Below, piece by piece: positions 1 through 64,000 of a stretch of 64,000 bases of DNA. Made by a program: the position numbers and the translations under genes. A model generated the notes under the pieces. It saw only the letters and a list, made by a program, of their open reading frames with translations. It was not told where the DNA came from and searched no databases. Numbering within the stretch: position 1 is the stretch's first letter; each line of letters opens with the position of its first letter. The DNA is from Lytechinus pictus. Lineage: Eukaryota. The stretch covers positions 40,426,001 through 40,490,000 of the forward strand of contig NC_087251.1 of assembly GCF_037042905.1 (NCBI RefSeq), written 5' to 3'.

Positions 1-284
1 TGTATAATGAACAACGATACCCACCTCATTTTAATCCAAATCTCCTTCAATCCATCGGTTAATTTTGGAATTTGCTACGCCTTGTCCGCCAAAATTAATA
101 TACACGTCAATCAAAATAAAGTCAGCTACCAAATTGAGGTGTTCCGTTCATGTGAAACTGTGATATTACCTTCCACAATATTGGTTGTCAGGGATAATCT
201 GATCCTAATCCATAGGTTAAGAACAAGGTTTTACATCGTCATTGTTGTTTTTCCAATACCCCTAACGACCTTTTCTCCTAAATG

Positions 285-670
285 TATTCGATTGGTCTAC
301 AAGCTGTTGGTCTACCTTTCAGACCTCTCTTCTAATTGCCGTTTGGTGTATGCTACACTTGGTTTAATACACGCTTAGTCTAATATTCATTTAGTCTAAT
401 AATCATTTAGTCTAATGCCCAGTTGGTCTAATTTTCACTTCGGATGCCTGTTATTTGTCAATTGAAAATTTGGTTCACAGATAATTTAACCATAGATAAT
501 TAGTGGTGTTAGACCAAGTAGATATTGGATAAAATGAGTATAGCATAGCATAACTGGAAATTAGACAAACAAGTAAATGGCAATTAGACCAAATGGTTAT
601 TAGACGAACTGGGATTAGACCATGTGGGATGAGACCATGAGTAGAGTATATGAAGTGGGTGTTAACCAAT
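285..670. repeat. degenerate palindromic MITE-like repeat built from short subrepeats
   Basis: Left half has repeated TGGTCTA/TAGTCTAAT. Right half has the inverted TTAGACCA/ATTAGAC repeats. Confidence 0.5.
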
Positions 671-1134
671 TTATATTCTAATAAAGTATATCATAATGAG
701 GAACAAGGCCTGAATAAAAGAAATAAAAAAGACAAATCATAATGCAGTCATCATTAAATGATACGTCATTTCAGGCCCGAATTTCAGGGTGCCCCCATCC
801 CCCAAAAAATTGCACCTCTGACAAGTTTGTATGCAGTACTTCTGTGTGCTCTGCACTGTCTAGCATTTAAAATAAGAGTCTTTAATCATCCAGAATCTGA
901 ACAGAGAATTCCCTGATCTGACCAGTAAAATCTCCATGACCTAACCAAGCTCATCAAATCATAACATTGAGAAAGTTACATCAGCGTTTGATAGTCCGTT
1001 CCAAGTTTGCTCATGTAAAATGCACACGGATGGGTTGAACAGGCCATGCCAGTTTCCTACCTGAATCAATGTTTCTCTTCAACAACTGGATTATTGGATT
1101 GGTAAAGGCTTGCTGGGGAAGTTTCATAATATTA

Positions 1135-1330
1135 AAAATACAATTTTTTTGCTTTCACTTAGTAAATAAGATCGCATTGATCGATCACATGTACTGAGGG
1201 AATTGTTCATATTTTATCATTATTATGCCTAGTGGTAGAGTCGCTGACCGGCAATCAGTAGATGACAAATTCATATCGATCAATGTGATCTTATTTAATG
1301 GGGGAAAGCCCAGTAATAACTGTATTATTG
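1135..1330. mobile_element. hairpin element end (Crypton-like non-autonomous architecture)
   Basis: Arms GCTTTCACTTAGTAAATAAGATCGCATTGATCGAT (1151-1185) and ATCGATCAATGTGATCTTATTTAATGGGGGAAAGC (1275-1309), followed by AATAACTGTATTATT. The family assignment is inference. Confidence 0.4.
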
Positions 1331-1689
1331 TATTCATTTCTGTTTTTCTTTTATTAAGTTACGGAGATGAAGTTGATTTACCTAGTTGATTTTAAAAAGT
1401 TCATTTCCACTTGCAAAGTTCCCTTTCCCTAAGTGTGATACACTTGTATAAAACAAATTTTCATGTTTCACAATCAATTTTTTTTTCTACCCATGTGAGC
1501 TTTACTCGTTTCTTCTGGCTTCTTCAGACACTTGTTGTTTGTCCACTATCCAGCTTATAAATGCTCGTCTATTTTCTTTCAGATGAGTTCACTGATTCCC
1601 CCATCAAAGATTAAAAAAATGCATACAAAGGGACATGCAATCTGCTATGTGTGACACACTATAAAAGAACCGAGTATCAGTCGAAGATC

Positions 1690-1966
1690 CACGGGGGGGG
1701 GGGGGCACATCCGGCCCGTGCCCCGCCCTTTCGAGAGCCATAGTCAATATTTTTAATGTAAATATGCCGTTCTTACACAGATAAGTGTGCCCCCTTGAAT
1801 GTTACAGCATATATTTTTAATTGCAATTTTTTGATGAGACACAAGTGATTCGTTTTGCTTGTCAATTTTTTTTCGTGGACGAAATGACCTTCAATTTTTG
1901 GTATAAACCTTTTTTTTATTTTTTATTGTCGAGTTTTCCTTTGGAAAATCCTGGATCCGCCCCTGG
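1690..1966. mobile_element. short interspersed DNA-element fragment (CAGGGGCGGATCCAGG-type end)
   Basis: Ends in CCTGGATCCGCCCCTG with G-run/C-run subterminal hairpins. A related end (CAGGGGCGGCGG...) lies at ~39834. Confidence 0.45.
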
Positions 1967-2974
1967 CGAGTATTATATTATTGTTATTATTATTTTCTTG
2001 CCCTTCTGAATTTAACCATGTTTATGATTTGATGAGCCTGGATGGATCAGAGAATGCTAGAGACAGCGCAGAAATACAGCAGTGCTACAAATTTTTAATG
2101 GGCTGAAATGCACCACTAAATAGTTCTGTATTCAATACCGCTGAAGCGAGAGCAATAAAATTTTCATAGAAGTTTAATAATGAAATAAACTTTCTAGCCT
2201 GTACTTAAAAAAAAAACATTTAATAAAGTGAGTCGTATGTCAGAAGGACATCTTTTTGGACGCACTGTATATTAGCGACTCCGTTATTTAGTTCATCTTT
2301 AAAAATAAAAATAAAAATGAAAATTGAAATCTGATTTTTATTTTGTTCCCATAATTCATCAAACAGTTTATATGATTAATAAATCCGACATTTTATAATG
2401 GGATTGAATTAGAGTAATAAAAAAAAAAGTGTTATTTCAAATCGAACAAATTATAAGAAAGTTTTTGGAGTTGAAAATTGAAATATTTGTAATTTGATTT
2501 GAACAAAAAAGTACGAAAAGGATGTGACACTATCACCCCACAATGATGTTATATGTTATGGCGTTAATACAGCCTCGTTCTCTCTATTTAAAAAAATGCA
2601 AAATGATGTAAAGTCCATATTTTCACCCGATTTAAAAATAATTCTTACTCTATATTATTTTGTTCATTCTAAACTTGATCTAAGGGTGGAGTTCTCTTTT
2701 AATGGTGACTCATAACTTTCAATATTTTGCCAAATACATGTAGTAAATTCAACTTTAGCCAGTGTACACCCTTGTCCTTCTCGTATCATATGTTTTATAC
2801 GTTGTTCCCACCCCCCCCCCCCAAAAAAAAAATAATAATATAAATAAAATAATAATTCCAAGCCCCCAAAAAGTCGCTGTGGGGGTAAGGTCCCTCTCCC
2901 CGGATCCTCCCGTTTTTACAGGATCCACACTTCAACAACTCACATCTATAGATCAACCATTTTCATCGTCTAAT

Positions 2975-2998
2975 TCTCTCTCTCTCTCTCTTTCTCAC

Positions 2999-3064
<66 letters not shown>

Positions 3065-3089
3065 AATAATATATATGTATGTCTGTCTG

Positions 3090-3162
<73 letters not shown>

Positions 3163-3185
3163 TTATTTATTTATTTATCTATCTA
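2975..3185. repeat. (CT)n and (TCTA)n microsatellite
   Basis: Direct inspection. Confidence 0.95.
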
Positions 3186-6083
3186 TATCCATCTCACACG
3201 CTCACACCCACTATCTCTCTGTTTCTATCTATCCATCTCACACCCACTATCTCCCTGTTTCTATCTATCCATCTCACACCCACTATCTCTCTGTTTCTTT
3301 CTATCCATCTCACACGCTCACACCCACTATCTCTCTGTTTCTATCTATCCATCTCACACACTCACACCCACTATCTCTCTGTTTCTATCTATCCATCTCA
3401 CACCCACTATCTCTCTGTTTCTATCTATCCATCTCACACGCTCACACCCACTATCTCTCTGTTTTTATCTATCCATCTCACACGCTCACACCCACTATCT
3501 CTCTGTTTCTATCTATCCATCTCACACACTCACACCCACTATCTCTCTGTTTCTATCTATCCATCTCACACGCTCACACCACTATCTCTCTGTTTCTATC
3601 TATCCATCTCACACGCTCACACCCACTATCTCTCTGTTTTTATCTATCCATCTCAGACGCTCACACCCACTATCTCTCTGCTTCTATCTATCCATCTCAC
3701 ACGCTCACACCCACTATCTCTCTGTTTCTATCTATCCATCTCACACGCTCACACCCACTACCTCTCTGTTTCTATCTATCCATCTCACACGCTCACACCC
3801 ACTATCTCTCTGTTTCTATCTATCCATCTCACACCCACTATCTCTCTGTTTCTATCTATATCCATCTCACACGCTCACATCCACTATCTCTCTGTTTCTA
3901 TCTATCCATCTCACACGCTCACACCCACTATCTCTCTGTTTCTATCTATCCATCTCACACGCTCACACCCACTATCTCTCTGTTTTTATCTATCCATCTC
4001 ACACGCTCACACCCACTATCTCTCTGTTTTTATCTATCCATCTCACACGCTCACACCCACTATCTCTCTGTTTTTATCTATCCATCTCAGACGCTCACAC
4101 CCACTATCTCTCTGCTTCTATCTATCCATCTCACACGCTCACACCCACTATCTCTCTGTTTCTATCTATCCATCTCACACGCTCACACCCACTACCTCTC
4201 TGTTTCTATCTATCCATCTCACACGCTCACACCCACTATCTCTCTGTTTCTATCTATCCATCTCACACCCACTATCTCTCTGTTTCTATCTATATCCATC
4301 TCACACGCTCACATCCACTATCTCTCTGTTTTTATCTATCCATCTCAGACGCTCACACCCACTATCTCTCTGCTTCTATCTATCCATCTCACACGCTCAC
4401 ACCCACTATCTCTCTGTTTCTATCTATCCATCTCACACGCTCACACCCACTACCTCTCTGTTTCTATCTATCCATCTCACACGCTCACACCCACTATCTC
4501 TCTGTTTCTATCTATCCATCTCACACCCACTATCTCTCTGTTTCTATCTATATCCATCTCACACGCTCACATCCACTATCTCTCTGTTTTTATCTATCCA
4601 TCTCACACGCTCACATCCACTATCTCTCTGTTTCTATCTATCCATCTCACACGCTCACACCCACTATCTCTCTGTTTCTATCTATCCATCTCACACGCTC
4701 ACATCCACTATCTCTCTGTTTCTATCTATCTATCTCACACGCTCACACCCACTATCTCTCTGCTTCTATCTATCCATCTCACACGCTCACATCCACTATC
4801 TCTCTGTTTCTATCTATCCATCTCACACGCTCACACCCACTATCTCTCTGTTTCTATCTATCCATCTCACACGCTCACACCCACTATCTCTCTGCTTCTA
4901 TCTATCCATCTCACACGCTCACACCCACTATCTCTCTGTTTCTATCTATCCATCTCACACGCTCACATCCACTATCTCTCTGTTTTTATCTATCCATCTC
5001 ACACGCTCACACCCACTATCTCTCTGTTTCTATCTATCCATCTCACACGCTCACACCCACTATCTCTCTGTTTTTATCTATCCATCTCACACGCTCACAT
5101 CCACTATCTCTCTGTTTCTATCTATCTATCTCACACCCACTATCTCTCTGCTTCTATCTATCCATCTCACACGCTCACAACCACTATCTCTCCGTTTCTA
5201 TCTATCCATCTCACACGCTCACACCCACTATCTCTCTGTTTCTATCTATCCATCTCACACGCTCACACCCACTATCTCTCTGCTTCTATCTATCCATCTC
5301 ACACGCTCACACCCACTATCTCTCTGTTTCTATCTATCCATCTCACACGCTCACACCCACTATCTCTCTGTTTCTATCTATCCATCTCACACGCTCACAC
5401 CCACTATCTCTCTGTTTCTATCTATCCATCTCACACGCTCACACCCACTATCTCTCTATTTCTATCTATCAATCTCACACGCTCACATCCACTATCTCTC
5501 TGTTTCTATCTATCCATCTCACACGCTCACACCCACTATCTCTCTGCTTCTATCTATCCATCTCACACGCTCACACCCACTATCTCTCTGTTTCTATCTA
5601 TCAATCTCACACGCTCACACCCACTATCTCTCTGTTTCTATCTATCAATCTCACACGCTCACACCCACTATCTCTCTGCTTCTATCTATCCATCTCACAC
5701 GCTCACACCCACTATCTCTCTGTTTCTATCTATCCATCTCATACGCTCACATCCACTATCTCTCTGTTTCTATATATCTATCTCACTCGCTCACACCCAC
5801 TATCTCCCTGCTTCTATCTATCCATCTCACACGCTCACACCCACTATCTCTCTGTTTCTATCCATCCATCTCACACACTCTCATCCACTATCTCTCTGTT
5901 TCTATCTATCTATCTCACTCGCTCACACCCACTATCTCCCTGCTTCTATCTATCCATCTCACACGCTCACACCCACTATCTCTCTGTTTCTATCCATCCA
6001 TCTCACACACTCTCATCCACTATCTCTCTGTTTCTATCTATCCGTCTCACACGCTCACACCCACTGTCTCTCTATTTCTCTCT
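3184..6083. repeat. 44-bp minisatellite array (~2.9 kb)
   Basis: Unit CTATCCATCTCACACGCTCACACCCACTATCTCTCTGTTTCTAT, with 36-bp deletion variants. Confidence 0.97.
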
Positions 6084-7632
6084 CGTCCTCCTCATCATCT
6101 GTCGTGTTTTATTGGTGGTACTAGTGTTCTGTGTCCGTTCCGAGCATAGACTGAATACCATCAACCAGCTACTGACATTTTCCCCTTACTAGATTCCACT
6201 CACAGAGATGATCCCAGAAGGGTGGAGGTCAAGAGGTTAAAAGACAAAAAGAAGAACGGAAGGAGGATAGGACGAAAGAAGGAGAAAAGAACTGCATGAA
6301 GAAAAAATATGAAACATGAATGAAGAAAATAAAATCTTAACGAAAAGACGATGAAATTACGAAGAGAAGATTATACCCCCGTCAAATTGCAGGATGTTAT
6401 AACCCTTCCCGATCATGCCGATAATGAGATAAGGAGAAACGATAGCAATGTTAACTAAAATTCAATACATATAAATAAATACACATGAATAATGGTGCAA
6501 TGTGCAATGATCCATAAAAAGGGGGTGAATAATAAAATGAAGAAAAGTCATGAAGGAAAAAAGCATATTCGACATACAGCCATTTTTTCTATAGGCTTAG
6601 ATATCATAATATTTTGACAATCGAATTAATTTTTCATATCAGAAATCTTACAACAACAATAACAAAATAATGTATTGATAATGACTTCCTTGGCATCAAA
6701 ATAGGAATATGCCTAATTAAAAAATATAGCATATATTATTCGAGGAGCTAATGATTATACATAAGTATAATTATTTGATTAGTATTTTCTAGTTATTACA
6801 AATCTCCAGAAAAAAGTATAAATTCATTATAATTTCTCGATTGATTGGGGTAAAATGCGAAATTAATACTAATCTCAGGTCCTTGTATGGAAATACTAAA
6901 CTGTTGTACGTAACATGTATCCGAACTCAGAAACACCTGAATGAAATCTGCTTGAATTCTGAAAGACTTTATTGCAAGACCGCAAAAATTTTTGGCGAAT
7001 ACCTGCATGAGACGTGGCACGCAGGTAATATTGATTTAAATTTGAAAGGTTGATCTTGAAATAGTTTCATCTCCAGACGATTTTGCAGTATGGCGTCAGG
7101 AATGGGCAATGATACCCTTTCATGATGCCACCAAAAACACGCCATGTTGTCTCCTCATATCCTATGACACCATCTCACATAAGGCGCACAACCATGTCAG
7201 ATATTCGTGAATGTTGATGTAAAACGGTGACACCTCGTTTAATGTTTCCCGGTCTAAGGCCATCCACCGAAAACTATACCATCAATGTCAACATACACGA
7301 ATAGTACGAAAAACAACCCTATGCCTGTCAAAGTCCTGGGTTGCAGGGATGGCGACAAAACGATGTTTTAAAGTTATAACCTTTAATATTTATATACGCG
7401 GCTTGTTGTTTTACAAAATACAAGCGAAGGAATAAGATTGTTTCGTCCCATGTCAATAGAAGTATGACTGTAATCATGATAATCGTATTTAACCTGTTCA
7501 GTGTTATGCCTATTACCCTGCATTAACAAAAACGGGTAAAATGCATAGTGGTTGATTGAAAGTCCATTCTTTTGGTGCTCAAAGTAGCTGAATATATTTG
7601 GTTTACATGCATGTATTGTGTGTTTCCAGTAA

Positions 7633-7805
7633 TGGCGCAGTCACATTTACCCTACGGCGGCCGCACGGCGAGTCGAAAACAGTCGTTTTAATGTGTTTTG
7701 TATCGGGTTCATAATAGGTTGTTTGAATGAAAATTTAACAAAACGGCTGTTTTCGACTCGACGTACGACCGCCGTTGGCATAGTAGGGGAAATGCGACTG
7801 CAACA
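7633..7805. mobile_element. palindromic PIF/Harbinger-like MITE (degenerate copy)
   Basis: GCAGTCACATTT...CGGCGAGTCGAAAACAG / CTGTTTTCGACTCG...AATGCGACTGC. Same family as 42468-42627. Confidence 0.7.
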
Positions 7806-7842
7806 TTTAATACTAAGGAACAGATTTATTCTACGTTTCAAG

Positions 7843-9530
7843 AGATTGATTGATTGCTTTTATTTCTGCATTCAATGTATCGGATATAAGTTTACAAGGT
7901 AATATGTACAAATATACGTGTACATATAACAACTTGATAAAATAGTTGTAGTATAAGCATTATATCAATTATGTTTGTTTAAAATGTATTACTCATTACA
8001 CAAAGTGACAGTTTAAAAGAATGCAGGAGACCGCCATAGTGAGCAATTAAACTTGATATCGATGGTGGCCTTGTAAAAAAAGATACATGTATTTCTTCAT
8101 TCATCATCAAGTGGGTGCAATGCATTTGCAGGTGGAGTTGGTGTTTTAACTTAAAGAGTGTGATGCATAAGGTTGAATGGTGTTAAGATTACCTTTCAAA
8201 GGGTATATTTATTGTTGACCTTCACTTAATATTGTTTGGGCAATTATTCAAAATATCGGGACCATAATGTCGAATGGATTTATGGGTTATTAATAACTTG
8301 GGGTTAGTGAGATGGATGTTTCCAGATATACGGGTTGGATAGGAGTGGACAGACCTATTAAATCTGAACATATTATCAAAAGATGGAGTAAGTTGATTAT
8401 TGATATACTTAAACATAAAGATTGCTATTTGAATCGTATTCATATAAAAAAAATTGTTAATGTTTTAAGTTCATGAAACTGGGGGTCAGGGTGTTCTAAG
8501 TAATGTGATCCTGTATACATATGAACAGCTCTCATTTGTAGTTTGAAGATATAATTGAGTTAAAAAAACAAACACACAAATAGCCCAAACGGCCGGGCAT
8601 AACAGAATGTTATTATAAGGGAAGACTAAAGAATTGTACAATGTTTCATGAGGAAGAAGAAATTCATACTGAAAATAATCTCAATATTTTTTAAAACGCA
8701 GATTGTAACATGATGTATGTATATTGATTCCAGGTCCAAAATTAATCTATGATTTCACCTACGAGTTTTGAGTTATTTTCTGTACTTTTTCCGTCAATGT
8801 TACATGTAAATCGGTGTTATTTTTATGGGAATGATGTTTCTAAAATACAGTGTACATAAAATTGTCTTTTTTGTATTTATAGAAAGATTATTGGCTTTAA
8901 ACGTTTTTGATACGTTGCTGATACGCGATTAATTATTTGTTTAATGAATTAAGGTCTATGTGAGAATTAAATGTGTTTGCGTCGTCAGCAAATAAGAAAA
9001 ATAACGCCAAACAGTGGAAGTTTGGATAATGTCATCAACATAGAGTAAAAATGAAAGTGGGCCTATAATGGAACCTTGAGGAACACCGCAGCGAACAAAA
9101 AGAGAATTAGAATCATTATTGTTAAAAGTTATTATATTTAAATGAGCTTTAAACCATGAAAGAGCTTGACCTCGTATTTTGTGATGGTTGAGTTTGGAAA
9201 GTAAAATAACGTGGTTAAGGGTGTCAAATGCTTTAGGTTACAGAAAATACCAATTAAGTATTCTCAGCTAAACATCTGTAAGTTTGTCATTGGAAGTGAT
9301 GCCAAGTCTGTTGAGTTATTTTTCCTGAAGCTATATTGACTGCAGTTAAGAATGTTGTAATTGTTGATAAATTAAAAGTCTTATGTAAAAAAATTCAAGA
9401 ATTTTAGATATGCTTTGAAATAAAGAGATGGGACGATAATTACTGATTTCGTGAAGATCATCTTTTTAAAAGCATTTGATTGACTTTTGCTATCTTAAAT
9501 GAATCTTGGAAAACGCCTTGAGTTTAATAT
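7843..9530 (-). mobile_element. 5'-truncated, decayed CR1/L2-group (Crack-like) LINE with RT remnant and 3' tail
   Basis: The minus strand encodes RT motifs NYRPISL (~9420-9440), KAFDTLNH (~9210-9235), CGVPQGSIIGPLSFLLYVDDI (~9030-9092) and FLFADD (~8980-8998). The ORF2 C-terminal remnant is ORF 8222-8443. AATAAA plus a (CAAT)n tail lies at ~7843-7864. Confidence 0.88.
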
Positions 9531-10101
9531 GTAAGTCAGATTGTGATTTATTTGTTAAAGTAAAGACACTGAAAATAAATTATAAAGAAGAATAAAACAC
9601 GAATAGAATGGAGAAGGATTAATTTCTTATAAATGTGTGTGTCTTTGACATGAATTCATCCACATATTTCCACATGTCCTATTTTTTTTATTTACAAAAG
9701 AAAAACAAAGTTCCAAATTGGGGGAACTTCGCCCCCTTGGTGTGGCCACCATTTACCATATTAAAAGAGATCGAGTTTACTGTAATCTCTGACTCGGAAA
9801 CGTTTCGTGTCGGAGGCACGAATGCAAAAGGCTTTATAATCACACACCTTTTTGTACTTTAAGCCGCCTAGACACAACACCATTTTTAAACCTTCTAAGA
9901 CGATTATAAGATTATAAATCTATTTATATCACCATTTTCGCTATTTAGTACATTTCCTTGTAAACCAAAATAAAATGTTTCTCCCCATGTTTATTTCAGT
10001 TATCCGTGGGAAAAATCAAACATCGTTGAAATAGTCATTAGTCCCGGAGATGAAGGCTAAAACATTAACGGGTTTGTACTTTTGCATTTAATTTGGTCCA
10101 T

Positions 10102-11262
10102 TTAAGGTGAAGTAACCCAAGCAAAATAGCTTAGAATAAATAAAGGAGAATCAAACAAACACATTAAAAATATCATTAAAATAGGATGTAAAATAAAAAA
10201 AGTAATGACATTTTTTAGCTTCACTTACTTTAAAAGTCAAGCCCACCCCCAAAAGGTTGACTTGAGTCAATAGAGAAAAATCAAACATGGATCACGCTGA
10301 AAATTCCATAAAAAAATCGGATGTAAGTAAAATACAAAAGTTATGACATTTCATAGTTTTCCTTCTTTTTCACAAAATATGCACAGCTGAGTTGTATTCA
10401 AATGAGAGAGTCAATGTTATACACTTTTCAATTGCTTTTTTTTTTATTGTTTGAATTTATAGAATATTTCAATTTTTACAGATTTGACAACAAAGATTTT
10501 ATTGATTGAACCGCGAAATGTTAAAACAAATATTTCCATATGTTCAGAGAGGAAAAAAATTATATTCGCATGGCAGTGAGGAGAGAATGAAGATATTCCA
10601 TGTGATAAAATACAAAAGAAAGAGTGATTGGTGATATCATCGGTACCCTCGTTTGCATACCCGGCCGACAAGGATGTGCAAAGTATTTTGTTAAATTAAG
10701 CGAAACTTTGAAATGTCACAATCTTCTTATTTTGAATCAGATTTTGATAAAATTTTCAGTGTTATTCAAATAAACTTTTTGTTGGGTTGGACTTGTCTTT
10801 TAACAAAACAGCTATTATGCATATACTGGTCGGTATGAGGAATCTGAATTGCCATCCACTCAATTTATTTTCTTTTGTATTTGATTATAAGATATATGTC
10901 ATTTTAATTTTTCTTTATTTAAACGTGGAAACAATGTTTGGTTCCTTCCTGAACATGTGAAAACGCAATTGTTGTAACTTATTGTTACTCAATGAAAAAT
11001 TCCTTAATATCAACTCTGAAAATAGAATATACTATATTATGTATTCATGTGATGAAATGCAAAAAAAAAGGTGTTTCACATTACTCATTCTTTCATCATT
11101 TTTGATGGGCATAGAGCTGATTTTTTTATAAGCAAAACTTTAAAATGTCATGACTTCTTATTTAACACCTGATATGATGAAATTGTAAGTATTGTGGTTG
11201 TTTGATTTTCTCCATTTCGTTGAAATGAAATTTTAGCTGAGTTTATGGACCTGACCTTTGAA
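10102..11262. mobile_element. TTAA-flanked Kolobok-like MITE (outer, older copy)
   Basis: Starts TTAAGGTGAAGT and ends ...GGACCTGACCTTTGAA. Family subterminal motifs (GAAAAATCAAAC, AAAGTTATGACATTT) occur inverted at both ends. Interrupted by the inner copy. Confidence 0.6.
10230..10803. mobile_element. TTAA-flanked Kolobok-like MITE nested in a related copy
   Basis: TTAAAAGTCAAGCCCACCCC...GGGTTGGACTTGTCTTTTAA, with TTAA on both sides. Confidence 0.75.
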
Positions 11263-13135
11263 TAACTTGTACAATCAAGCAGGGGCGTGAAAGGGGATGG
11301 GACGAGGACCAATTATTTTTTCTTCTCAATTGAATCGCGGGTATCGTCCTTTACCTCTCTTTTCGATGTTTTCCTCCCCCCCTCTTTTTTTTTCTTACCA
11401 CTACCATTAAAAATCATAGGATGGATGGTCGCCTGCTGCCACCCCCCCCCCGGAGCACCGCCTGTGCAATCAAACACAATGAAATAATGGTATTCACATG
11501 AATCTGCCATCCAGCCAACGCGATCTAAAGCAACCAAGGCGACGAAATGTATTTGAATTCTATAGAAGAAAGTCGGTTGGTTCAGTTGCTTTCTGCATTT
11601 CCAGTCTCTTAGGTGTGAAAGAATTCTTTATTCAACCCTCGAATGTAACCAGGAGTAGCCTCTCAGGTAGTGTCAGGAATTCATCATGTTTGACTAAGAG
11701 CATATTTATTGAGTAATCGTGCTTTATTCTTCATGTTTGCTCTCCCCAAAAAGATTTCAGGTTCGCTGACCGAGTTCTGCAATTGTCCTTCTTCATTCAG
11801 CAGGGATAGAAAGAAAATCTATAGGATTAACCCACGCCAAACTGTCACTCCGATTTTGTCGGGTGCGTTAACCACGTGATCTCTGTCTCTGACGTACAGA
11901 TGGGAGCTTTGGGGCCGTGAACCCCCAAAAATGTGCACGACCAATGAAACAAGGAGAAAGGGGAAGGAAAAGCAGTGAGACATAACATTATTCTCTGAAT
12001 ATCATGTTAAAATTTGTCAAAAATTAGATTATTGAAAGTGTAAAAAAAAAATGCTAGCAATTTATGAATTTTGCTCACTACGCCAGTGCCTGGCCCCTAA
12101 TTATGCTACTGATCGCTGTAATAGACCCTAAACGCTATGATATCCGTCAATTACATAATAAGGATGTTCACAATACTTCATTTCTTCTTCATTTTATTTT
12201 GAAAAAAAAAATCATCCGAAAATCTTAGCTCGGAGTGACATGTGATGATATGTATTAACGTCGATGTAGATCACATCATCTTAGCATTTTTCATTTGATT
12301 ATTTGCTCTGTTTTTGTTAAGGGTTTGGAGAGTTGACAATTGTATTAACCTTTCGAAACTTTGTATATTATGTTACATAACTTGAACACGTGACGTTAAT
12401 GATTGTTCGAAATGAAACCACATAGTTAGTCGATCTATGCATAGTATTTGGAATATATTTGAGCATATGGTTTTATGGCTTCTCTTAGCATTAATTGTTT
12501 TCCTCTCTTTTGTCAAAAGCTTTAAGAATTCGCATTGGTGCATATAATTCATAATTTCACGAAATGAATATAACTGTATGACTTGATCACGTGACCTGAG
12601 TGATTGCATAATAGTTCAAACTAAACCCATATAGTGTTGAAACATATTTTATCTGTTCAAAAATATACCTCCCTTTAAACTATTAAAATGGCCCAGGAAT
12701 GAGCCCAGGGATTCATACGATATAAACCTTGAAAAGTAGGGTGTTATTAAACCATGAAAGAAACGAAAGAATGATAGTCTTCGAATATTATAAATTCTTC
12801 CGTCGTATATATAACTTCTCATAAGTAAGTTGAAGCCTTTATTATTATTATTATTATTATCTATTATTATCATACACCACAATTTAGGTGTGTCTATGTT
12901 GATATGTTTACATAGTTTCCTAAAAGGAAAAGATTACAGTTGAATATAATTTTTTTTAATTATTTCAATGGTTTGTCAATTTTTTCTGCAGGTGTTTCTG
13001 CATTTTAAAAAAATATAAATCAATAATGAATTAACATGTCCACATAATAACACAGATATAAATGAATACATTTTTAATGTGACTATCGAAGGGATAAATA
13101 ATACTGATAAAGACTGATAATTAAATTATACATAA

Positions 13136-13980
13136 TACATTGTGATATGGTAAGTTCAGTAAAATACAGGGGTCAGCAATTTTAATCACAAAATATGTTA
13201 GAAATTATATAGCAGCCAGGAGAGAGGGCTTCATGAAAACCATCATTAAATATATTTTGACAAAATGATGTTACGAAATTTAAAAAAAATATTGAAAATT
13301 AGAAACTCGGTTGGGAAGAATATGAAATTGATTTTGGTAAAAAGAAGTGCAAGTGCATGCACGTGGGTCAGTGCAGGTGATAGAATTATGTATACTTAGA
13401 AGTAAGAAACTTTAATTACAGGTATACATTCTACGATGGTATAAATTCATTTTAATTCCGAAAATATGCCAAACATTTTAGAGAGGGGAAACATTGCGGA
13501 TGGGCCACAGTTCTTAAAAGTTAACGAGCGATCAAGAATTTTCAACTTTTTTTTAAAAAATACATTGTGATATGGTAAGTTCAGTAAAATACAGGGGTCA
13601 GCAATTTTAATCACAAAATATGTTAGAAATTATATAGCAGCCAGGAGAGAGGGCTTCATGAAAACCATCATTAAATATATTTTGACAAAATGATGTTACG
13701 AAATAAAAAAAAAAAATTGAAAATTAGAAACTCGGTTGGGAAGAATATGAAATTGATTTTGGTAAAAAGAAGTGCAAGTGCATGCACGTGGGTCAGTGCA
13801 GGTGATAGAATTATGTATACTTAGAAGTAAGAAACTTTAATCACAGGTATACATTCTACGATGGTATAAATTCATTTTAATTCCGAAAATATGCCAAACA
13901 TTTTAGAGAGGGGAAACATTGCGGATGGGCCACAGTTCTTAAAAGTTAACGAGCGATCAAGAATTTTCAACTTTTTAAAA
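13136..13980. repeat. near-identical 425-bp tandem duplication
   Basis: TACATTGTGATATGGTAAG... starts at both 13136 and 13561. The copies differ mostly in homopolymer runs. Confidence 0.93.
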
Positions 13981-14427
13981 AGAAAATCAATTTTGTGATA
14001 GATTTTGACATAATATTCATAAATTGCTATCAAATTTTCCCTTTTCAATGGTTCCTCCCCTTTCTTATTATTTTTTCTAATTTTTCCACGGTCGTGAAGG
14101 GATCCAGTGCCCCAACGTCCCCCCTCCCATCTACTCTAGATGTCATCTTCATCGAACCAGAAATAACACAGTATATTTTCATCACTTTTAAATTTGTTCA
14201 GGTTTATGATATCAAATGATCATTACCCCCTTTGGAATTTCTAGAATTTATTTTTACGAACTTGATGTCCAACGAACAATTGCTGGCGAAAGTAAGAGAT
14301 GCTGTGTAAAGAGACTGGAATTACTGCTATAAAAGGATATGATCCAATAAAGGATCCATACATCTCTGACGATCCTACCGTCACACCGAAGAAACCGGCC
14401 GATGAAACGCCATTCGAAATAGCGTAA

Positions 14428-14818
14428 TACCCCTTTCATAAACCCAATAAAACATATCCTCCAATTAGCCGCCTAAGAGTAATGCGGATAATTCAATAAA
14501 AATTGCGTTCACAAACTCCATAAATTATTTTTACGAGCGCCCGTCCTGAAAAAGGCGGATAATCGTCATGACAACTGGACACGCCCCCTCCAATGCGGTT
14601 GTGTTGGAAAAGGGTGACCTTGTGACCGCACCATGGCAATTATCCGCATTATTTGGAAATACGTTCATAAACTCAAAATCTTGTCCCGATGCCGCTATTA
14701 TGCGGATAATAGCAGCATCAGAATAATGCGGATAACTCTTGTCCTCCTCTGATTTTACGACCAAATTATGCTGCTATTAGCCGCATAATTGTGTTTTATT
14801 GAGTTTATGAAAGGGGTA
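14428..14818. mobile_element. Harbinger-like MITE
   Basis: TIRs TACCCCTTTCATAAAC.CAATAAAACA / TGTTTTATTG.GTTTATGAAAGGGGTA. Flanks TAA/CAA. Internal GCGGATAA repeats. Confidence 0.75.
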
Positions 14819-15531
14819 CAAGAGTCTTGATCGGTTTGCAGTCACGTTCGTTTGGTGAAACAGCAGCATTACCCCCTTGCAAGCAGTAGCGCGACGAACG
14901 CGCGAAAAGGTATGTCACACATTTTAATCACGCCCCCCTTCCCAGCTGGGAGTATGGACCAATTTTTCTCCACTGTTACATTTCCCGGGCATGTGCTGCA
15001 ATAAAAAAATATGACGGCTACAAAGTTGGCATAATTAAAGAGAAAATTGACAGTGATTCCTCTGTCTAACTGGAATGACAAGGACCGGTGCTGCAGTGTC
15101 AGGGAGCTAGGGCTAATAAACCTGATGACCTTGTCGTTGGAGTTAACTAGTATACCCCCTAGGAGGACTCATACTGTGTCATTTCAATAATTGTACCAGA
15201 GCTCTCTCCATGAGGATTGATTAGTAACAACAGACATTATTTAAAAAAAAATCAAACGGAAACTTGAAAATTTTACATGCATGCGCCTCAGATTGTTACG
15301 TATCCACATTAAATGAGGTCGTTTTGGTATTAAAAAATATTTTGCATACTTTTTTTTAATAGAAAAATACACATTGAAAAGGTATTAAATAAAATATTAT
15401 AAAAACCCTTCATGGTATAGGCATAGATAGCTCCATGGTATAGGGCTTAATTCTCCCTGATGAGTTCTGCACTTAACCGTGCAGGAATATTTTCCTTGAA
15501 ACGAAGAGCATGCATGCAACAGCTGTTGTAC

Positions 15532-16068
15532 TTAAACTGGTACTCCTGGCTTAAAATAATTATATCTAAAAAAAATATAGTAAAGTAAACTGTGCAAAAT
15601 GCTGAAAATTTCATCAAAATCTGACAACAAATAACAAAGTTGAATTTTAGCAATATTTAGTTTAGCAAAGTTCATCATGAATATTCATTAGGTGGGATGA
15701 TGATGTTACACCCCCACTTTAATTCTTCTTTTATTATTACATAAAATCATAATCATTTCATATTTTCATACATGTGTGAATGATATGTCTCCCTTATATT
15801 AAATAAGTGGCAGAAATGAATATTTAATGCAATATTTTTAGTTCTTGGAGGAAAACATTTGAAAAAAAGCAAGTGTGGAGATGACATCATCAGTTTGCTC
15901 ACTGAATATTCATGAAGACAGGCAAAGCTCTGTTTTACCAGACTAATGCAAATATTTACAATGTCATAACTTTATTGTTCTTTTTGATGAAATTTTCATT
16001 GTTTTGTTTGTCTGATTTCCCTATATCTGTTTAAATCATATTATTCTCAGCCTGGAGTACCCCTTTAA
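15532..16068. mobile_element. TTAA-flanked Kolobok-like MITE
   Basis: TTAAACTGGTACTCCTGGCT...AGCCTGGAGTACCCCTTTAA, with long imperfect inverted arms. Confidence 0.8.
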
Positions 16069-18374
16069 GTCATCCTCATTATGCTGCGTTATTGTAAATT
16101 AGTTATATATTTTAATATGTTTAATATGACATACAACCACACTGACAACGGGGTCAAAAGAGTTATATGGTGATTTATTCAAATTATTTTGTACATAATT
16201 ATTTAAACAATTATTATAATCCTTACTGTGAGTGTCTTACAGTGCTTATGACATTTGAATAATTATCTAGAGTTCATGTATCTAACTGAAGATGTACTCA
16301 AGGTAACTTATCATTAGGCCTGTCAATGTTTGCCAATACTGCTCTCACATTGTATTTCAAGGAAATACAATGTGAGAGCAGTATATAATTGTATTGTATT
16401 TTGTTTCAAGGAAATGTTTGCATGTTGTCATTATTATTATCATCAAGCATTACCCAGTGTCATCATTGTCATTATCGTCACCCCCATCATCACCGTCGTC
16501 GCCAGCAACATCGTCATAATGTTTACATCAAAACCAAGGTGCCACATCTACCAACGACAGGAGGAAAGCTCACAAACACGACACGTTCGTTAATAGCTTC
16601 GTCTTCACGAGTCAAAATGGTTTCCTTTTAAACTAAGTGTTAATTACAGGCCATGGGGTATCTCTCCAACTCACGTAATCGCCCCAGTACCCTACCGCTC
16701 TGCCGAACAGGTGGATCGGCGTTTGAACCGAGTTAGAAAAGGAGATGAACTTTCCATGGAGTGTTTTTAGACATGGGCATCCAATGAATTTTGATGATAT
16801 TAGCACGTCTTATATTCCTCCGGTCGATTTGGCCTTGTGATACGATGATGAACAAACACGCCCCTACCTGGCGCTCCGAATTGATATAAACGGCAAGAAA
16901 TGCTTCAGGTTGCGGTCAGACAGCGGGCAGAACGCAGCGAGAGGACGGCTTGACGCACGGATCAAGAATTAATGAGAAGGGATTCAAAGTGACGCTATTG
17001 TAATACCATGGAGCTATGATACACAGATGGTAATACATATTAAAATCCAGGACTTTCCTATTATCTGTTTGCATGAGTTTTTTTTTCTGAATAATGATTA
17101 CTTTACTATTCGCAGGGAATCATTCTTTCGTCTTTGATTCAGTAATTAAACAAAGAAAAACTGGGTATTTGTTGTTGTTTTAAAACGTAATGTTTGTGAT
17201 GCTAATGGAATTACATACTACACTATATTCATTTTTTATTTCCCTTTTCTATACTCCTGTACTTTTGAACCGTATTTAACAATTTTGATAATTCATGTGA
17301 TTCAAGGCGAAGTTCATCCTGAAATGTTAGTTGCAAAAATACCAGAATAAATAAGAAAACGTATTTTCGTGTTTTTTTTTTAGGAGCAGGTGTGAAATGA
17401 TTTGTTTGTTGATATACTGAAGACTAAAAACAATTTTTTTTTTTGGGGGGGGGGGGGGTTGACAAAATTTCTTTGACTTTTGTCCTACATGATATATGGG
17501 GAAGCTGCTCGCATATGAATTCACAAATAAACCTTGAGCCAAAGAAATGTTCAATCCATGATATGACGAGGTTCATCTTCTGAAGATATGAAGTTAGACA
17601 GGATGCATGCGTATTTGATATAATGAAATGAAAGATGAGTGACTGGAATATACAACTTTCTGAAAATTCGAGGGAAGGGGTTTGTGGGAGAAATGTGGGA
17701 TGTAGGCCTTTTATATTAGATCACGTTGAAATTTATGGTAAGTATAATGTAAAATGGTATTTGCGAGCTATTTGCTGTATTATCGAAGGCCTGTAAAATC
17801 TTTGACCCCTTTTGTTCCCACCCTGTTCGTTATTTCAATATTGTGATGAATACGTATTGACGATTAAAGGTCTAAGAGAGGAGTGGCTCTCCCTAGTCTG
17901 GCCATATGCAGTCGTTAATCTCAGTCAGCCTTCATCAGTCGTAGATGTCTGAACATTAAATATCAGCAAGAGAAATCCATTACACCATCAAACTCGATCA
18001 AGAAGACCATTTTTGGTGGCTTATACCCTCCCATTGCTTATTCTGTTTAATGGTGTATGATGTTGGGTTAAATAAGATCTGAATTGAGATCATCGCCTTA
18101 TGTTAATGCTTATTGAAATGAGAAAGATTAAGAATAAATTAAAATTTCAGACGAAAAGTTTTATTCACATCTGACCAGTAAAAAAATGCAGTCTATATTT
18201 TATATATTTTTTAAATACCCTCTTATGAATCAAAAGAGAAATTCATTGTTGAGATTTAAAAAAACAGATCGACAATGAAGCAATGTTGTATATAAAAAGG
18301 GGTTTCGGTTTAAATTCATGTATCATGCTGATGCCGTTGATAACATTGAAACATTGTAAAATGCTAGTATAAAC

Positions 18375-18722
18375 TATTAATGATAATAATATAGAGTATT
18401 TCTAAAGCGCCAAATCCACATTGATTATGTGCTCAAGGCGCTGCGAAAAGGAAATATAAGAAAAATTACATGCAGCAGGAAGGGACAAAGATAAAGAAAC
18501 ACAGTCATGACAATGAAAGGAAACTACTGGAAGGCAATTTTAAACGAATGGGTTTTTCGAGCAATTTTGAAATTATCGATATTTGAAATACTACGAATGG
18601 AATATGGCAACTGATTCCACAAGGATGGTCCAGCATGTGCAAATGACCGATCCCCCCATGATTTCTTGGATTTAGGAACTGTAAGCAATTTTGAATCAGA
18701 AGATCTTAAACGTCGAGGAGGA
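18375..18722 (-). mobile_element. 3' end of an L2-type LINE
   Basis: The minus strand reads PPRRLRSSDSKLLTVPKSKKSWGDRSFAHAGPSLWNQLPYSIRSISNIDNFKIARKTHSFKIAFQ*, a typical L2 ORF2 C-terminus. It is followed by a 3'UTR CAGCGCCTTGAGCAC...GGCGCTTTAGAAAT and an (ATT)n tail. Confidence 0.88.
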
Positions 18723-21700
18723 TTGCATTATTGCATTATAACAATAAGATAAAATAGGGAGAATGTTCAATTTCAGAATTCGTAAAAGGTTCTAAACTGA
18801 CAAGTGGTGACCATATCCAACTCGACAACTCACACGCGCCAAATAAACTCCATACCCTAATTCCCTGAAAATAGCAGATCCCTTGTTTCATTTTCATTCT
18901 GTTGCCGAAAATGTATGTAAATCATCGATCAAAATTTAAATGAGAAGCAAGTCCAGATTGGCTGCCAAAGGATACTAATTTTAAAGTCGAAATTTCTGTT
19001 TGCTTTGAATTAAAAACTTTTTAGAATAAAACTTTGCATATGGAACTTCAAACTTTTTTGTCAAATTTGAAATTGCATCAGCAATGACTTCTCTCAATAG
19101 CTAAATATAAATACATCTCGATAAGAAAAGCAAGCATGTTTAAATAATATTGAAATTTCATAAAAATCAAATCCTATTTGATGTTTTTTTTACTTGTTTT
19201 CAATACAGACATGATAGAGGTCAAGAATTCTCGAAGATTTTGATGAGGTTAACATGACACGTGTATTGAAATTTATTAATCACGCCTCGAATGTAAGGCT
19301 ACACAGTTGCAAAATAGGAATATGAGTGATCGCGATTTCAAAATTTATATATACTTGTTTCTTTTCTATCAATTCTATTTCTTATTTCACCACTTTTACA
19401 CCGAGGATCCTTCGTCGTGACATAAATCAATATGATATTGATGCCAGGAGCATTAAAGTGATATGGTTCTCACGTCATGATGTTATTACTAACAATGGCA
19501 TGGTAGATGAGATTTGTAACAAACTGTTAACGGGCTAATGAGAATATTCGCATGACCTCGATACTTTCTTGTTCTTTATCTGCGACTATTGGCCACTTTT
19601 ATGAGAAATCCATTGGTGAAGAATTGTCACCATGGTAACAGCAACATACCTGTCGTACCAAGGATGGCGAGCAGACGATGTTCAGAATGTTAGGAATCCA
19701 ATTCGCGCCGATTCGAACGCAATAAAACTCGATCAGACATGGTATCACGGAATTAAAAAAATCTGGTGAACGCATTCCAACTTCATTGGCATGAGAGTCA
19801 GAAATCTAAGCTGCCCGACAAGGCACAGTGACATCGTGCCGACAAATTTTTGTCGTACTAATGTGGGAAGGCGATTATTTATGTTAGGTAATCTATGATG
19901 CATCTGCCATCTTGGAAAACGCACGGGTATGCCTCTTAGGTGTCCTGTCCTACTTCAAAGGGATCGATCAAAAAGATGGACAGTTTTGTTTGTAAACGTT
20001 CATTTAGCTAGTTTGTGCTTTTGTTTCAAGACCATGGTTTTTGTTTTATGATGATCATCTTTGTGTAACATGTTTAAAGCTTCCTGTTAAAATGATTGAA
20101 ATCAAATGCTCAACTTCGTTTTGATTCACAAGAGTTCCTAATGTCCGATGCAGATTTGAGGATAGAATTAAATGAAATTTGAAAATATTTGGCCATCTTG
20201 GCAATCTCTGTCTCCCATAAAATTGGGTATAACATGAAGAAACTCCATTTGATAGGGACTCATCCATTCTCCCCCACCCCAACTCATCTCATCATCTCTC
20301 TTCCCAGGTCGCTCGTCCTCTTTCATACACCACCCCTCATCAGGATCATGTTAATTGCATTATAAGCATTGGCTTCCAGTCGACCTCACCGCTCACATGC
20401 CTGACATACCGACAACAAATATCGAAAGGGAAAAGAAGGAGAGATAGAAGATGAACAAAATGACGCACCTTAATCCAGTAAGATGCTAGCTCAAAGATGC
20501 GAAAGGGGATTTGGAAAGGAGGGAAAATCCGGTGAAAAGCTTCAACGGTAATTTGCTTCGATGAGAGATGATGTGCGACGATTCTCAAAACTGACTGTCT
20601 GTCGAGTCACGTCTTTGATGTATATATGGTATACGCACAACATTTCATTAATTTTACCTGATGTTCTAGTCACCCTAGGTACCTTTGTGTTACTTCATGA
20701 ATTCAAAAAATGAATGACTTTAAAATCAACCACGTGAATACTTAGTTACTGCCGTATTGCTCTTGCTATCTGACTATAGCGAAACTGACAGAACGCCTCG
20801 AGCACCGCGAGACCAAATTCGTACTTTTTAAAATTTGCTATACATTCTATTCCTGTTATGTGTAACAGTTCATCTTATCATTGCGATTGGAGTATCAGAA
20901 GTCTGCTGTAATCTTTTATCTAGAAGTTCTAGAACGGATCCAAAATGATAACGCAAATGGTAAATATTCCAGAACAAACGTAGACAGGTGTTTCGATAGA
21001 AAGTTAAAAGCTTCAACAATTTATAGTTTTTGCCCACAAAGTCATATGAAATAACTTGATACCAAATCGCTATATCAACATGATGATAACTGAGATTGTT
21101 ACTTAAAGTAGCAAAATCTAAGTACTACTGTAAGTTTTATCATTACTATTTTCAAATAGGCCTATATGGTCATAATGGTTATGTTCTTTTCTATATGTTA
21201 TCATATGAGTAGATAATGTCGTTTAAAGTTTGGCCCATACGCATTGTTTGAAATCTTAGTTTGGAGGAATTATCCTTAAGAGGAGACTGCGCCCTTAATT
21301 TTATGTCGGCTTTAAGAACGGTGTTTGGTCTCTGATGGGGTCGGAATGTCGGCCGTCAATCTTAATACATACCAATCCGTGATGTGTCGTCAATTGTCAT
21401 CTTCCTTATTGACCTTTCGTCATCTATAAGCACCATAATGATTAATATGCTCTAATTCCTAGCATACTTACATGCGACGGGGCCCAATCATATCACACAC
21501 ACACACGCGCACACAATTCACCGGCCTGGGGACCAATTTTTCAATTATTGTGTACCTAAAGCATTTTTGTCGCAGCTTAACATAACAAGAAATCCCTTAT
21601 CCACGCGCAGACGATCAATCATGATAAATAAGGCGTTTTATGGCGGGAGATAAATTTTGGGGGTGATGGCTGGGCCTGTTGGAACGTCATATTCACGGCG

Positions 21701-21769
21701 GCTCTCGGTCGATACGACGACTCCCGTCTACTGAAGATGACTGCTACTTTTCAAGGTGACACAATAAAA

Positions 21770-22026
21770 TGGTGATGATATATTTGAGTGATCCCAAGAA
21801 AATTTATCTTATAATGGGTTGAGTTCCTGTTATCGATATTATTCAGATGGAAAAGACGAGATTACTTTCATGGCGATTATGATATATTTAAAATATTTAT
21901 CCCAAGAAAATTTATATTATAATGGGTTAAGTTCCTTTAAAGGAAATGTTTTGTGTTATCGATATTATTCAGATGGAAAAGACGAAATTACTTTCATGGC
22001 GATTATAATATATTTAAAATATTTAT
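21770..22026. repeat. ~127-bp tandem duplication
   Basis: TGTTATCGATATTATTCAGATGGAAAAGACGA occurs at 21828 and 21955. Confidence 0.85.
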
Positions 22027-23210
22027 GTCTTCTATGTCATGTGTTGTCTTGTATGTCCTTCTTGGGCAGTTATAAGTCATTGCCTGGTCTACATTTATTT
22101 GTGTCAGTAAATGTGCATTATTTTTTATAGTTTTATACTATGCTCAATATTTTACCCCTTTCCTTTAAGTTTTTCTTTCTCTTCTCCTCTCCCGCCTATT
22201 TCCTTTACTACATGGGGATATGCCCCCTCCCCCTAAATAAAAATAACATAAGACAAAATAGGTATTGACGAAGTTCGACTGCGATTAAGTTATGACTTCT
22301 CTAATTTGCATTCATATAATCTGGTAATTGCATAATTAAAAAGAACTAAAGAGCATTAAATTCTAGTATTTGCAGTTACAGCACATTTATTTACGTATTT
22401 ATAGATAAGTACGTCTACTTACATGCATGTATAAATGCTTCAATATTTCTTGAACAATACTTCATTTCCGGTTTGTGAAAACCTCATCGTCATCTCTCTT
22501 TATCCTTTTTTTTTCATTTTTGCATTGCATTGAATGAAGCAATTAAGTACTCCAAATATGATGCATATGCCTAAGTTGGACCAGTAAATGCATATTACCA
22601 GATTAAGGTAAGTCCACACCGTGTGTGTGTACTTATAGGAGCAAATTAATATTAAGTATCGGTGACGTATGAACCACTACGCTTAGCTGGCTAATGTAAA
22701 TATCGGTTGGAAAACTAGTGATGATCTTGGCAGATGGTTAGAAGGGTAGTCAGGGGCATATATCGGTATGGGAGTGTACTTACAGATGGAGGAGGACTCA
22801 GCAATACTGACGTAGGGTATACGTCGCGAACACAGCTCTTCGAAAAGACCCCCTAGATATGGCACCCCCCCCCCCGTATTTCCACCTGCTTTATTCTGTT
22901 TAAATTTTATTCCCACTAAAAATTCATACAAACTGACAAAAACATTAACTTAAAATCAAGGAATTTTAGATGACATGGTAAAAACACGGACGAATTAACC
23001 CTACAAAAAAATATACCAGTTTCATGATTTTTGTTTTTGTTTTTTTCTTAAAAACATACCCCATTAACGTCACCTCGAACGACAAAATAACACATTTACG
23101 CGTTTTCTGGTTACTTGAGTTCCCCAATATAGTTCCCCTTACGTGTATGTACTTGATATACATATGCACGTATAACAGCCTATTCGGTCCTGTCTCACCC
23201 CCCCCCCCCC

Positions 23211-23462
23211 CATTGGCGGCGGAAGCCAAAAAAAAATAGGGGGGTCCACCTAAATTTTGGGATGGACACAGGTAAAAATTCTGACAAGCCCAAAAAATAT
23301 AAAAAGGTTATCAACCAAAATTTTAGAGGGGGCACAAAAATTTTACGGGGGTCCACCTGAATTTAGGGGGGGGGACGCAGGAAACAAAATTGACAAGCAA
23401 AAAAAAAAAGAAAAAAAGGTTATCAACCCCAATTTTAGGGGGGACCACCAAAATTTTTTTTT
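23211..23462. repeat. interspersed element fragment with two ~120-bp internal repeats
   Basis: GGGGGTCCACCT...TGACAAGC(A)nGGTTATCAACC...AATTTTAG.GGGG occurs twice. Confidence 0.55.
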
Positions 23463-24270
23463 GACCCTGTCACTCGATCCCATGGTTATATAACAATGTT
23501 CAAAGGATTCTATCAGAATCAGTGAGAATTGGGGCTGTATATTGAATATCAGTTTAACAAGAGAGTACCCCTTAATACCATCGGTTCGACAAGGCACCAC
23601 GGGATGTTATCTTGTCATGAACTCCAGGTCTTAAATGATGACGAACATTGGAGATAACAAATTGCTTAACATTAATTTTATATCCAGCTGATCAGGTTTA
23701 AAATCAAACTGGTTTCCCTATTCCGATACCATCAAGGGTTAAGCTCTTTTAACTAACCGCCGAAGTTATGATATAGCACCTGGCATAAGGGATCCGCAAG
23801 AGACAAAGTTAATCAATAAGGAAAGGGAAATACCAAGTATAAATACAAAATTTAATGTTTAAGCGTTGATACATGTATTTAACAAATTAATCTTACACAA
23901 CATGCCTGTGTCGAGCGAGGTGCATTTAATTGGGAACAGGAATTGTTTGGCAAGACAAAACATAGCAATATATTAGTAGGGATTGTATTGATACTTTTTT
24001 GTTAATTTTATTATCAATGTATTTCAGATTCAATGCTTGAAATGATTAGACGGATCAGGGGCAGCAGAATGTTGGATGGGGGGGGGGGGGAGGAGAGTGA
24101 CCCACTTAAAGAAAAACAACCTTCCGAGCCAAAAATGGCTTTCTCCTCTGCACTTGTAAAAAGTCATATACCACTTTTCTACTTCACCCTGCCCTTCAAA
24201 CATGTTCCGCCACCCCTGATTACCATTGTAACATTGAATTACCATATAGCCATAGACTCGAGACCGTGAG

Positions 24271-25170
24271 GGCCTGGTCCCACTTGCCGACGGATACAAA
24301 GCGTATCCATAAAATAATGAGACAGCGCGGACGAGTAGAATTTCGCGGGTGACTCCGTCCGTTTTCATCCGCTCCAGAAATTGACAAAATTGGCGAAAAA
24401 ATTGCGAAAACATAACGGAAAAGAACGGACGTGGGTATAGCGCGGATGTTAAACGGTTGTTTATCGGAAAGCTTGCGGATGAAAAACGGATGGAAGTGGA
24501 TGACAGCTCCGAAGGAGTTACCGGGGGTTTCGAATACTTTATTTACGAGCTGCATACGCTTACATCCTCTCTATTTCCGTGCTACTAACGATGTATAGAG
24601 GTTCCATGTACCTTATCTTCCCCCCCCCCTCTTTCCGTCGTTCAGCTTCAGTGGATCTGAGTTGCGAGGATGCCCAGAGGATGCAGAGACGATGACGTTT
24701 AGCGGATGATAACGGACATGGAATGTTTGTTGCTCGCATAATTATGTTGAGGATTTACATCGTACCGGAAGAAAGTTTATCCGTCGTAGAATTTTTATGC
24801 AGCTCAAAAGTTTTTGCGCGGATGAAATCTCAGTGGTCGGATGCTCGATGGATAGAGCGTATGTAATGGCCCGGTCCCACTGGCCGACGGACACAAAACG
24901 TATTCATAATGGATACAGCGGACAAGCAATATTTCGGGGTGGTTCCATCAGTTTTCATCCGCTCCAGACAATGAACAAAATGGGCTAACAATGAAATTAC
25001 AGTGGACGGATGCTCGATGGATATAGAGCGTATGAAACACGCGTCTGCAAAGAGTACACAACGGATACATAACGTTTCCCAACGTATGCCAAGATTCTTT
25101 TCCGTTTTAGATCCTCTTTGCATCCGTAATGTTCCTTCCCCGGTCCAAACAGCATTCACCGTTAGCCTAT
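24271..25170. mobile_element. Harbinger-like non-autonomous element(s), two partial tandem copies
   Basis: Terminus GGCC.GGTCCCACT.GCCGACGGA.ACAAA at ~24271 and again at ~24868. Rich in CGGAT/ACGGA subrepeats. Confidence 0.6.
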
Positions 25171-25418
25171 ATTGCCTGCTGCTTTGTTGAAAAGAACGAA
25201 ATGTTTTTTTTTCAACAATCCGTCGAATATACAGATATATTTATAAATGAAGCATGTTTCTCTGCACTTTGTTTCTTCATATTTTACGCATAAGGTCTCA
25301 TATGGAAGATGTGAAGATTGATATTCAAGCTATGAAATTTGCTTTCCGAATAGATAGCAGTAAAAGACCGAAAAACTCGTCAAATGAAAATTTGGTAGCA
25401 CCACTTTCCATTGTTTTA

Positions 25419-25626
25419 GGCGCGATAGCTCAGTCGGTAGAGCGGGGTTTCCGATTCTGGTGACCCGGGTTTGATTCCCATGCACTTGGTGCGCTACAGT
25501 GCCCTTTGGTAAGGCATTATCCCTCATTACCAGGTCCCTCGGAGAGGACCTTAAGCCGTCGGTCTTCTTGTTGCTTGCTTACAAGCATTCATGCTTCCTT
25601 AGGAATCAGGTAAAGAATCACCACCA
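25419..25626 (+). mobile_element. tRNA-derived SINE
   Basis: A-box TAGCTCAGTCGG and B-box GGTTTGATTCCC. The body has GTGCCCTTTGGTAAGGCA and a CCCTCGGAGAGGACCTTAAGCCGTCGGTC segment resembling the Deu/Nin SINE domain. Confidence 0.75.
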
Positions 25627-26627
25627 TTTATACCATTATAAACGTGCAGACGGGACTCAGGTGAAAGAAGAGAAGCATATCTTTTCCATTCATGCGCTAC
25701 ATTTCATGAAGCAAATTTATGATCATGATAGGAAAAAATGCACTGAGAAGCTATTACACTGAATCAGGGTTTCCTTTTTTTCTGGGAGGTTAACGTAACA
25801 AATTTTGACTAAGTATAATTGACTTGTACTTTAAGAACTCTGCATCTGAATAAGTGAATTGACATTAAAATGCACACTATTATCAGTATACACTATATCT
25901 TTAAAAACTAAGACAATGTGAAAATGGCATGAATTGAATAATGCCTTGCGAATGTTGGTGATATAACAGGATAGACGGAATCTGGGATGTTTTTATTCAG
26001 ATCATCTCTTTTGAAATTATAGATTCAGTACACTTTATCTCCGTCCTCATACATCATGTAATGATTCATTATTGTCCTGTGCCCATAATATGGACAAACT
26101 TTTAAACAACTCATTACCACATTGTGGTATGACAGACTTCGTTACTCGCATATTTCAGATGATGTATGTCGACATATAGCTCATTTAACAGACATTTTAA
26201 TTGGACATCATTTGTCAAAGTTCTGTCTGTCTCATTCATAAGTCAAAGTACATGAAGTATATTAGAGCTAATATAATAGATACAAAAATATAGTCTTAGA
26301 ATGTAGACATCGTCTGTTTGATTAAAATGACAAATTACTTAAAGGAGATTGTAAACATATACCGATTACTTAAATGGGGTTAGAAATCATTTGTAGCACG
26401 TTGGACATTTCTCGCGATGCAAGTTATTTTAATGTCTGACTTTGGTATAAGAACAAATGTTAAGCACATTTTTTTCAATACTTGATTCGAATGAATGAAA
26501 ATTTAACCCAAGTGCAAATAGAATAACATTGCTCATATTTGAATGTCAGTTTCAGCTTTTTACGCATCAGTTTTTCTTTTAATTTTGTTTTCAACTGTTT
26601 CATTTTTAAATGATTTTTTTTCTCTCA

Positions 26628-26746
26628 TTAAAGGGATGGTCCTGGCTGAAAGTTTTCACAAAATATTGCTAAACTTTAAAATTCAATAACTTTGTTATTT
26701 GTTATCCGATTTTGATGAATTTTCAGCATTTTGCTCAGTGAATTCT
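26628..26746. mobile_element. internally deleted Kolobok-like MITE fragment
   Basis: Left end TTAAAGGGATGGTCCTGGCTGAAA is joined directly to right-arm sequence that is also seen at 29500-29600. Confidence 0.6.
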
Positions 26747-26796
26747 GAACAAACGAAGAACAAACGTGATAATAAGGTGGAGGAGAGGGACTGGCG

Positions 26797-26878
26797 GTGA
26801 TGACGATGGAGGTGGTGGTGGTGATGATGATGATGATGATGGTGATGGTGATGATGGTGGTCGTGATGATGATGATGG
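26797..26878. repeat. (GAT/GGT)n trinucleotide microsatellite
   Basis: Direct inspection. Confidence 0.85.
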
Positions 26879-29038
26879 CCGAGATAAAGAAAATTGAACA
26901 TGGTTCAAAACAAAATAAATGTATGGAACTATAATAACTTAACAAATGTATAGGCATTAATTGTTATCGCTTTATTGATAACAACAACGGCAGGTATCAC
27001 AATTCCCTTTCCATATGAAAAAAAATGTATCATTCAAAATTTAAGATCAAAATAACGATTCAGTGCACCCATCTCATATACACTGTTAACGCGGAATCCA
27101 ATCATTTTAAGTTGCCATAACAACGAACAAGACTGTTTCATTCGCCATTGAAATCAAAGAGACTAGGCACTGATTGTGGTTGTGTCGCTTAACACACTCA
27201 ATCACCAGTATGCAATAATACTCTTTCCTGAATGGACAAAACTCGGATCAAATTCGTAAAACTAAACAATGAGAAATCCTTACAGCTTAACAACAAAATA
27301 TTCGATCTTACAAGACTACATTATATTTGTATTTCAATTTCTTTTGAAAAAATATTTACTTCTTCTGCAAAAGATAATTTCCTTCAAATGACACCTTATT
27401 ATACGGCATTTTGTATTTATTGTGTTCCTTTCCTCTTTTCTTTTCAATGCAAAATTATTTATGCCCCCCCCCCCCCTGTCTGTCAAAAACCTCTTGATGT
27501 GTCTTGTTTTTGTGTGAAGCCTTAGCTGGTTCAGTGGTGTAATATAGCCCACACACCGATAGTAGGGGAATGAGTACGCGCCCAGGCGCCACTTTCCAAT
27601 CTTATTTCGGGTCATTTTTGTCTGTACCCTGACAGAGTGGAGTCCAAATAGACAAGTTGTGAGCTGTATTGCTCGTGGATACATGTGCATTTTGCTTAGT
27701 CCGTCTACCATGAAAATTATAAAATACATAAACAAAATCGATAATATGACCGTAGACCACTTACTGGAGGGAAGGCTGCTTCACCCCTCCCATTTCATTG
27801 TTTCTCGAGCCAAAGGTCCTTCATCAGAACCCATTACAAATTTTGAAAAATTCACTAAAATTGTACAATAGAAATACATACACACACGAAATATGTTTTT
27901 TATCAACATTTTATGTCTTCGATTTTTTTATTTCGTTTTCTTCCAATACATCCCGGTTAGAAGTAAGTATTTGAGGGGGGGGGGTGAGGCAGTTTTCAAC
28001 ATCCCTCTTCTGTCTTCGTTCATTCGTTTGGTATCCCTCCCACAAGACTGCGTTCATCTGTTCCAAACATATATCGTAACTTAAAACCTCCACCGAATTT
28101 GCGATGACAATACGACCGGGAATTAGCGAGATGCTTTCGATTCTTCTCCTATACCACCATCATTGCTCTCCTCTGATTTGAGAGCTGGTAAGACAATATT
28201 TACCAGCAAGAGCGGTTGTCCGAAATAAAACAATGTTTAAACGATTGAGTTACATAGTTCACAGGAGACATTGTCATGATGAAATTTATGTTTTAATGAT
28301 CAAGTAATAAAGGTTACACAGAAAAAATACAGAGTGCTGGGTAATACTCGTTAATTGGATCAGAGCTTGATATTTATGTATATCATTGTAAAAATGAAAC
28401 GTTCAAAGCTGTTTCACCCAATATATTGCAATTCCGCTTCATTTCGTAACTTAAAATTCCTAGAAGCTAACTTTTGATTCTGTCGATTTTAGTTGATTTC
28501 CTATTAATGGTTGTTAGATCATTTTCAAGAATAAAGTAACTTGTAAAATTACTCACTTCATAACAAGCAAACCTACATCTTCTGAAGAAGCCCTATGGAT
28601 AAAATATTAGTTAAGTAAAAAAAAACTGCGTAAGTAATTGATTTCCCATCTACTAAAAACTAAAGGTGATGATTATTTCACATCGGAAATGATCTCATAA
28701 ATATCATATATGGTAGAAAGGGAGAGAATAGTAGAAAGTAAAAAGAATGAACGTAAAAATCTAGAGTGAAATAGGAAGATCCAGTATATATCTGTAGCAA
28801 ACCATGAATATTAATGTTAAAAAGATTAATGAAATTATGCACATAAACTGTTAGCTGTTCTTCATAGTACCCACGTGGCGGTGTACTTGCAGTTTATTCT
28901 GCTCACTTCACTCTAATCTGCACTCATTATATCATTATCTCCAAACATTCCAAATATTGGTGGACTGTTTCTATACAGCATACCTGACTCCCGGGATAGC
29001 GTGTTGGTTCATTTCAATATGTTCACCAAGCAACGGTT

Positions 29039-29650
29039 TTAAAGGGATGCTCCAGGCTGAAAATATTATAATTAGAACAGATAAAGAAAGGTCAGACAAA
29101 CAAAACACTGACAATTCGATCAAAATTGGACAAGGAACAACAAAGTTATGGCATTTCAAAGATTTGCAATATTCCGGTGAAACAGCTCTAGGCATGTCTT
29201 CATGAATATTCATTAGATGGGCTGATGATGTCATATCCCCAATTATTCTTTTGTATTATATTATATGAAATAAGGTTTATTCAAATGTTTCCTTTCAAGA
29301 ACCAAAAATATTGAAAAAACAACTGATTAATTGTACTAGATATTCTTTGCTGCAACTTATTTTATTATAAGGGAGACATACATGTATGAAAAATGATACA
29401 ATTATGATTTCATGTGATAATATAAGAAAAAGGAAAATGGGGATGTGACATCATCAATCCATCTATGGAGTATTCATGATGATGTGCATATAACTGTCTC
29501 AGAAATATTGCTAAACTTTAAAATTTAATAACTTAACTTTAGTAGCTATTTGTTATCAGATTTTGATGAAATTTTCAGCATTTTGTTTTGTGAATTTTAC
29601 TCAATTTATTTAGATATAAATATTTTCAGCCTGAGGTATCCCTGGCTTAA
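29039..29650. mobile_element. TTAA-flanked Kolobok-like MITE
   Basis: TTAAAGGGATGCTCCAGGCTGAAAATA...TATTTTCAGCCTGAGGTATCCCT..TTAA. Confidence 0.8.
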
Positions 29651-29834
29651 GCCAATCTTGTTATATGTAATTGCTCCCGGTATATAACAATTAAGATAAT
29701 TTTAGGATAGTAACAAACTTCTCATTGTGATCCGACGTTCATATTTCTATAATTGCATTGCATTACACTGTAAAAACTATTTTGTTGAGTTCTAAACGCA
29801 GATTTGGAAGACTAATTTTTGGAAGGTGACAGTA

Positions 29835-30076
29835 CACTGCAAAATCTCCGGTGTTGATCTAACACCAGCCCGGAATCTATTTATGTCCACACCAGAGAAG
29901 TGTTAAACAACACCAGTTTCGTTTTGGTCTAACACCAGAAAGGTGTTTATACAACACCAATTAGTATTAAAACAGCATCGGTTTGATTCCAAACTGGTGT
30001 TGTTTCAATACTTCTCTGGTGTGAACGTATATAGATTTCGGGCTGGTGTTAAATCAACACCGGAGTTTTTGCAGTG
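29835..30076. mobile_element. palindromic MITE with CACTG termini and TA flanks (CACTA/EnSpm-like)
   Basis: TA|CACTGCAAAATCTCCGGTGTTGAT...ATCAACACCGGAGTTTTTGCAGTG|TA, with internal AACACCAG repeats. Confidence 0.8.
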
Positions 30077-30324
30077 TACCAGGAAAGGGAGGAAAGAGTT
30101 CTCTAATATCATTGAAGGAACCCCCACCCCCTGGTTAGGGCACCTTAAATAAGACCAATTCGCTTGATCAATATGTGAAGAAATAAAAAACAACTACAAC
30201 GCTAAATACAAATTAAAAATTTTTGATTTAAACAGCCAACATTCATAATGCTGAAATCATCTTCATGTCATAATGACGATCGTTTGGGGACATCCATGGT
30301 CTGAATTGTCCTACATAAATTATA

Positions 30325-30601
30325 GTGGGTGTGTCGTGGTCTGGTGGTTCTGACTCTCGCCTTTGAAACAGAGGGTTGTGGGTTCGAATCCCAGACATGG
30401 CGTGTTTTCCTTCAGCAAGAAATTCATCCACACTGTGCTGCACTCGACCCAGGTGAGGTGAATGGGTACCCGGCAGGAGTAATTCCTTGCATGCACTGAG
30501 CGCCGGTGATGGTAGCTCGAGCTAAAGCCGGGGTAATAATAGCAGCGCTTTGCCTCCTCAAACAAAAAGCGATTTTTAAATCCAACTGTTATCATTATTA
30601 T
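30325..30601 (+). mobile_element. tRNA-derived SINE with CORE-like body and L2-like tail
   Basis: A-box GTGGTCTGGTGG and B-box GGTTCGAATCCC. Body CCTTCAGCAAGAAATT...CACTCGACCCAGGTG...AATGGGTACC. (ATT)n tail. Same family as 48334-48620. Confidence 0.85.
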
Positions 30602-33600
30602 ATTTGAACTGTATATATTATTTGAAATTCGATTTGTGAAGGCATCTTGGTGAATTATTTTGTACAAATATAAGTCCCTTTTGCGGTGACATCCACTTCG
30701 CCTTACTTTCATTGGAACACCTCTTACAGAGGTGATCGTGATAGTTCTTCCTGAAACTTCATCTAAAAATTCCACTTTTCGAATGGCAATTCTTCTTCGA
30801 GATCTAAACGAAATGCGTTGACAGAACGCAATTCAACCCTTTCACGTCTTCTCACCTCCTATCACTTGTCCTGACCTCAGCAAATCCCCTCTCAGGAATT
30901 TCTAAGATTTTGGAAATGAATTTCCTTTTCCCCAAAGAAAGAAGTTTGATTTCAAAAATGACAAGTCAGTTCGTCATCTTTCCATACGACCGTACTTTCA
31001 TGGAATACTGACTTTTCATCTGTTCGGTGCATTGGAGATCGAAAATTTATCGCATTGAACATACGGCTGAAATCGTTCTTGCATCAGTAAACCTTCATGC
31101 TCAACCTTAAAATAATGGAAATTTGACGTTATGATGATGATGATACCTTGAAATATTTTCACTGAATAGCACAGATGACAGGGCGTCTTAAAAGTAAAAC
31201 AATTCTCAACACAAATCATTACATTACCATTAACAATTTTTATATTACGATCTGCTTACTGCTTTATACTTTCTGATCACCGCCATTTAATGGAAAATCT
31301 GTATTTACACTTGCCCAATAATAAGAATGATAAAAAACAATTTGGCCAATAAGGCAGTAGAAAGAAACGATCTTGTTTGTAAAACAGAGAAAAAAAAAGG
31401 AATCACGCTAAACTATGAATCGCTCGTATTTTCTTATCAATTCAATAAATACCAAATATGTAGTTGGTTCCGTGAATATGAAATCGTGTAAGACACGTAA
31501 CACGAGTAGATCACTCCTTCTTATTACGCCTGGACTAAAGTACGTGACCTATGGATCTGCTTCCCAGATCTGCTTTCATTTCTCATCGATTAAAGGTCTT
31601 CTCCACCTATTTTCGAAACAAGATAACCCCCTCCAACAGGATCTCTTATCGCTTCACTTTGTCTGAAATCAAACCCTTGCTTTAATACTTGGATATATTT
31701 GTATCCAGGTATCCAGGATGAATTTGTTAAGGTATATAGATTAACCCGGGACTGATGTCCTCCGTCACACTAAGATCGCAGATTTCAAGAACATCACTGG
31801 CATCTGCCATAAGTGCCAATATTTTTTTCGAAACAAAAATACAAAGTAGAACAAAACAAATATACCATTGAGGAATATGCAATTTTAGCAAATAAACAAA
31901 TACATAACAACAGTATTTCATCAAAACTTAAGTCTACTTTTAGTAAATATATCATGGCATGAATAATAGAAAAGAGAGATAAGCATGGAGAAAGCGAGAG
32001 TGTGTGTAAGTGAGAGAGAGGGGGGAGGCGAAAGAGGATGAAGAGAGTGAAATGAAGAAAAAGACAAAAACAAAATATCGTCAGTCATCATTCCATATTA
32101 CATAGAAATATTAATATCTCATACAAAACACAAATACATATTGCATGTATAATTTGACAATAATTCGTATCGGTAATTTTCAATGATTATTGTTATATTT
32201 TCTTGTTTAAAGGGAAAAATAAAAAAAAATACTTAAAACAAAACTGTGTGTTGTGAGGGAATGGATATATTGCATGTTTCGTTGACGATTTTACAGAGAT
32301 TTTTTTTTTAAAGGAAGGCCCCGGAACTTGACTGTTCATGACCTATATCTTTGCTAGTGGGATGATCTCGCCTTAGTTTCGATGGCCCAATTGGTAGACG
32401 GATGTTATTCTTAACACATTATACCGTGGGTACAAGCTCTTGTAACTGATTTAGGATTTTCGATTTCGTTTTAGGTCAATTTTTTTGACCCCCTAAGGAG
32501 CGTAAGAAATAGTTTCAAGTTTATACGATTGATTCGTTCAAAAAGACATATAGGCCTATTCACATGCGTAAATCCCAGGGATCTGGGATATATCCCCTAC
32601 ATTTTAAGAGGGGATGGCTTGTACAATCATCCCCCACTTTTCAAGACATAAACGATATTTTGTTTTTATTCACCAAAACGGTTATTACTACTATTAATGC
32701 GTGGATTCATTAAAAGCAGTCAAAGTGTTTCAACTGGCCTATTTTTTTTTCTAAAGAAGCTCGGTTCAGATTACAAAAATTGGGCCCTGACAAATCCCTA
32801 AAGGCCCCTCACACCTAACCGAATTGCCTGAAATATGCCTTGCGATGGCTGGCGAAAGGCATTTTTTTAATCGTTTTCAATGGTAACTGATAGTAAATCA
32901 TATTTAACCCTTCGTGTTTGGGTACACCTTCTGAACTAACACCTGCGATTACTCAAATTCGCGCGTAAATTTTGAACATGTTTAAAATTTCCCGACGAAT
33001 TGGAAAATCGTTGGTCATCTGTTTGATCCCATATCTTATTTAGTCTGCGGCAATCGTTCGTTTATCGTTCGTGTTTTGTTGTCGCGCATAGTCCCTTTTG
33101 TCATTTTTTAAAATCTATTTATTTATTTTCAGTAGAATTTTTTGCTTGCAGTGTAACTATAAAATGTTGGGAAGGCTGCGGAAGTGCCATTGTATGTGAT
33201 GGGGAGATATTTGATCTCGCCTTGTCGACTTAGTTGTTTTATCTTGTCGATATGACGACATAAAGTATCTTGCCAAGTCGTCTTATTATTAATCTGTCGA
33301 AGCTGCCATGTCGACATGACAAGGCTATAACGTCTTACCAGTCGAATAGATTGTACTTTAAAGGTATCACAGGCCTCAATCATTCCCCATAGACTCGTGT
33401 GTTAAGCTGGCATTAAAAAAAAAATCATATAAAATAAGGATGAAATTCGAGGGTTGAATGTTTACTTTGGATAGGATGTCTCACATTCCATATCTGACCA
33501 GAAAAGGGTACCTCGACCGGCTCATTTTCAAAATAAATCGGCATTTATGAAGACTACACCTGACAGGATCAAATTCATCATTTGAGACAGCAAAATGGCC

Positions 33601-33793
33601 CTAATTCTTCCGCCAGTAAAAATATAGTTCCAAAATGGTGATATATCTTCCCAATTTGGAAAAGGGAAGTTTAGTAGGTACCCTCCCTAGAATCAGTATT
33701 AGATTGTCAATCATATTCATTCATTTTTGTCAATCAGCAATATCAAATTTAAATCATCTCCTTAATGGCTATCAAATACTGCTAGAGGATTGC

Positions 33794-34372
33794 TTAAAGG
33801 AAAATGAAACCTTTGGAACAAGATGGCTTGTGTGAAAACAGAAAAATCATAAAAACAGATCAACGAAAGTTTGAGAAAAATTGAATGAATAATAAGAAAG
33901 TTATGAGCATTTGAAGTTTAGATCATTCTTGTAATATAGATCCTCCCGTTGGCAATGCGACAAAGATGTGTGATGTCACATGTGAACAACTTTCCCATTG
34001 CTTTTGTATATATTTTACTTAAAATGCCTCTTTTTATCACATCTATCAGTAGATCATGAATTCTTTCTAAAGGAGGGCTTGTAATACAGATTTTCAAAGA
34101 ATATATTATGGATAAAGAGTTTATATCACCATAAGAAAGAGCAAAAAGGAGACATTTTGGGGGTATTTTATAGTCCATCAAAGGGAAAGTTGTTCACATG
34201 TGACATCACACATATTTGTCGCATTGCCAATGAGAGGATCTCCATGGCATTAGCGATCGCAATATTCAAATGCTCATAACTTTCTCATTATTTGTCCGAT
34301 TTTTATAAAACTTTATTTGATCTTATTCTTTGATTTTTCTGTTTCGACACAAGCCCACTTGTTCCAAAGGTT
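33794..34372. mobile_element. Kolobok-like palindromic MITE (right terminus clipped)
   Basis: TTAAAGGAAAATGAAACCTTTGGAACAAG...CTTGTTCCAAAGGTT, with ~200-bp inverted arms. Confidence 0.8.
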
Positions 34373-35374
34373 GAGAGTTTGGGGAGAGGGCATGGTCTCG
34401 CCCCTATCTCTTATGGTAATGCATGATAAATGAATGACCTTAGTTTGTCATCCATCATTACCCGATGCTTCATCGCCCACCCTCTAAAGGTATTCTGATC
34501 ATGACCTTCAGTATACCGTGGTCATACCGACCATCAGTGTCGTCTTCATTTCCATCTCATCCTCTTCACTCAGTACCAATGTGGTGTGGATGAGCAGGGG
34601 GATAACTCACCCCCCCCCCCCCCGCCTCATGCCCCTATATACCAACCCACCCTGCGGGCAATAGTCATCTCATGATCAAGAGCAGAATTTATCTGTCTTA
34701 AAAGTCTCACTGTGCAACATACCGTATAAATCCAGCATTTTTATTTTCATTTGCCATGTCCCTTTTTTGGATATTACATATATTAAAAAGGCGTGCAGTA
34801 CCATTCTGGTAAAAACTTGAATCATCCCTTTGTTGGCATCCTTTCTACCTTTCATTATCCTCATTCCTATTTCTCTTTTCGGTTATCATCTAACAACTCA
34901 TCATGCTCATGGGGTTTCTGCGTCTCTTCATCTTCGCCACCGTCATTAATCCCCCCTTCCCCCTTCTTATTTCTAGCCGCCATGGTTCTTTTAGTCTTGG
35001 TAGAAATACTGTCGCATTCATCAGCCGACGCAGTGGATTAAGTGACCTATACAGATGTGTAAGCTGGTAGATTCGTTTCAACTTGTTTTCGTGGGCCTCA
35101 GCATTCCTTGCATTTATCGAATGACTTAATGAGCGATCCAATTTAACACTCGTGTTTAGATGTTATCAAATTATATTGAGTTTCTCATCAAGCTTCTAGT
35201 TCTGGATACTCGGTGGGCTGTTGTGCTCCGTGATGAGATGAGCTGCAACAAACAATAGGCATCACCTGATCACAATCTCCCATGAATGCCTATCATATCA
35301 AGAGGTAGATGGATGGATAGAGGAAGGAAGATCACTATAGATTAATAGATCGATTGGTTGATCAATAATATTCG

Positions 35375-35550
35375 TAGATATGAAGAGATAGATAGATGGA
35401 GATAGATAGACGGATAGATAGATAGATAGATAGATAGAAAGATAGATATATAGATAGATAGATAAATTATAGACAGATAGATAGATAAAAAGATAGATAG
35501 ATAAATAGATAGGTAGGTAGGTAGATAGATAGATAGATAATAAAGATAGA
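35375..35550. repeat. (GATA)n microsatellite
   Basis: Direct inspection. Confidence 0.92.
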
Positions 35551-35559
35551 GTAGTTTGT

Positions 35560-36051
35560 CCCGGGGGAGGCACTTCCATTGACGAGTGGATACCATGCGT
35601 GACCAAAAAAACACGTCAAAACGGATCTCTTTTTCAAGATAGGGCACGTTACATATACGTAACGTAATAAGGGTGACAAAAACACTTAAATAATTAAAAA
35701 ATATATATATATTTCGCTAGGAAAACTACATGTTTACGGTCCATTTTGCGAGGGTATAATTTGTGGGGTGGTATTGAACCCAATGAAAGTAAAGGTAAAG
35801 CCGACGTCCCTGATCACGTCCGTGACATAACAATTAAGATATCGTTGTAAACTTGTTTAGTTGGTCAATTCAGGGAAGAATACTTGTCAAGGGTACCGTT
35901 TTGTTTCCAATACTTGTATCGGTTTCACACGCCAATACTTAAGGGGTGCATTTTCGGAACATGGAAAATACTTGTTTCGGATGCTATTCGAAACCCCATG
36001 GTCACGCATGGTATCCACTCGTCAATGGAAGTGGTGCCCCCCCCCCCCGGG
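35560..36051. mobile_element. MITE with CCCGGGGG termini and ~45-bp TIRs
   Basis: CCCGGGGGAGGCACTTCCATTGACGAGTGGATACCATGCGTGACCA and its inverted copy at 35999-36051. Flanks AGTTTGT / AGTTAGT form a 7-bp TSD with 1 mismatch. Confidence 0.85.
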
Positions 36052-37436
36052 AGTTAGTCCCTCCAAACCTTTGACAATCAACGTTTCCATGGTTTCGGCA
36101 CTGTGGCAAGTAGACGGGTCCCCCATAAAAATAGGCTTCGTGTAAAAAGCGCGGCGCGTTACTAGTATACGGCGCGTGATAAAGTGCGTGATGCAGCGCG
36201 TGATATGGTGCGTTATTTGGCGCATTAAAAATTAATGAAAATAAATCAATCAATAAATACAATTTAAAAATAGATGAAACAGAAAAAAAATAGAAGTAAA
36301 ACTGGTTATGATAAAATTTGTAGACCCTCCTTTTTTTTTCTTTGACTGTGCTTAATTGAGCTTGCAAACAACAAGTTAATCTTTGGTAATTTACTTTCCA
36401 TTGGTAGAAAACCGCCGCTGTACATGCAGCTCTTATTCCCAGTGCAAGGTCAATTCTAATTTAATGTTGTGCCCCCCTCCCTGGATCGAAGAAATCCACG
36501 GCAAATATCAATTTCATAATTTTTTTTAAGAAGGGTCTTAAAATAGCCATTGGGAGGACTTTTATGGGCTTCTTTCGCCCATTTGTCGATATGTAGACCG
36601 ACAATAGTTATCAGTCATGATAATTCATTTGCTAGTCTCTTCTCTTTCAATGATGTATCGTATCCCCTTAACTGCATTAACCAATTGCTATAGATTTTAA
36701 TATGTCTTTTCATAGCCGGAGTAATTCCCCATGCAAGCTCGGCACCACACGATATGTCTGAAATAAGAGATAGCTGAGATTCCGACGTAAGTGGCTGCCA
36801 TTTTGCATGGCATAGAATATCCGTGATTATTAGTCTTAATGACTTTTGATGAGAGTTGACGCTGTCGAATAGTTCCATCTTACATGCAGTGGTAGGGTGA
36901 CACAAAGTTAAAGGCATTGCTTATTACTTTAACAAAATTATAATTTCATCAAAGTATCTGCACGAATTCGATTTGTTATTCTTTCTGTGTGCATTTTATC
37001 TCCCCCCCCCCCGCCTCCCTCCCGCCCCCCTCTTTCTCTCCATGATAACAACGACACGATCCAATCCAATAACCATTGGATCCAGTATTTGATATTATTA
37101 GCGCCTTGTCCTTTTTGGTTACAAAGCGCTGCATACAAACTGACACTTCTATTCCATGTTTGGGCCACTATAACAATAATTCAACACCTCAGATTGATCA
37201 GATTAGTCCATAAATTTCTCAGGGTGTTCTTATTAAAAAAAAGGCCTATGCAGGAGCCACTATTTCAAAGGCCATGCCCTTGTTTCGAAGCTTGGACAAG
37301 GTCAACGTCCCTCTTCGGTTAAATCCTGCTCAGTTCATTTCTACATTTTGAAAATGTTGAATGAATCTGCAGGTCCTAAAAACTCTTATGATGCGAATAT
37401 GAAATAAAGCCATGTTTGAGTAGAGAAGAATGTGAA

Positions 37437-37605
37437 AAAAAGATATTCAATACATATTCAATTTCTGCACTTCTGCACTTTGTCAAATCAATAAATGCAA
37501 ATGTAAATCACACACTAAAAAAAAAAGAAGATATTCAATACATATTCAATTTTTGCATTATTATGCACTTTGTCAAATTATTAAATGCAAATGTAAATCA
37601 CAACT
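37437..37605. repeat. ~89-bp tandem duplication
   Basis: AAGATATTCAATACATATTCAATTT...TGCAAATGTAAATCACA occurs twice. Confidence 0.8.
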
Positions 37606-37734
37606 AGAAAATTGTAATACAAAGTTAGATGGACCATTGTGCCCTGGATTTGCTTTAAGCTTATTGAAAGATAAAAAGGATTGCAGACATACACGAATTG
37701 AATTGAATTTATTAGAACGTCACTGGCATTCGCC

Positions 37735-37935
37735 AATTCAATTCAATTCTTCAATATTTTGTTCAAAACAAGAAGTACAAAATAATACAAAACAAATATA
37801 ATTATACAATTCAAGGAATATAAGCAGATAAACAAACATATAGTATTTCGTCAAAAAGAGAAACTACTTATGTCTACTTATAAATAGTAAATGCCTCATG
37901 ACATGAATAATAGAAGGGATTGATAAGCATGCAGG
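37735..37935 (-). repeat. dispersed repeat (probable LINE 3' tail); related copy at ~31818-31990
   Basis: Shared ACAAAACAAATATA...AGGAATAT...GTCTACTT...CATGAATAATAGAA...GATAAGCATG, with a (TTCAA)n-type end. (TACA)n follows at ~37945-38040. Confidence 0.45.
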
Positions 37936-40900
37936 TGACATATAAACATACATACATACTTACACATAATTATACATACATACACACATACATACATACA
38001 TACACACACATATATATATACACAATATACATATATAAATGCATATACAAATGTACACAATCAACATAGGAATCATTCGGATAGATATTTTGACGATGAT
38101 AATAATAACGACTGTATATTATCAAGTCATGTTAAAGACAAGAATGGTCAATTATACACTCTTTCTCGTAGATGGCGCGCTAGCTGATGGTCTATCCTAT
38201 CATTTGGTGACAAGTAGAATTATTTCAGAGTTATGTTCCGGTGTTCAGCTGAATACGACAGTTCGTTACATTTAGTACAGGCTTCTCAATATAATAATTT
38301 ATATGAATAAGGATCTGGTATAATTCTGAATACAAATTATTCATTTTTTGGAATAGAAGATAAGAATATTGTGCATTTCTTTCATACATGTAACGTGACC
38401 ACGTAACGTCTATAACTGATTTGTTATAGTAACTCGTTGCAGATTATTCAGACTAAACAACAATTATATCTATTTCGGATGAAGAAATCCATTCCTTCTT
38501 TTAAGCTGATTGAATAACATATAAGGAAAAATTACATAGATGAAAGGCAAGTCAGTGTACTTGCCAATAAAACTGATAAATTTGATAAAAGTGGCTAAAT
38601 TTTGAGAGAATATTGATCGTTTAGTAAACTTGTGTTTCATTTCCCAAATCCTTCTCATTTAGTTTGCTACATGTATTGTGTATCCTGTTTATAATCTAAG
38701 TTTTGAATATACTATTACCGCTCTGTTCGATTTCTGTGTAATCCTTTTCGTTGATGTTGATTATTATTAATGTTATTTGTGTTGATATGTTGTAATTACA
38801 TTGTATGCAGCTTTTTGTACAAACATGTAAATGGAATTGGTTTTGTTGACAGTTTAATGACAATTATTGGGGGGTCAATAAAAATATCTTTCAAAAAAAT
38901 GTTTGAGTGGATGTATTTTGCGATTTTACTTGAAAATATACTTAGCCGGGCCAAGCTCTCTATTTTAATTATATTCGATTGCAATGAAAGAGGCTCAATA
39001 GGAAAATATTCATTTAAATAAATAGTGCTTGTGAGTTGCATAAAAAACGATGGCAAGCCTCAAAGGGCACATGAGAGTAATTCATCCGCGCGCAAAGCAT
39101 GCCGGACAGGGGCGAATAAAGATCACATGACTTTATTGATTAAAATAATTCATTAGAAATAAACAAATGTTTGTATATCAAAATATAAATGATATAAATA
39201 ATGTCATGTTCATACTCTTTCATAATAAGGGCGTTTGGGGAGGCGAGAATGATTTTTTTGTATTTCATTTTAATCATTATTATCCACAATGCAGTTCCGT
39301 TTTTTCTCGCAGAGAACTGACCGAAATTTAGGTTCGGGGGCCGCAAAGACAAAAAGGGCACTCATATGTAAAAATTGGCATTTTGGTGCAAATAAATATT
39401 TTAACCATGAGATTATCATCTGCGTTATGTCATTGTGTGTCTTGTAGTAATTAAGTTGAGCAAATCTTGTGGCTGTTTCGCCCCCCCCCCCGGCCCCCCC
39501 CCCAGCCAACAAAGGTTGATCGATGCCCTTGTTTAAAGTCTTAATCGCTCCTATATATCCCGGTCTAAACATCCCCACCCCCTACTGCTCCTCGCAGAAC
39601 ATTTTTTGTTTAGGTTTGTAAGTGGTAAACATTTAATCAAGAATGGATCTTTTAGTAGAAATTTTGATCTTGGACAAAACAATGTCAAAGTGCATCAAGA
39701 CTAGCTAAATTGACAGGTCAGGCAATGAGAGATAAGAACTAGCCTCATAAGTCTAGTATATGATCGCCACCCTGATAAAATTCTGCGTACGTACACGCCC
39801 CTGGTAACGCTGGTAAAGACCACCCCCTTCCAACAGGGGCGGCGGAACCGGGGGGCAGGGGGCACTTGCCCCTCCCCCAAAAAATTCCCGTAGGAAAAAA
39901 ATGCCTTTCTTCAAAATGGAAAATGTCTTCTTTTTTTCAAAAATATGCCTTTTTCGAAATGAAATACCCTTTTTGAAGTAGGCCTACAACATAATACATT
40001 TTAGGTTAGAAAAAAAAATCAATTTTTTTACAGTAAGGTACTCACCCTGTTTCTCATTGTAAAAATGCTTAGAATGTCAAGTTTTCAGGTTGGAATATCA
40101 CAATTTTATTCCATTGGTGAAATAAACATCCTATTCATGAGTCTCTAAATGCAGTCCTTATAACAGGTTCCTTTTCTGGTCAGTATATTAAAAAATTCAG
40201 CTCGCGCTTCGCGCGTTAATTCGGCGATTAGATGCAAATCTTTTTTCATGATTGTAAAAACTGCTCGGAACGCTTAATTTTAATTTCTTATTGAAATGTC
40301 AAAAAGTTTGAGATTGCGATTCGCGCTCGCAACATCTCGCAAGGATGCCCTTTTAACAGTATAGGCGCCATATCTTATAACCGCCCCAAAAGACCCGCCA
40401 CACACCATCATACTCACGAATAATGTATTGTCGTCTTTCATGAAATGTCGCCATCAAACGACAGACATGATATATGAGTTCACATATACATGTATTTATG
40501 TGATATTCGTTTCACCAATCTTTGTAGTAAAACTGTGTGATATATTAGTGTTAAAATTGCGCCCTTTCCAAAGCGTTTTTTTTTTCGTACCCCTTTTGAA
40601 CAGGACTTTGTACGCAGGTGAATAAAAAACCCTGAAATTAAAATATGAAATACCCCAAACGTAGTATTTTTTTTTGCAAATAATCAGGATGAAAAATAGA
40701 TTTTTATTGATCATACGTGAATAATAAAATTTAGTAGGGACGTAGGCCTACACCCAGGAAATTCAAAGAAAAGTTGACACTTAATTGCCAAACATCATAA
40801 AATGTAATGTATCTTAAAAAATATTTGTGCTATCATGACGAATTTGATATCAAACAAATGGGTATGTCATGCCCCTTCATCACATTGCTTTGTCATCAGG

Positions 40901-41449
40901 AGCCGAAAAACTGAATATTTAGGTGTCATTTTTTCCCCAAAAATCTTCATATTCTAGACAAATTAAAAATAAAAGCTTAGGCTAAAACATTGATAATTGT
41001 GCGAGTTACTTCTGAACACAAACATTTCAGATTACACTTTTGTGTTCAGTGGTGACATATCATGATAGAAAATGTGATATAAATCATAGATTTGACATTG
41101 ATATATTTCTATGAAACGATGATAACAAACAATATTTGGCACGAATATTACTTTTTTCTTCAAAGAAAATTCCACCTGAAATATACTTTAATTCCAACGG
41201 CATTCCGATCATGCGCTTTTTCATTTGATACTAAATTCGTCATGGTTGTATTTATATTTCTGAAGATTAAATTTTGAAGTAAATTTTAAAATTTTACAAT
41301 GTTTGGCAAGCAAGGGAACAAATTTCACTTAATCACATACCGTACCGGTATGTATGTAAACTTTTGGCCTCAACCGGTAACCCCGCGTTGCATGCCCAGC
41401 CCCTCGATCGCCTAGCTAGCTCAGCTCAGCCCTCATATCGTTTGGAAAC

Positions 41450-41577
41450 ATGGCTCCGTATCGGAGCATGATGATCGGCTTTCCCTGTCTAACTCAAGTA
41501 AAAGCTGTTCTAAGCTGTCTTTTGTTGGCTGTTGCTTATGTGGGAAGTCTTTATGTGTGGAAGAGAGAATTACCGAG
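41450..41577 (+). CDS. RCE1: CAAX prenyl protease 2 (Ras-converting enzyme 1), coding exon 1
   Basis: ATG at 41450 reads MAPYRSMMIGFPCLTQVKAVLSCLLLAVAYVGSLYVWKRELP+AG, followed by donor AG|GTATGT at 41578. SCL..A..YVGSLYVWK.ELPR matches the RCE1 N-terminal motif as I recall it (human ...YVGSLYVWKSELPRDHP...). Phase 2 joins in frame to exon 2. Confidence 0.93.
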
Positions 41578-41944
41578 GTATGTTGAAATAAATGTAACAA
41601 TACTCGATACGGTGATGTTATGTTGCTGAGTGTTGAATCAATGAATGTTGATTGTTGTGATTGCCAGCGCCACAGACTTCGATACCTCTTCTCGGCGGTA
41701 CGGTACCGGTACCTATGGCTATGTGCGATATTTTGTGTACGTAAGTAGATGGACGTTATCATGTTTACGTGCTAGCGTGTGTTCCAACGGCACAACCACA
41801 CAGGGGTTTACCTTTGCTTTGGAATCCAATGCCATGTGATATAATGTATCGTGTGTGTGATGCCTCGTTCTAACACTACAGTTAGTATCCATGCTCTCAT
41901 AATCGATTATGACATATTGTATTGTAAAGTTACCCACACACACT

Positions 41945-44900
41945 CAACGTTCTCGCCAGGTTCACTCTGAGGCTTGGCGGCGCGAAGCGACGCAAGCCGC
42001 GCAGCGGCCTCGGTGCGTGTGCGAAGCACGCACGGGGGGAGGGTTCGGGAGGGGGGTGTCCCCCCTCCCGCGCAAAGCGCGGTAGCTATCGAAAATATCA
42101 ATATCGACGAGCTTAGATTGCTGCTAAATGCACCACATTTTATGTCTATTTAATGCTTCTCCGGCCACACAGCCGTAACGGTTGCGCGAATTGCGATTAA
42201 AGCAGAAAGGCAATTACTGATAACTTAAAAATTGAAGTCAATCTCATTTTATACTTACAGTTTATAGACTATTTACATCTATGAATTAACTCCATACTTT
42301 CCAATGTTCAGATCGATATCGCTACATCCTTAGAAAGTGCAATTAATTTTGTGAATGCGTGTTGTTTCTTATGTCAATGACCGACTGCATCTACGGACCG
42401 CATGCGTAGCCCTTTGAGCTTGCGCTGCGTCACGCCCTTACTAAATCCAAAGATTGTTCCGACTTTATACCTCGGTCACATTTGTTCTACGGCGGCCGTA
42501 CGGCGAGTCGAAAACAGCCGTTTTAACATTTTTTGTACCAGCTGAATATAGGTGGTTACCGTGGTTTGAATGAAAATGAATAAAACGGCTGTTTTCGACT
42601 CGCCGTAGAGCAAATGTGACCGAGGTATTATTTGGAAATCCGAGGCTTCCAAATAATGGGCATCGGTATTCATGAGACGGGGTCCCCAACTTATATAATT
42701 TTCATGGTTTTTTGTTTGGTTTATTCGATACTCACTGAAACTATAACTCTCATAAGACTTCTGTTGATGATGTTTATACTAATAATTTCTAATCGAGATT
42801 CTTTTATCACAGTCAATTATTGCTGTGTTCCTTTGTATTGTTCGTTACTCACCTATAAAATAATGAATGTGCTGTGCTCATCACGAGCGTGAGAAATATT
42901 TTTAGTCATTCATTATACTCTAATATTACGAATTTGTTTTTCTTAACTGCGATTTAAAATGTTTTGAAAGTATAGGTTAATTGACAGGAAATAAGATTTC
43001 TATTTTTACATAATACATTATGTAGGCCTACAAATACAGCGTGTGTGAAAGAGAGGAAGAGGGGTGGGGTTGTAGGATGGTCGAAGGGAGAGAGCGATAG
43101 GGGAGGGGTCGTGGCGTGGACAATGACAAGGGGATGTTGAGATTGTGTGTGTGGGATTGGTGAATAAGTCAATATTCGAAGCGAATACATTTTTATAGAC
43201 GTGTCTATACTTCTACCGATGATGACGGCCGAATAATCTTTCTTACATGTATATTTTGGTGAATTTAAAAAATATTTTCTTGCACCATGAGTGGGATGAT
43301 CGAGGTACGTGATTCAATAAATTGCATCACAATATCACCATAGGTGTAGTTTGAAAATCACGAACAGTTTATTAAAAATGAATAAAAGAGAAAGATCTTC
43401 TTAATTTTATAGCCCCCATCCAGCGTAAACACCATGAAGAGTTTTTGAGGTCACGAAATCAGCTGATTCGCACTCAAACAACAGGTTAACAGGTCACACA
43501 CGTGGGACACATTCCAAGGGCGGGAATTCGGGGAAACCCGTTTTCAAGCACAATGATTGGCTCAACCCAGAAAGTGAATACTAATTAGATCACGTGCCAT
43601 CGGCTTTGGGGCGTCTCGTTCACATTCCAACTCATTTCATAAATATCATCCACTCGCAGTATAATTAGGCTAACGACGTTGCCAAGATATAACTCATATA
43701 TTAAAAGCACAATTCCGATATAAAACATAAAGACATAAGTGAACTTGAAAAATTCATCCAACGATATTAAAATTATACTAGCAACTCATTGTGGGCGTGA
43801 AAAAACGATATACATATCCGATATCCTCTAAAACGTTCACACATATCAACTTCAATAATTCGTACTTGAAACGAATATCTGTGAATGAATTGCCAATTCC
43901 ACTTTGTTGAATGTGTACTTCTATCGAAATCTATTGAATCACGTACCTCTCCCGACCCAAGGTGGATTTTCCAATCGCCATAAAGATTATGCAGCCACAA
44001 TCACAGTAGACACATCCATAAATGAATATTAATTTCATTCGCTACGAACTTAATCCCCTCCCCACAAAGTCACAAACATCCCATCATTTTCATCTACATT
44101 GCCCACGGCCACCCCCCATTCTCTTTTTTTCCTTTACACAAATTAATTTCAAATGATATTTTGTTTTAAATCGTAGTTAAGCAATTGTACAACAAATTCA
44201 TAAAGCATTCACTGTGATGACTAAAAACATTTATCAGGCCCGCGACAGGTGCGCTCATTATTTAATTGGCAGGCAAAGAGTAATAAAGAACAATACAAAT
44301 GAAAATACACTGTACGTATAACTCACATAAAAAAAATGAGTCGTAATGATAAAAAATGTGAATAATATTAATAAAGATTATTAATTATGAAAATTATAAC
44401 AGATTCAATGAATATATGAAAAAAATCAAATTAAATTAGTTTTGGATCCCATCTAATCTTGGAAGACTATCGGATCCCCGGATCAAGGATTTTGATGCCA
44501 TGTGCGATTTGTATTATGAATGTGACCGTTGCGAGCGCGAGTGCAGTGGCACAGAACTTGGTAGACACGCCGTCGCGAAATTAATCAACAGTTTCAAAAG
44601 ATCGACGTAGAGATCAAGACTTTGGAAATAATGGAATAAAATCGGAATTTAAATGTGAATAAATCATTTTGATGTAAGTAAATGAGTTGGACATTATATC
44701 AATCCATTCCATTGGCTTTGTCATTATTAACGTGATCTTTGAATAGTTTTTCTCAATTCGCTCTACGGCAGTGTCATCAGAAATGCATTCAATGAATTCA
44801 AGTAGATGTAGCTATAAAGGCTGGGGCCTGGGACGAGATGAAACTATATTTCGATCGAATTTTGATAGTAATTTTAACACACTTTATTTTTGACATAATA

Positions 44901-45366
44901 AGTGACAATATCAACTGAAATTCGTATTAATCTAAATTACATTGCCCAAGCCAGTAACCCACGATACCCCTCTCCCCTCACTTGTTTTTGAGCGTATTTA
45001 CTACCATTTTAAAGACGTAAATAATGTGAGCAATGCGATACGCAAATGCGAGGTAAACATCTTCGCGCTTCCCACAAAAGAGATTGGGCCTCGAGTCGAG
45101 GTCGTATCGTATATAGCGCACTAGTAGTGAGTGAGTCAAAGAAATCCCGGGAAGAAATCGTGGACGAAATAATCGACAAGTTTATTTTAGGATCTGAAAA
45201 GCAGATTATTTATTTTTATATATTATTCAGTTTTTGTGTAGATCTAGGCCTGCTTTACAGTTGTCGGCCACGGTTGTCGGTGAAGTTCAGGGTCGGCGGA
45301 TTTGCCCTGAAAATTTTCAGGCTTGGCGGCGCCCGCCAACCGTGACGCGTGGTAGCGAGAACGTTG
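41945..45366. mobile_element. 3.4-kb non-autonomous hAT-like DNA transposon in RCE1 intron 1
   Basis: TIRs CAACGTTCTCGC (41945) / GCGAGAACGTTG (45355-45366). Perfect 8-bp TSD CACACACT at 41937-41944 and 45367-45374. Subterminal AGGCTTGGCGGCG at both ends. No transposase ORF. Confidence 0.88.
42468..42627. mobile_element. PIF/Harbinger-like MITE nested in the hAT-like element
   Basis: TIRs TACCTCGGTCACATTTG / CAAATGTGACCGAGGTA, with a TTA TSD on both sides. Confidence 0.88.
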
Positions 45367-46467
45367 CACACACTCACACTAGTACGAGGTTAGTATATAC
45401 TAACCTCGTACACCGAACCGTGTTTGACCCTTGATTTCGAAGTAGTCGGCAAACATCGCTTCATTGCTGAAGTAATACTAATATTTGCCGAAACTCCTTC
45501 TCGCTACTCACCGGGGCTCTTTCCGGTAAGTAGCAATACATTAAAAAATTAAAAATGTAATTTGAATATAATAATCGGTCAAAAAGAGCAAATTTTGCTT
45601 ACCTCGGCCTGGAAAGTAACTTCGTTTGTCTCTTCTACGGAAATACAAGGAGGCCCGTTGGTGGCGCTAATAAATTTCACAACCTTGATTCAGCTCCTCG
45701 GTAATTTTATAACTGTGTCTAAATTCTTTGAATGCGCAATTCTTATGATTAATTTACTAATTATGGGCACCAATAAATGAAATACCTTCAAACATGTCAA
45801 AAACATAATTCAAGATTATTATTGGCGATGATAACACTTTTCTGCAATTAATTTAAAACGATGACTAATAAAGAAAAATTGAAAAAAATATACGTGCCTG
45901 GAACGAAACCAGCAGTACAGGCTTTAACGAACATCAATAATACGGTATACCAAAGTCTTTACAATGAAAAGATTGGACACTTCACGGACTTTGCGTAATT
46001 ACCTGCGTCAATTTGCGTGTAAAATAGTGTAGGTGCCTAGTCTTTCCCTTGTCGTGTCTTTGATATGAATATAAATCGCGCGCCCTCTTTAGACGAAAAT
46101 TGATATCGGCGCTGACCAAATTTTATCTCCGTGAAATCTTCACTAAAGATCAAGAAAATATACATATCTTTTAGAAGAAACTTCAAGGAGAAGTCACGGA
46201 AGGATCTAAATGATTGGGTAAGTGTCATAGCAGAATGTGAAATCCCTAATTATGTGTGATGTTTTATGTGGGCGAAAGCCCAGTAGTATATGGATGTGTC
46301 GTGTGTGTCGCGTTATTATGAATAATATTCCTTCGCATGCGAGATGATATGAGCCCATGGGTGACCCACACAGGTTATTCAAACTTAATTAACTTAACTT
46401 TTGAAATTAAGTTAACTTGCCAGCGACAGATATCCTTTAATTGTGTGCATGCGACATTACTTTTTCA

Positions 46468-46600
46468 ATTTGTCTCGCCCACCAGAGGTGAAGGCGAGAC
46501 TAAGGGATCCAAATGTCGTCTGTCCATCTGTCAAACATTAATCACGTAAGTCACTTTTCAACCGAATTTGGATGGTAGATGTAGATGTACATCGGGGACA
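46468..46600 (+). mobile_element. Helentron/HINE-like terminal fragment
   Basis: T-run, stem GTCTCGCC-CACC..GGTG-GGCGAGAC, then a GTCGTCTGTCCATCTGTC microsatellite-like tract. Confidence 0.45.
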
Positions 46601-47196
46601 AAAATTATCTCTCAAAAACCAGTGACCAGTGAGAAACTGTCACTTTATGGTAAAAAAGGCAACATATGACAAAAAAAATACATTAAGCTTACTCTACAGT
46701 GAACTTTCCATCGGACACAGACTCACTCCTTGCCCTTTCTTGTAAACGTCTAAAAATCAGTGATTTGAAGCCAGTTCTCAGTTCATCACACATATTAAAT
46801 TCTATGCCTAATAGTAAAATTATAGCAGTTTGGTTGACCAAAATTTGATATAATTATGCACATTTATTTGTTAAGTCAAGTAGCTGATTACCTCAGATTT
46901 TCTATGCATACTTTATTTATTCCTAAATAAAAATTACAAAATATAAATGCTTTTATGTCATAAATTGTACCCTTACTTTAATAGAGGAAGACCCATATCA
47001 ATAGCTTTTGTCATCCAGCGTTCACGGTGAGGAGTAATAATAGACCTCTAGAAAATCGGCCACCGATTTTCTCGATGAAACCCAGGGCCGGCCCCAGTCC
47101 ACCGATTCGCAGATTACGCAAACCTACATTACCTCGAACCCTTCTCGGTCCATTCGCCAGCTGGTGCGAATTACGTCAAATCGCATAAATTTCCAG

Positions 47197-47452
47197 ATGA
47201 AGGAGGAAGGAAAAGTATGACGAGTGAGATGAAAAAAAGAGGAAGCGGAAGAAGAAGCAGGAGGAGAAGAAGAGGAAGAAGAAAAGAAGAAGAGGAAGAA
47301 GAAAAAGAAGAAAAAAGAAGGAGGAGGAAGAGGAGGAGGATAAGAAGAAAAAGAGGAGGAGGAAGAATAAGTAGTAGAAGAAGAAGAAGGAGGAGAAGAT
47401 GAAAAAGAAGAATGAGGGAAAGGAGAAGAAGAAGTAGAAGAAGAAAGGGAGT
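47197..47452. repeat. purine-rich (GAA/GGA)n low-complexity tract
   Basis: Direct inspection. Confidence 0.9.
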
Positions 47453-47789
47453 GGAATACACAGTTTTGTGAATAAGATAATATTGCATGCTAGGCATAAA
47501 ATCTACTTTTTTCTGTACAATAATCACCAACCTGCTTGTACATCCAAAAAGCTAGATTAGTGATTGTATAATGATTGTATAATTTAAAGGCGACTTATTC
47601 CTCGTTTAGATCTGTCTCTCTCTGGTGTCATACTAAACAATCGTCCGGAAAGAACACTGCATGAAATTCCTTATCAAAACACGAGGTACACGTGCGAGGG
47701 CCATTTAGATTAGAACAAACATCTGCGGTAATCGCGAGATGCGATGTGATCGTACCTATTCCACTGAGGGGAAAAACGCGCGCAAACAA

Positions 47790-48860
47790 CTCTTATGTAT
47801 TTTCCTGGTCCTATTTTTATCTTCTTTTTTTTTTTAATGAATTTTTATGTATCTCCTTGTTTTAATATTTTCATCTTCTATTAATTCTTATGTATATTTT
47901 GTTCACTCCTTCCGTTTTCTTTATGATTTCTTATGTATTTCTATAATATGTTTTAATTCTTCTTTCACTCTCTTTTCTATCAAATCTTATGTATTTCTAT
48001 TTTTCAATTCTTCTCTTCTCTTTATTTCAATCAATTATGTATTTTATTGTTTTGTGTTTTCTATCATATTCTATAAATTATTTTGTGTTTCTTTGTTTTA
48101 ATTTTTCTGTCATATTTTCCTCGACCAATTCTTATGTATTTCTATGTTTAAATTTTCTTGCATCTTTGTCTATCAATTCTTTCATTTACTTTCATTTATT
48201 CTTCTATCAATTATGTATTTTTTTTTTTCATCTTTTCTTCTATCAATTCTTATGTATTTCTTTGTTTTATTTTTTCTTTCATCATATTTTCTTTTATCAA
48301 TTGTTATGTATTTTCTTGTTTTAGTTCTTCTTTTATAATAATAATGGTGGCTACTATTATAGCGCACAGGTCCACGTTTTTGTGCTCTAGGTGCTTTAAA
48401 AAGGCACTGCGTTATTATTACCCTGGCTAAGCTAGTCAACCGATTAAGGCGCACACAGCTTTTTGAGGAATTATTTCCTGCCGGTACCCATTTACATCAC
48501 CTGGGTTGAGTGCAGCACACAGTGGATGAATTTCTTGCTGAAACGTCAAGGCTGGGATTTGAACCCACGACCCTCTGTTTCAAAGTCCGGAGACTAATCC
48601 ACTGGGTCACAACGCTCCACATATCTTTATCTTCTGATCTATTAATTCTTATGTATTTCTTAGTTCCGATTTTTCTTTTTTCTTTGTTCTATCAATTATT
48701 TTGTATTCTGTTTTAATCCTTTTTTCTACAAAATCTTATGTTTTTCTTTGTTTTCTCCTTCCGTTTTATTTTTTTATAATTTCTCATGTATTTCTTTGTT
48801 TCATTTCTTCTTTCCTCTTCTTAATCAATTTTCTTATGTATTTATTTGTTTATAATTATG
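47790..48860. repeat. degenerate T-rich minisatellite (TTCTATCAATTCTTATGTATTTC core) interrupted by a SINE
   Basis: The core recurs roughly every 40-50 bp on both sides of 48334-48620. Confidence 0.7.
48334..48620 (-). mobile_element. tRNA-derived SINE (same family as 30325-30601)
   Basis: On the minus strand: B-box GGTTCAAATCCC, body CAGCAAGAAATTCATCCAC.GTGTGCTGCACTCAACCCAGGTG...AATGGGTACCGGCAGGA, and an (ATT)n tail. Confidence 0.85.
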
Positions 48861-49054
48861 TCTTGATTCATCTTTTGTCAATGTCAGTCAATGGAAAAAG
48901 TGCGAGCTGCACATCGATCAAGACCATGCACTCAGATAAAGGACTTCCATTTTCTATGCTGTATTTACGCCACGACCGTTTAGACCTACAGTCCAACAGT
49001 GGATCACGCCATATAATCTTGCGATTGTGCTAGGCTGTCTAGAGTGTATTTTAC

Positions 49055-49366
49055 TTCAATAATAATGCACTTTAATAATCAGTTGTCAATCCAATTGTTC
49101 TAGTTCTTGGTAGAAAATAAATGAATTTACCTAATTTCATATAATAAAATACAAAAGAACAAGTGGGGATATGACATCATCAGCCAACCTAATGAATATT
49201 CATAAAGACATGCCTAGAATTGTTTCACCACAATAATGCAATTCTTTAAAATTTTAATAACTTTGTTATTTGTTATCCGATTTTGATCAAATTTTCAGCA
49301 TTTGCTTTGTGAATTTTACTCTATTTATTGAGATATAAATATATCCAGCCTGGACCATCCCTTTAA
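49055..49366. mobile_element. right half of a Kolobok-like MITE
   Basis: Ends CAGCCTGGACCATCCCTTTAA; matches the 29039 family. Confidence 0.75.
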
Positions 49367-49432
49367 TAATCACACATGCAAATGTACATTGGTCATTGTT
49401 AGAACCTGGGAGATTAGAGTTGATCCCATCAT

Positions 49433-49865
49433 AGACCCCATTCTCATTACACTTTCTAAAACTAGTTTACTGGAAACCGGTTTAGGAAACCAGTTTGGAA
49501 GATCGCTCTGCTAGCGTTCCCATATGATCACTCGAAAGTGGTTTTCAAAATCACTTCAAATAAAGCAGTCTTGTTGCTACGGGAACACTCACAGTGGGGT
49601 GATATGTTTTGCGTGAAATTTGAAACCGCAGCGTAGGCATTCTACACACGGTGTGTGGAGTAGCGCGCTCAAAATGTGCGAAGATAGCTTCCCAAAGAAC
49701 AGTTCAGTCCTCACGCTAAAACCAGTTTAACGAGGCAAGCGATCTTGAAAACTACATCGCGAGATGGTTTTATTAACCGGTTCGGGAGATCGCTTCGACC
49801 GTTCTCATTTCACGTTCAACTAGTTTCCACTAAACTAGGTATAGGAAGGTAGTGAGAATGGTGTC
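49433..49865. mobile_element. Harbinger-like MITE
   Basis: GACCCCATTCTCATTAC...GTAGTGAGAATGGTGTC, with internal AAACTAGTTT/AAACCGGTTT repeats. Confidence 0.65.
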
Positions 49866-51411
49866 CAAGTCCCTGTTTTACCATGGGACTGCATTTTGCC
49901 TACGTATCTTTATCTCACCAGATGTGTATTTGAAATGTGTTTTATCATGGTTCTGTTTATACTTCCTCAAAAACCCTGAGTCTGGTCAAACGACGTGTAG
50001 AAACGCACCTTTTTGTAAGTTTACGATCGGACAGTGTTCTGAAACATTGTTTAAATGCAAGTAAGCATGGACTTAACTGTATTTTTGGACTAATCACGTA
50101 TGAAAACGCTGATTCTGGCCTGAAAAGTGGAAGCATAAACATGCCGCTAAGCCCAGTGGAGCATAATGATTGTTTTCTCCCTGGTGATGCTCATCAGTGG
50201 TTTCATTAAACCTCCCAGAAGTGTGGTTATCAGCTCACTGAGGTCATCAAGGTGTGTTAGAGAATGTGGATGGTATGCATAGCAACAGTTGCCGAGGCAA
50301 AACGTTTACAGTGAATTGTGCTATTTACATGTATAATAGATATGCGGTATACCATGAGCAGTATTGAGAGTGATGTAGATTAAGTGTACATGTATGATGA
50401 GTGATGACAGTGTCATTCAATGTTGGAATATCTACATGTACCCCCGCCCTTTCTTCAATTATGCATAGAAGTACATGCACTTTATTTGTAATAAAATTAA
50501 AATCAGCTCGAAAAAAAAACAACAAATAATATCTTTTTGTAAATTAAAGGGTGAAACTTTATACCCTAGGACTTTGTTGTTGTTAGAGTTGTCCTGTATA
50601 TTTCTATTTTCAATTCAAATGCAGCTATATTTTTTGTCATTTATTGGTTAACTGACTTCTGAGTTTCATGATAACTTCAATGAGCCTACATATATTTGTA
50701 TTGAGATGAATTGATATAAAATTATTGAAACAATTCCAAATGTTAATTTTACATGTAGTGAAAAAATAATTCTGAGCCTAAATCTCATGATGCTACATGT
50801 ACAGAAACATGTATTTCCTATCTCACCTCAAAAAATTGCTCTACTGAATTGTTTTAGACATGATTACATTGCTTATTTTTAGAACATCTATTTTTATACC
50901 GGTATATCTTGTTTTAAAAAAGTGACAAACTGTCCATTATTCAGTCAGTAATAATCAGTCTGTGAGATGTAGAAGATAACATTTATTTGGCATTGTCTGT
51001 GTGAGAGTAATAAGCCAAGGGAAAGTGTATTGGCTTCATCAGTAGGCTTGGGATGTCACCCCTCTCCGACACTGACTCTCACAGCTCTGATCAAAGACCA
51101 AACTAAAGGATATATTTTTCTGAATTCCCCTCTGGTTGTGGCTAACGAGGATTTCAAACCTATGTGTATCAGCATTGCATAATATCTGATTTAGATTTTT
51201 TTTTGCATTCTTTTACACGTTCATTCAAATATATTGTGTTCAGCTTATCATTATTAGTGTCATATTATTGGATTGGTTTTCTTCCGCCTTTTATTTTATC
51301 GCAATCAATCAAGACTTTACCAGATACATACTTATGTTTTATAAATCATGCAGTGCTCAGCAATCAGCTGCCTAAATTATGTTGTATTATCAATGTAGAC
51401 AATGCCCCATA

Positions 51412-52024
51412 TTAAAGTTTGAGTCCACCCCAACAAAAAGTTGATTTGAATGAAAAGAGAAAAATCAAACTCGCATAACACTGAAATTTTCATAAAAATC
51501 AGATGAAAAATAAGAAAGTTATGACATTTTAAAATTCTGCTCATTTTACCCAAAACAGTTATATGCACATCACAGTTATATTCAACTGAGAGATATGATG
51601 ATGTCGCTCACTCGCTATTTTTTATTTTATTTTATTGTTTAAATTATGCAATATTTCATTTTTTTTGACATTTTTCAAAAAATCACAATAGATTACAAAA
51701 ATTGCTATTACTCATGTTCAAGGAGGAATTAAACTTTGTTTGTCATATATACAATTATGAGAAGATGAAAATATATCATTTTTCATATCATAAAATACAA
51801 AAGAAATATTGAGTAGATGACATCATCTGGTCATCAGTTCCCTCATTTGTACACTAACCAGTGCTTATAAATGTTTTGTGAACTTCAGTGAAACTGTTAA
51901 AGTCACAACTTTCTTATTATAGTAATTTGACATCGAATTTTGATGGAATTTTCAGCATTGATCTTGTTTGATTTTTCTGTTTTTATTTTTTGAACTTTTT
52001 TCTGGGGTGGATGTGTTTTTTGAA
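51412..52024. mobile_element. TTAA-type Kolobok-like MITE (same subfamily as 10230-10803)
   Basis: TTAAAGTTTGAGTCCACCCCAACAAAAAG...CTTTTTTCTGGGGTGGA. Confidence 0.72.
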
Positions 52025-52600
52025 GACCGCATTGGAAGTAAAACTGTAAACACACCCTAAACATTGGCCAGCTGTGTAGAAGTAGCACACAACATGTACA
52101 ATGTCAATGATGCACGTTTCATGCACTTCCACTGCGCTGAGGCCACCTTCCCCCTTGGCCCTTAGCCCCACCTATTTCCCGGGGTTAAGGAAAATTTCTG
52201 TAGTGTGAAACTGAAAAGCATACTAGAAGGTCTGAGCGAGAAAGAGTGGCACCCTCTTACACAGTATGCACACAAACCCAAAACATAATGATAATTGTTT
52301 TTACTACAATAAAAAAAAGTATCTAGGCCCCCATATATATTTCATATGGATGGGTTGTGATAGATCTCACCCAATGTATATTGCCAAATAATTGCCCAAG
52401 ACTTTGGGTGGTATGATTACAATGAGGAAATGAATAAAAGTCATTCTAGGCAAGGCAAGTCCATTTTTGTTAGTGTCAAGCCAACCTCAAGGCATTTCAA
52501 GAAGACTGGTGTCAAACCAGGAAGTAACCTACAATTGCTATTGTCTAACCTATATATGTATGTATACAGTAGTTGCCCAGTTTTATTCTCAGTCTGCAGT

Positions 52601-52997
52601 GGGCGATTCCATGCGTGTCGTACGGGACATTTTGACAACAATTTCTAGTTTCCTAGCCGAATGCTTGAGCAATGAAATATTCTTTGTTGTCAATGATAAA
52701 GTTATAGTGGGTAGTCATGTGAAAAACTAATAACCAACACAAAAAAATTGATTATGGGTAAATTATAGGTGAAAATGTTGTGCGTCGTACGGGACGCAGA
52801 AATGTCCCGTATGACACGCAACATTTTAAGCTCTAATTCACCTATGGACAACATTTGTGTTGGTTGTCAGTTTTTTGCATGTCTACCAAGTAGTCCTTCA
52901 ATATTACCACAAAGCAAATTGAAGTTCTTTATTCGTTTGGACAGCAGGTTGAAAAATGTTGTGAAAAATGGCTGATTTTTCTAGCATGGAATTGCCC
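52601..52997. mobile_element. MITE with a 4-bp TSD (Sola-like)
   Basis: TIRs GGGCGATTCCATGC / GCATGGAATTGCCC, with CAGT duplicated on both flanks. The superfamily is inferred from GRG termini plus the 4-bp TSD. Confidence 0.78.
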
Positions 52998-53010
52998 CAG
53001 TGTACAGTAG

Positions 53011-53266
53011 TAAATCATCTCAAACACTCAAACTTTCACATGACAAGAAAAAAAAGAATAAAACCGAAAAATAGAATTACATGTACTGTTATATTATCAA
53101 AAAGGAAAATGAAAATAGGGAGATGAAATAGGCTATAGCTGTCTATAGCTAAATCATCTCAAACACTCAAACTTTCACATGACAAGAAAAAAAAAAAATA
53201 AAACCAAAAAATAGAATTACGTTTACTGTTATATTATCAAAAATGAAAATGAAAATAGGGAGATGA
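53011..53266. repeat. ~139-bp-period tandem duplication
   Basis: TAAATCATCTCAAACACTCAAACTTTCACATGACAAG...GGGAGATGA occurs at 53011 and 53150. Confidence 0.88.
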
Positions 53267-53267
53267 C

Positions 53268-53812
53268 AATAAAGCAATATTGACTGGCCTCGGGGCGATA
53301 CGACATATATCGCCCAAACTATCAATTTAGCGAGGGCGATATATGTTTTCGCCCCCAGGCCAGTCAATATTGCTATTATTAACCAAATCAGACATCTAGA
53401 GCGAAAATCTTTAAAATTTAGATTTGTTAAATTTTTAGAATGAGAATCTAGTTTATCATGTTGAGCAGACTGGGCCTCTGAACTTTACCATTGTGACGTA
53501 ATTGAAATGACGCGTCCCTGGCCTAGGGACACAGTATCCAGCGTTGTCTTAACTTGATTACCATTATGACGTATAGCACTGCGCGGTTCAAGGATGCGTG
53601 CAAAAACGCGTAGAATACCCGGATATTAGCGCTGCCTTTTATTGCCCGCTACATTTCCACGCATTTTCTCATTGACTTTCCTGAGTGGGCAATAAATTGG
53701 GCCCGTGGATAAACAATTGGAATTTTATTGACCGGCCATTTGATCCCAGTCTTAAGCAGGCAACAATGTTTCAAAGTTGCCCTGCTCAGATGTCTGATAC
53801 GGTTAATAATAG
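53268..53812. mobile_element. double-hairpin non-autonomous element (Crypton-like)
   Basis: Hairpin AGCAATATTGACTGGCCT...AGGCCAGTCAATATTGCT (53273-53374). It abuts a second inverted pair CTATTATTAACC.AATCAGACATCT / AGATGTCTGATACGGTTAATAATAG (53373-53812). Confidence 0.55.
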
Positions 53813-54186
53813 TCTATAGCTTTCTATAGCTACGGCTTTGCTAGTCTAGTCTTCTGGAATTCTTCGAGATAACACTTTGGCACCATATCTATTTGTAATT
53901 GTAGTAGATTACATTCTAAGATATTAACTAGATTCTGTACGAACAAAGGGAACGGACATGAAACCTATGTACTACAAGTAGGGACCAACACAAATATTTG
54001 ACTGATTTAAATTATGCTGAGGATAAAGCATGATAGCATGATATCACAAAAGGCACTGTATAAATGAAATGTTTTTATTATTTAAAATGGAAATGGAAGT
54101 GGCAATTAAAAGAAATGAAAATCAGCAGAGATAATGAATTAATATTGCCAGCTGCTTAATCCTTAACCCTTTTTTGTTTATTTCAG

Positions 54187-54292
54187 AGACCATCCGAAGA
54201 CGATCAAGCAGAGGACACTTAGTGTGTTTGTAATATGTTTAGCAGCCCCATTGTTTCTCCTTTTTATCAGCAGTGAAGTACCGTATAATCAG
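54187..54292 (+). CDS. RCE1: CAAX prenyl protease 2, coding exon 2 (gene continues beyond the window)
   Basis: Polypyrimidine tract plus TTTCAG acceptor ending at 54186. AG+A completes Arg, then DHPKTIKQRTLSVFVICLAAPLFLLFISSEVPYNQ. Donor CAG|GTAAGA at 54293. Continues the RCE1 motif R-DHP..IK.R..SV. Confidence 0.93.
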
Positions 54293-57200
54293 GTAAGAAA
54301 TATTTACATAACATTTAAAATCAGGTAAGAAACATAACTAAACATTTAAAATCAGGTAAGAAACATAACTAGACATTTACAATCAGGTAAGAAACATAAC
54401 TAGACATTAACAGTGAGGTAAGAAACATAACTAGACATTTACAATCAGGTGAGAATCATAACAAGACATTTACAATCAGGTAAGAAACATAACTAGGCAT
54501 TTACAATCAGGTAAGAAACATAACTAGACATTTACATTCAGGTAAGAAACATAACTAGACATTTACAATCAGGTAAGAAACATAGCTAGACATTTACAAT
54601 CAGGTAAGAAACATAACTAGGCATTTACAATCAGGTAAGAAACATAACTAGGCATTTACAATCAGGTAAGAAACATAACTAGGCATTTACATTCAGGTAA
54701 GAAACATAACTAGACATTTACAATCAGGTAAGAAACATAACTAGACATATACAATCAGGTAAGGAACATAACTAGACATTTACAATCAGGTAAGAAACAT
54801 AACTAGGCATTTACAATCAGGTAAGAAACATAACTAGGCATTTACAATCAGGTAAGAAACATAACTAGGCATTTACAATCAGGTAAGAAACATAACTAGG
54901 CATTTACAGTCAGGTAAGAAACATAACTAGGCATTTACAATCAGGTAAGAAACATAACTAGACATTTACAATCAGGTAAGAAACATAACTAGACATTTAC
55001 ATTCAGGTAAGAAACATAACTAGGCATTTACAATCAGGTAAGAAACATAACTATATATTTACAATCAGGTAAGAAACATAACTAGGCATTTACAATCAGG
55101 TAAGAAACATAACTAGGCATTTACAATCAGGTAAGAAACATAACTATACATTTACAATCAGGTAAGAAACATAACTAGGCATTTCCAATCAGGTAAGAAA
55201 CATAACTAGGCATTTACAATCAGGTAAGAAACATCTAGACATTTACATTCAGGTAAGAAACATAACTAGACATTTAAAATCAGGTAAGAAACCAAGCTAA
55301 ACATTTAAAATCAGGTAAGAAACATAGCTTAACATTTAAAATCAGGTAAGAAACATAACTAGGCATTTACAATCAGGTAAGAAACATCTAGACATTTACA
55401 ATCAGGTAAGAAACATAACTAGGCATTTACAGTCAGTTAAGAAACATAACTAGGCATTTACAATCAGGTAAGAAACATAACTAGGCATTTACAATCAGGT
55501 AAGAAACATAACTAGGCATTTACAATCAGGTAAGAAACATAACTAGACATTTACAATCAGGTAAGAAACATAACTAGGCATTTACAATCAGGTAAGAAAC
55601 ATAACTAGGCATTTCCAATCAGGTAAGAAACATAACTAGGCATTTACAATCAGGTAAGAAACATCTAGACATTTACATTCAGGTAAGAAATATAACTAGA
55701 CATTTAAAATCAGGTAAGAAACATAGCTAAACATTTAAAATCAGGTAAGAAACATAACTAGGCATTTACAATCAGGTAAGAAACATAACTAGACCTTTAA
55801 AATCAGGTAAGAAACATAACTAGGCATTAACAATCAGGTAAGAAACATAACTAGACCTTTACAATCAGGTAAGAAACATAACTAGGCATTTACAGTCAGT
55901 TAAGAAACATAACTAGGCATTTACAATCAGGTAAGAAACATCTAGACATTTACATTCAGGTAAGAAACATAACTAGACATTTACATTCAGGTAAGAAACA
56001 TAACTAGACATTTATAATCAGGTAAGAAACATAGCTAAACATTTAAAATCAGGTAAGAAACATAACTAGGCATTTACAATCAGGTAAGAAACATAACTAG
56101 ACATTTACAATCAGGTAAGAAACATAACTATACATTTACATTCAGGTAAGAAACATAACTAGACATTTACATTCAGGTAAGAAACATAACTAGACATATA
56201 CAATCAGGTAAGAAACGTAACTAGGCATTTACAATCAGGTAAGAAACATAACTAGGCATTTACAATCAGGTAAGAAACATAACTAGGCATTTACAATCAG
56301 GTAAGAAACATAACTAGGCATTTACAATCAGGTAAGAAACATCTAGACATTTACATTCAGGTAAGAAACATAACTAGACATTTAAAATCAGGTAATAAAC
56401 ATAGCTAAACATTTAAAATTAGGTAAGAAACATAACTAGGCATTTACAGTCAGTTAAGAAACATAACTAGGCATTTACAATCAGGTAAGAAACATCTAGA
56501 CATTTACATTCAGTTAAGAAACATAACTAGACATTTAAAATCAGGTAAGAAACATAGCTAAACATTTAAAATCAGGTAAGAAACATAACTAGGCATTTAC
56601 AATCAGGTAAGAAACATAACTAGACATTTACAATCAGGTAAGAAACGTAACTAGACATTTACAATCAGGTAAGAAACATAACTAGGCATTTACAATCAGG
56701 TAAGAAACATAACTAAACATTTACAGTCAGTTAAGAAACATAACTAGACATATACAATCAGGTAAGAAATGTAACTAGGCATTTACAATCAGGTAAGAAA
56801 CATAACTAGGCATTTACAATCAGGTAAGAAACATAACTAGGCATTTACAATCAGGTAAGAAACATAACTAGGCATTTACAATCAGGTAAGAAACATCTAG
56901 ACATTTACATTCAGGTAAGAAACATAACTAGACATTTACATTCAGGTAATAAATATAACTATACATTTATAATCAGGTAAGAAACATAACTAGGCATTTA
57001 CAATCAGGTAAGAAACATAACTAGGCATTTACAATCAGGTAAGAAACATCTAGACATTTACATTCAGGTAAGAAACATAACTAGACATTTAAAATCAGGT
57101 AATAAACATAGCTAAACATTTAAAATTAGGTAAGAAACATAACTAGGCATTTACAGTCAGTTAAGAAACATAACTAGGCATTTACAATCAGGTAAGAAAC

Positions 57201-60200
57201 ATCTAGACATTTACATTCAGGTAAGAAACATAACTAGACATTTAAAATCAGGTAAGAAACATAGCTAAACATTTAAAATCAGGTAAGAAACATAACTAGG
57301 CATTTACAATCAGGTAAGAAACATAACTAGACATTTACAATCAGGTAAGAAACGTAACTAGACATTTACAATCAGGTAAGAAACATAACTAGGCATTTAC
57401 AATCAGGTAAGAAACATAACTAAACATTTACAGTCAGTTAAGAAACATAACTAGGCATTTACAATCAGGTAAGAAACATCTAGACATTTACATTCAGGTA
57501 AGAAACATAACTAGACATTTAAAATCAGGTAAGAAACATAGCTAAACATTTAAAATCAGGTAAGAAACATAACTAGGCATTTACAATCAGGTAAGAAACA
57601 TAACTAGACATATACAATCAGATAAGAAATGTAACTAGGCATTTACAATCAGGTAAGAAACATAACTAGGCATTTACAATCAGGTAAGAAACATAACTAG
57701 GCATTTACAATCAGGTAAGAAACATAACTAGGCATTTACAATCAGGTAAGAAACATCTAGACATTTACATTCAGGTAAGAAACATAACTAGACATTTAAA
57801 ATCAGGTAATAAACATAGCTAAACATTTAAAATTAGGTAAGAAACATAACTAGGCATTTACAGTCAGTTAAGAAACATAACTAGGCATTTACAATCAGGT
57901 AAGAAACATCTAGACATTTACATTCAGGTAAGAAACATAACTAGACATTTAAAATCAGGTAAGAAACATAGCTAAACATTTAAAATCAGGTAAGAAACAT
58001 AACTAGGCATTTACAATCAGGTAAGAAACATAACTAGACATTTACAATCAGGTAAGAAACATAACTATACATTTACATTCAGGTAAGAAACATAACTAGA
58101 CATTTACATTCAGGTAAGAAACATAACTAGACATATACAATCAGGTAAGAAACGTAACTAGGCATTTACAATCAGGTAAGAAACATAACTAGGCATTTAC
58201 AATCAGGTAAGAAACATAACTAGGCATTTACAATCAGGTAAGAAACATAACTAGGCATTTACAATCAGGTAAGAAACATCTAGACATTTACATTCAGGTA
58301 AGAAACATAACTAGACATTTAAAATCAGGTAATAAACATAGCTAAACATTTAAAATTAGGTAAGAAACATAACTAGGCATTTACAGTCAGTTAAGAAACA
58401 TAACTAGGCATTTACAATCAGGTAAGAAACATCTAGACATTTACATTCAGTTAAGAAACATAACTAGACATTTAAAATCAGGTAAGAAACATAGCTAAAC
58501 ATTTAAAATCAGGTAAGAAACATAACTAGGCATTTACAATCAGGTAAGAAACATAACTAGACATTTACAATCAGGTAAGAAACGTAACTAGACATTTACA
58601 ATCAGGTAAGAAACATAACTAGGCATTTACAATCAGGTAAGAAACATAACTAAACATTTACAGTCAGTTAAGAAACATAACTAGACATATACAATCAGGT
58701 AAGAAATGTAACTAGGCATTTACAATCAGGTAAGAAACATAACTAGGCATTTACAATCAGGTAAGAAACATAACTAGGCATTTACAATCAGGTAAGAAAC
58801 ATAACTAGGCATTTACAATCAGGTAAGAAACATCTAGACATTTACATTCAGGTAAGAAACATAACTAGACATTTACATTCAGGTAATAAATATAACTATA
58901 CATTTATAATCAGGTAAGAAACATAACTAGGCATTTACAATCAGGTAAGAAACATAACTAGGCATTTACAATCAGGTAAGAAACATCTAGACATTTACAT
59001 TCAGGTAAGAAACATAACTAGACATTTAAAATCAGGTAATAAACATAGCTAAACATTTAAAATTAGGTAAGAAACATAACTAGGCATTTACAGTCAGTTA
59101 AGAAACATAACTAGGCATTTACAATCAGGTAAGAAACATCTAGACATTTACATTCAGGTAAGAAACATAACTAGACATTTAAAATCAGGTAAGAAACATA
59201 GCTAAACATTTAAAATCAGGTAAGAAACATAACTAGGCATTTACAATCAGGTAAGAAACATAACTAGACATTTACAATCAGGTAAGAAACGTAACTAGAC
59301 ATTTACAATCAGGTAAGAAACATAACTAGGCATTTACAATCAGGTAAGAAACATAACTAAACATTTACAGTCAGTTAAGAAACATAACTAGGCAATTACA
59401 ATCAGGTAAGAAACATCTAGACATTTACATTCAGGTAAGAAACATAACTAGACATTTAAAATCAGGTAAGAAACATAGCTAAACATTTAAAATCAGGTAA
59501 GAAACATAACTAGGCATTTACAATCAGGTAAGAAACATAACTAGACATATACAATCAGGTAAGAAATGTAACTAGGCATTTACAATCAGGTAAGAAACAT
59601 AACTAGGCATTTACAATCAGGTAAGAAACATAACTAGGCATTTACAATCAGGTAAGAAACATAACTAGGCATTTACAATCAGGTAAGAAACATCTAGACA
59701 TTTACATTCAGGTAAGAAACATAACTAGACATTTAAAATCAGGTAATAAACATAGCTAAACATTTAAAATTAGGTAAGAAACATAACTAGGCATTTACAG
59801 TCAGTTAAGAAACATAACTAGGCATTTACAATCAGGTAAGAAACATCTAGACATTTACATTCAGGTAAGAAACATAACTAGACATTTAAAATCAGGTAAG
59901 AAACATAGCTAAACATTTAAAATCAGGTAAGAAACATAACTAGGCATTTACAATCAGGTAAGAAACATAACTAGACATTTACAATCAGGTAAGAAACGTA
60001 ACTAGACATTTACAATCAGGTAAGAAACATAACTAGGCATTTACAATCAGGTAAGAAACATAACTAAACATTTACAGTCAGTTAAGAAACATAACTAGGC
60101 ATTTACAATCAGGTAAGAAACATCTAGACATTTACATTCAGGTAAGAAACATAACTAGACATTTAAAATCAGGTAAGAAACATAGCTAAACATTTAAAAT

Positions 60201-63200
60201 CAGGTAAGAAACATAACTAGGCATTTACAATCAGGTAAGAAACATAACTAGACATTTACAATCAGGTAAGAAACGTAACTAGACATTTACAATCAGGTAA
60301 GAAACATAACTAGGCATTTACAATCAGGTAAGAAACATAACTAAACATTTACAGTCAGTTAAGAAACATAACTAGGCATTTACAATCAGGTAAGAAACAT
60401 CTAGACATTTACATTCAGGTAAGAAACATAACTAGACATTTAAAATCAGGTAAGAAACATAGCTAAACATTTAAAATCAGGTAAGAAACATAACTAGGCA
60501 TTTACAATCAGGTAAGAAACATAACTAGACATATACAATCAGATAAGAAATGTAACTAGGCATTTACAATCAGGTAAGAAACATAACTAGGCATTTACAA
60601 TCAGGTAAGAAACATAACTAGGCATTTACAATCAGGTATGAAACATAACTAGGCATTTACAATCAGGTAAGAAACATCTAGACATTTACATTCAGGTAAG
60701 AAACATAACTAGACATTTAAAATCAGGTAATAAACATAGCTAAACATTTAAAATTAGGTAAGAAACATAACTAGGCATTTACAGTCAGTTAAGAAACATA
60801 ACTAGGCATTTACAATCAGGTAAGAAACATCTAGACATTTACATTCAGGTAAGAAACATAACTAGACATTTAAAATCAGGTAAGAAACATAGCTAAACAT
60901 TTAAAATCAGGTAAGAAACATAACTAGGCATTTACAATCAGGTAAGAAACATAACTAGACATTTACAATCAGGTAAGAAACATAACTATACATTTACATT
61001 CAGGTAAGAAACATAACTAGACATTTACATTCAGGTAAGAAACATAACTAGACATATACAATCAGGTAAGAAACGTAACTAGGCATTTACAATCAGGTAA
61101 GAAACATAACTAGGCATTTACAATCAGGTAAGAAACATAACTAGGCATTTACAATCAGGTAAGAAACATAACTAGGCATTTACAATCAGGTAAGAAACAT
61201 CTAGACATTTACATTCAGGTAAGAAACATAACTAGACATTTAAAATCAGGTAATAAACATAGCTAAACATTTAAAATTAGGTAAGAAACATAACTAGGCA
61301 TTTACAGTCAGTTAAGAAACATAACTAGGCATTTACAATCAGGTAAGAAACATCTAGACATTTACATTCAGTTAAGAAACATAACTAGACATTTAAAATC
61401 AGGTAAGAAACATAGCTAAACATTTAAAATCAGGTAAGAAACATAACTAGGCATTTACAATCAGGTAAGAAACATAACTAGACATTTACAATCAGGTAAG
61501 AAACGTAACTAGACATTTACAATCAGGTAAGAAACATAACTAGGCATTTACAATCAGGTAAGAAACATAACTAAACATTTACAGTCAGTTAAGAAACATA
61601 ACTAGACATATACAATCAGGTAAGAAATGTAACTAGGCATTTACAATCAGGTAAGAAACATAACTAGGCATTTACAATCAGGTAAGAAACATAACTAGGC
61701 ATTTACAATCAGGTAAGAAACATAACTAGGCATTTACAATCAGGTAAGAAACATCTAGACATTTACATTCAGGTAAGAAACATAACTAGACATTTACATT
61801 CAGGTAATAAATATAACTATACATTTATAATCAGGTAAGAAACATAACTAGGCATTTACAATCAGGTAAGAAACATAACTAGGCATTTACAATCAGGTAA
61901 GAAACATCTAGACATTTACATTCAGGTAAGAAACATAACTAGACATTTAAAATCAGGTAATAAACATAGCTAAACATTTAAAATTAGGTAAGAAACATAA
62001 CTAGGCATTTACAGTCAGTTAAGAAACATAACTAGGCATTTACAATCAGGTAAGAAACATCTAGACATTTACATTCAGGTAAGAAACATAACTAGACATT
62101 TAAAATCAGGTAAGAAACATAGCTAAACATTTAAAATCAGGTAAGAAACATAACTAGGCATTTACAATCAGGTAAGAAACATAACTAGACATTTACAATC
62201 AGGTAAGAAACGTAACTAGACATTTACAATCAGGTAAGAAACATAACTAGGCATTTACAATCAGGTAAGAAACATAACTAAACATTTACAGTCAGTTAAG
62301 AAACATAACTAGGCAATTACAATCAGGTAAGAAACATCTAGACATTTACATTCAGGTAAGAAACATAACTAGACATTTAAAATCAGGTAAGAAACATAGC
62401 TAAACATTTAAAATCAGGTAAGAAACATAACTAGGCATTTACAATCAGGTAAGAAACATAACTAGACATATACAATCAGGTAAGAAATGTAACTAGGCAT
62501 TTACAATCAGGTAAGAAACATAACTAGGCATTTACAATCAGGTAAGAAACATAACTAGGCATTTACAATCAGGTAAGAAACATAACTAGGCATTTACAAT
62601 CAGGTAAGAAACATCTAGACATTTACATTCAGGTAAGAAACATAACTAGACATTTAAAATCAGGTAATAAACATAGCTAAACATTTAAAATTAGGTAAGA
62701 AACATAACTAGGCATTTACAGTCAGTTAAGAAACATAACTAGGCATTTACAATCAGGTAAGAAACATCTAGACATTTACATTCAGGTAAGAAACATAACT
62801 AGACATTTAAAATCAGGTAAGAAACATAGCTAAACATTTAAAATCAGGTAAGAAACATAACTAGGCATTTACAATCAGGTAAGAAACATAACTAGACATT
62901 TACAATCAGGTAAGAAACGTAACTAGACATTTACAATCAGGTAAGAAACATAACTAGGCATTTACAATCAGGTAAGAAACATAACTAAACATTTACAGTC
63001 AGTTAAGAAACATAACTAGGCATTTACAATCAGGTAAGAAACATCTAGACATTTACATTCAGGTAAGAAACATAACTAGACATTTAAAATCAGGTAAGAA
63101 ACATAACTAGACATTTAAAATCAGGTAAGAAACATAGCTAAACATTTAAAATCAGGTAAGAAACATAACTAGGCATTTACAATCAGGTAAGAAACATAAC

Positions 63201-64000
63201 TAGACATTTACAATCAGGTAAGAAACGTAACTAGACATTTACAATCAGGTAAGAAACATAACTAGGCATTTACAATCAGGTAAGAAACATAACTAAACAT
63301 TTACAGTCAGTTAAGAAACATAACTAGGCATTTACAATCAGGTAAGAAACATCTAGACATTTACATTCAGGTAAGAAACATAACTAGACATTTAAAATCA
63401 GGTAAGAAACATAGCTAAACATTTAAAATCAGGTAAGAAACATAACTAGGCATTTACAATCAGGTAAGAAACATAACTAGACATATACAATCAGGTAAGA
63501 AATGTAACTAGGCATTTACAATCAGGTAAGAAACATAACTAGGCATTTACAATCAGGTAAGAAACATAACTAGGCATTTACAATCAGGTAAGAAACATAA
63601 CTAGGCATTTACAATCAGGTAAGAAACATCTAGACATTTACATTCAGGTAAGAAACATAACTAGACATTTAAAATCAGGTAATAAACATAGCTAAACATT
63701 TAAAATTAGGTAAGAAACATAACTAGGCATTTACAGTCAGTTAAGAAACATAACTAGGCATTTACAATCAGGTAAGAAACATCTAGACATTTACATTCAG
63801 GTAAGAAACATAACTAGACATTTAAAATCAGGTAAGAAACATAGCTAAACATTTAAAATTAGGTAAGAAACATAACTAGGCATTTACAATCAGGTAAGAA
63901 ACATAACTAGACATTTACAATCAGGTAAGAAACGTAACTAGACATTTACAATCAGGTAAGAAACATAACTAGGCATTTACAATCAGGTAAGAAACATAAC
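54287..64000 (+). repeat. 31-bp tandem satellite in RCE1 intron 2, each unit carrying a 5' splice-site motif
   Basis: Consensus CAGGTAAGAAACATAACTAGGCATTTACAAT (31 bp), with 29-bp variants (CAGGTAAGAAACATCTAGACATTTACATT). Continuous to the window end; about 310-320 units by length division. Confidence 0.98.

Follow-up and report, generated by a model that had tools for sequence, protein, structure and literature searches.

A locus-specific minisatellite of satellite size that spans the exon 2/intron 2 border of a sea urchin RCE1 gene

An intron that opens with hundreds of copies of its own 5′ splice site raises the questions of how the copies arose, which of them splicing uses and whether the repetition does anything for the gene. 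Such an array directly follows coding exon 2 of RCE1 in the 64,000-nucleotide stretch of Lytechinus pictus DNA that we analysed (the window; all positions refer to it unless another coordinate system is given). We think it likely that the array is a locus-specific intronic minisatellite of satellite size, that its first monomer spans the RCE1 exon 2/intron 2 border, and that it is a tolerated by-product, with the first donor being the one used.

The host gene is RCE1 (CAAX prenyl protease 2), and it is single-copy and intact: the exon model has nine exons with GT-AG borders and an open product of 308 amino acids (Table 1). The conceptual product is identical at 297 of 308 residues to P0004, the Lytechinus variegatus protein named CAAX prenyl protease 2-like, and Pfam places the Rce1-like domain PF02517 at exon 6 with 27.7 bits, above the curated cut-off. 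When P0004 is compared with the whole assembly, all nine of its nine matches fall at the RCE1 locus, so the genome has no RCE1 paralogue or processed copy. PF02517 matches on C19 and C3 were considered as RCE1 paralogues and rejected, being below the cut-off (E 0.49 and 3.3) and absent with the full-protein query. The border between exon 2 and intron 2 reads ...TATAATCAG/GTAAGAAA, the slash marking the junction here and below, and exon 3 lies 13 kb from exon 2. In simple duplex energy with the U1 5′ end, the first donor of intron 2 ranks best of the eight RCE1 donors (−11.0 kcal/mol), and the acceptor tract of exon 2 is strongly pyrimidine-rich.

Table 1. Features of the RCE1 locus and its array. 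Coordinates are window positions, except for exon 3.
Feature	Position	Strand	Basis or remark
RCE1 coding exon 1 (from ATG)	41450..41577	+	tblastn with P0004; exon model; donor GAG/GTATGT
RCE1 intron 1, 12,609 nt	41578..54186	+	exon model
RCE1 coding exon 2, 106 nt, ending ...DHPKTIKQRTLSVFVICLAAPLFLLFISSEVPYNQ	54187..54292	+	translation; echinoid RCE1 match; contigs of X1, X4, X14
Authentic intron 2 5′ splice site CAG/GTAAGA	54290..54298	+	8/9 to CAGGTAAGT; U1 duplex energy
31-bp tandem array, window part, 316 units	54287..64000	+	Tandem Repeats Finder; unit map
First unit, 32 nt, diverged, singleton variant; 6 exon + 26 intron bases	54287..54318	+	unit map
Exact 2,466-bp block, first copy	57719..60184	+	longest exact internal repeat
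Exact 2,466-bp block, second copy	60640..63105	+	longest exact internal repeat
RCE1 exon 3	L009:3135-3215		exon model

Tandem Repeats Finder resolves positions 54287-64000 into one array (period 31, 315.6 copies, 90% matches) with a second period of 277, and a 20-mer of the unit has 315 plus-strand matches at up to three mismatches, where shuffled sequences lead one to expect 0.02. The array continues beyond window position 64000 and ends at L009:1885 (= G000:C7:40491885). Its full extent, with a copy number taken from one assembly, is 11,599 bp and 377 units, or 90% of intron 2, larger than the at least 9.7 kb and about 300 units given by an earlier reading of the sequence alone. The units run head to tail, at spacings of 31 (336 times), 29 (39 times) and 32 (once). 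The repeat register begins with AATCAG at 54287; these are the last six bases of exon 2, and the array thus starts at the exon 2 donor, as that sequence-only reading had it, six bases inside the exon. The exon end agrees with the unit consensus at all six of its last bases and at eight of its last nine, and further upstream no better than chance. The unit is a copy of the last six bases of exon 2 and the first ~25 bases of intron 2.

The claim that almost every unit re-creates the donor holds for most of them but overstates the fraction, which is about four in five: 310 of the 377 units carry the exact 9-mer CAGGTAAGA (CAG/GTAAGA). This motif was correctly said to match the U1-pairing consensus CAGGTAAGT at eight of nine positions. 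The exact 14-mer AATCAGGTAAGAAA occurs in 255 of 377 units and the GT is kept in 347; in the window part of the array the corresponding counts are 258, 215 and 288 of 316. Among the 30 units that have lost the GT, 28 read CAGTTAAGA and two CAGATAAGA. The pre-mRNA must therefore hold hundreds of copies identical to the real donor from −6 to +8, which bears out a further part of the sequence-only reading. A G-to-T change at +5 has also produced 17 AATAAA hexamers, each at most one unit away from intact donors. The RNA of the array has no stable fold that would hide its donors (z = +1.0, with 176 of 200 shuffles folding at least as well).

A letter-coded unit map distinguishes 58 unit variants arranged in nested higher-order blocks, heterogeneous at the edges and homogenised in the centre. 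The longest exact repeat, of 2,466 bp, recurs 2,921 bp further on, and self-identity peaks at lags 2921 and 1937. Block structure together with an exact duplicate of this length is the usual signature of unequal exchange. Donor positions are somewhat less variable than the remaining positions of the unit (a mean of 7.4 versus 22.6 deviating units per position, and 1.9 versus 4.5 distinct variants), although these counts are not independent because blocks were amplified together. The number of distinct alternative letters differs little between the two classes of position (1.0 versus 1.3). The lower variation at donor positions could hint at constraint. The right flank of the array was considered as a relic of the ancestral unit and rejected, since 120 of 500 shuffles scored at least as high as its local alignment score of 8.

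The unit is private to this locus. A 23-mer of it, at up to two mismatches, has 314 forward and no reverse matches in the 812-Mb assembly, and exactly 314 are counted inside the array; the non-donor half, at up to three mismatches, has 321 matches in the genome, 317 of them in the array, and the four strays compare with three for a control pattern, all genome-wide match counts for repeats being lower bounds. Unit arrays at other loci were not found in the 812-Mb assembly. Because the matches are confined to the RCE1 array, the unit is not a genome-wide satellite, which removes one of the objections that the sequence-only reading had raised against itself. Another, that 54187-54292 might not be expressed, falls as well, the segment being RCE1 coding exon 2 and covered by RNA-derived contigs.

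The unit also occurs outside this assembly. In a DNA-type run of a related organism, organism B, it is found at summed word depths of 1634-2592, compared with 42-77 on neighbouring unique bins (depth here is not copy number), and one organism B contig continues out of exon 2 as far as about 54301. In run X3 a single contig "goes back 34" within units, too slight a signal for a count. Since the unit is multi-copy in organism B, the array, or the seed of it, has outlasted a species split. Such persistence is compatible with function as well as with neutrality.

With the unit private to the locus, amplification of a junction segment is the straightforward reading of its origin, and the earlier proposal that the exon end and the first intron bases were tandemly amplified is supported: the unit copies the junction. 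A segment of ~31 bp, comprising the last six exon and first ~25 intron bases, would have been duplicated in tandem, and slippage and unequal exchange would then have expanded it to 377 units with nested higher-order blocks. Each unit would thereby have come to repeat the strongest donor of RCE1, AATCAG/GTAAGAAA. In the pre-mRNA the donors of the array would be pseudo-sites, with productive mRNA arising from the first donor, the one next to the exon. If RCE1 behaves like human F7 IVS7, selection among identical donors would fall on the most upstream, and exon definition across the 106-nt exon 2, together with its strong acceptor, may aid that choice. Because downstream donors add stops in all three frames, transcripts spliced from them would be unproductive and would probably decay. 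Most likely the gene tolerates the array as a nearly neutral by-product, and the array is no device.

RNA-derived contigs bear directly on donor use. Exon-2-only contigs are present in three of the four public runs examined, one in each: those of X1 (333 nt), X4 (1030 nt) and X14 (1275 nt) match the genome at 54185-54293 alone, are unlike it on either side, and leave it at 54293, at the first donor. Ahead of 54185, the loose end of the X4 contig has the sequence of the last part of exon 1, so that exon 1 is directly joined to exon 2. These contigs come from spliced RNA, because the genome has no processed RCE1 copy; they show presence only, and isoforms from downstream donors would escape them if minor or degraded by NMD. 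Contig cover of the array is absent on the units in X4 and on 54298-54323 in X1, and low on later units in X14 and X1, a pattern that has no bearing on intron retention or on absence. The share of the junction stretch's sampled words in any public run is at most 0.21, and much of it comes from 53700-53830. A dispersed repeat lies at those positions. No RNA run is listed as sharing the stretch, and these shares carry no information on expression or habitat.

Protein comparisons point to the same donor. Orthologous RCE1 proteins join ...NQ/GLSL..., which corresponds to the first donor, and all four echinoid proteins compared end exon 2 with Q and then continue into exon 3. The first donor is the only one that gives the conserved RCE1 protein (tblastn, exon model). 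Read-through past it runs for 11 codons before a stop, and none of the unit's three frames is free of stops. No protein reaching into the array-coded peptide was found in a collection of 5.8 billion sequences, where the four matches are limited to the exon part and none covers more than 77% of the query. The mature mRNA represented by the contigs uses the most upstream donor; that it is joined to exon 3 is predicted from the orthologous proteins.

Arrays of this kind have been described in several human genes. The closest is the 37-bp VNTR of F7 intron 7, present in 5-9 copies, with a first monomer of 4 exon and 33 intron bases (Borensztajn et al. 2006, PLoS Genet, PMC1557585, in excerpt). According to the same excerpt, the F7 donor is weak (UGG/gugggu), only the most upstream of the identical sites is used in normal mRNA, and pseudo-sites in perfect agreement with the consensus shifted some splicing. 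RCE1 resembles F7 in that the first monomer spans the border (six and ~25 bases), identical pseudo-sites come after the authentic donor, and the upstream donor is used; it differs in having 377 near-consensus copies (8/9) rather than 5-9 weak ones, in its higher-order blocks, in its 11.6 kb and in belonging to an echinoderm. RCE1 pseudo-sites are as strong as the real site, which, together with the shift caused by perfect-consensus pseudo-sites in F7 (PMC1557585, in excerpt), counts to some degree against exclusive use of the first donor. How the first donor is chosen had been put forward as a new question, but it has already been studied experimentally in human F7, where the excerpted report has the most upstream of identical sites selected (PMC1557585).

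The minisatellite of human IFI6 (6-16) intron 2 likewise starts at an exon 2/intron 2 border and reiterates the donor, there as 25 pseudo-sites (Turri, Cuin and Porter 1995, NAR, as related in passages of PMC1557585 and PMC4526556). The two nearest pseudo-sites of IFI6 are constitutively used and yield further mRNA species (same passages), whereas each extra RCE1 unit adds a stop codon or frameshift and the RCE1 contigs use the first site. CBS intron 13, LMNB2 and PDGF intron 4 in human also carry border-spanning minisatellites with reiterated donors, of 10-20 monomers, and splice from the authentic site alone or from it plus two pseudo-sites (PMC1557585, in the portion available). Their copy numbers are more than tenfold lower than that of RCE1, and the LMNB2 and PDGF monomers measure 81-100 bp, compared with 31 bp. 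In polyubiquitin UBC, tandem dual-specific AGGT sites lie in coding units, with stochastic 5′ and 3′ use (PMC10809524, partial text). RCE1 shares the AG/GT motif in each unit of a tandem array, but its unit is non-coding, lacks a pyrimidine tract and gives no sign of dual use. With a head-to-tail array adjoining the exon, a spanning monomer, a reiterated donor and use of the upstream donor, the RCE1 array falls into the class of border-spanning minisatellites of F7 IVS7, IFI6 and CBS. It is a very large example of an arrangement known from a few human genes and not a new category, and its origin and likely behaviour follow published precedent.

What sets the array apart is scale. Among the cases that we could trace, it is by far the largest of a donor amplified from its own exon border, with 377 copies versus 5-26 in the human cases covered by the excerpted source (PMC1557585), and a literature search for an RCE1 intron array in sea urchin found no report. 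RCE1 is single-copy, its sole intact reading frame needs the first donor, and the mRNA observed is nonetheless spliced there. The rule that splicing picks the most upstream among identical donors is thereby put to a severe test in nature. Minigenes can conveniently be injected into sea urchin embryos.

Several other explanations would give the array a role. An unlikely one is that it acts as a copy-number-dependent brake: a share of transcripts would be spliced from decoy donors, acquire a premature stop and decay, so that a longer array would mean less RCE1. The retention of GT in 347 units and of the complete 9-mer in 310, the lack of a stable fold and the premature stop that follows every downstream donor all agree with this, as does the use of the first two pseudo-sites in human IFI6 and CBS (PMC1557585, PMC4526556, in excerpt); however, all three exon-2 contigs part from the genome at the first donor, no protein in the database extends into the array, and identical downstream sites are silent in F7 (PMC1557585, in excerpt). 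It is also quite unlikely that the array is retained in two or more urchin species as a cis-acting platform of ~350 accessible U1 sites of consensus strength, whose length sets RCE1 output. If it did, it would be a natural heritable "dial" of splice sites, turned either by unproductive decoy splicing or by U1 effects on exon definition or premature 3′-end formation. The sequence-only reading had raised the possibility of a U1 sponge or a copy-number control, and neither finds support here. The exon 2 contigs leave at the first donor, and this is the sole donor for the conserved protein.

We regard as very unlikely the related idea of a landing pad for U1 snRNP that aids exon 2 definition, suppresses premature cleavage at AATAAA or titrates cellular U1. 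A U1 particle that binds downstream of a natural 5′ splice site can improve exon definition (PMC5933811, partial text), but exon 2 already has the strongest donor of the gene and a pyrimidine-rich acceptor, and so has little need of such help. The 17 AATAAA hexamers do lie within one unit of intact donors, yet they are a by-product of the array and not a reason for it. A global U1 sponge is implausible on numbers, as one low-output housekeeping gene, with a few hundred sites in each transcript, faces a very abundant U1 snRNP. It is highly improbable that the array is an assembly artefact or that its copy number was inflated by the assembler. The exact 2,466-bp duplicate could be of very recent origin or could have arisen in assembly, and in no indexed public run does the share of the junction stretch's sampled words exceed 0.21; against this stand the ordered variant structure with diverged edges and, in organism B, both the high unit depth over unique neighbours and the contig that runs from exon 2 into the first unit. 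Hardest to credit is stepwise (recursive, dual-specific) splicing, in which each CAG/GTAAGA would serve as an acceptor and then as a regenerated donor. Joining exon 2 to any unit would recreate the junction, because exon end and unit are identical from −6 to +8; every intact unit offers AG/GT, and human UBC makes use of tandem dual-specific AGGT sites (PMC10809524, partial text). Pyrimidines, however, make up 50% of the 20 nt that precede the unit's CAG, compared with 65-90% at the eight real acceptors of the gene, and stepwise intermediates would be nearly indistinguishable from unspliced RNA in short reads.

Outside RCE1, the window has 21 long stop-to-stop frames, and a Pfam scan of 15 of them returned no families; the remaining six frames run through a 44-bp array (three), over an AAG microsatellite (two) or opposite exon 1 (one). 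The 44-bp array, at 2759-6192, is separate from that of RCE1, and the AAG microsatellite likewise lies in the window.

A single array of 31-bp units, most of them carrying a copy of a splice donor, begins at the exon 2/intron 2 border of RCE1 and runs from 54287 to the end of the window; Tandem Repeats Finder assigns it period 31 and 315.6 copies at 90% matches, and also reports a period of 277. A 20-mer from the unit matches 315 times in the window, on the + strand only, against 0.02 in shuffles. The window lies at C7:40426001-40490000 in an 812-Mb assembly, and we added the following 60 kb (L009, positions counted from its own start) to trace the array's end, which falls beyond the window at L009:1885. 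The donor array described by the sequence-only reading is thus confirmed and extended, from about 300 copies to 377 units over 11,599 bp, 316 of them in the window. Exact CAGGTAAGA is present in 310 units (258 in the window part) and exact AATCAGGTAAGAAA in 255 (215 in the window part), and GT is retained in 347 (288); the 30 units that have lost it read CAGTTAAGA (28) or CAGATAAGA (2). Units are spaced by 31 bases (336 times), 29 (39 times) or 32 (once). Scale and strength are the unusual part, with 377 near-consensus donor copies in the sole RCE1 gene.

The frame at 54188-54292 translates to DHPKTIKQRTLSVFVICLAAPLFLLFISSEVPYNQ, and a Pfam Rce1-like match above cut-off lies 22 kb downstream; a protein search with the exon of that match returned CAAX prenyl protease 2 proteins with sea urchins at the top. 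A tblastn search with a Lytechinus variegatus CAAX prenyl protease 2-like protein (P0004) places nine RCE1 exons on the + strand, and the GT-AG-bordered exons give an open 308-aa conceptual product identical to P0004 at 297 of 308 positions. All 9 of the 9 genome matches to P0004 fall at this locus, so RCE1 is single-copy and has no processed copy. Intron 2 is 12,842 nt long, and the array takes up 90% of it. In a protein from an assembled public run (P0002, 193 aa), a match to RCE1 exon 6 is followed by ~100 residues unlike the aligned RCE1 proteins and then by exon 7 (AHIHHIIERLRFG...); by its sequence, it seems to come from a related urchin transcript in which intron 6 was retained and translated.

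With up to 2 mismatches allowed, a 23-mer from the unit is found 314 times on the forward strand of the whole assembly and 0 times on the reverse strand, repeat counts being lower bounds, and the array alone holds exactly 314. For the non-donor half, searched with up to 3 mismatches, there are 320 forward matches and 1 reverse match; 317 fall inside the array, and the other 4 are no more than chance would give, a control pattern matching 3 times. A general satellite is therefore ruled out, and the unit is confined to the RCE1 array.

The reading that the unit derives from the exon end plus the intron start is supported by the register. The sequence is ...GTACCGTATAATCAG up to the border and GTAAGAAATATTTACATAACATTTAA beyond it, then AATCAGGTAAGAAACATAAC..., so that the repeat begins 6 bases within exon 2. 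Units carry AATCAG before GTAAGA, and because six given bases recur by chance about once in 4,096, the duplicated segment must have taken in the exon end and not the intron alone. Exon and unit match at each of the final 6 exon bases and at 8 of the final 9, and beyond that agree at chance level. The terminal Q codon of exon 2 is common to the echinoid proteins compared, and the N (AAT) before it is common only to L. variegatus among them, which would fit an origin of the array within the Lytechinus variegatus lineage. No significant relic of the unit was found in the array's right flank, where the best score was reached by 120 of 500 shuffles.

That 54187-54292 is an expressed exon is borne out by public sequencing runs, in which the largest share of sampled words of 53700-54450 was 0.21. 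Four runs from two organisms (X1 and X4 from organism A, X3 and X14 from organism B) were aligned to this interval at 85% likeness; all are contigs, which show presence and bridging only. Those of X1, X4 and X14 are bounded alike and continue beyond both ends in sequence unlike the genome; the loose end of X4 before 54185, ...GTGTGGAAGAGAGAATTACCG, is the end of exon 1. As the genome has no processed copy, these contigs come from spliced RNA. Exon 2 is thus expressed, its borders being exactly these, and the first donor is where the transcript departs from the genome. Exon 3 begins with G, the letter that also matches at 54293, one past the exon, and we infer an exon 2 to exon 3 joint in these contigs. 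Intron 1 contains a dispersed high-copy repeat (53700-53830) to which much of the runs' word share over the interval is due; it has many different flanks, and in every one of the four runs its summed contig depths lie between hundreds and tens of thousands.

Exons flanking the array and contigs aligned at exon 2
Feature	Position	Strand	Basis or result
RCE1 exon 1	41450-41577	+	tblastn, GT-AG model
RCE1 exon 2	54187-54292	+	tblastn, GT-AG model
RCE1 exon 3	L009:3135-3215	+	tblastn, GT-AG model
X1 (organism A) contig, 333 nt	54185-54293		0 differences
X4 (organism A) contig, 1030 nt, letters 104-212	54185-54293		0 differences
X14 (organism B) contig, 1275 nt	54185-54293		7 differences

In 4 of the 4 echinoid proteins compared that cover exon 2, the exon ends in Q and passes into exon 3 (in L. 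variegatus, ...EVPYNQ before the joint and GLSLCEHLG after it), so the first donor is the productive one. It is the strongest of the gene's eight by two simple measures that use short motifs: it matches the donor consensus CAGGTAAGT at 8 of 9 positions, and its pairing with the U1 5' end comes to -11.0 kcal/mol. Read-through past it ends at a stop 11 codons on, and each of the unit's three frames contains stops, so any downstream donor would yield a premature stop. Of 4 hits in a large protein collection, none runs on into the peptide that the array would encode; all cover at most 77% of the query, its exon part. Judged by composition, the units look poor as acceptors: pyrimidines make up 50% of the tract upstream of their CAG, and 65-90% of the tract at the real acceptors of the gene. 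The suggestions that the array acts as a U1 sponge or as a length-dependent control of RCE1 are unsupported.

Minisatellites whose first monomer lies across an exon-intron border have been described as a class (Borensztajn et al. 2006, PMC1557585), and the array of RCE1 intron 2 has this arrangement. According to that paper, the first site alone is used in F7 IVS7 (37 bp, 5-9 copies), and the authentic site alone in LMNB2 (100 bp, 10-15 copies) and PDGF intron 4 (81 bp, 16-18 copies); two pseudo-sites are used in CBS IVS13 (15-20 copies), and the authentic site and the first two of 25 pseudo-sites in IFI6/6-16, a case confirmed in PMC4526556. Its 50 constructs are reported there to show that pseudo-sites are functional, yet a 5'-to-3' oriented process picks the most upstream site; sites of at most 91% consensus value did not compete, and perfect-consensus sites shifted some splicing. 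How the first donor is chosen, a question raised by the sequence-only reading, has thus already been addressed by experiment. Related ideas are tandem dual-specific AGGT sites in UBC (PMC10809524) and a stimulatory effect of U1 bound on the 3' side of a donor (PMC5933811). One literature search found no published account of a tandem repeat in a sea urchin Rce1 intron.

The array's anatomy is that expected of slippage followed by unequal exchange. Coded as letters, its 58 distinct unit variants form nested higher-order blocks in the centre, with heterogeneous edges (the first ~55 and last ~40 units), and there are maxima of self-identity at lags of 31, 62, 2921, 1937 and 707 bases. A 2,466-bp stretch has an exact second copy 2,921 bp further on, and mainly because of it the copy number in a single assembly needs caution. 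Donor positions are somewhat less variable than other unit positions, though block amplification keeps this from being read as a sign of constraint. The unit appears to be multi-copy in organism B, a relative, too: the DNA-type run X3 covers 29 of 29 bins, with summed word depths of 42-77 on unique bins (54064-54297) and 1634-2592 on units (54324-54401), taken only as a sign since such depth is no copy number. Between exon 2 of organism B and that of the window, 4 differences are listed. Another 4 are listed over units, three of which (54409, 54413, 54415) change an edge variant of the window to the consensus; the remaining one, A>G at 54348 (depth 1438 of 1734), introduces a letter found at that position in 0 of the 336 31-nt units of the window species, which suggests separate homogenisation in organism B.

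The array is 46.5% A and has no stable RNA fold (z = +1.0; folds of equal or greater stability in 176 of 200 shuffles). Seventeen AATAAA hexamers, from G-to-T at donor +5 (GGTAATAAA), are spread within the higher-order blocks (window 56394, 56948, 57101 and 14 more). Between the array and exon 3, L009:2027-2883 holds a (CGGCGA)-type microsatellite and then 192- and 163-bp tandem repeats, and resembles a portion of a mobile element. Intron 3 has two AT-rich short-tandem-repeat blocks (L009:6133-6738 and 9003-9790; periods 31, 20, 17 and 129). Their consensus units are mutual reverse complements, and the blocks may represent the two arms of a ~3.6-kb foldback-type element. Elsewhere in the window, a (TCTA)n run (2999-3186) precedes a 44-bp minisatellite (3186-6083) with 67 copies at 91% matches. 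This minisatellite is rich in C and T on the + strand, and it accounts for both the strongly negative GC skew at 2001-6000 and the frames without stops at 2759-6192. A 425-bp unit present 2.0 times at 99% identity (13134-13976) is a very recent tandem duplication.
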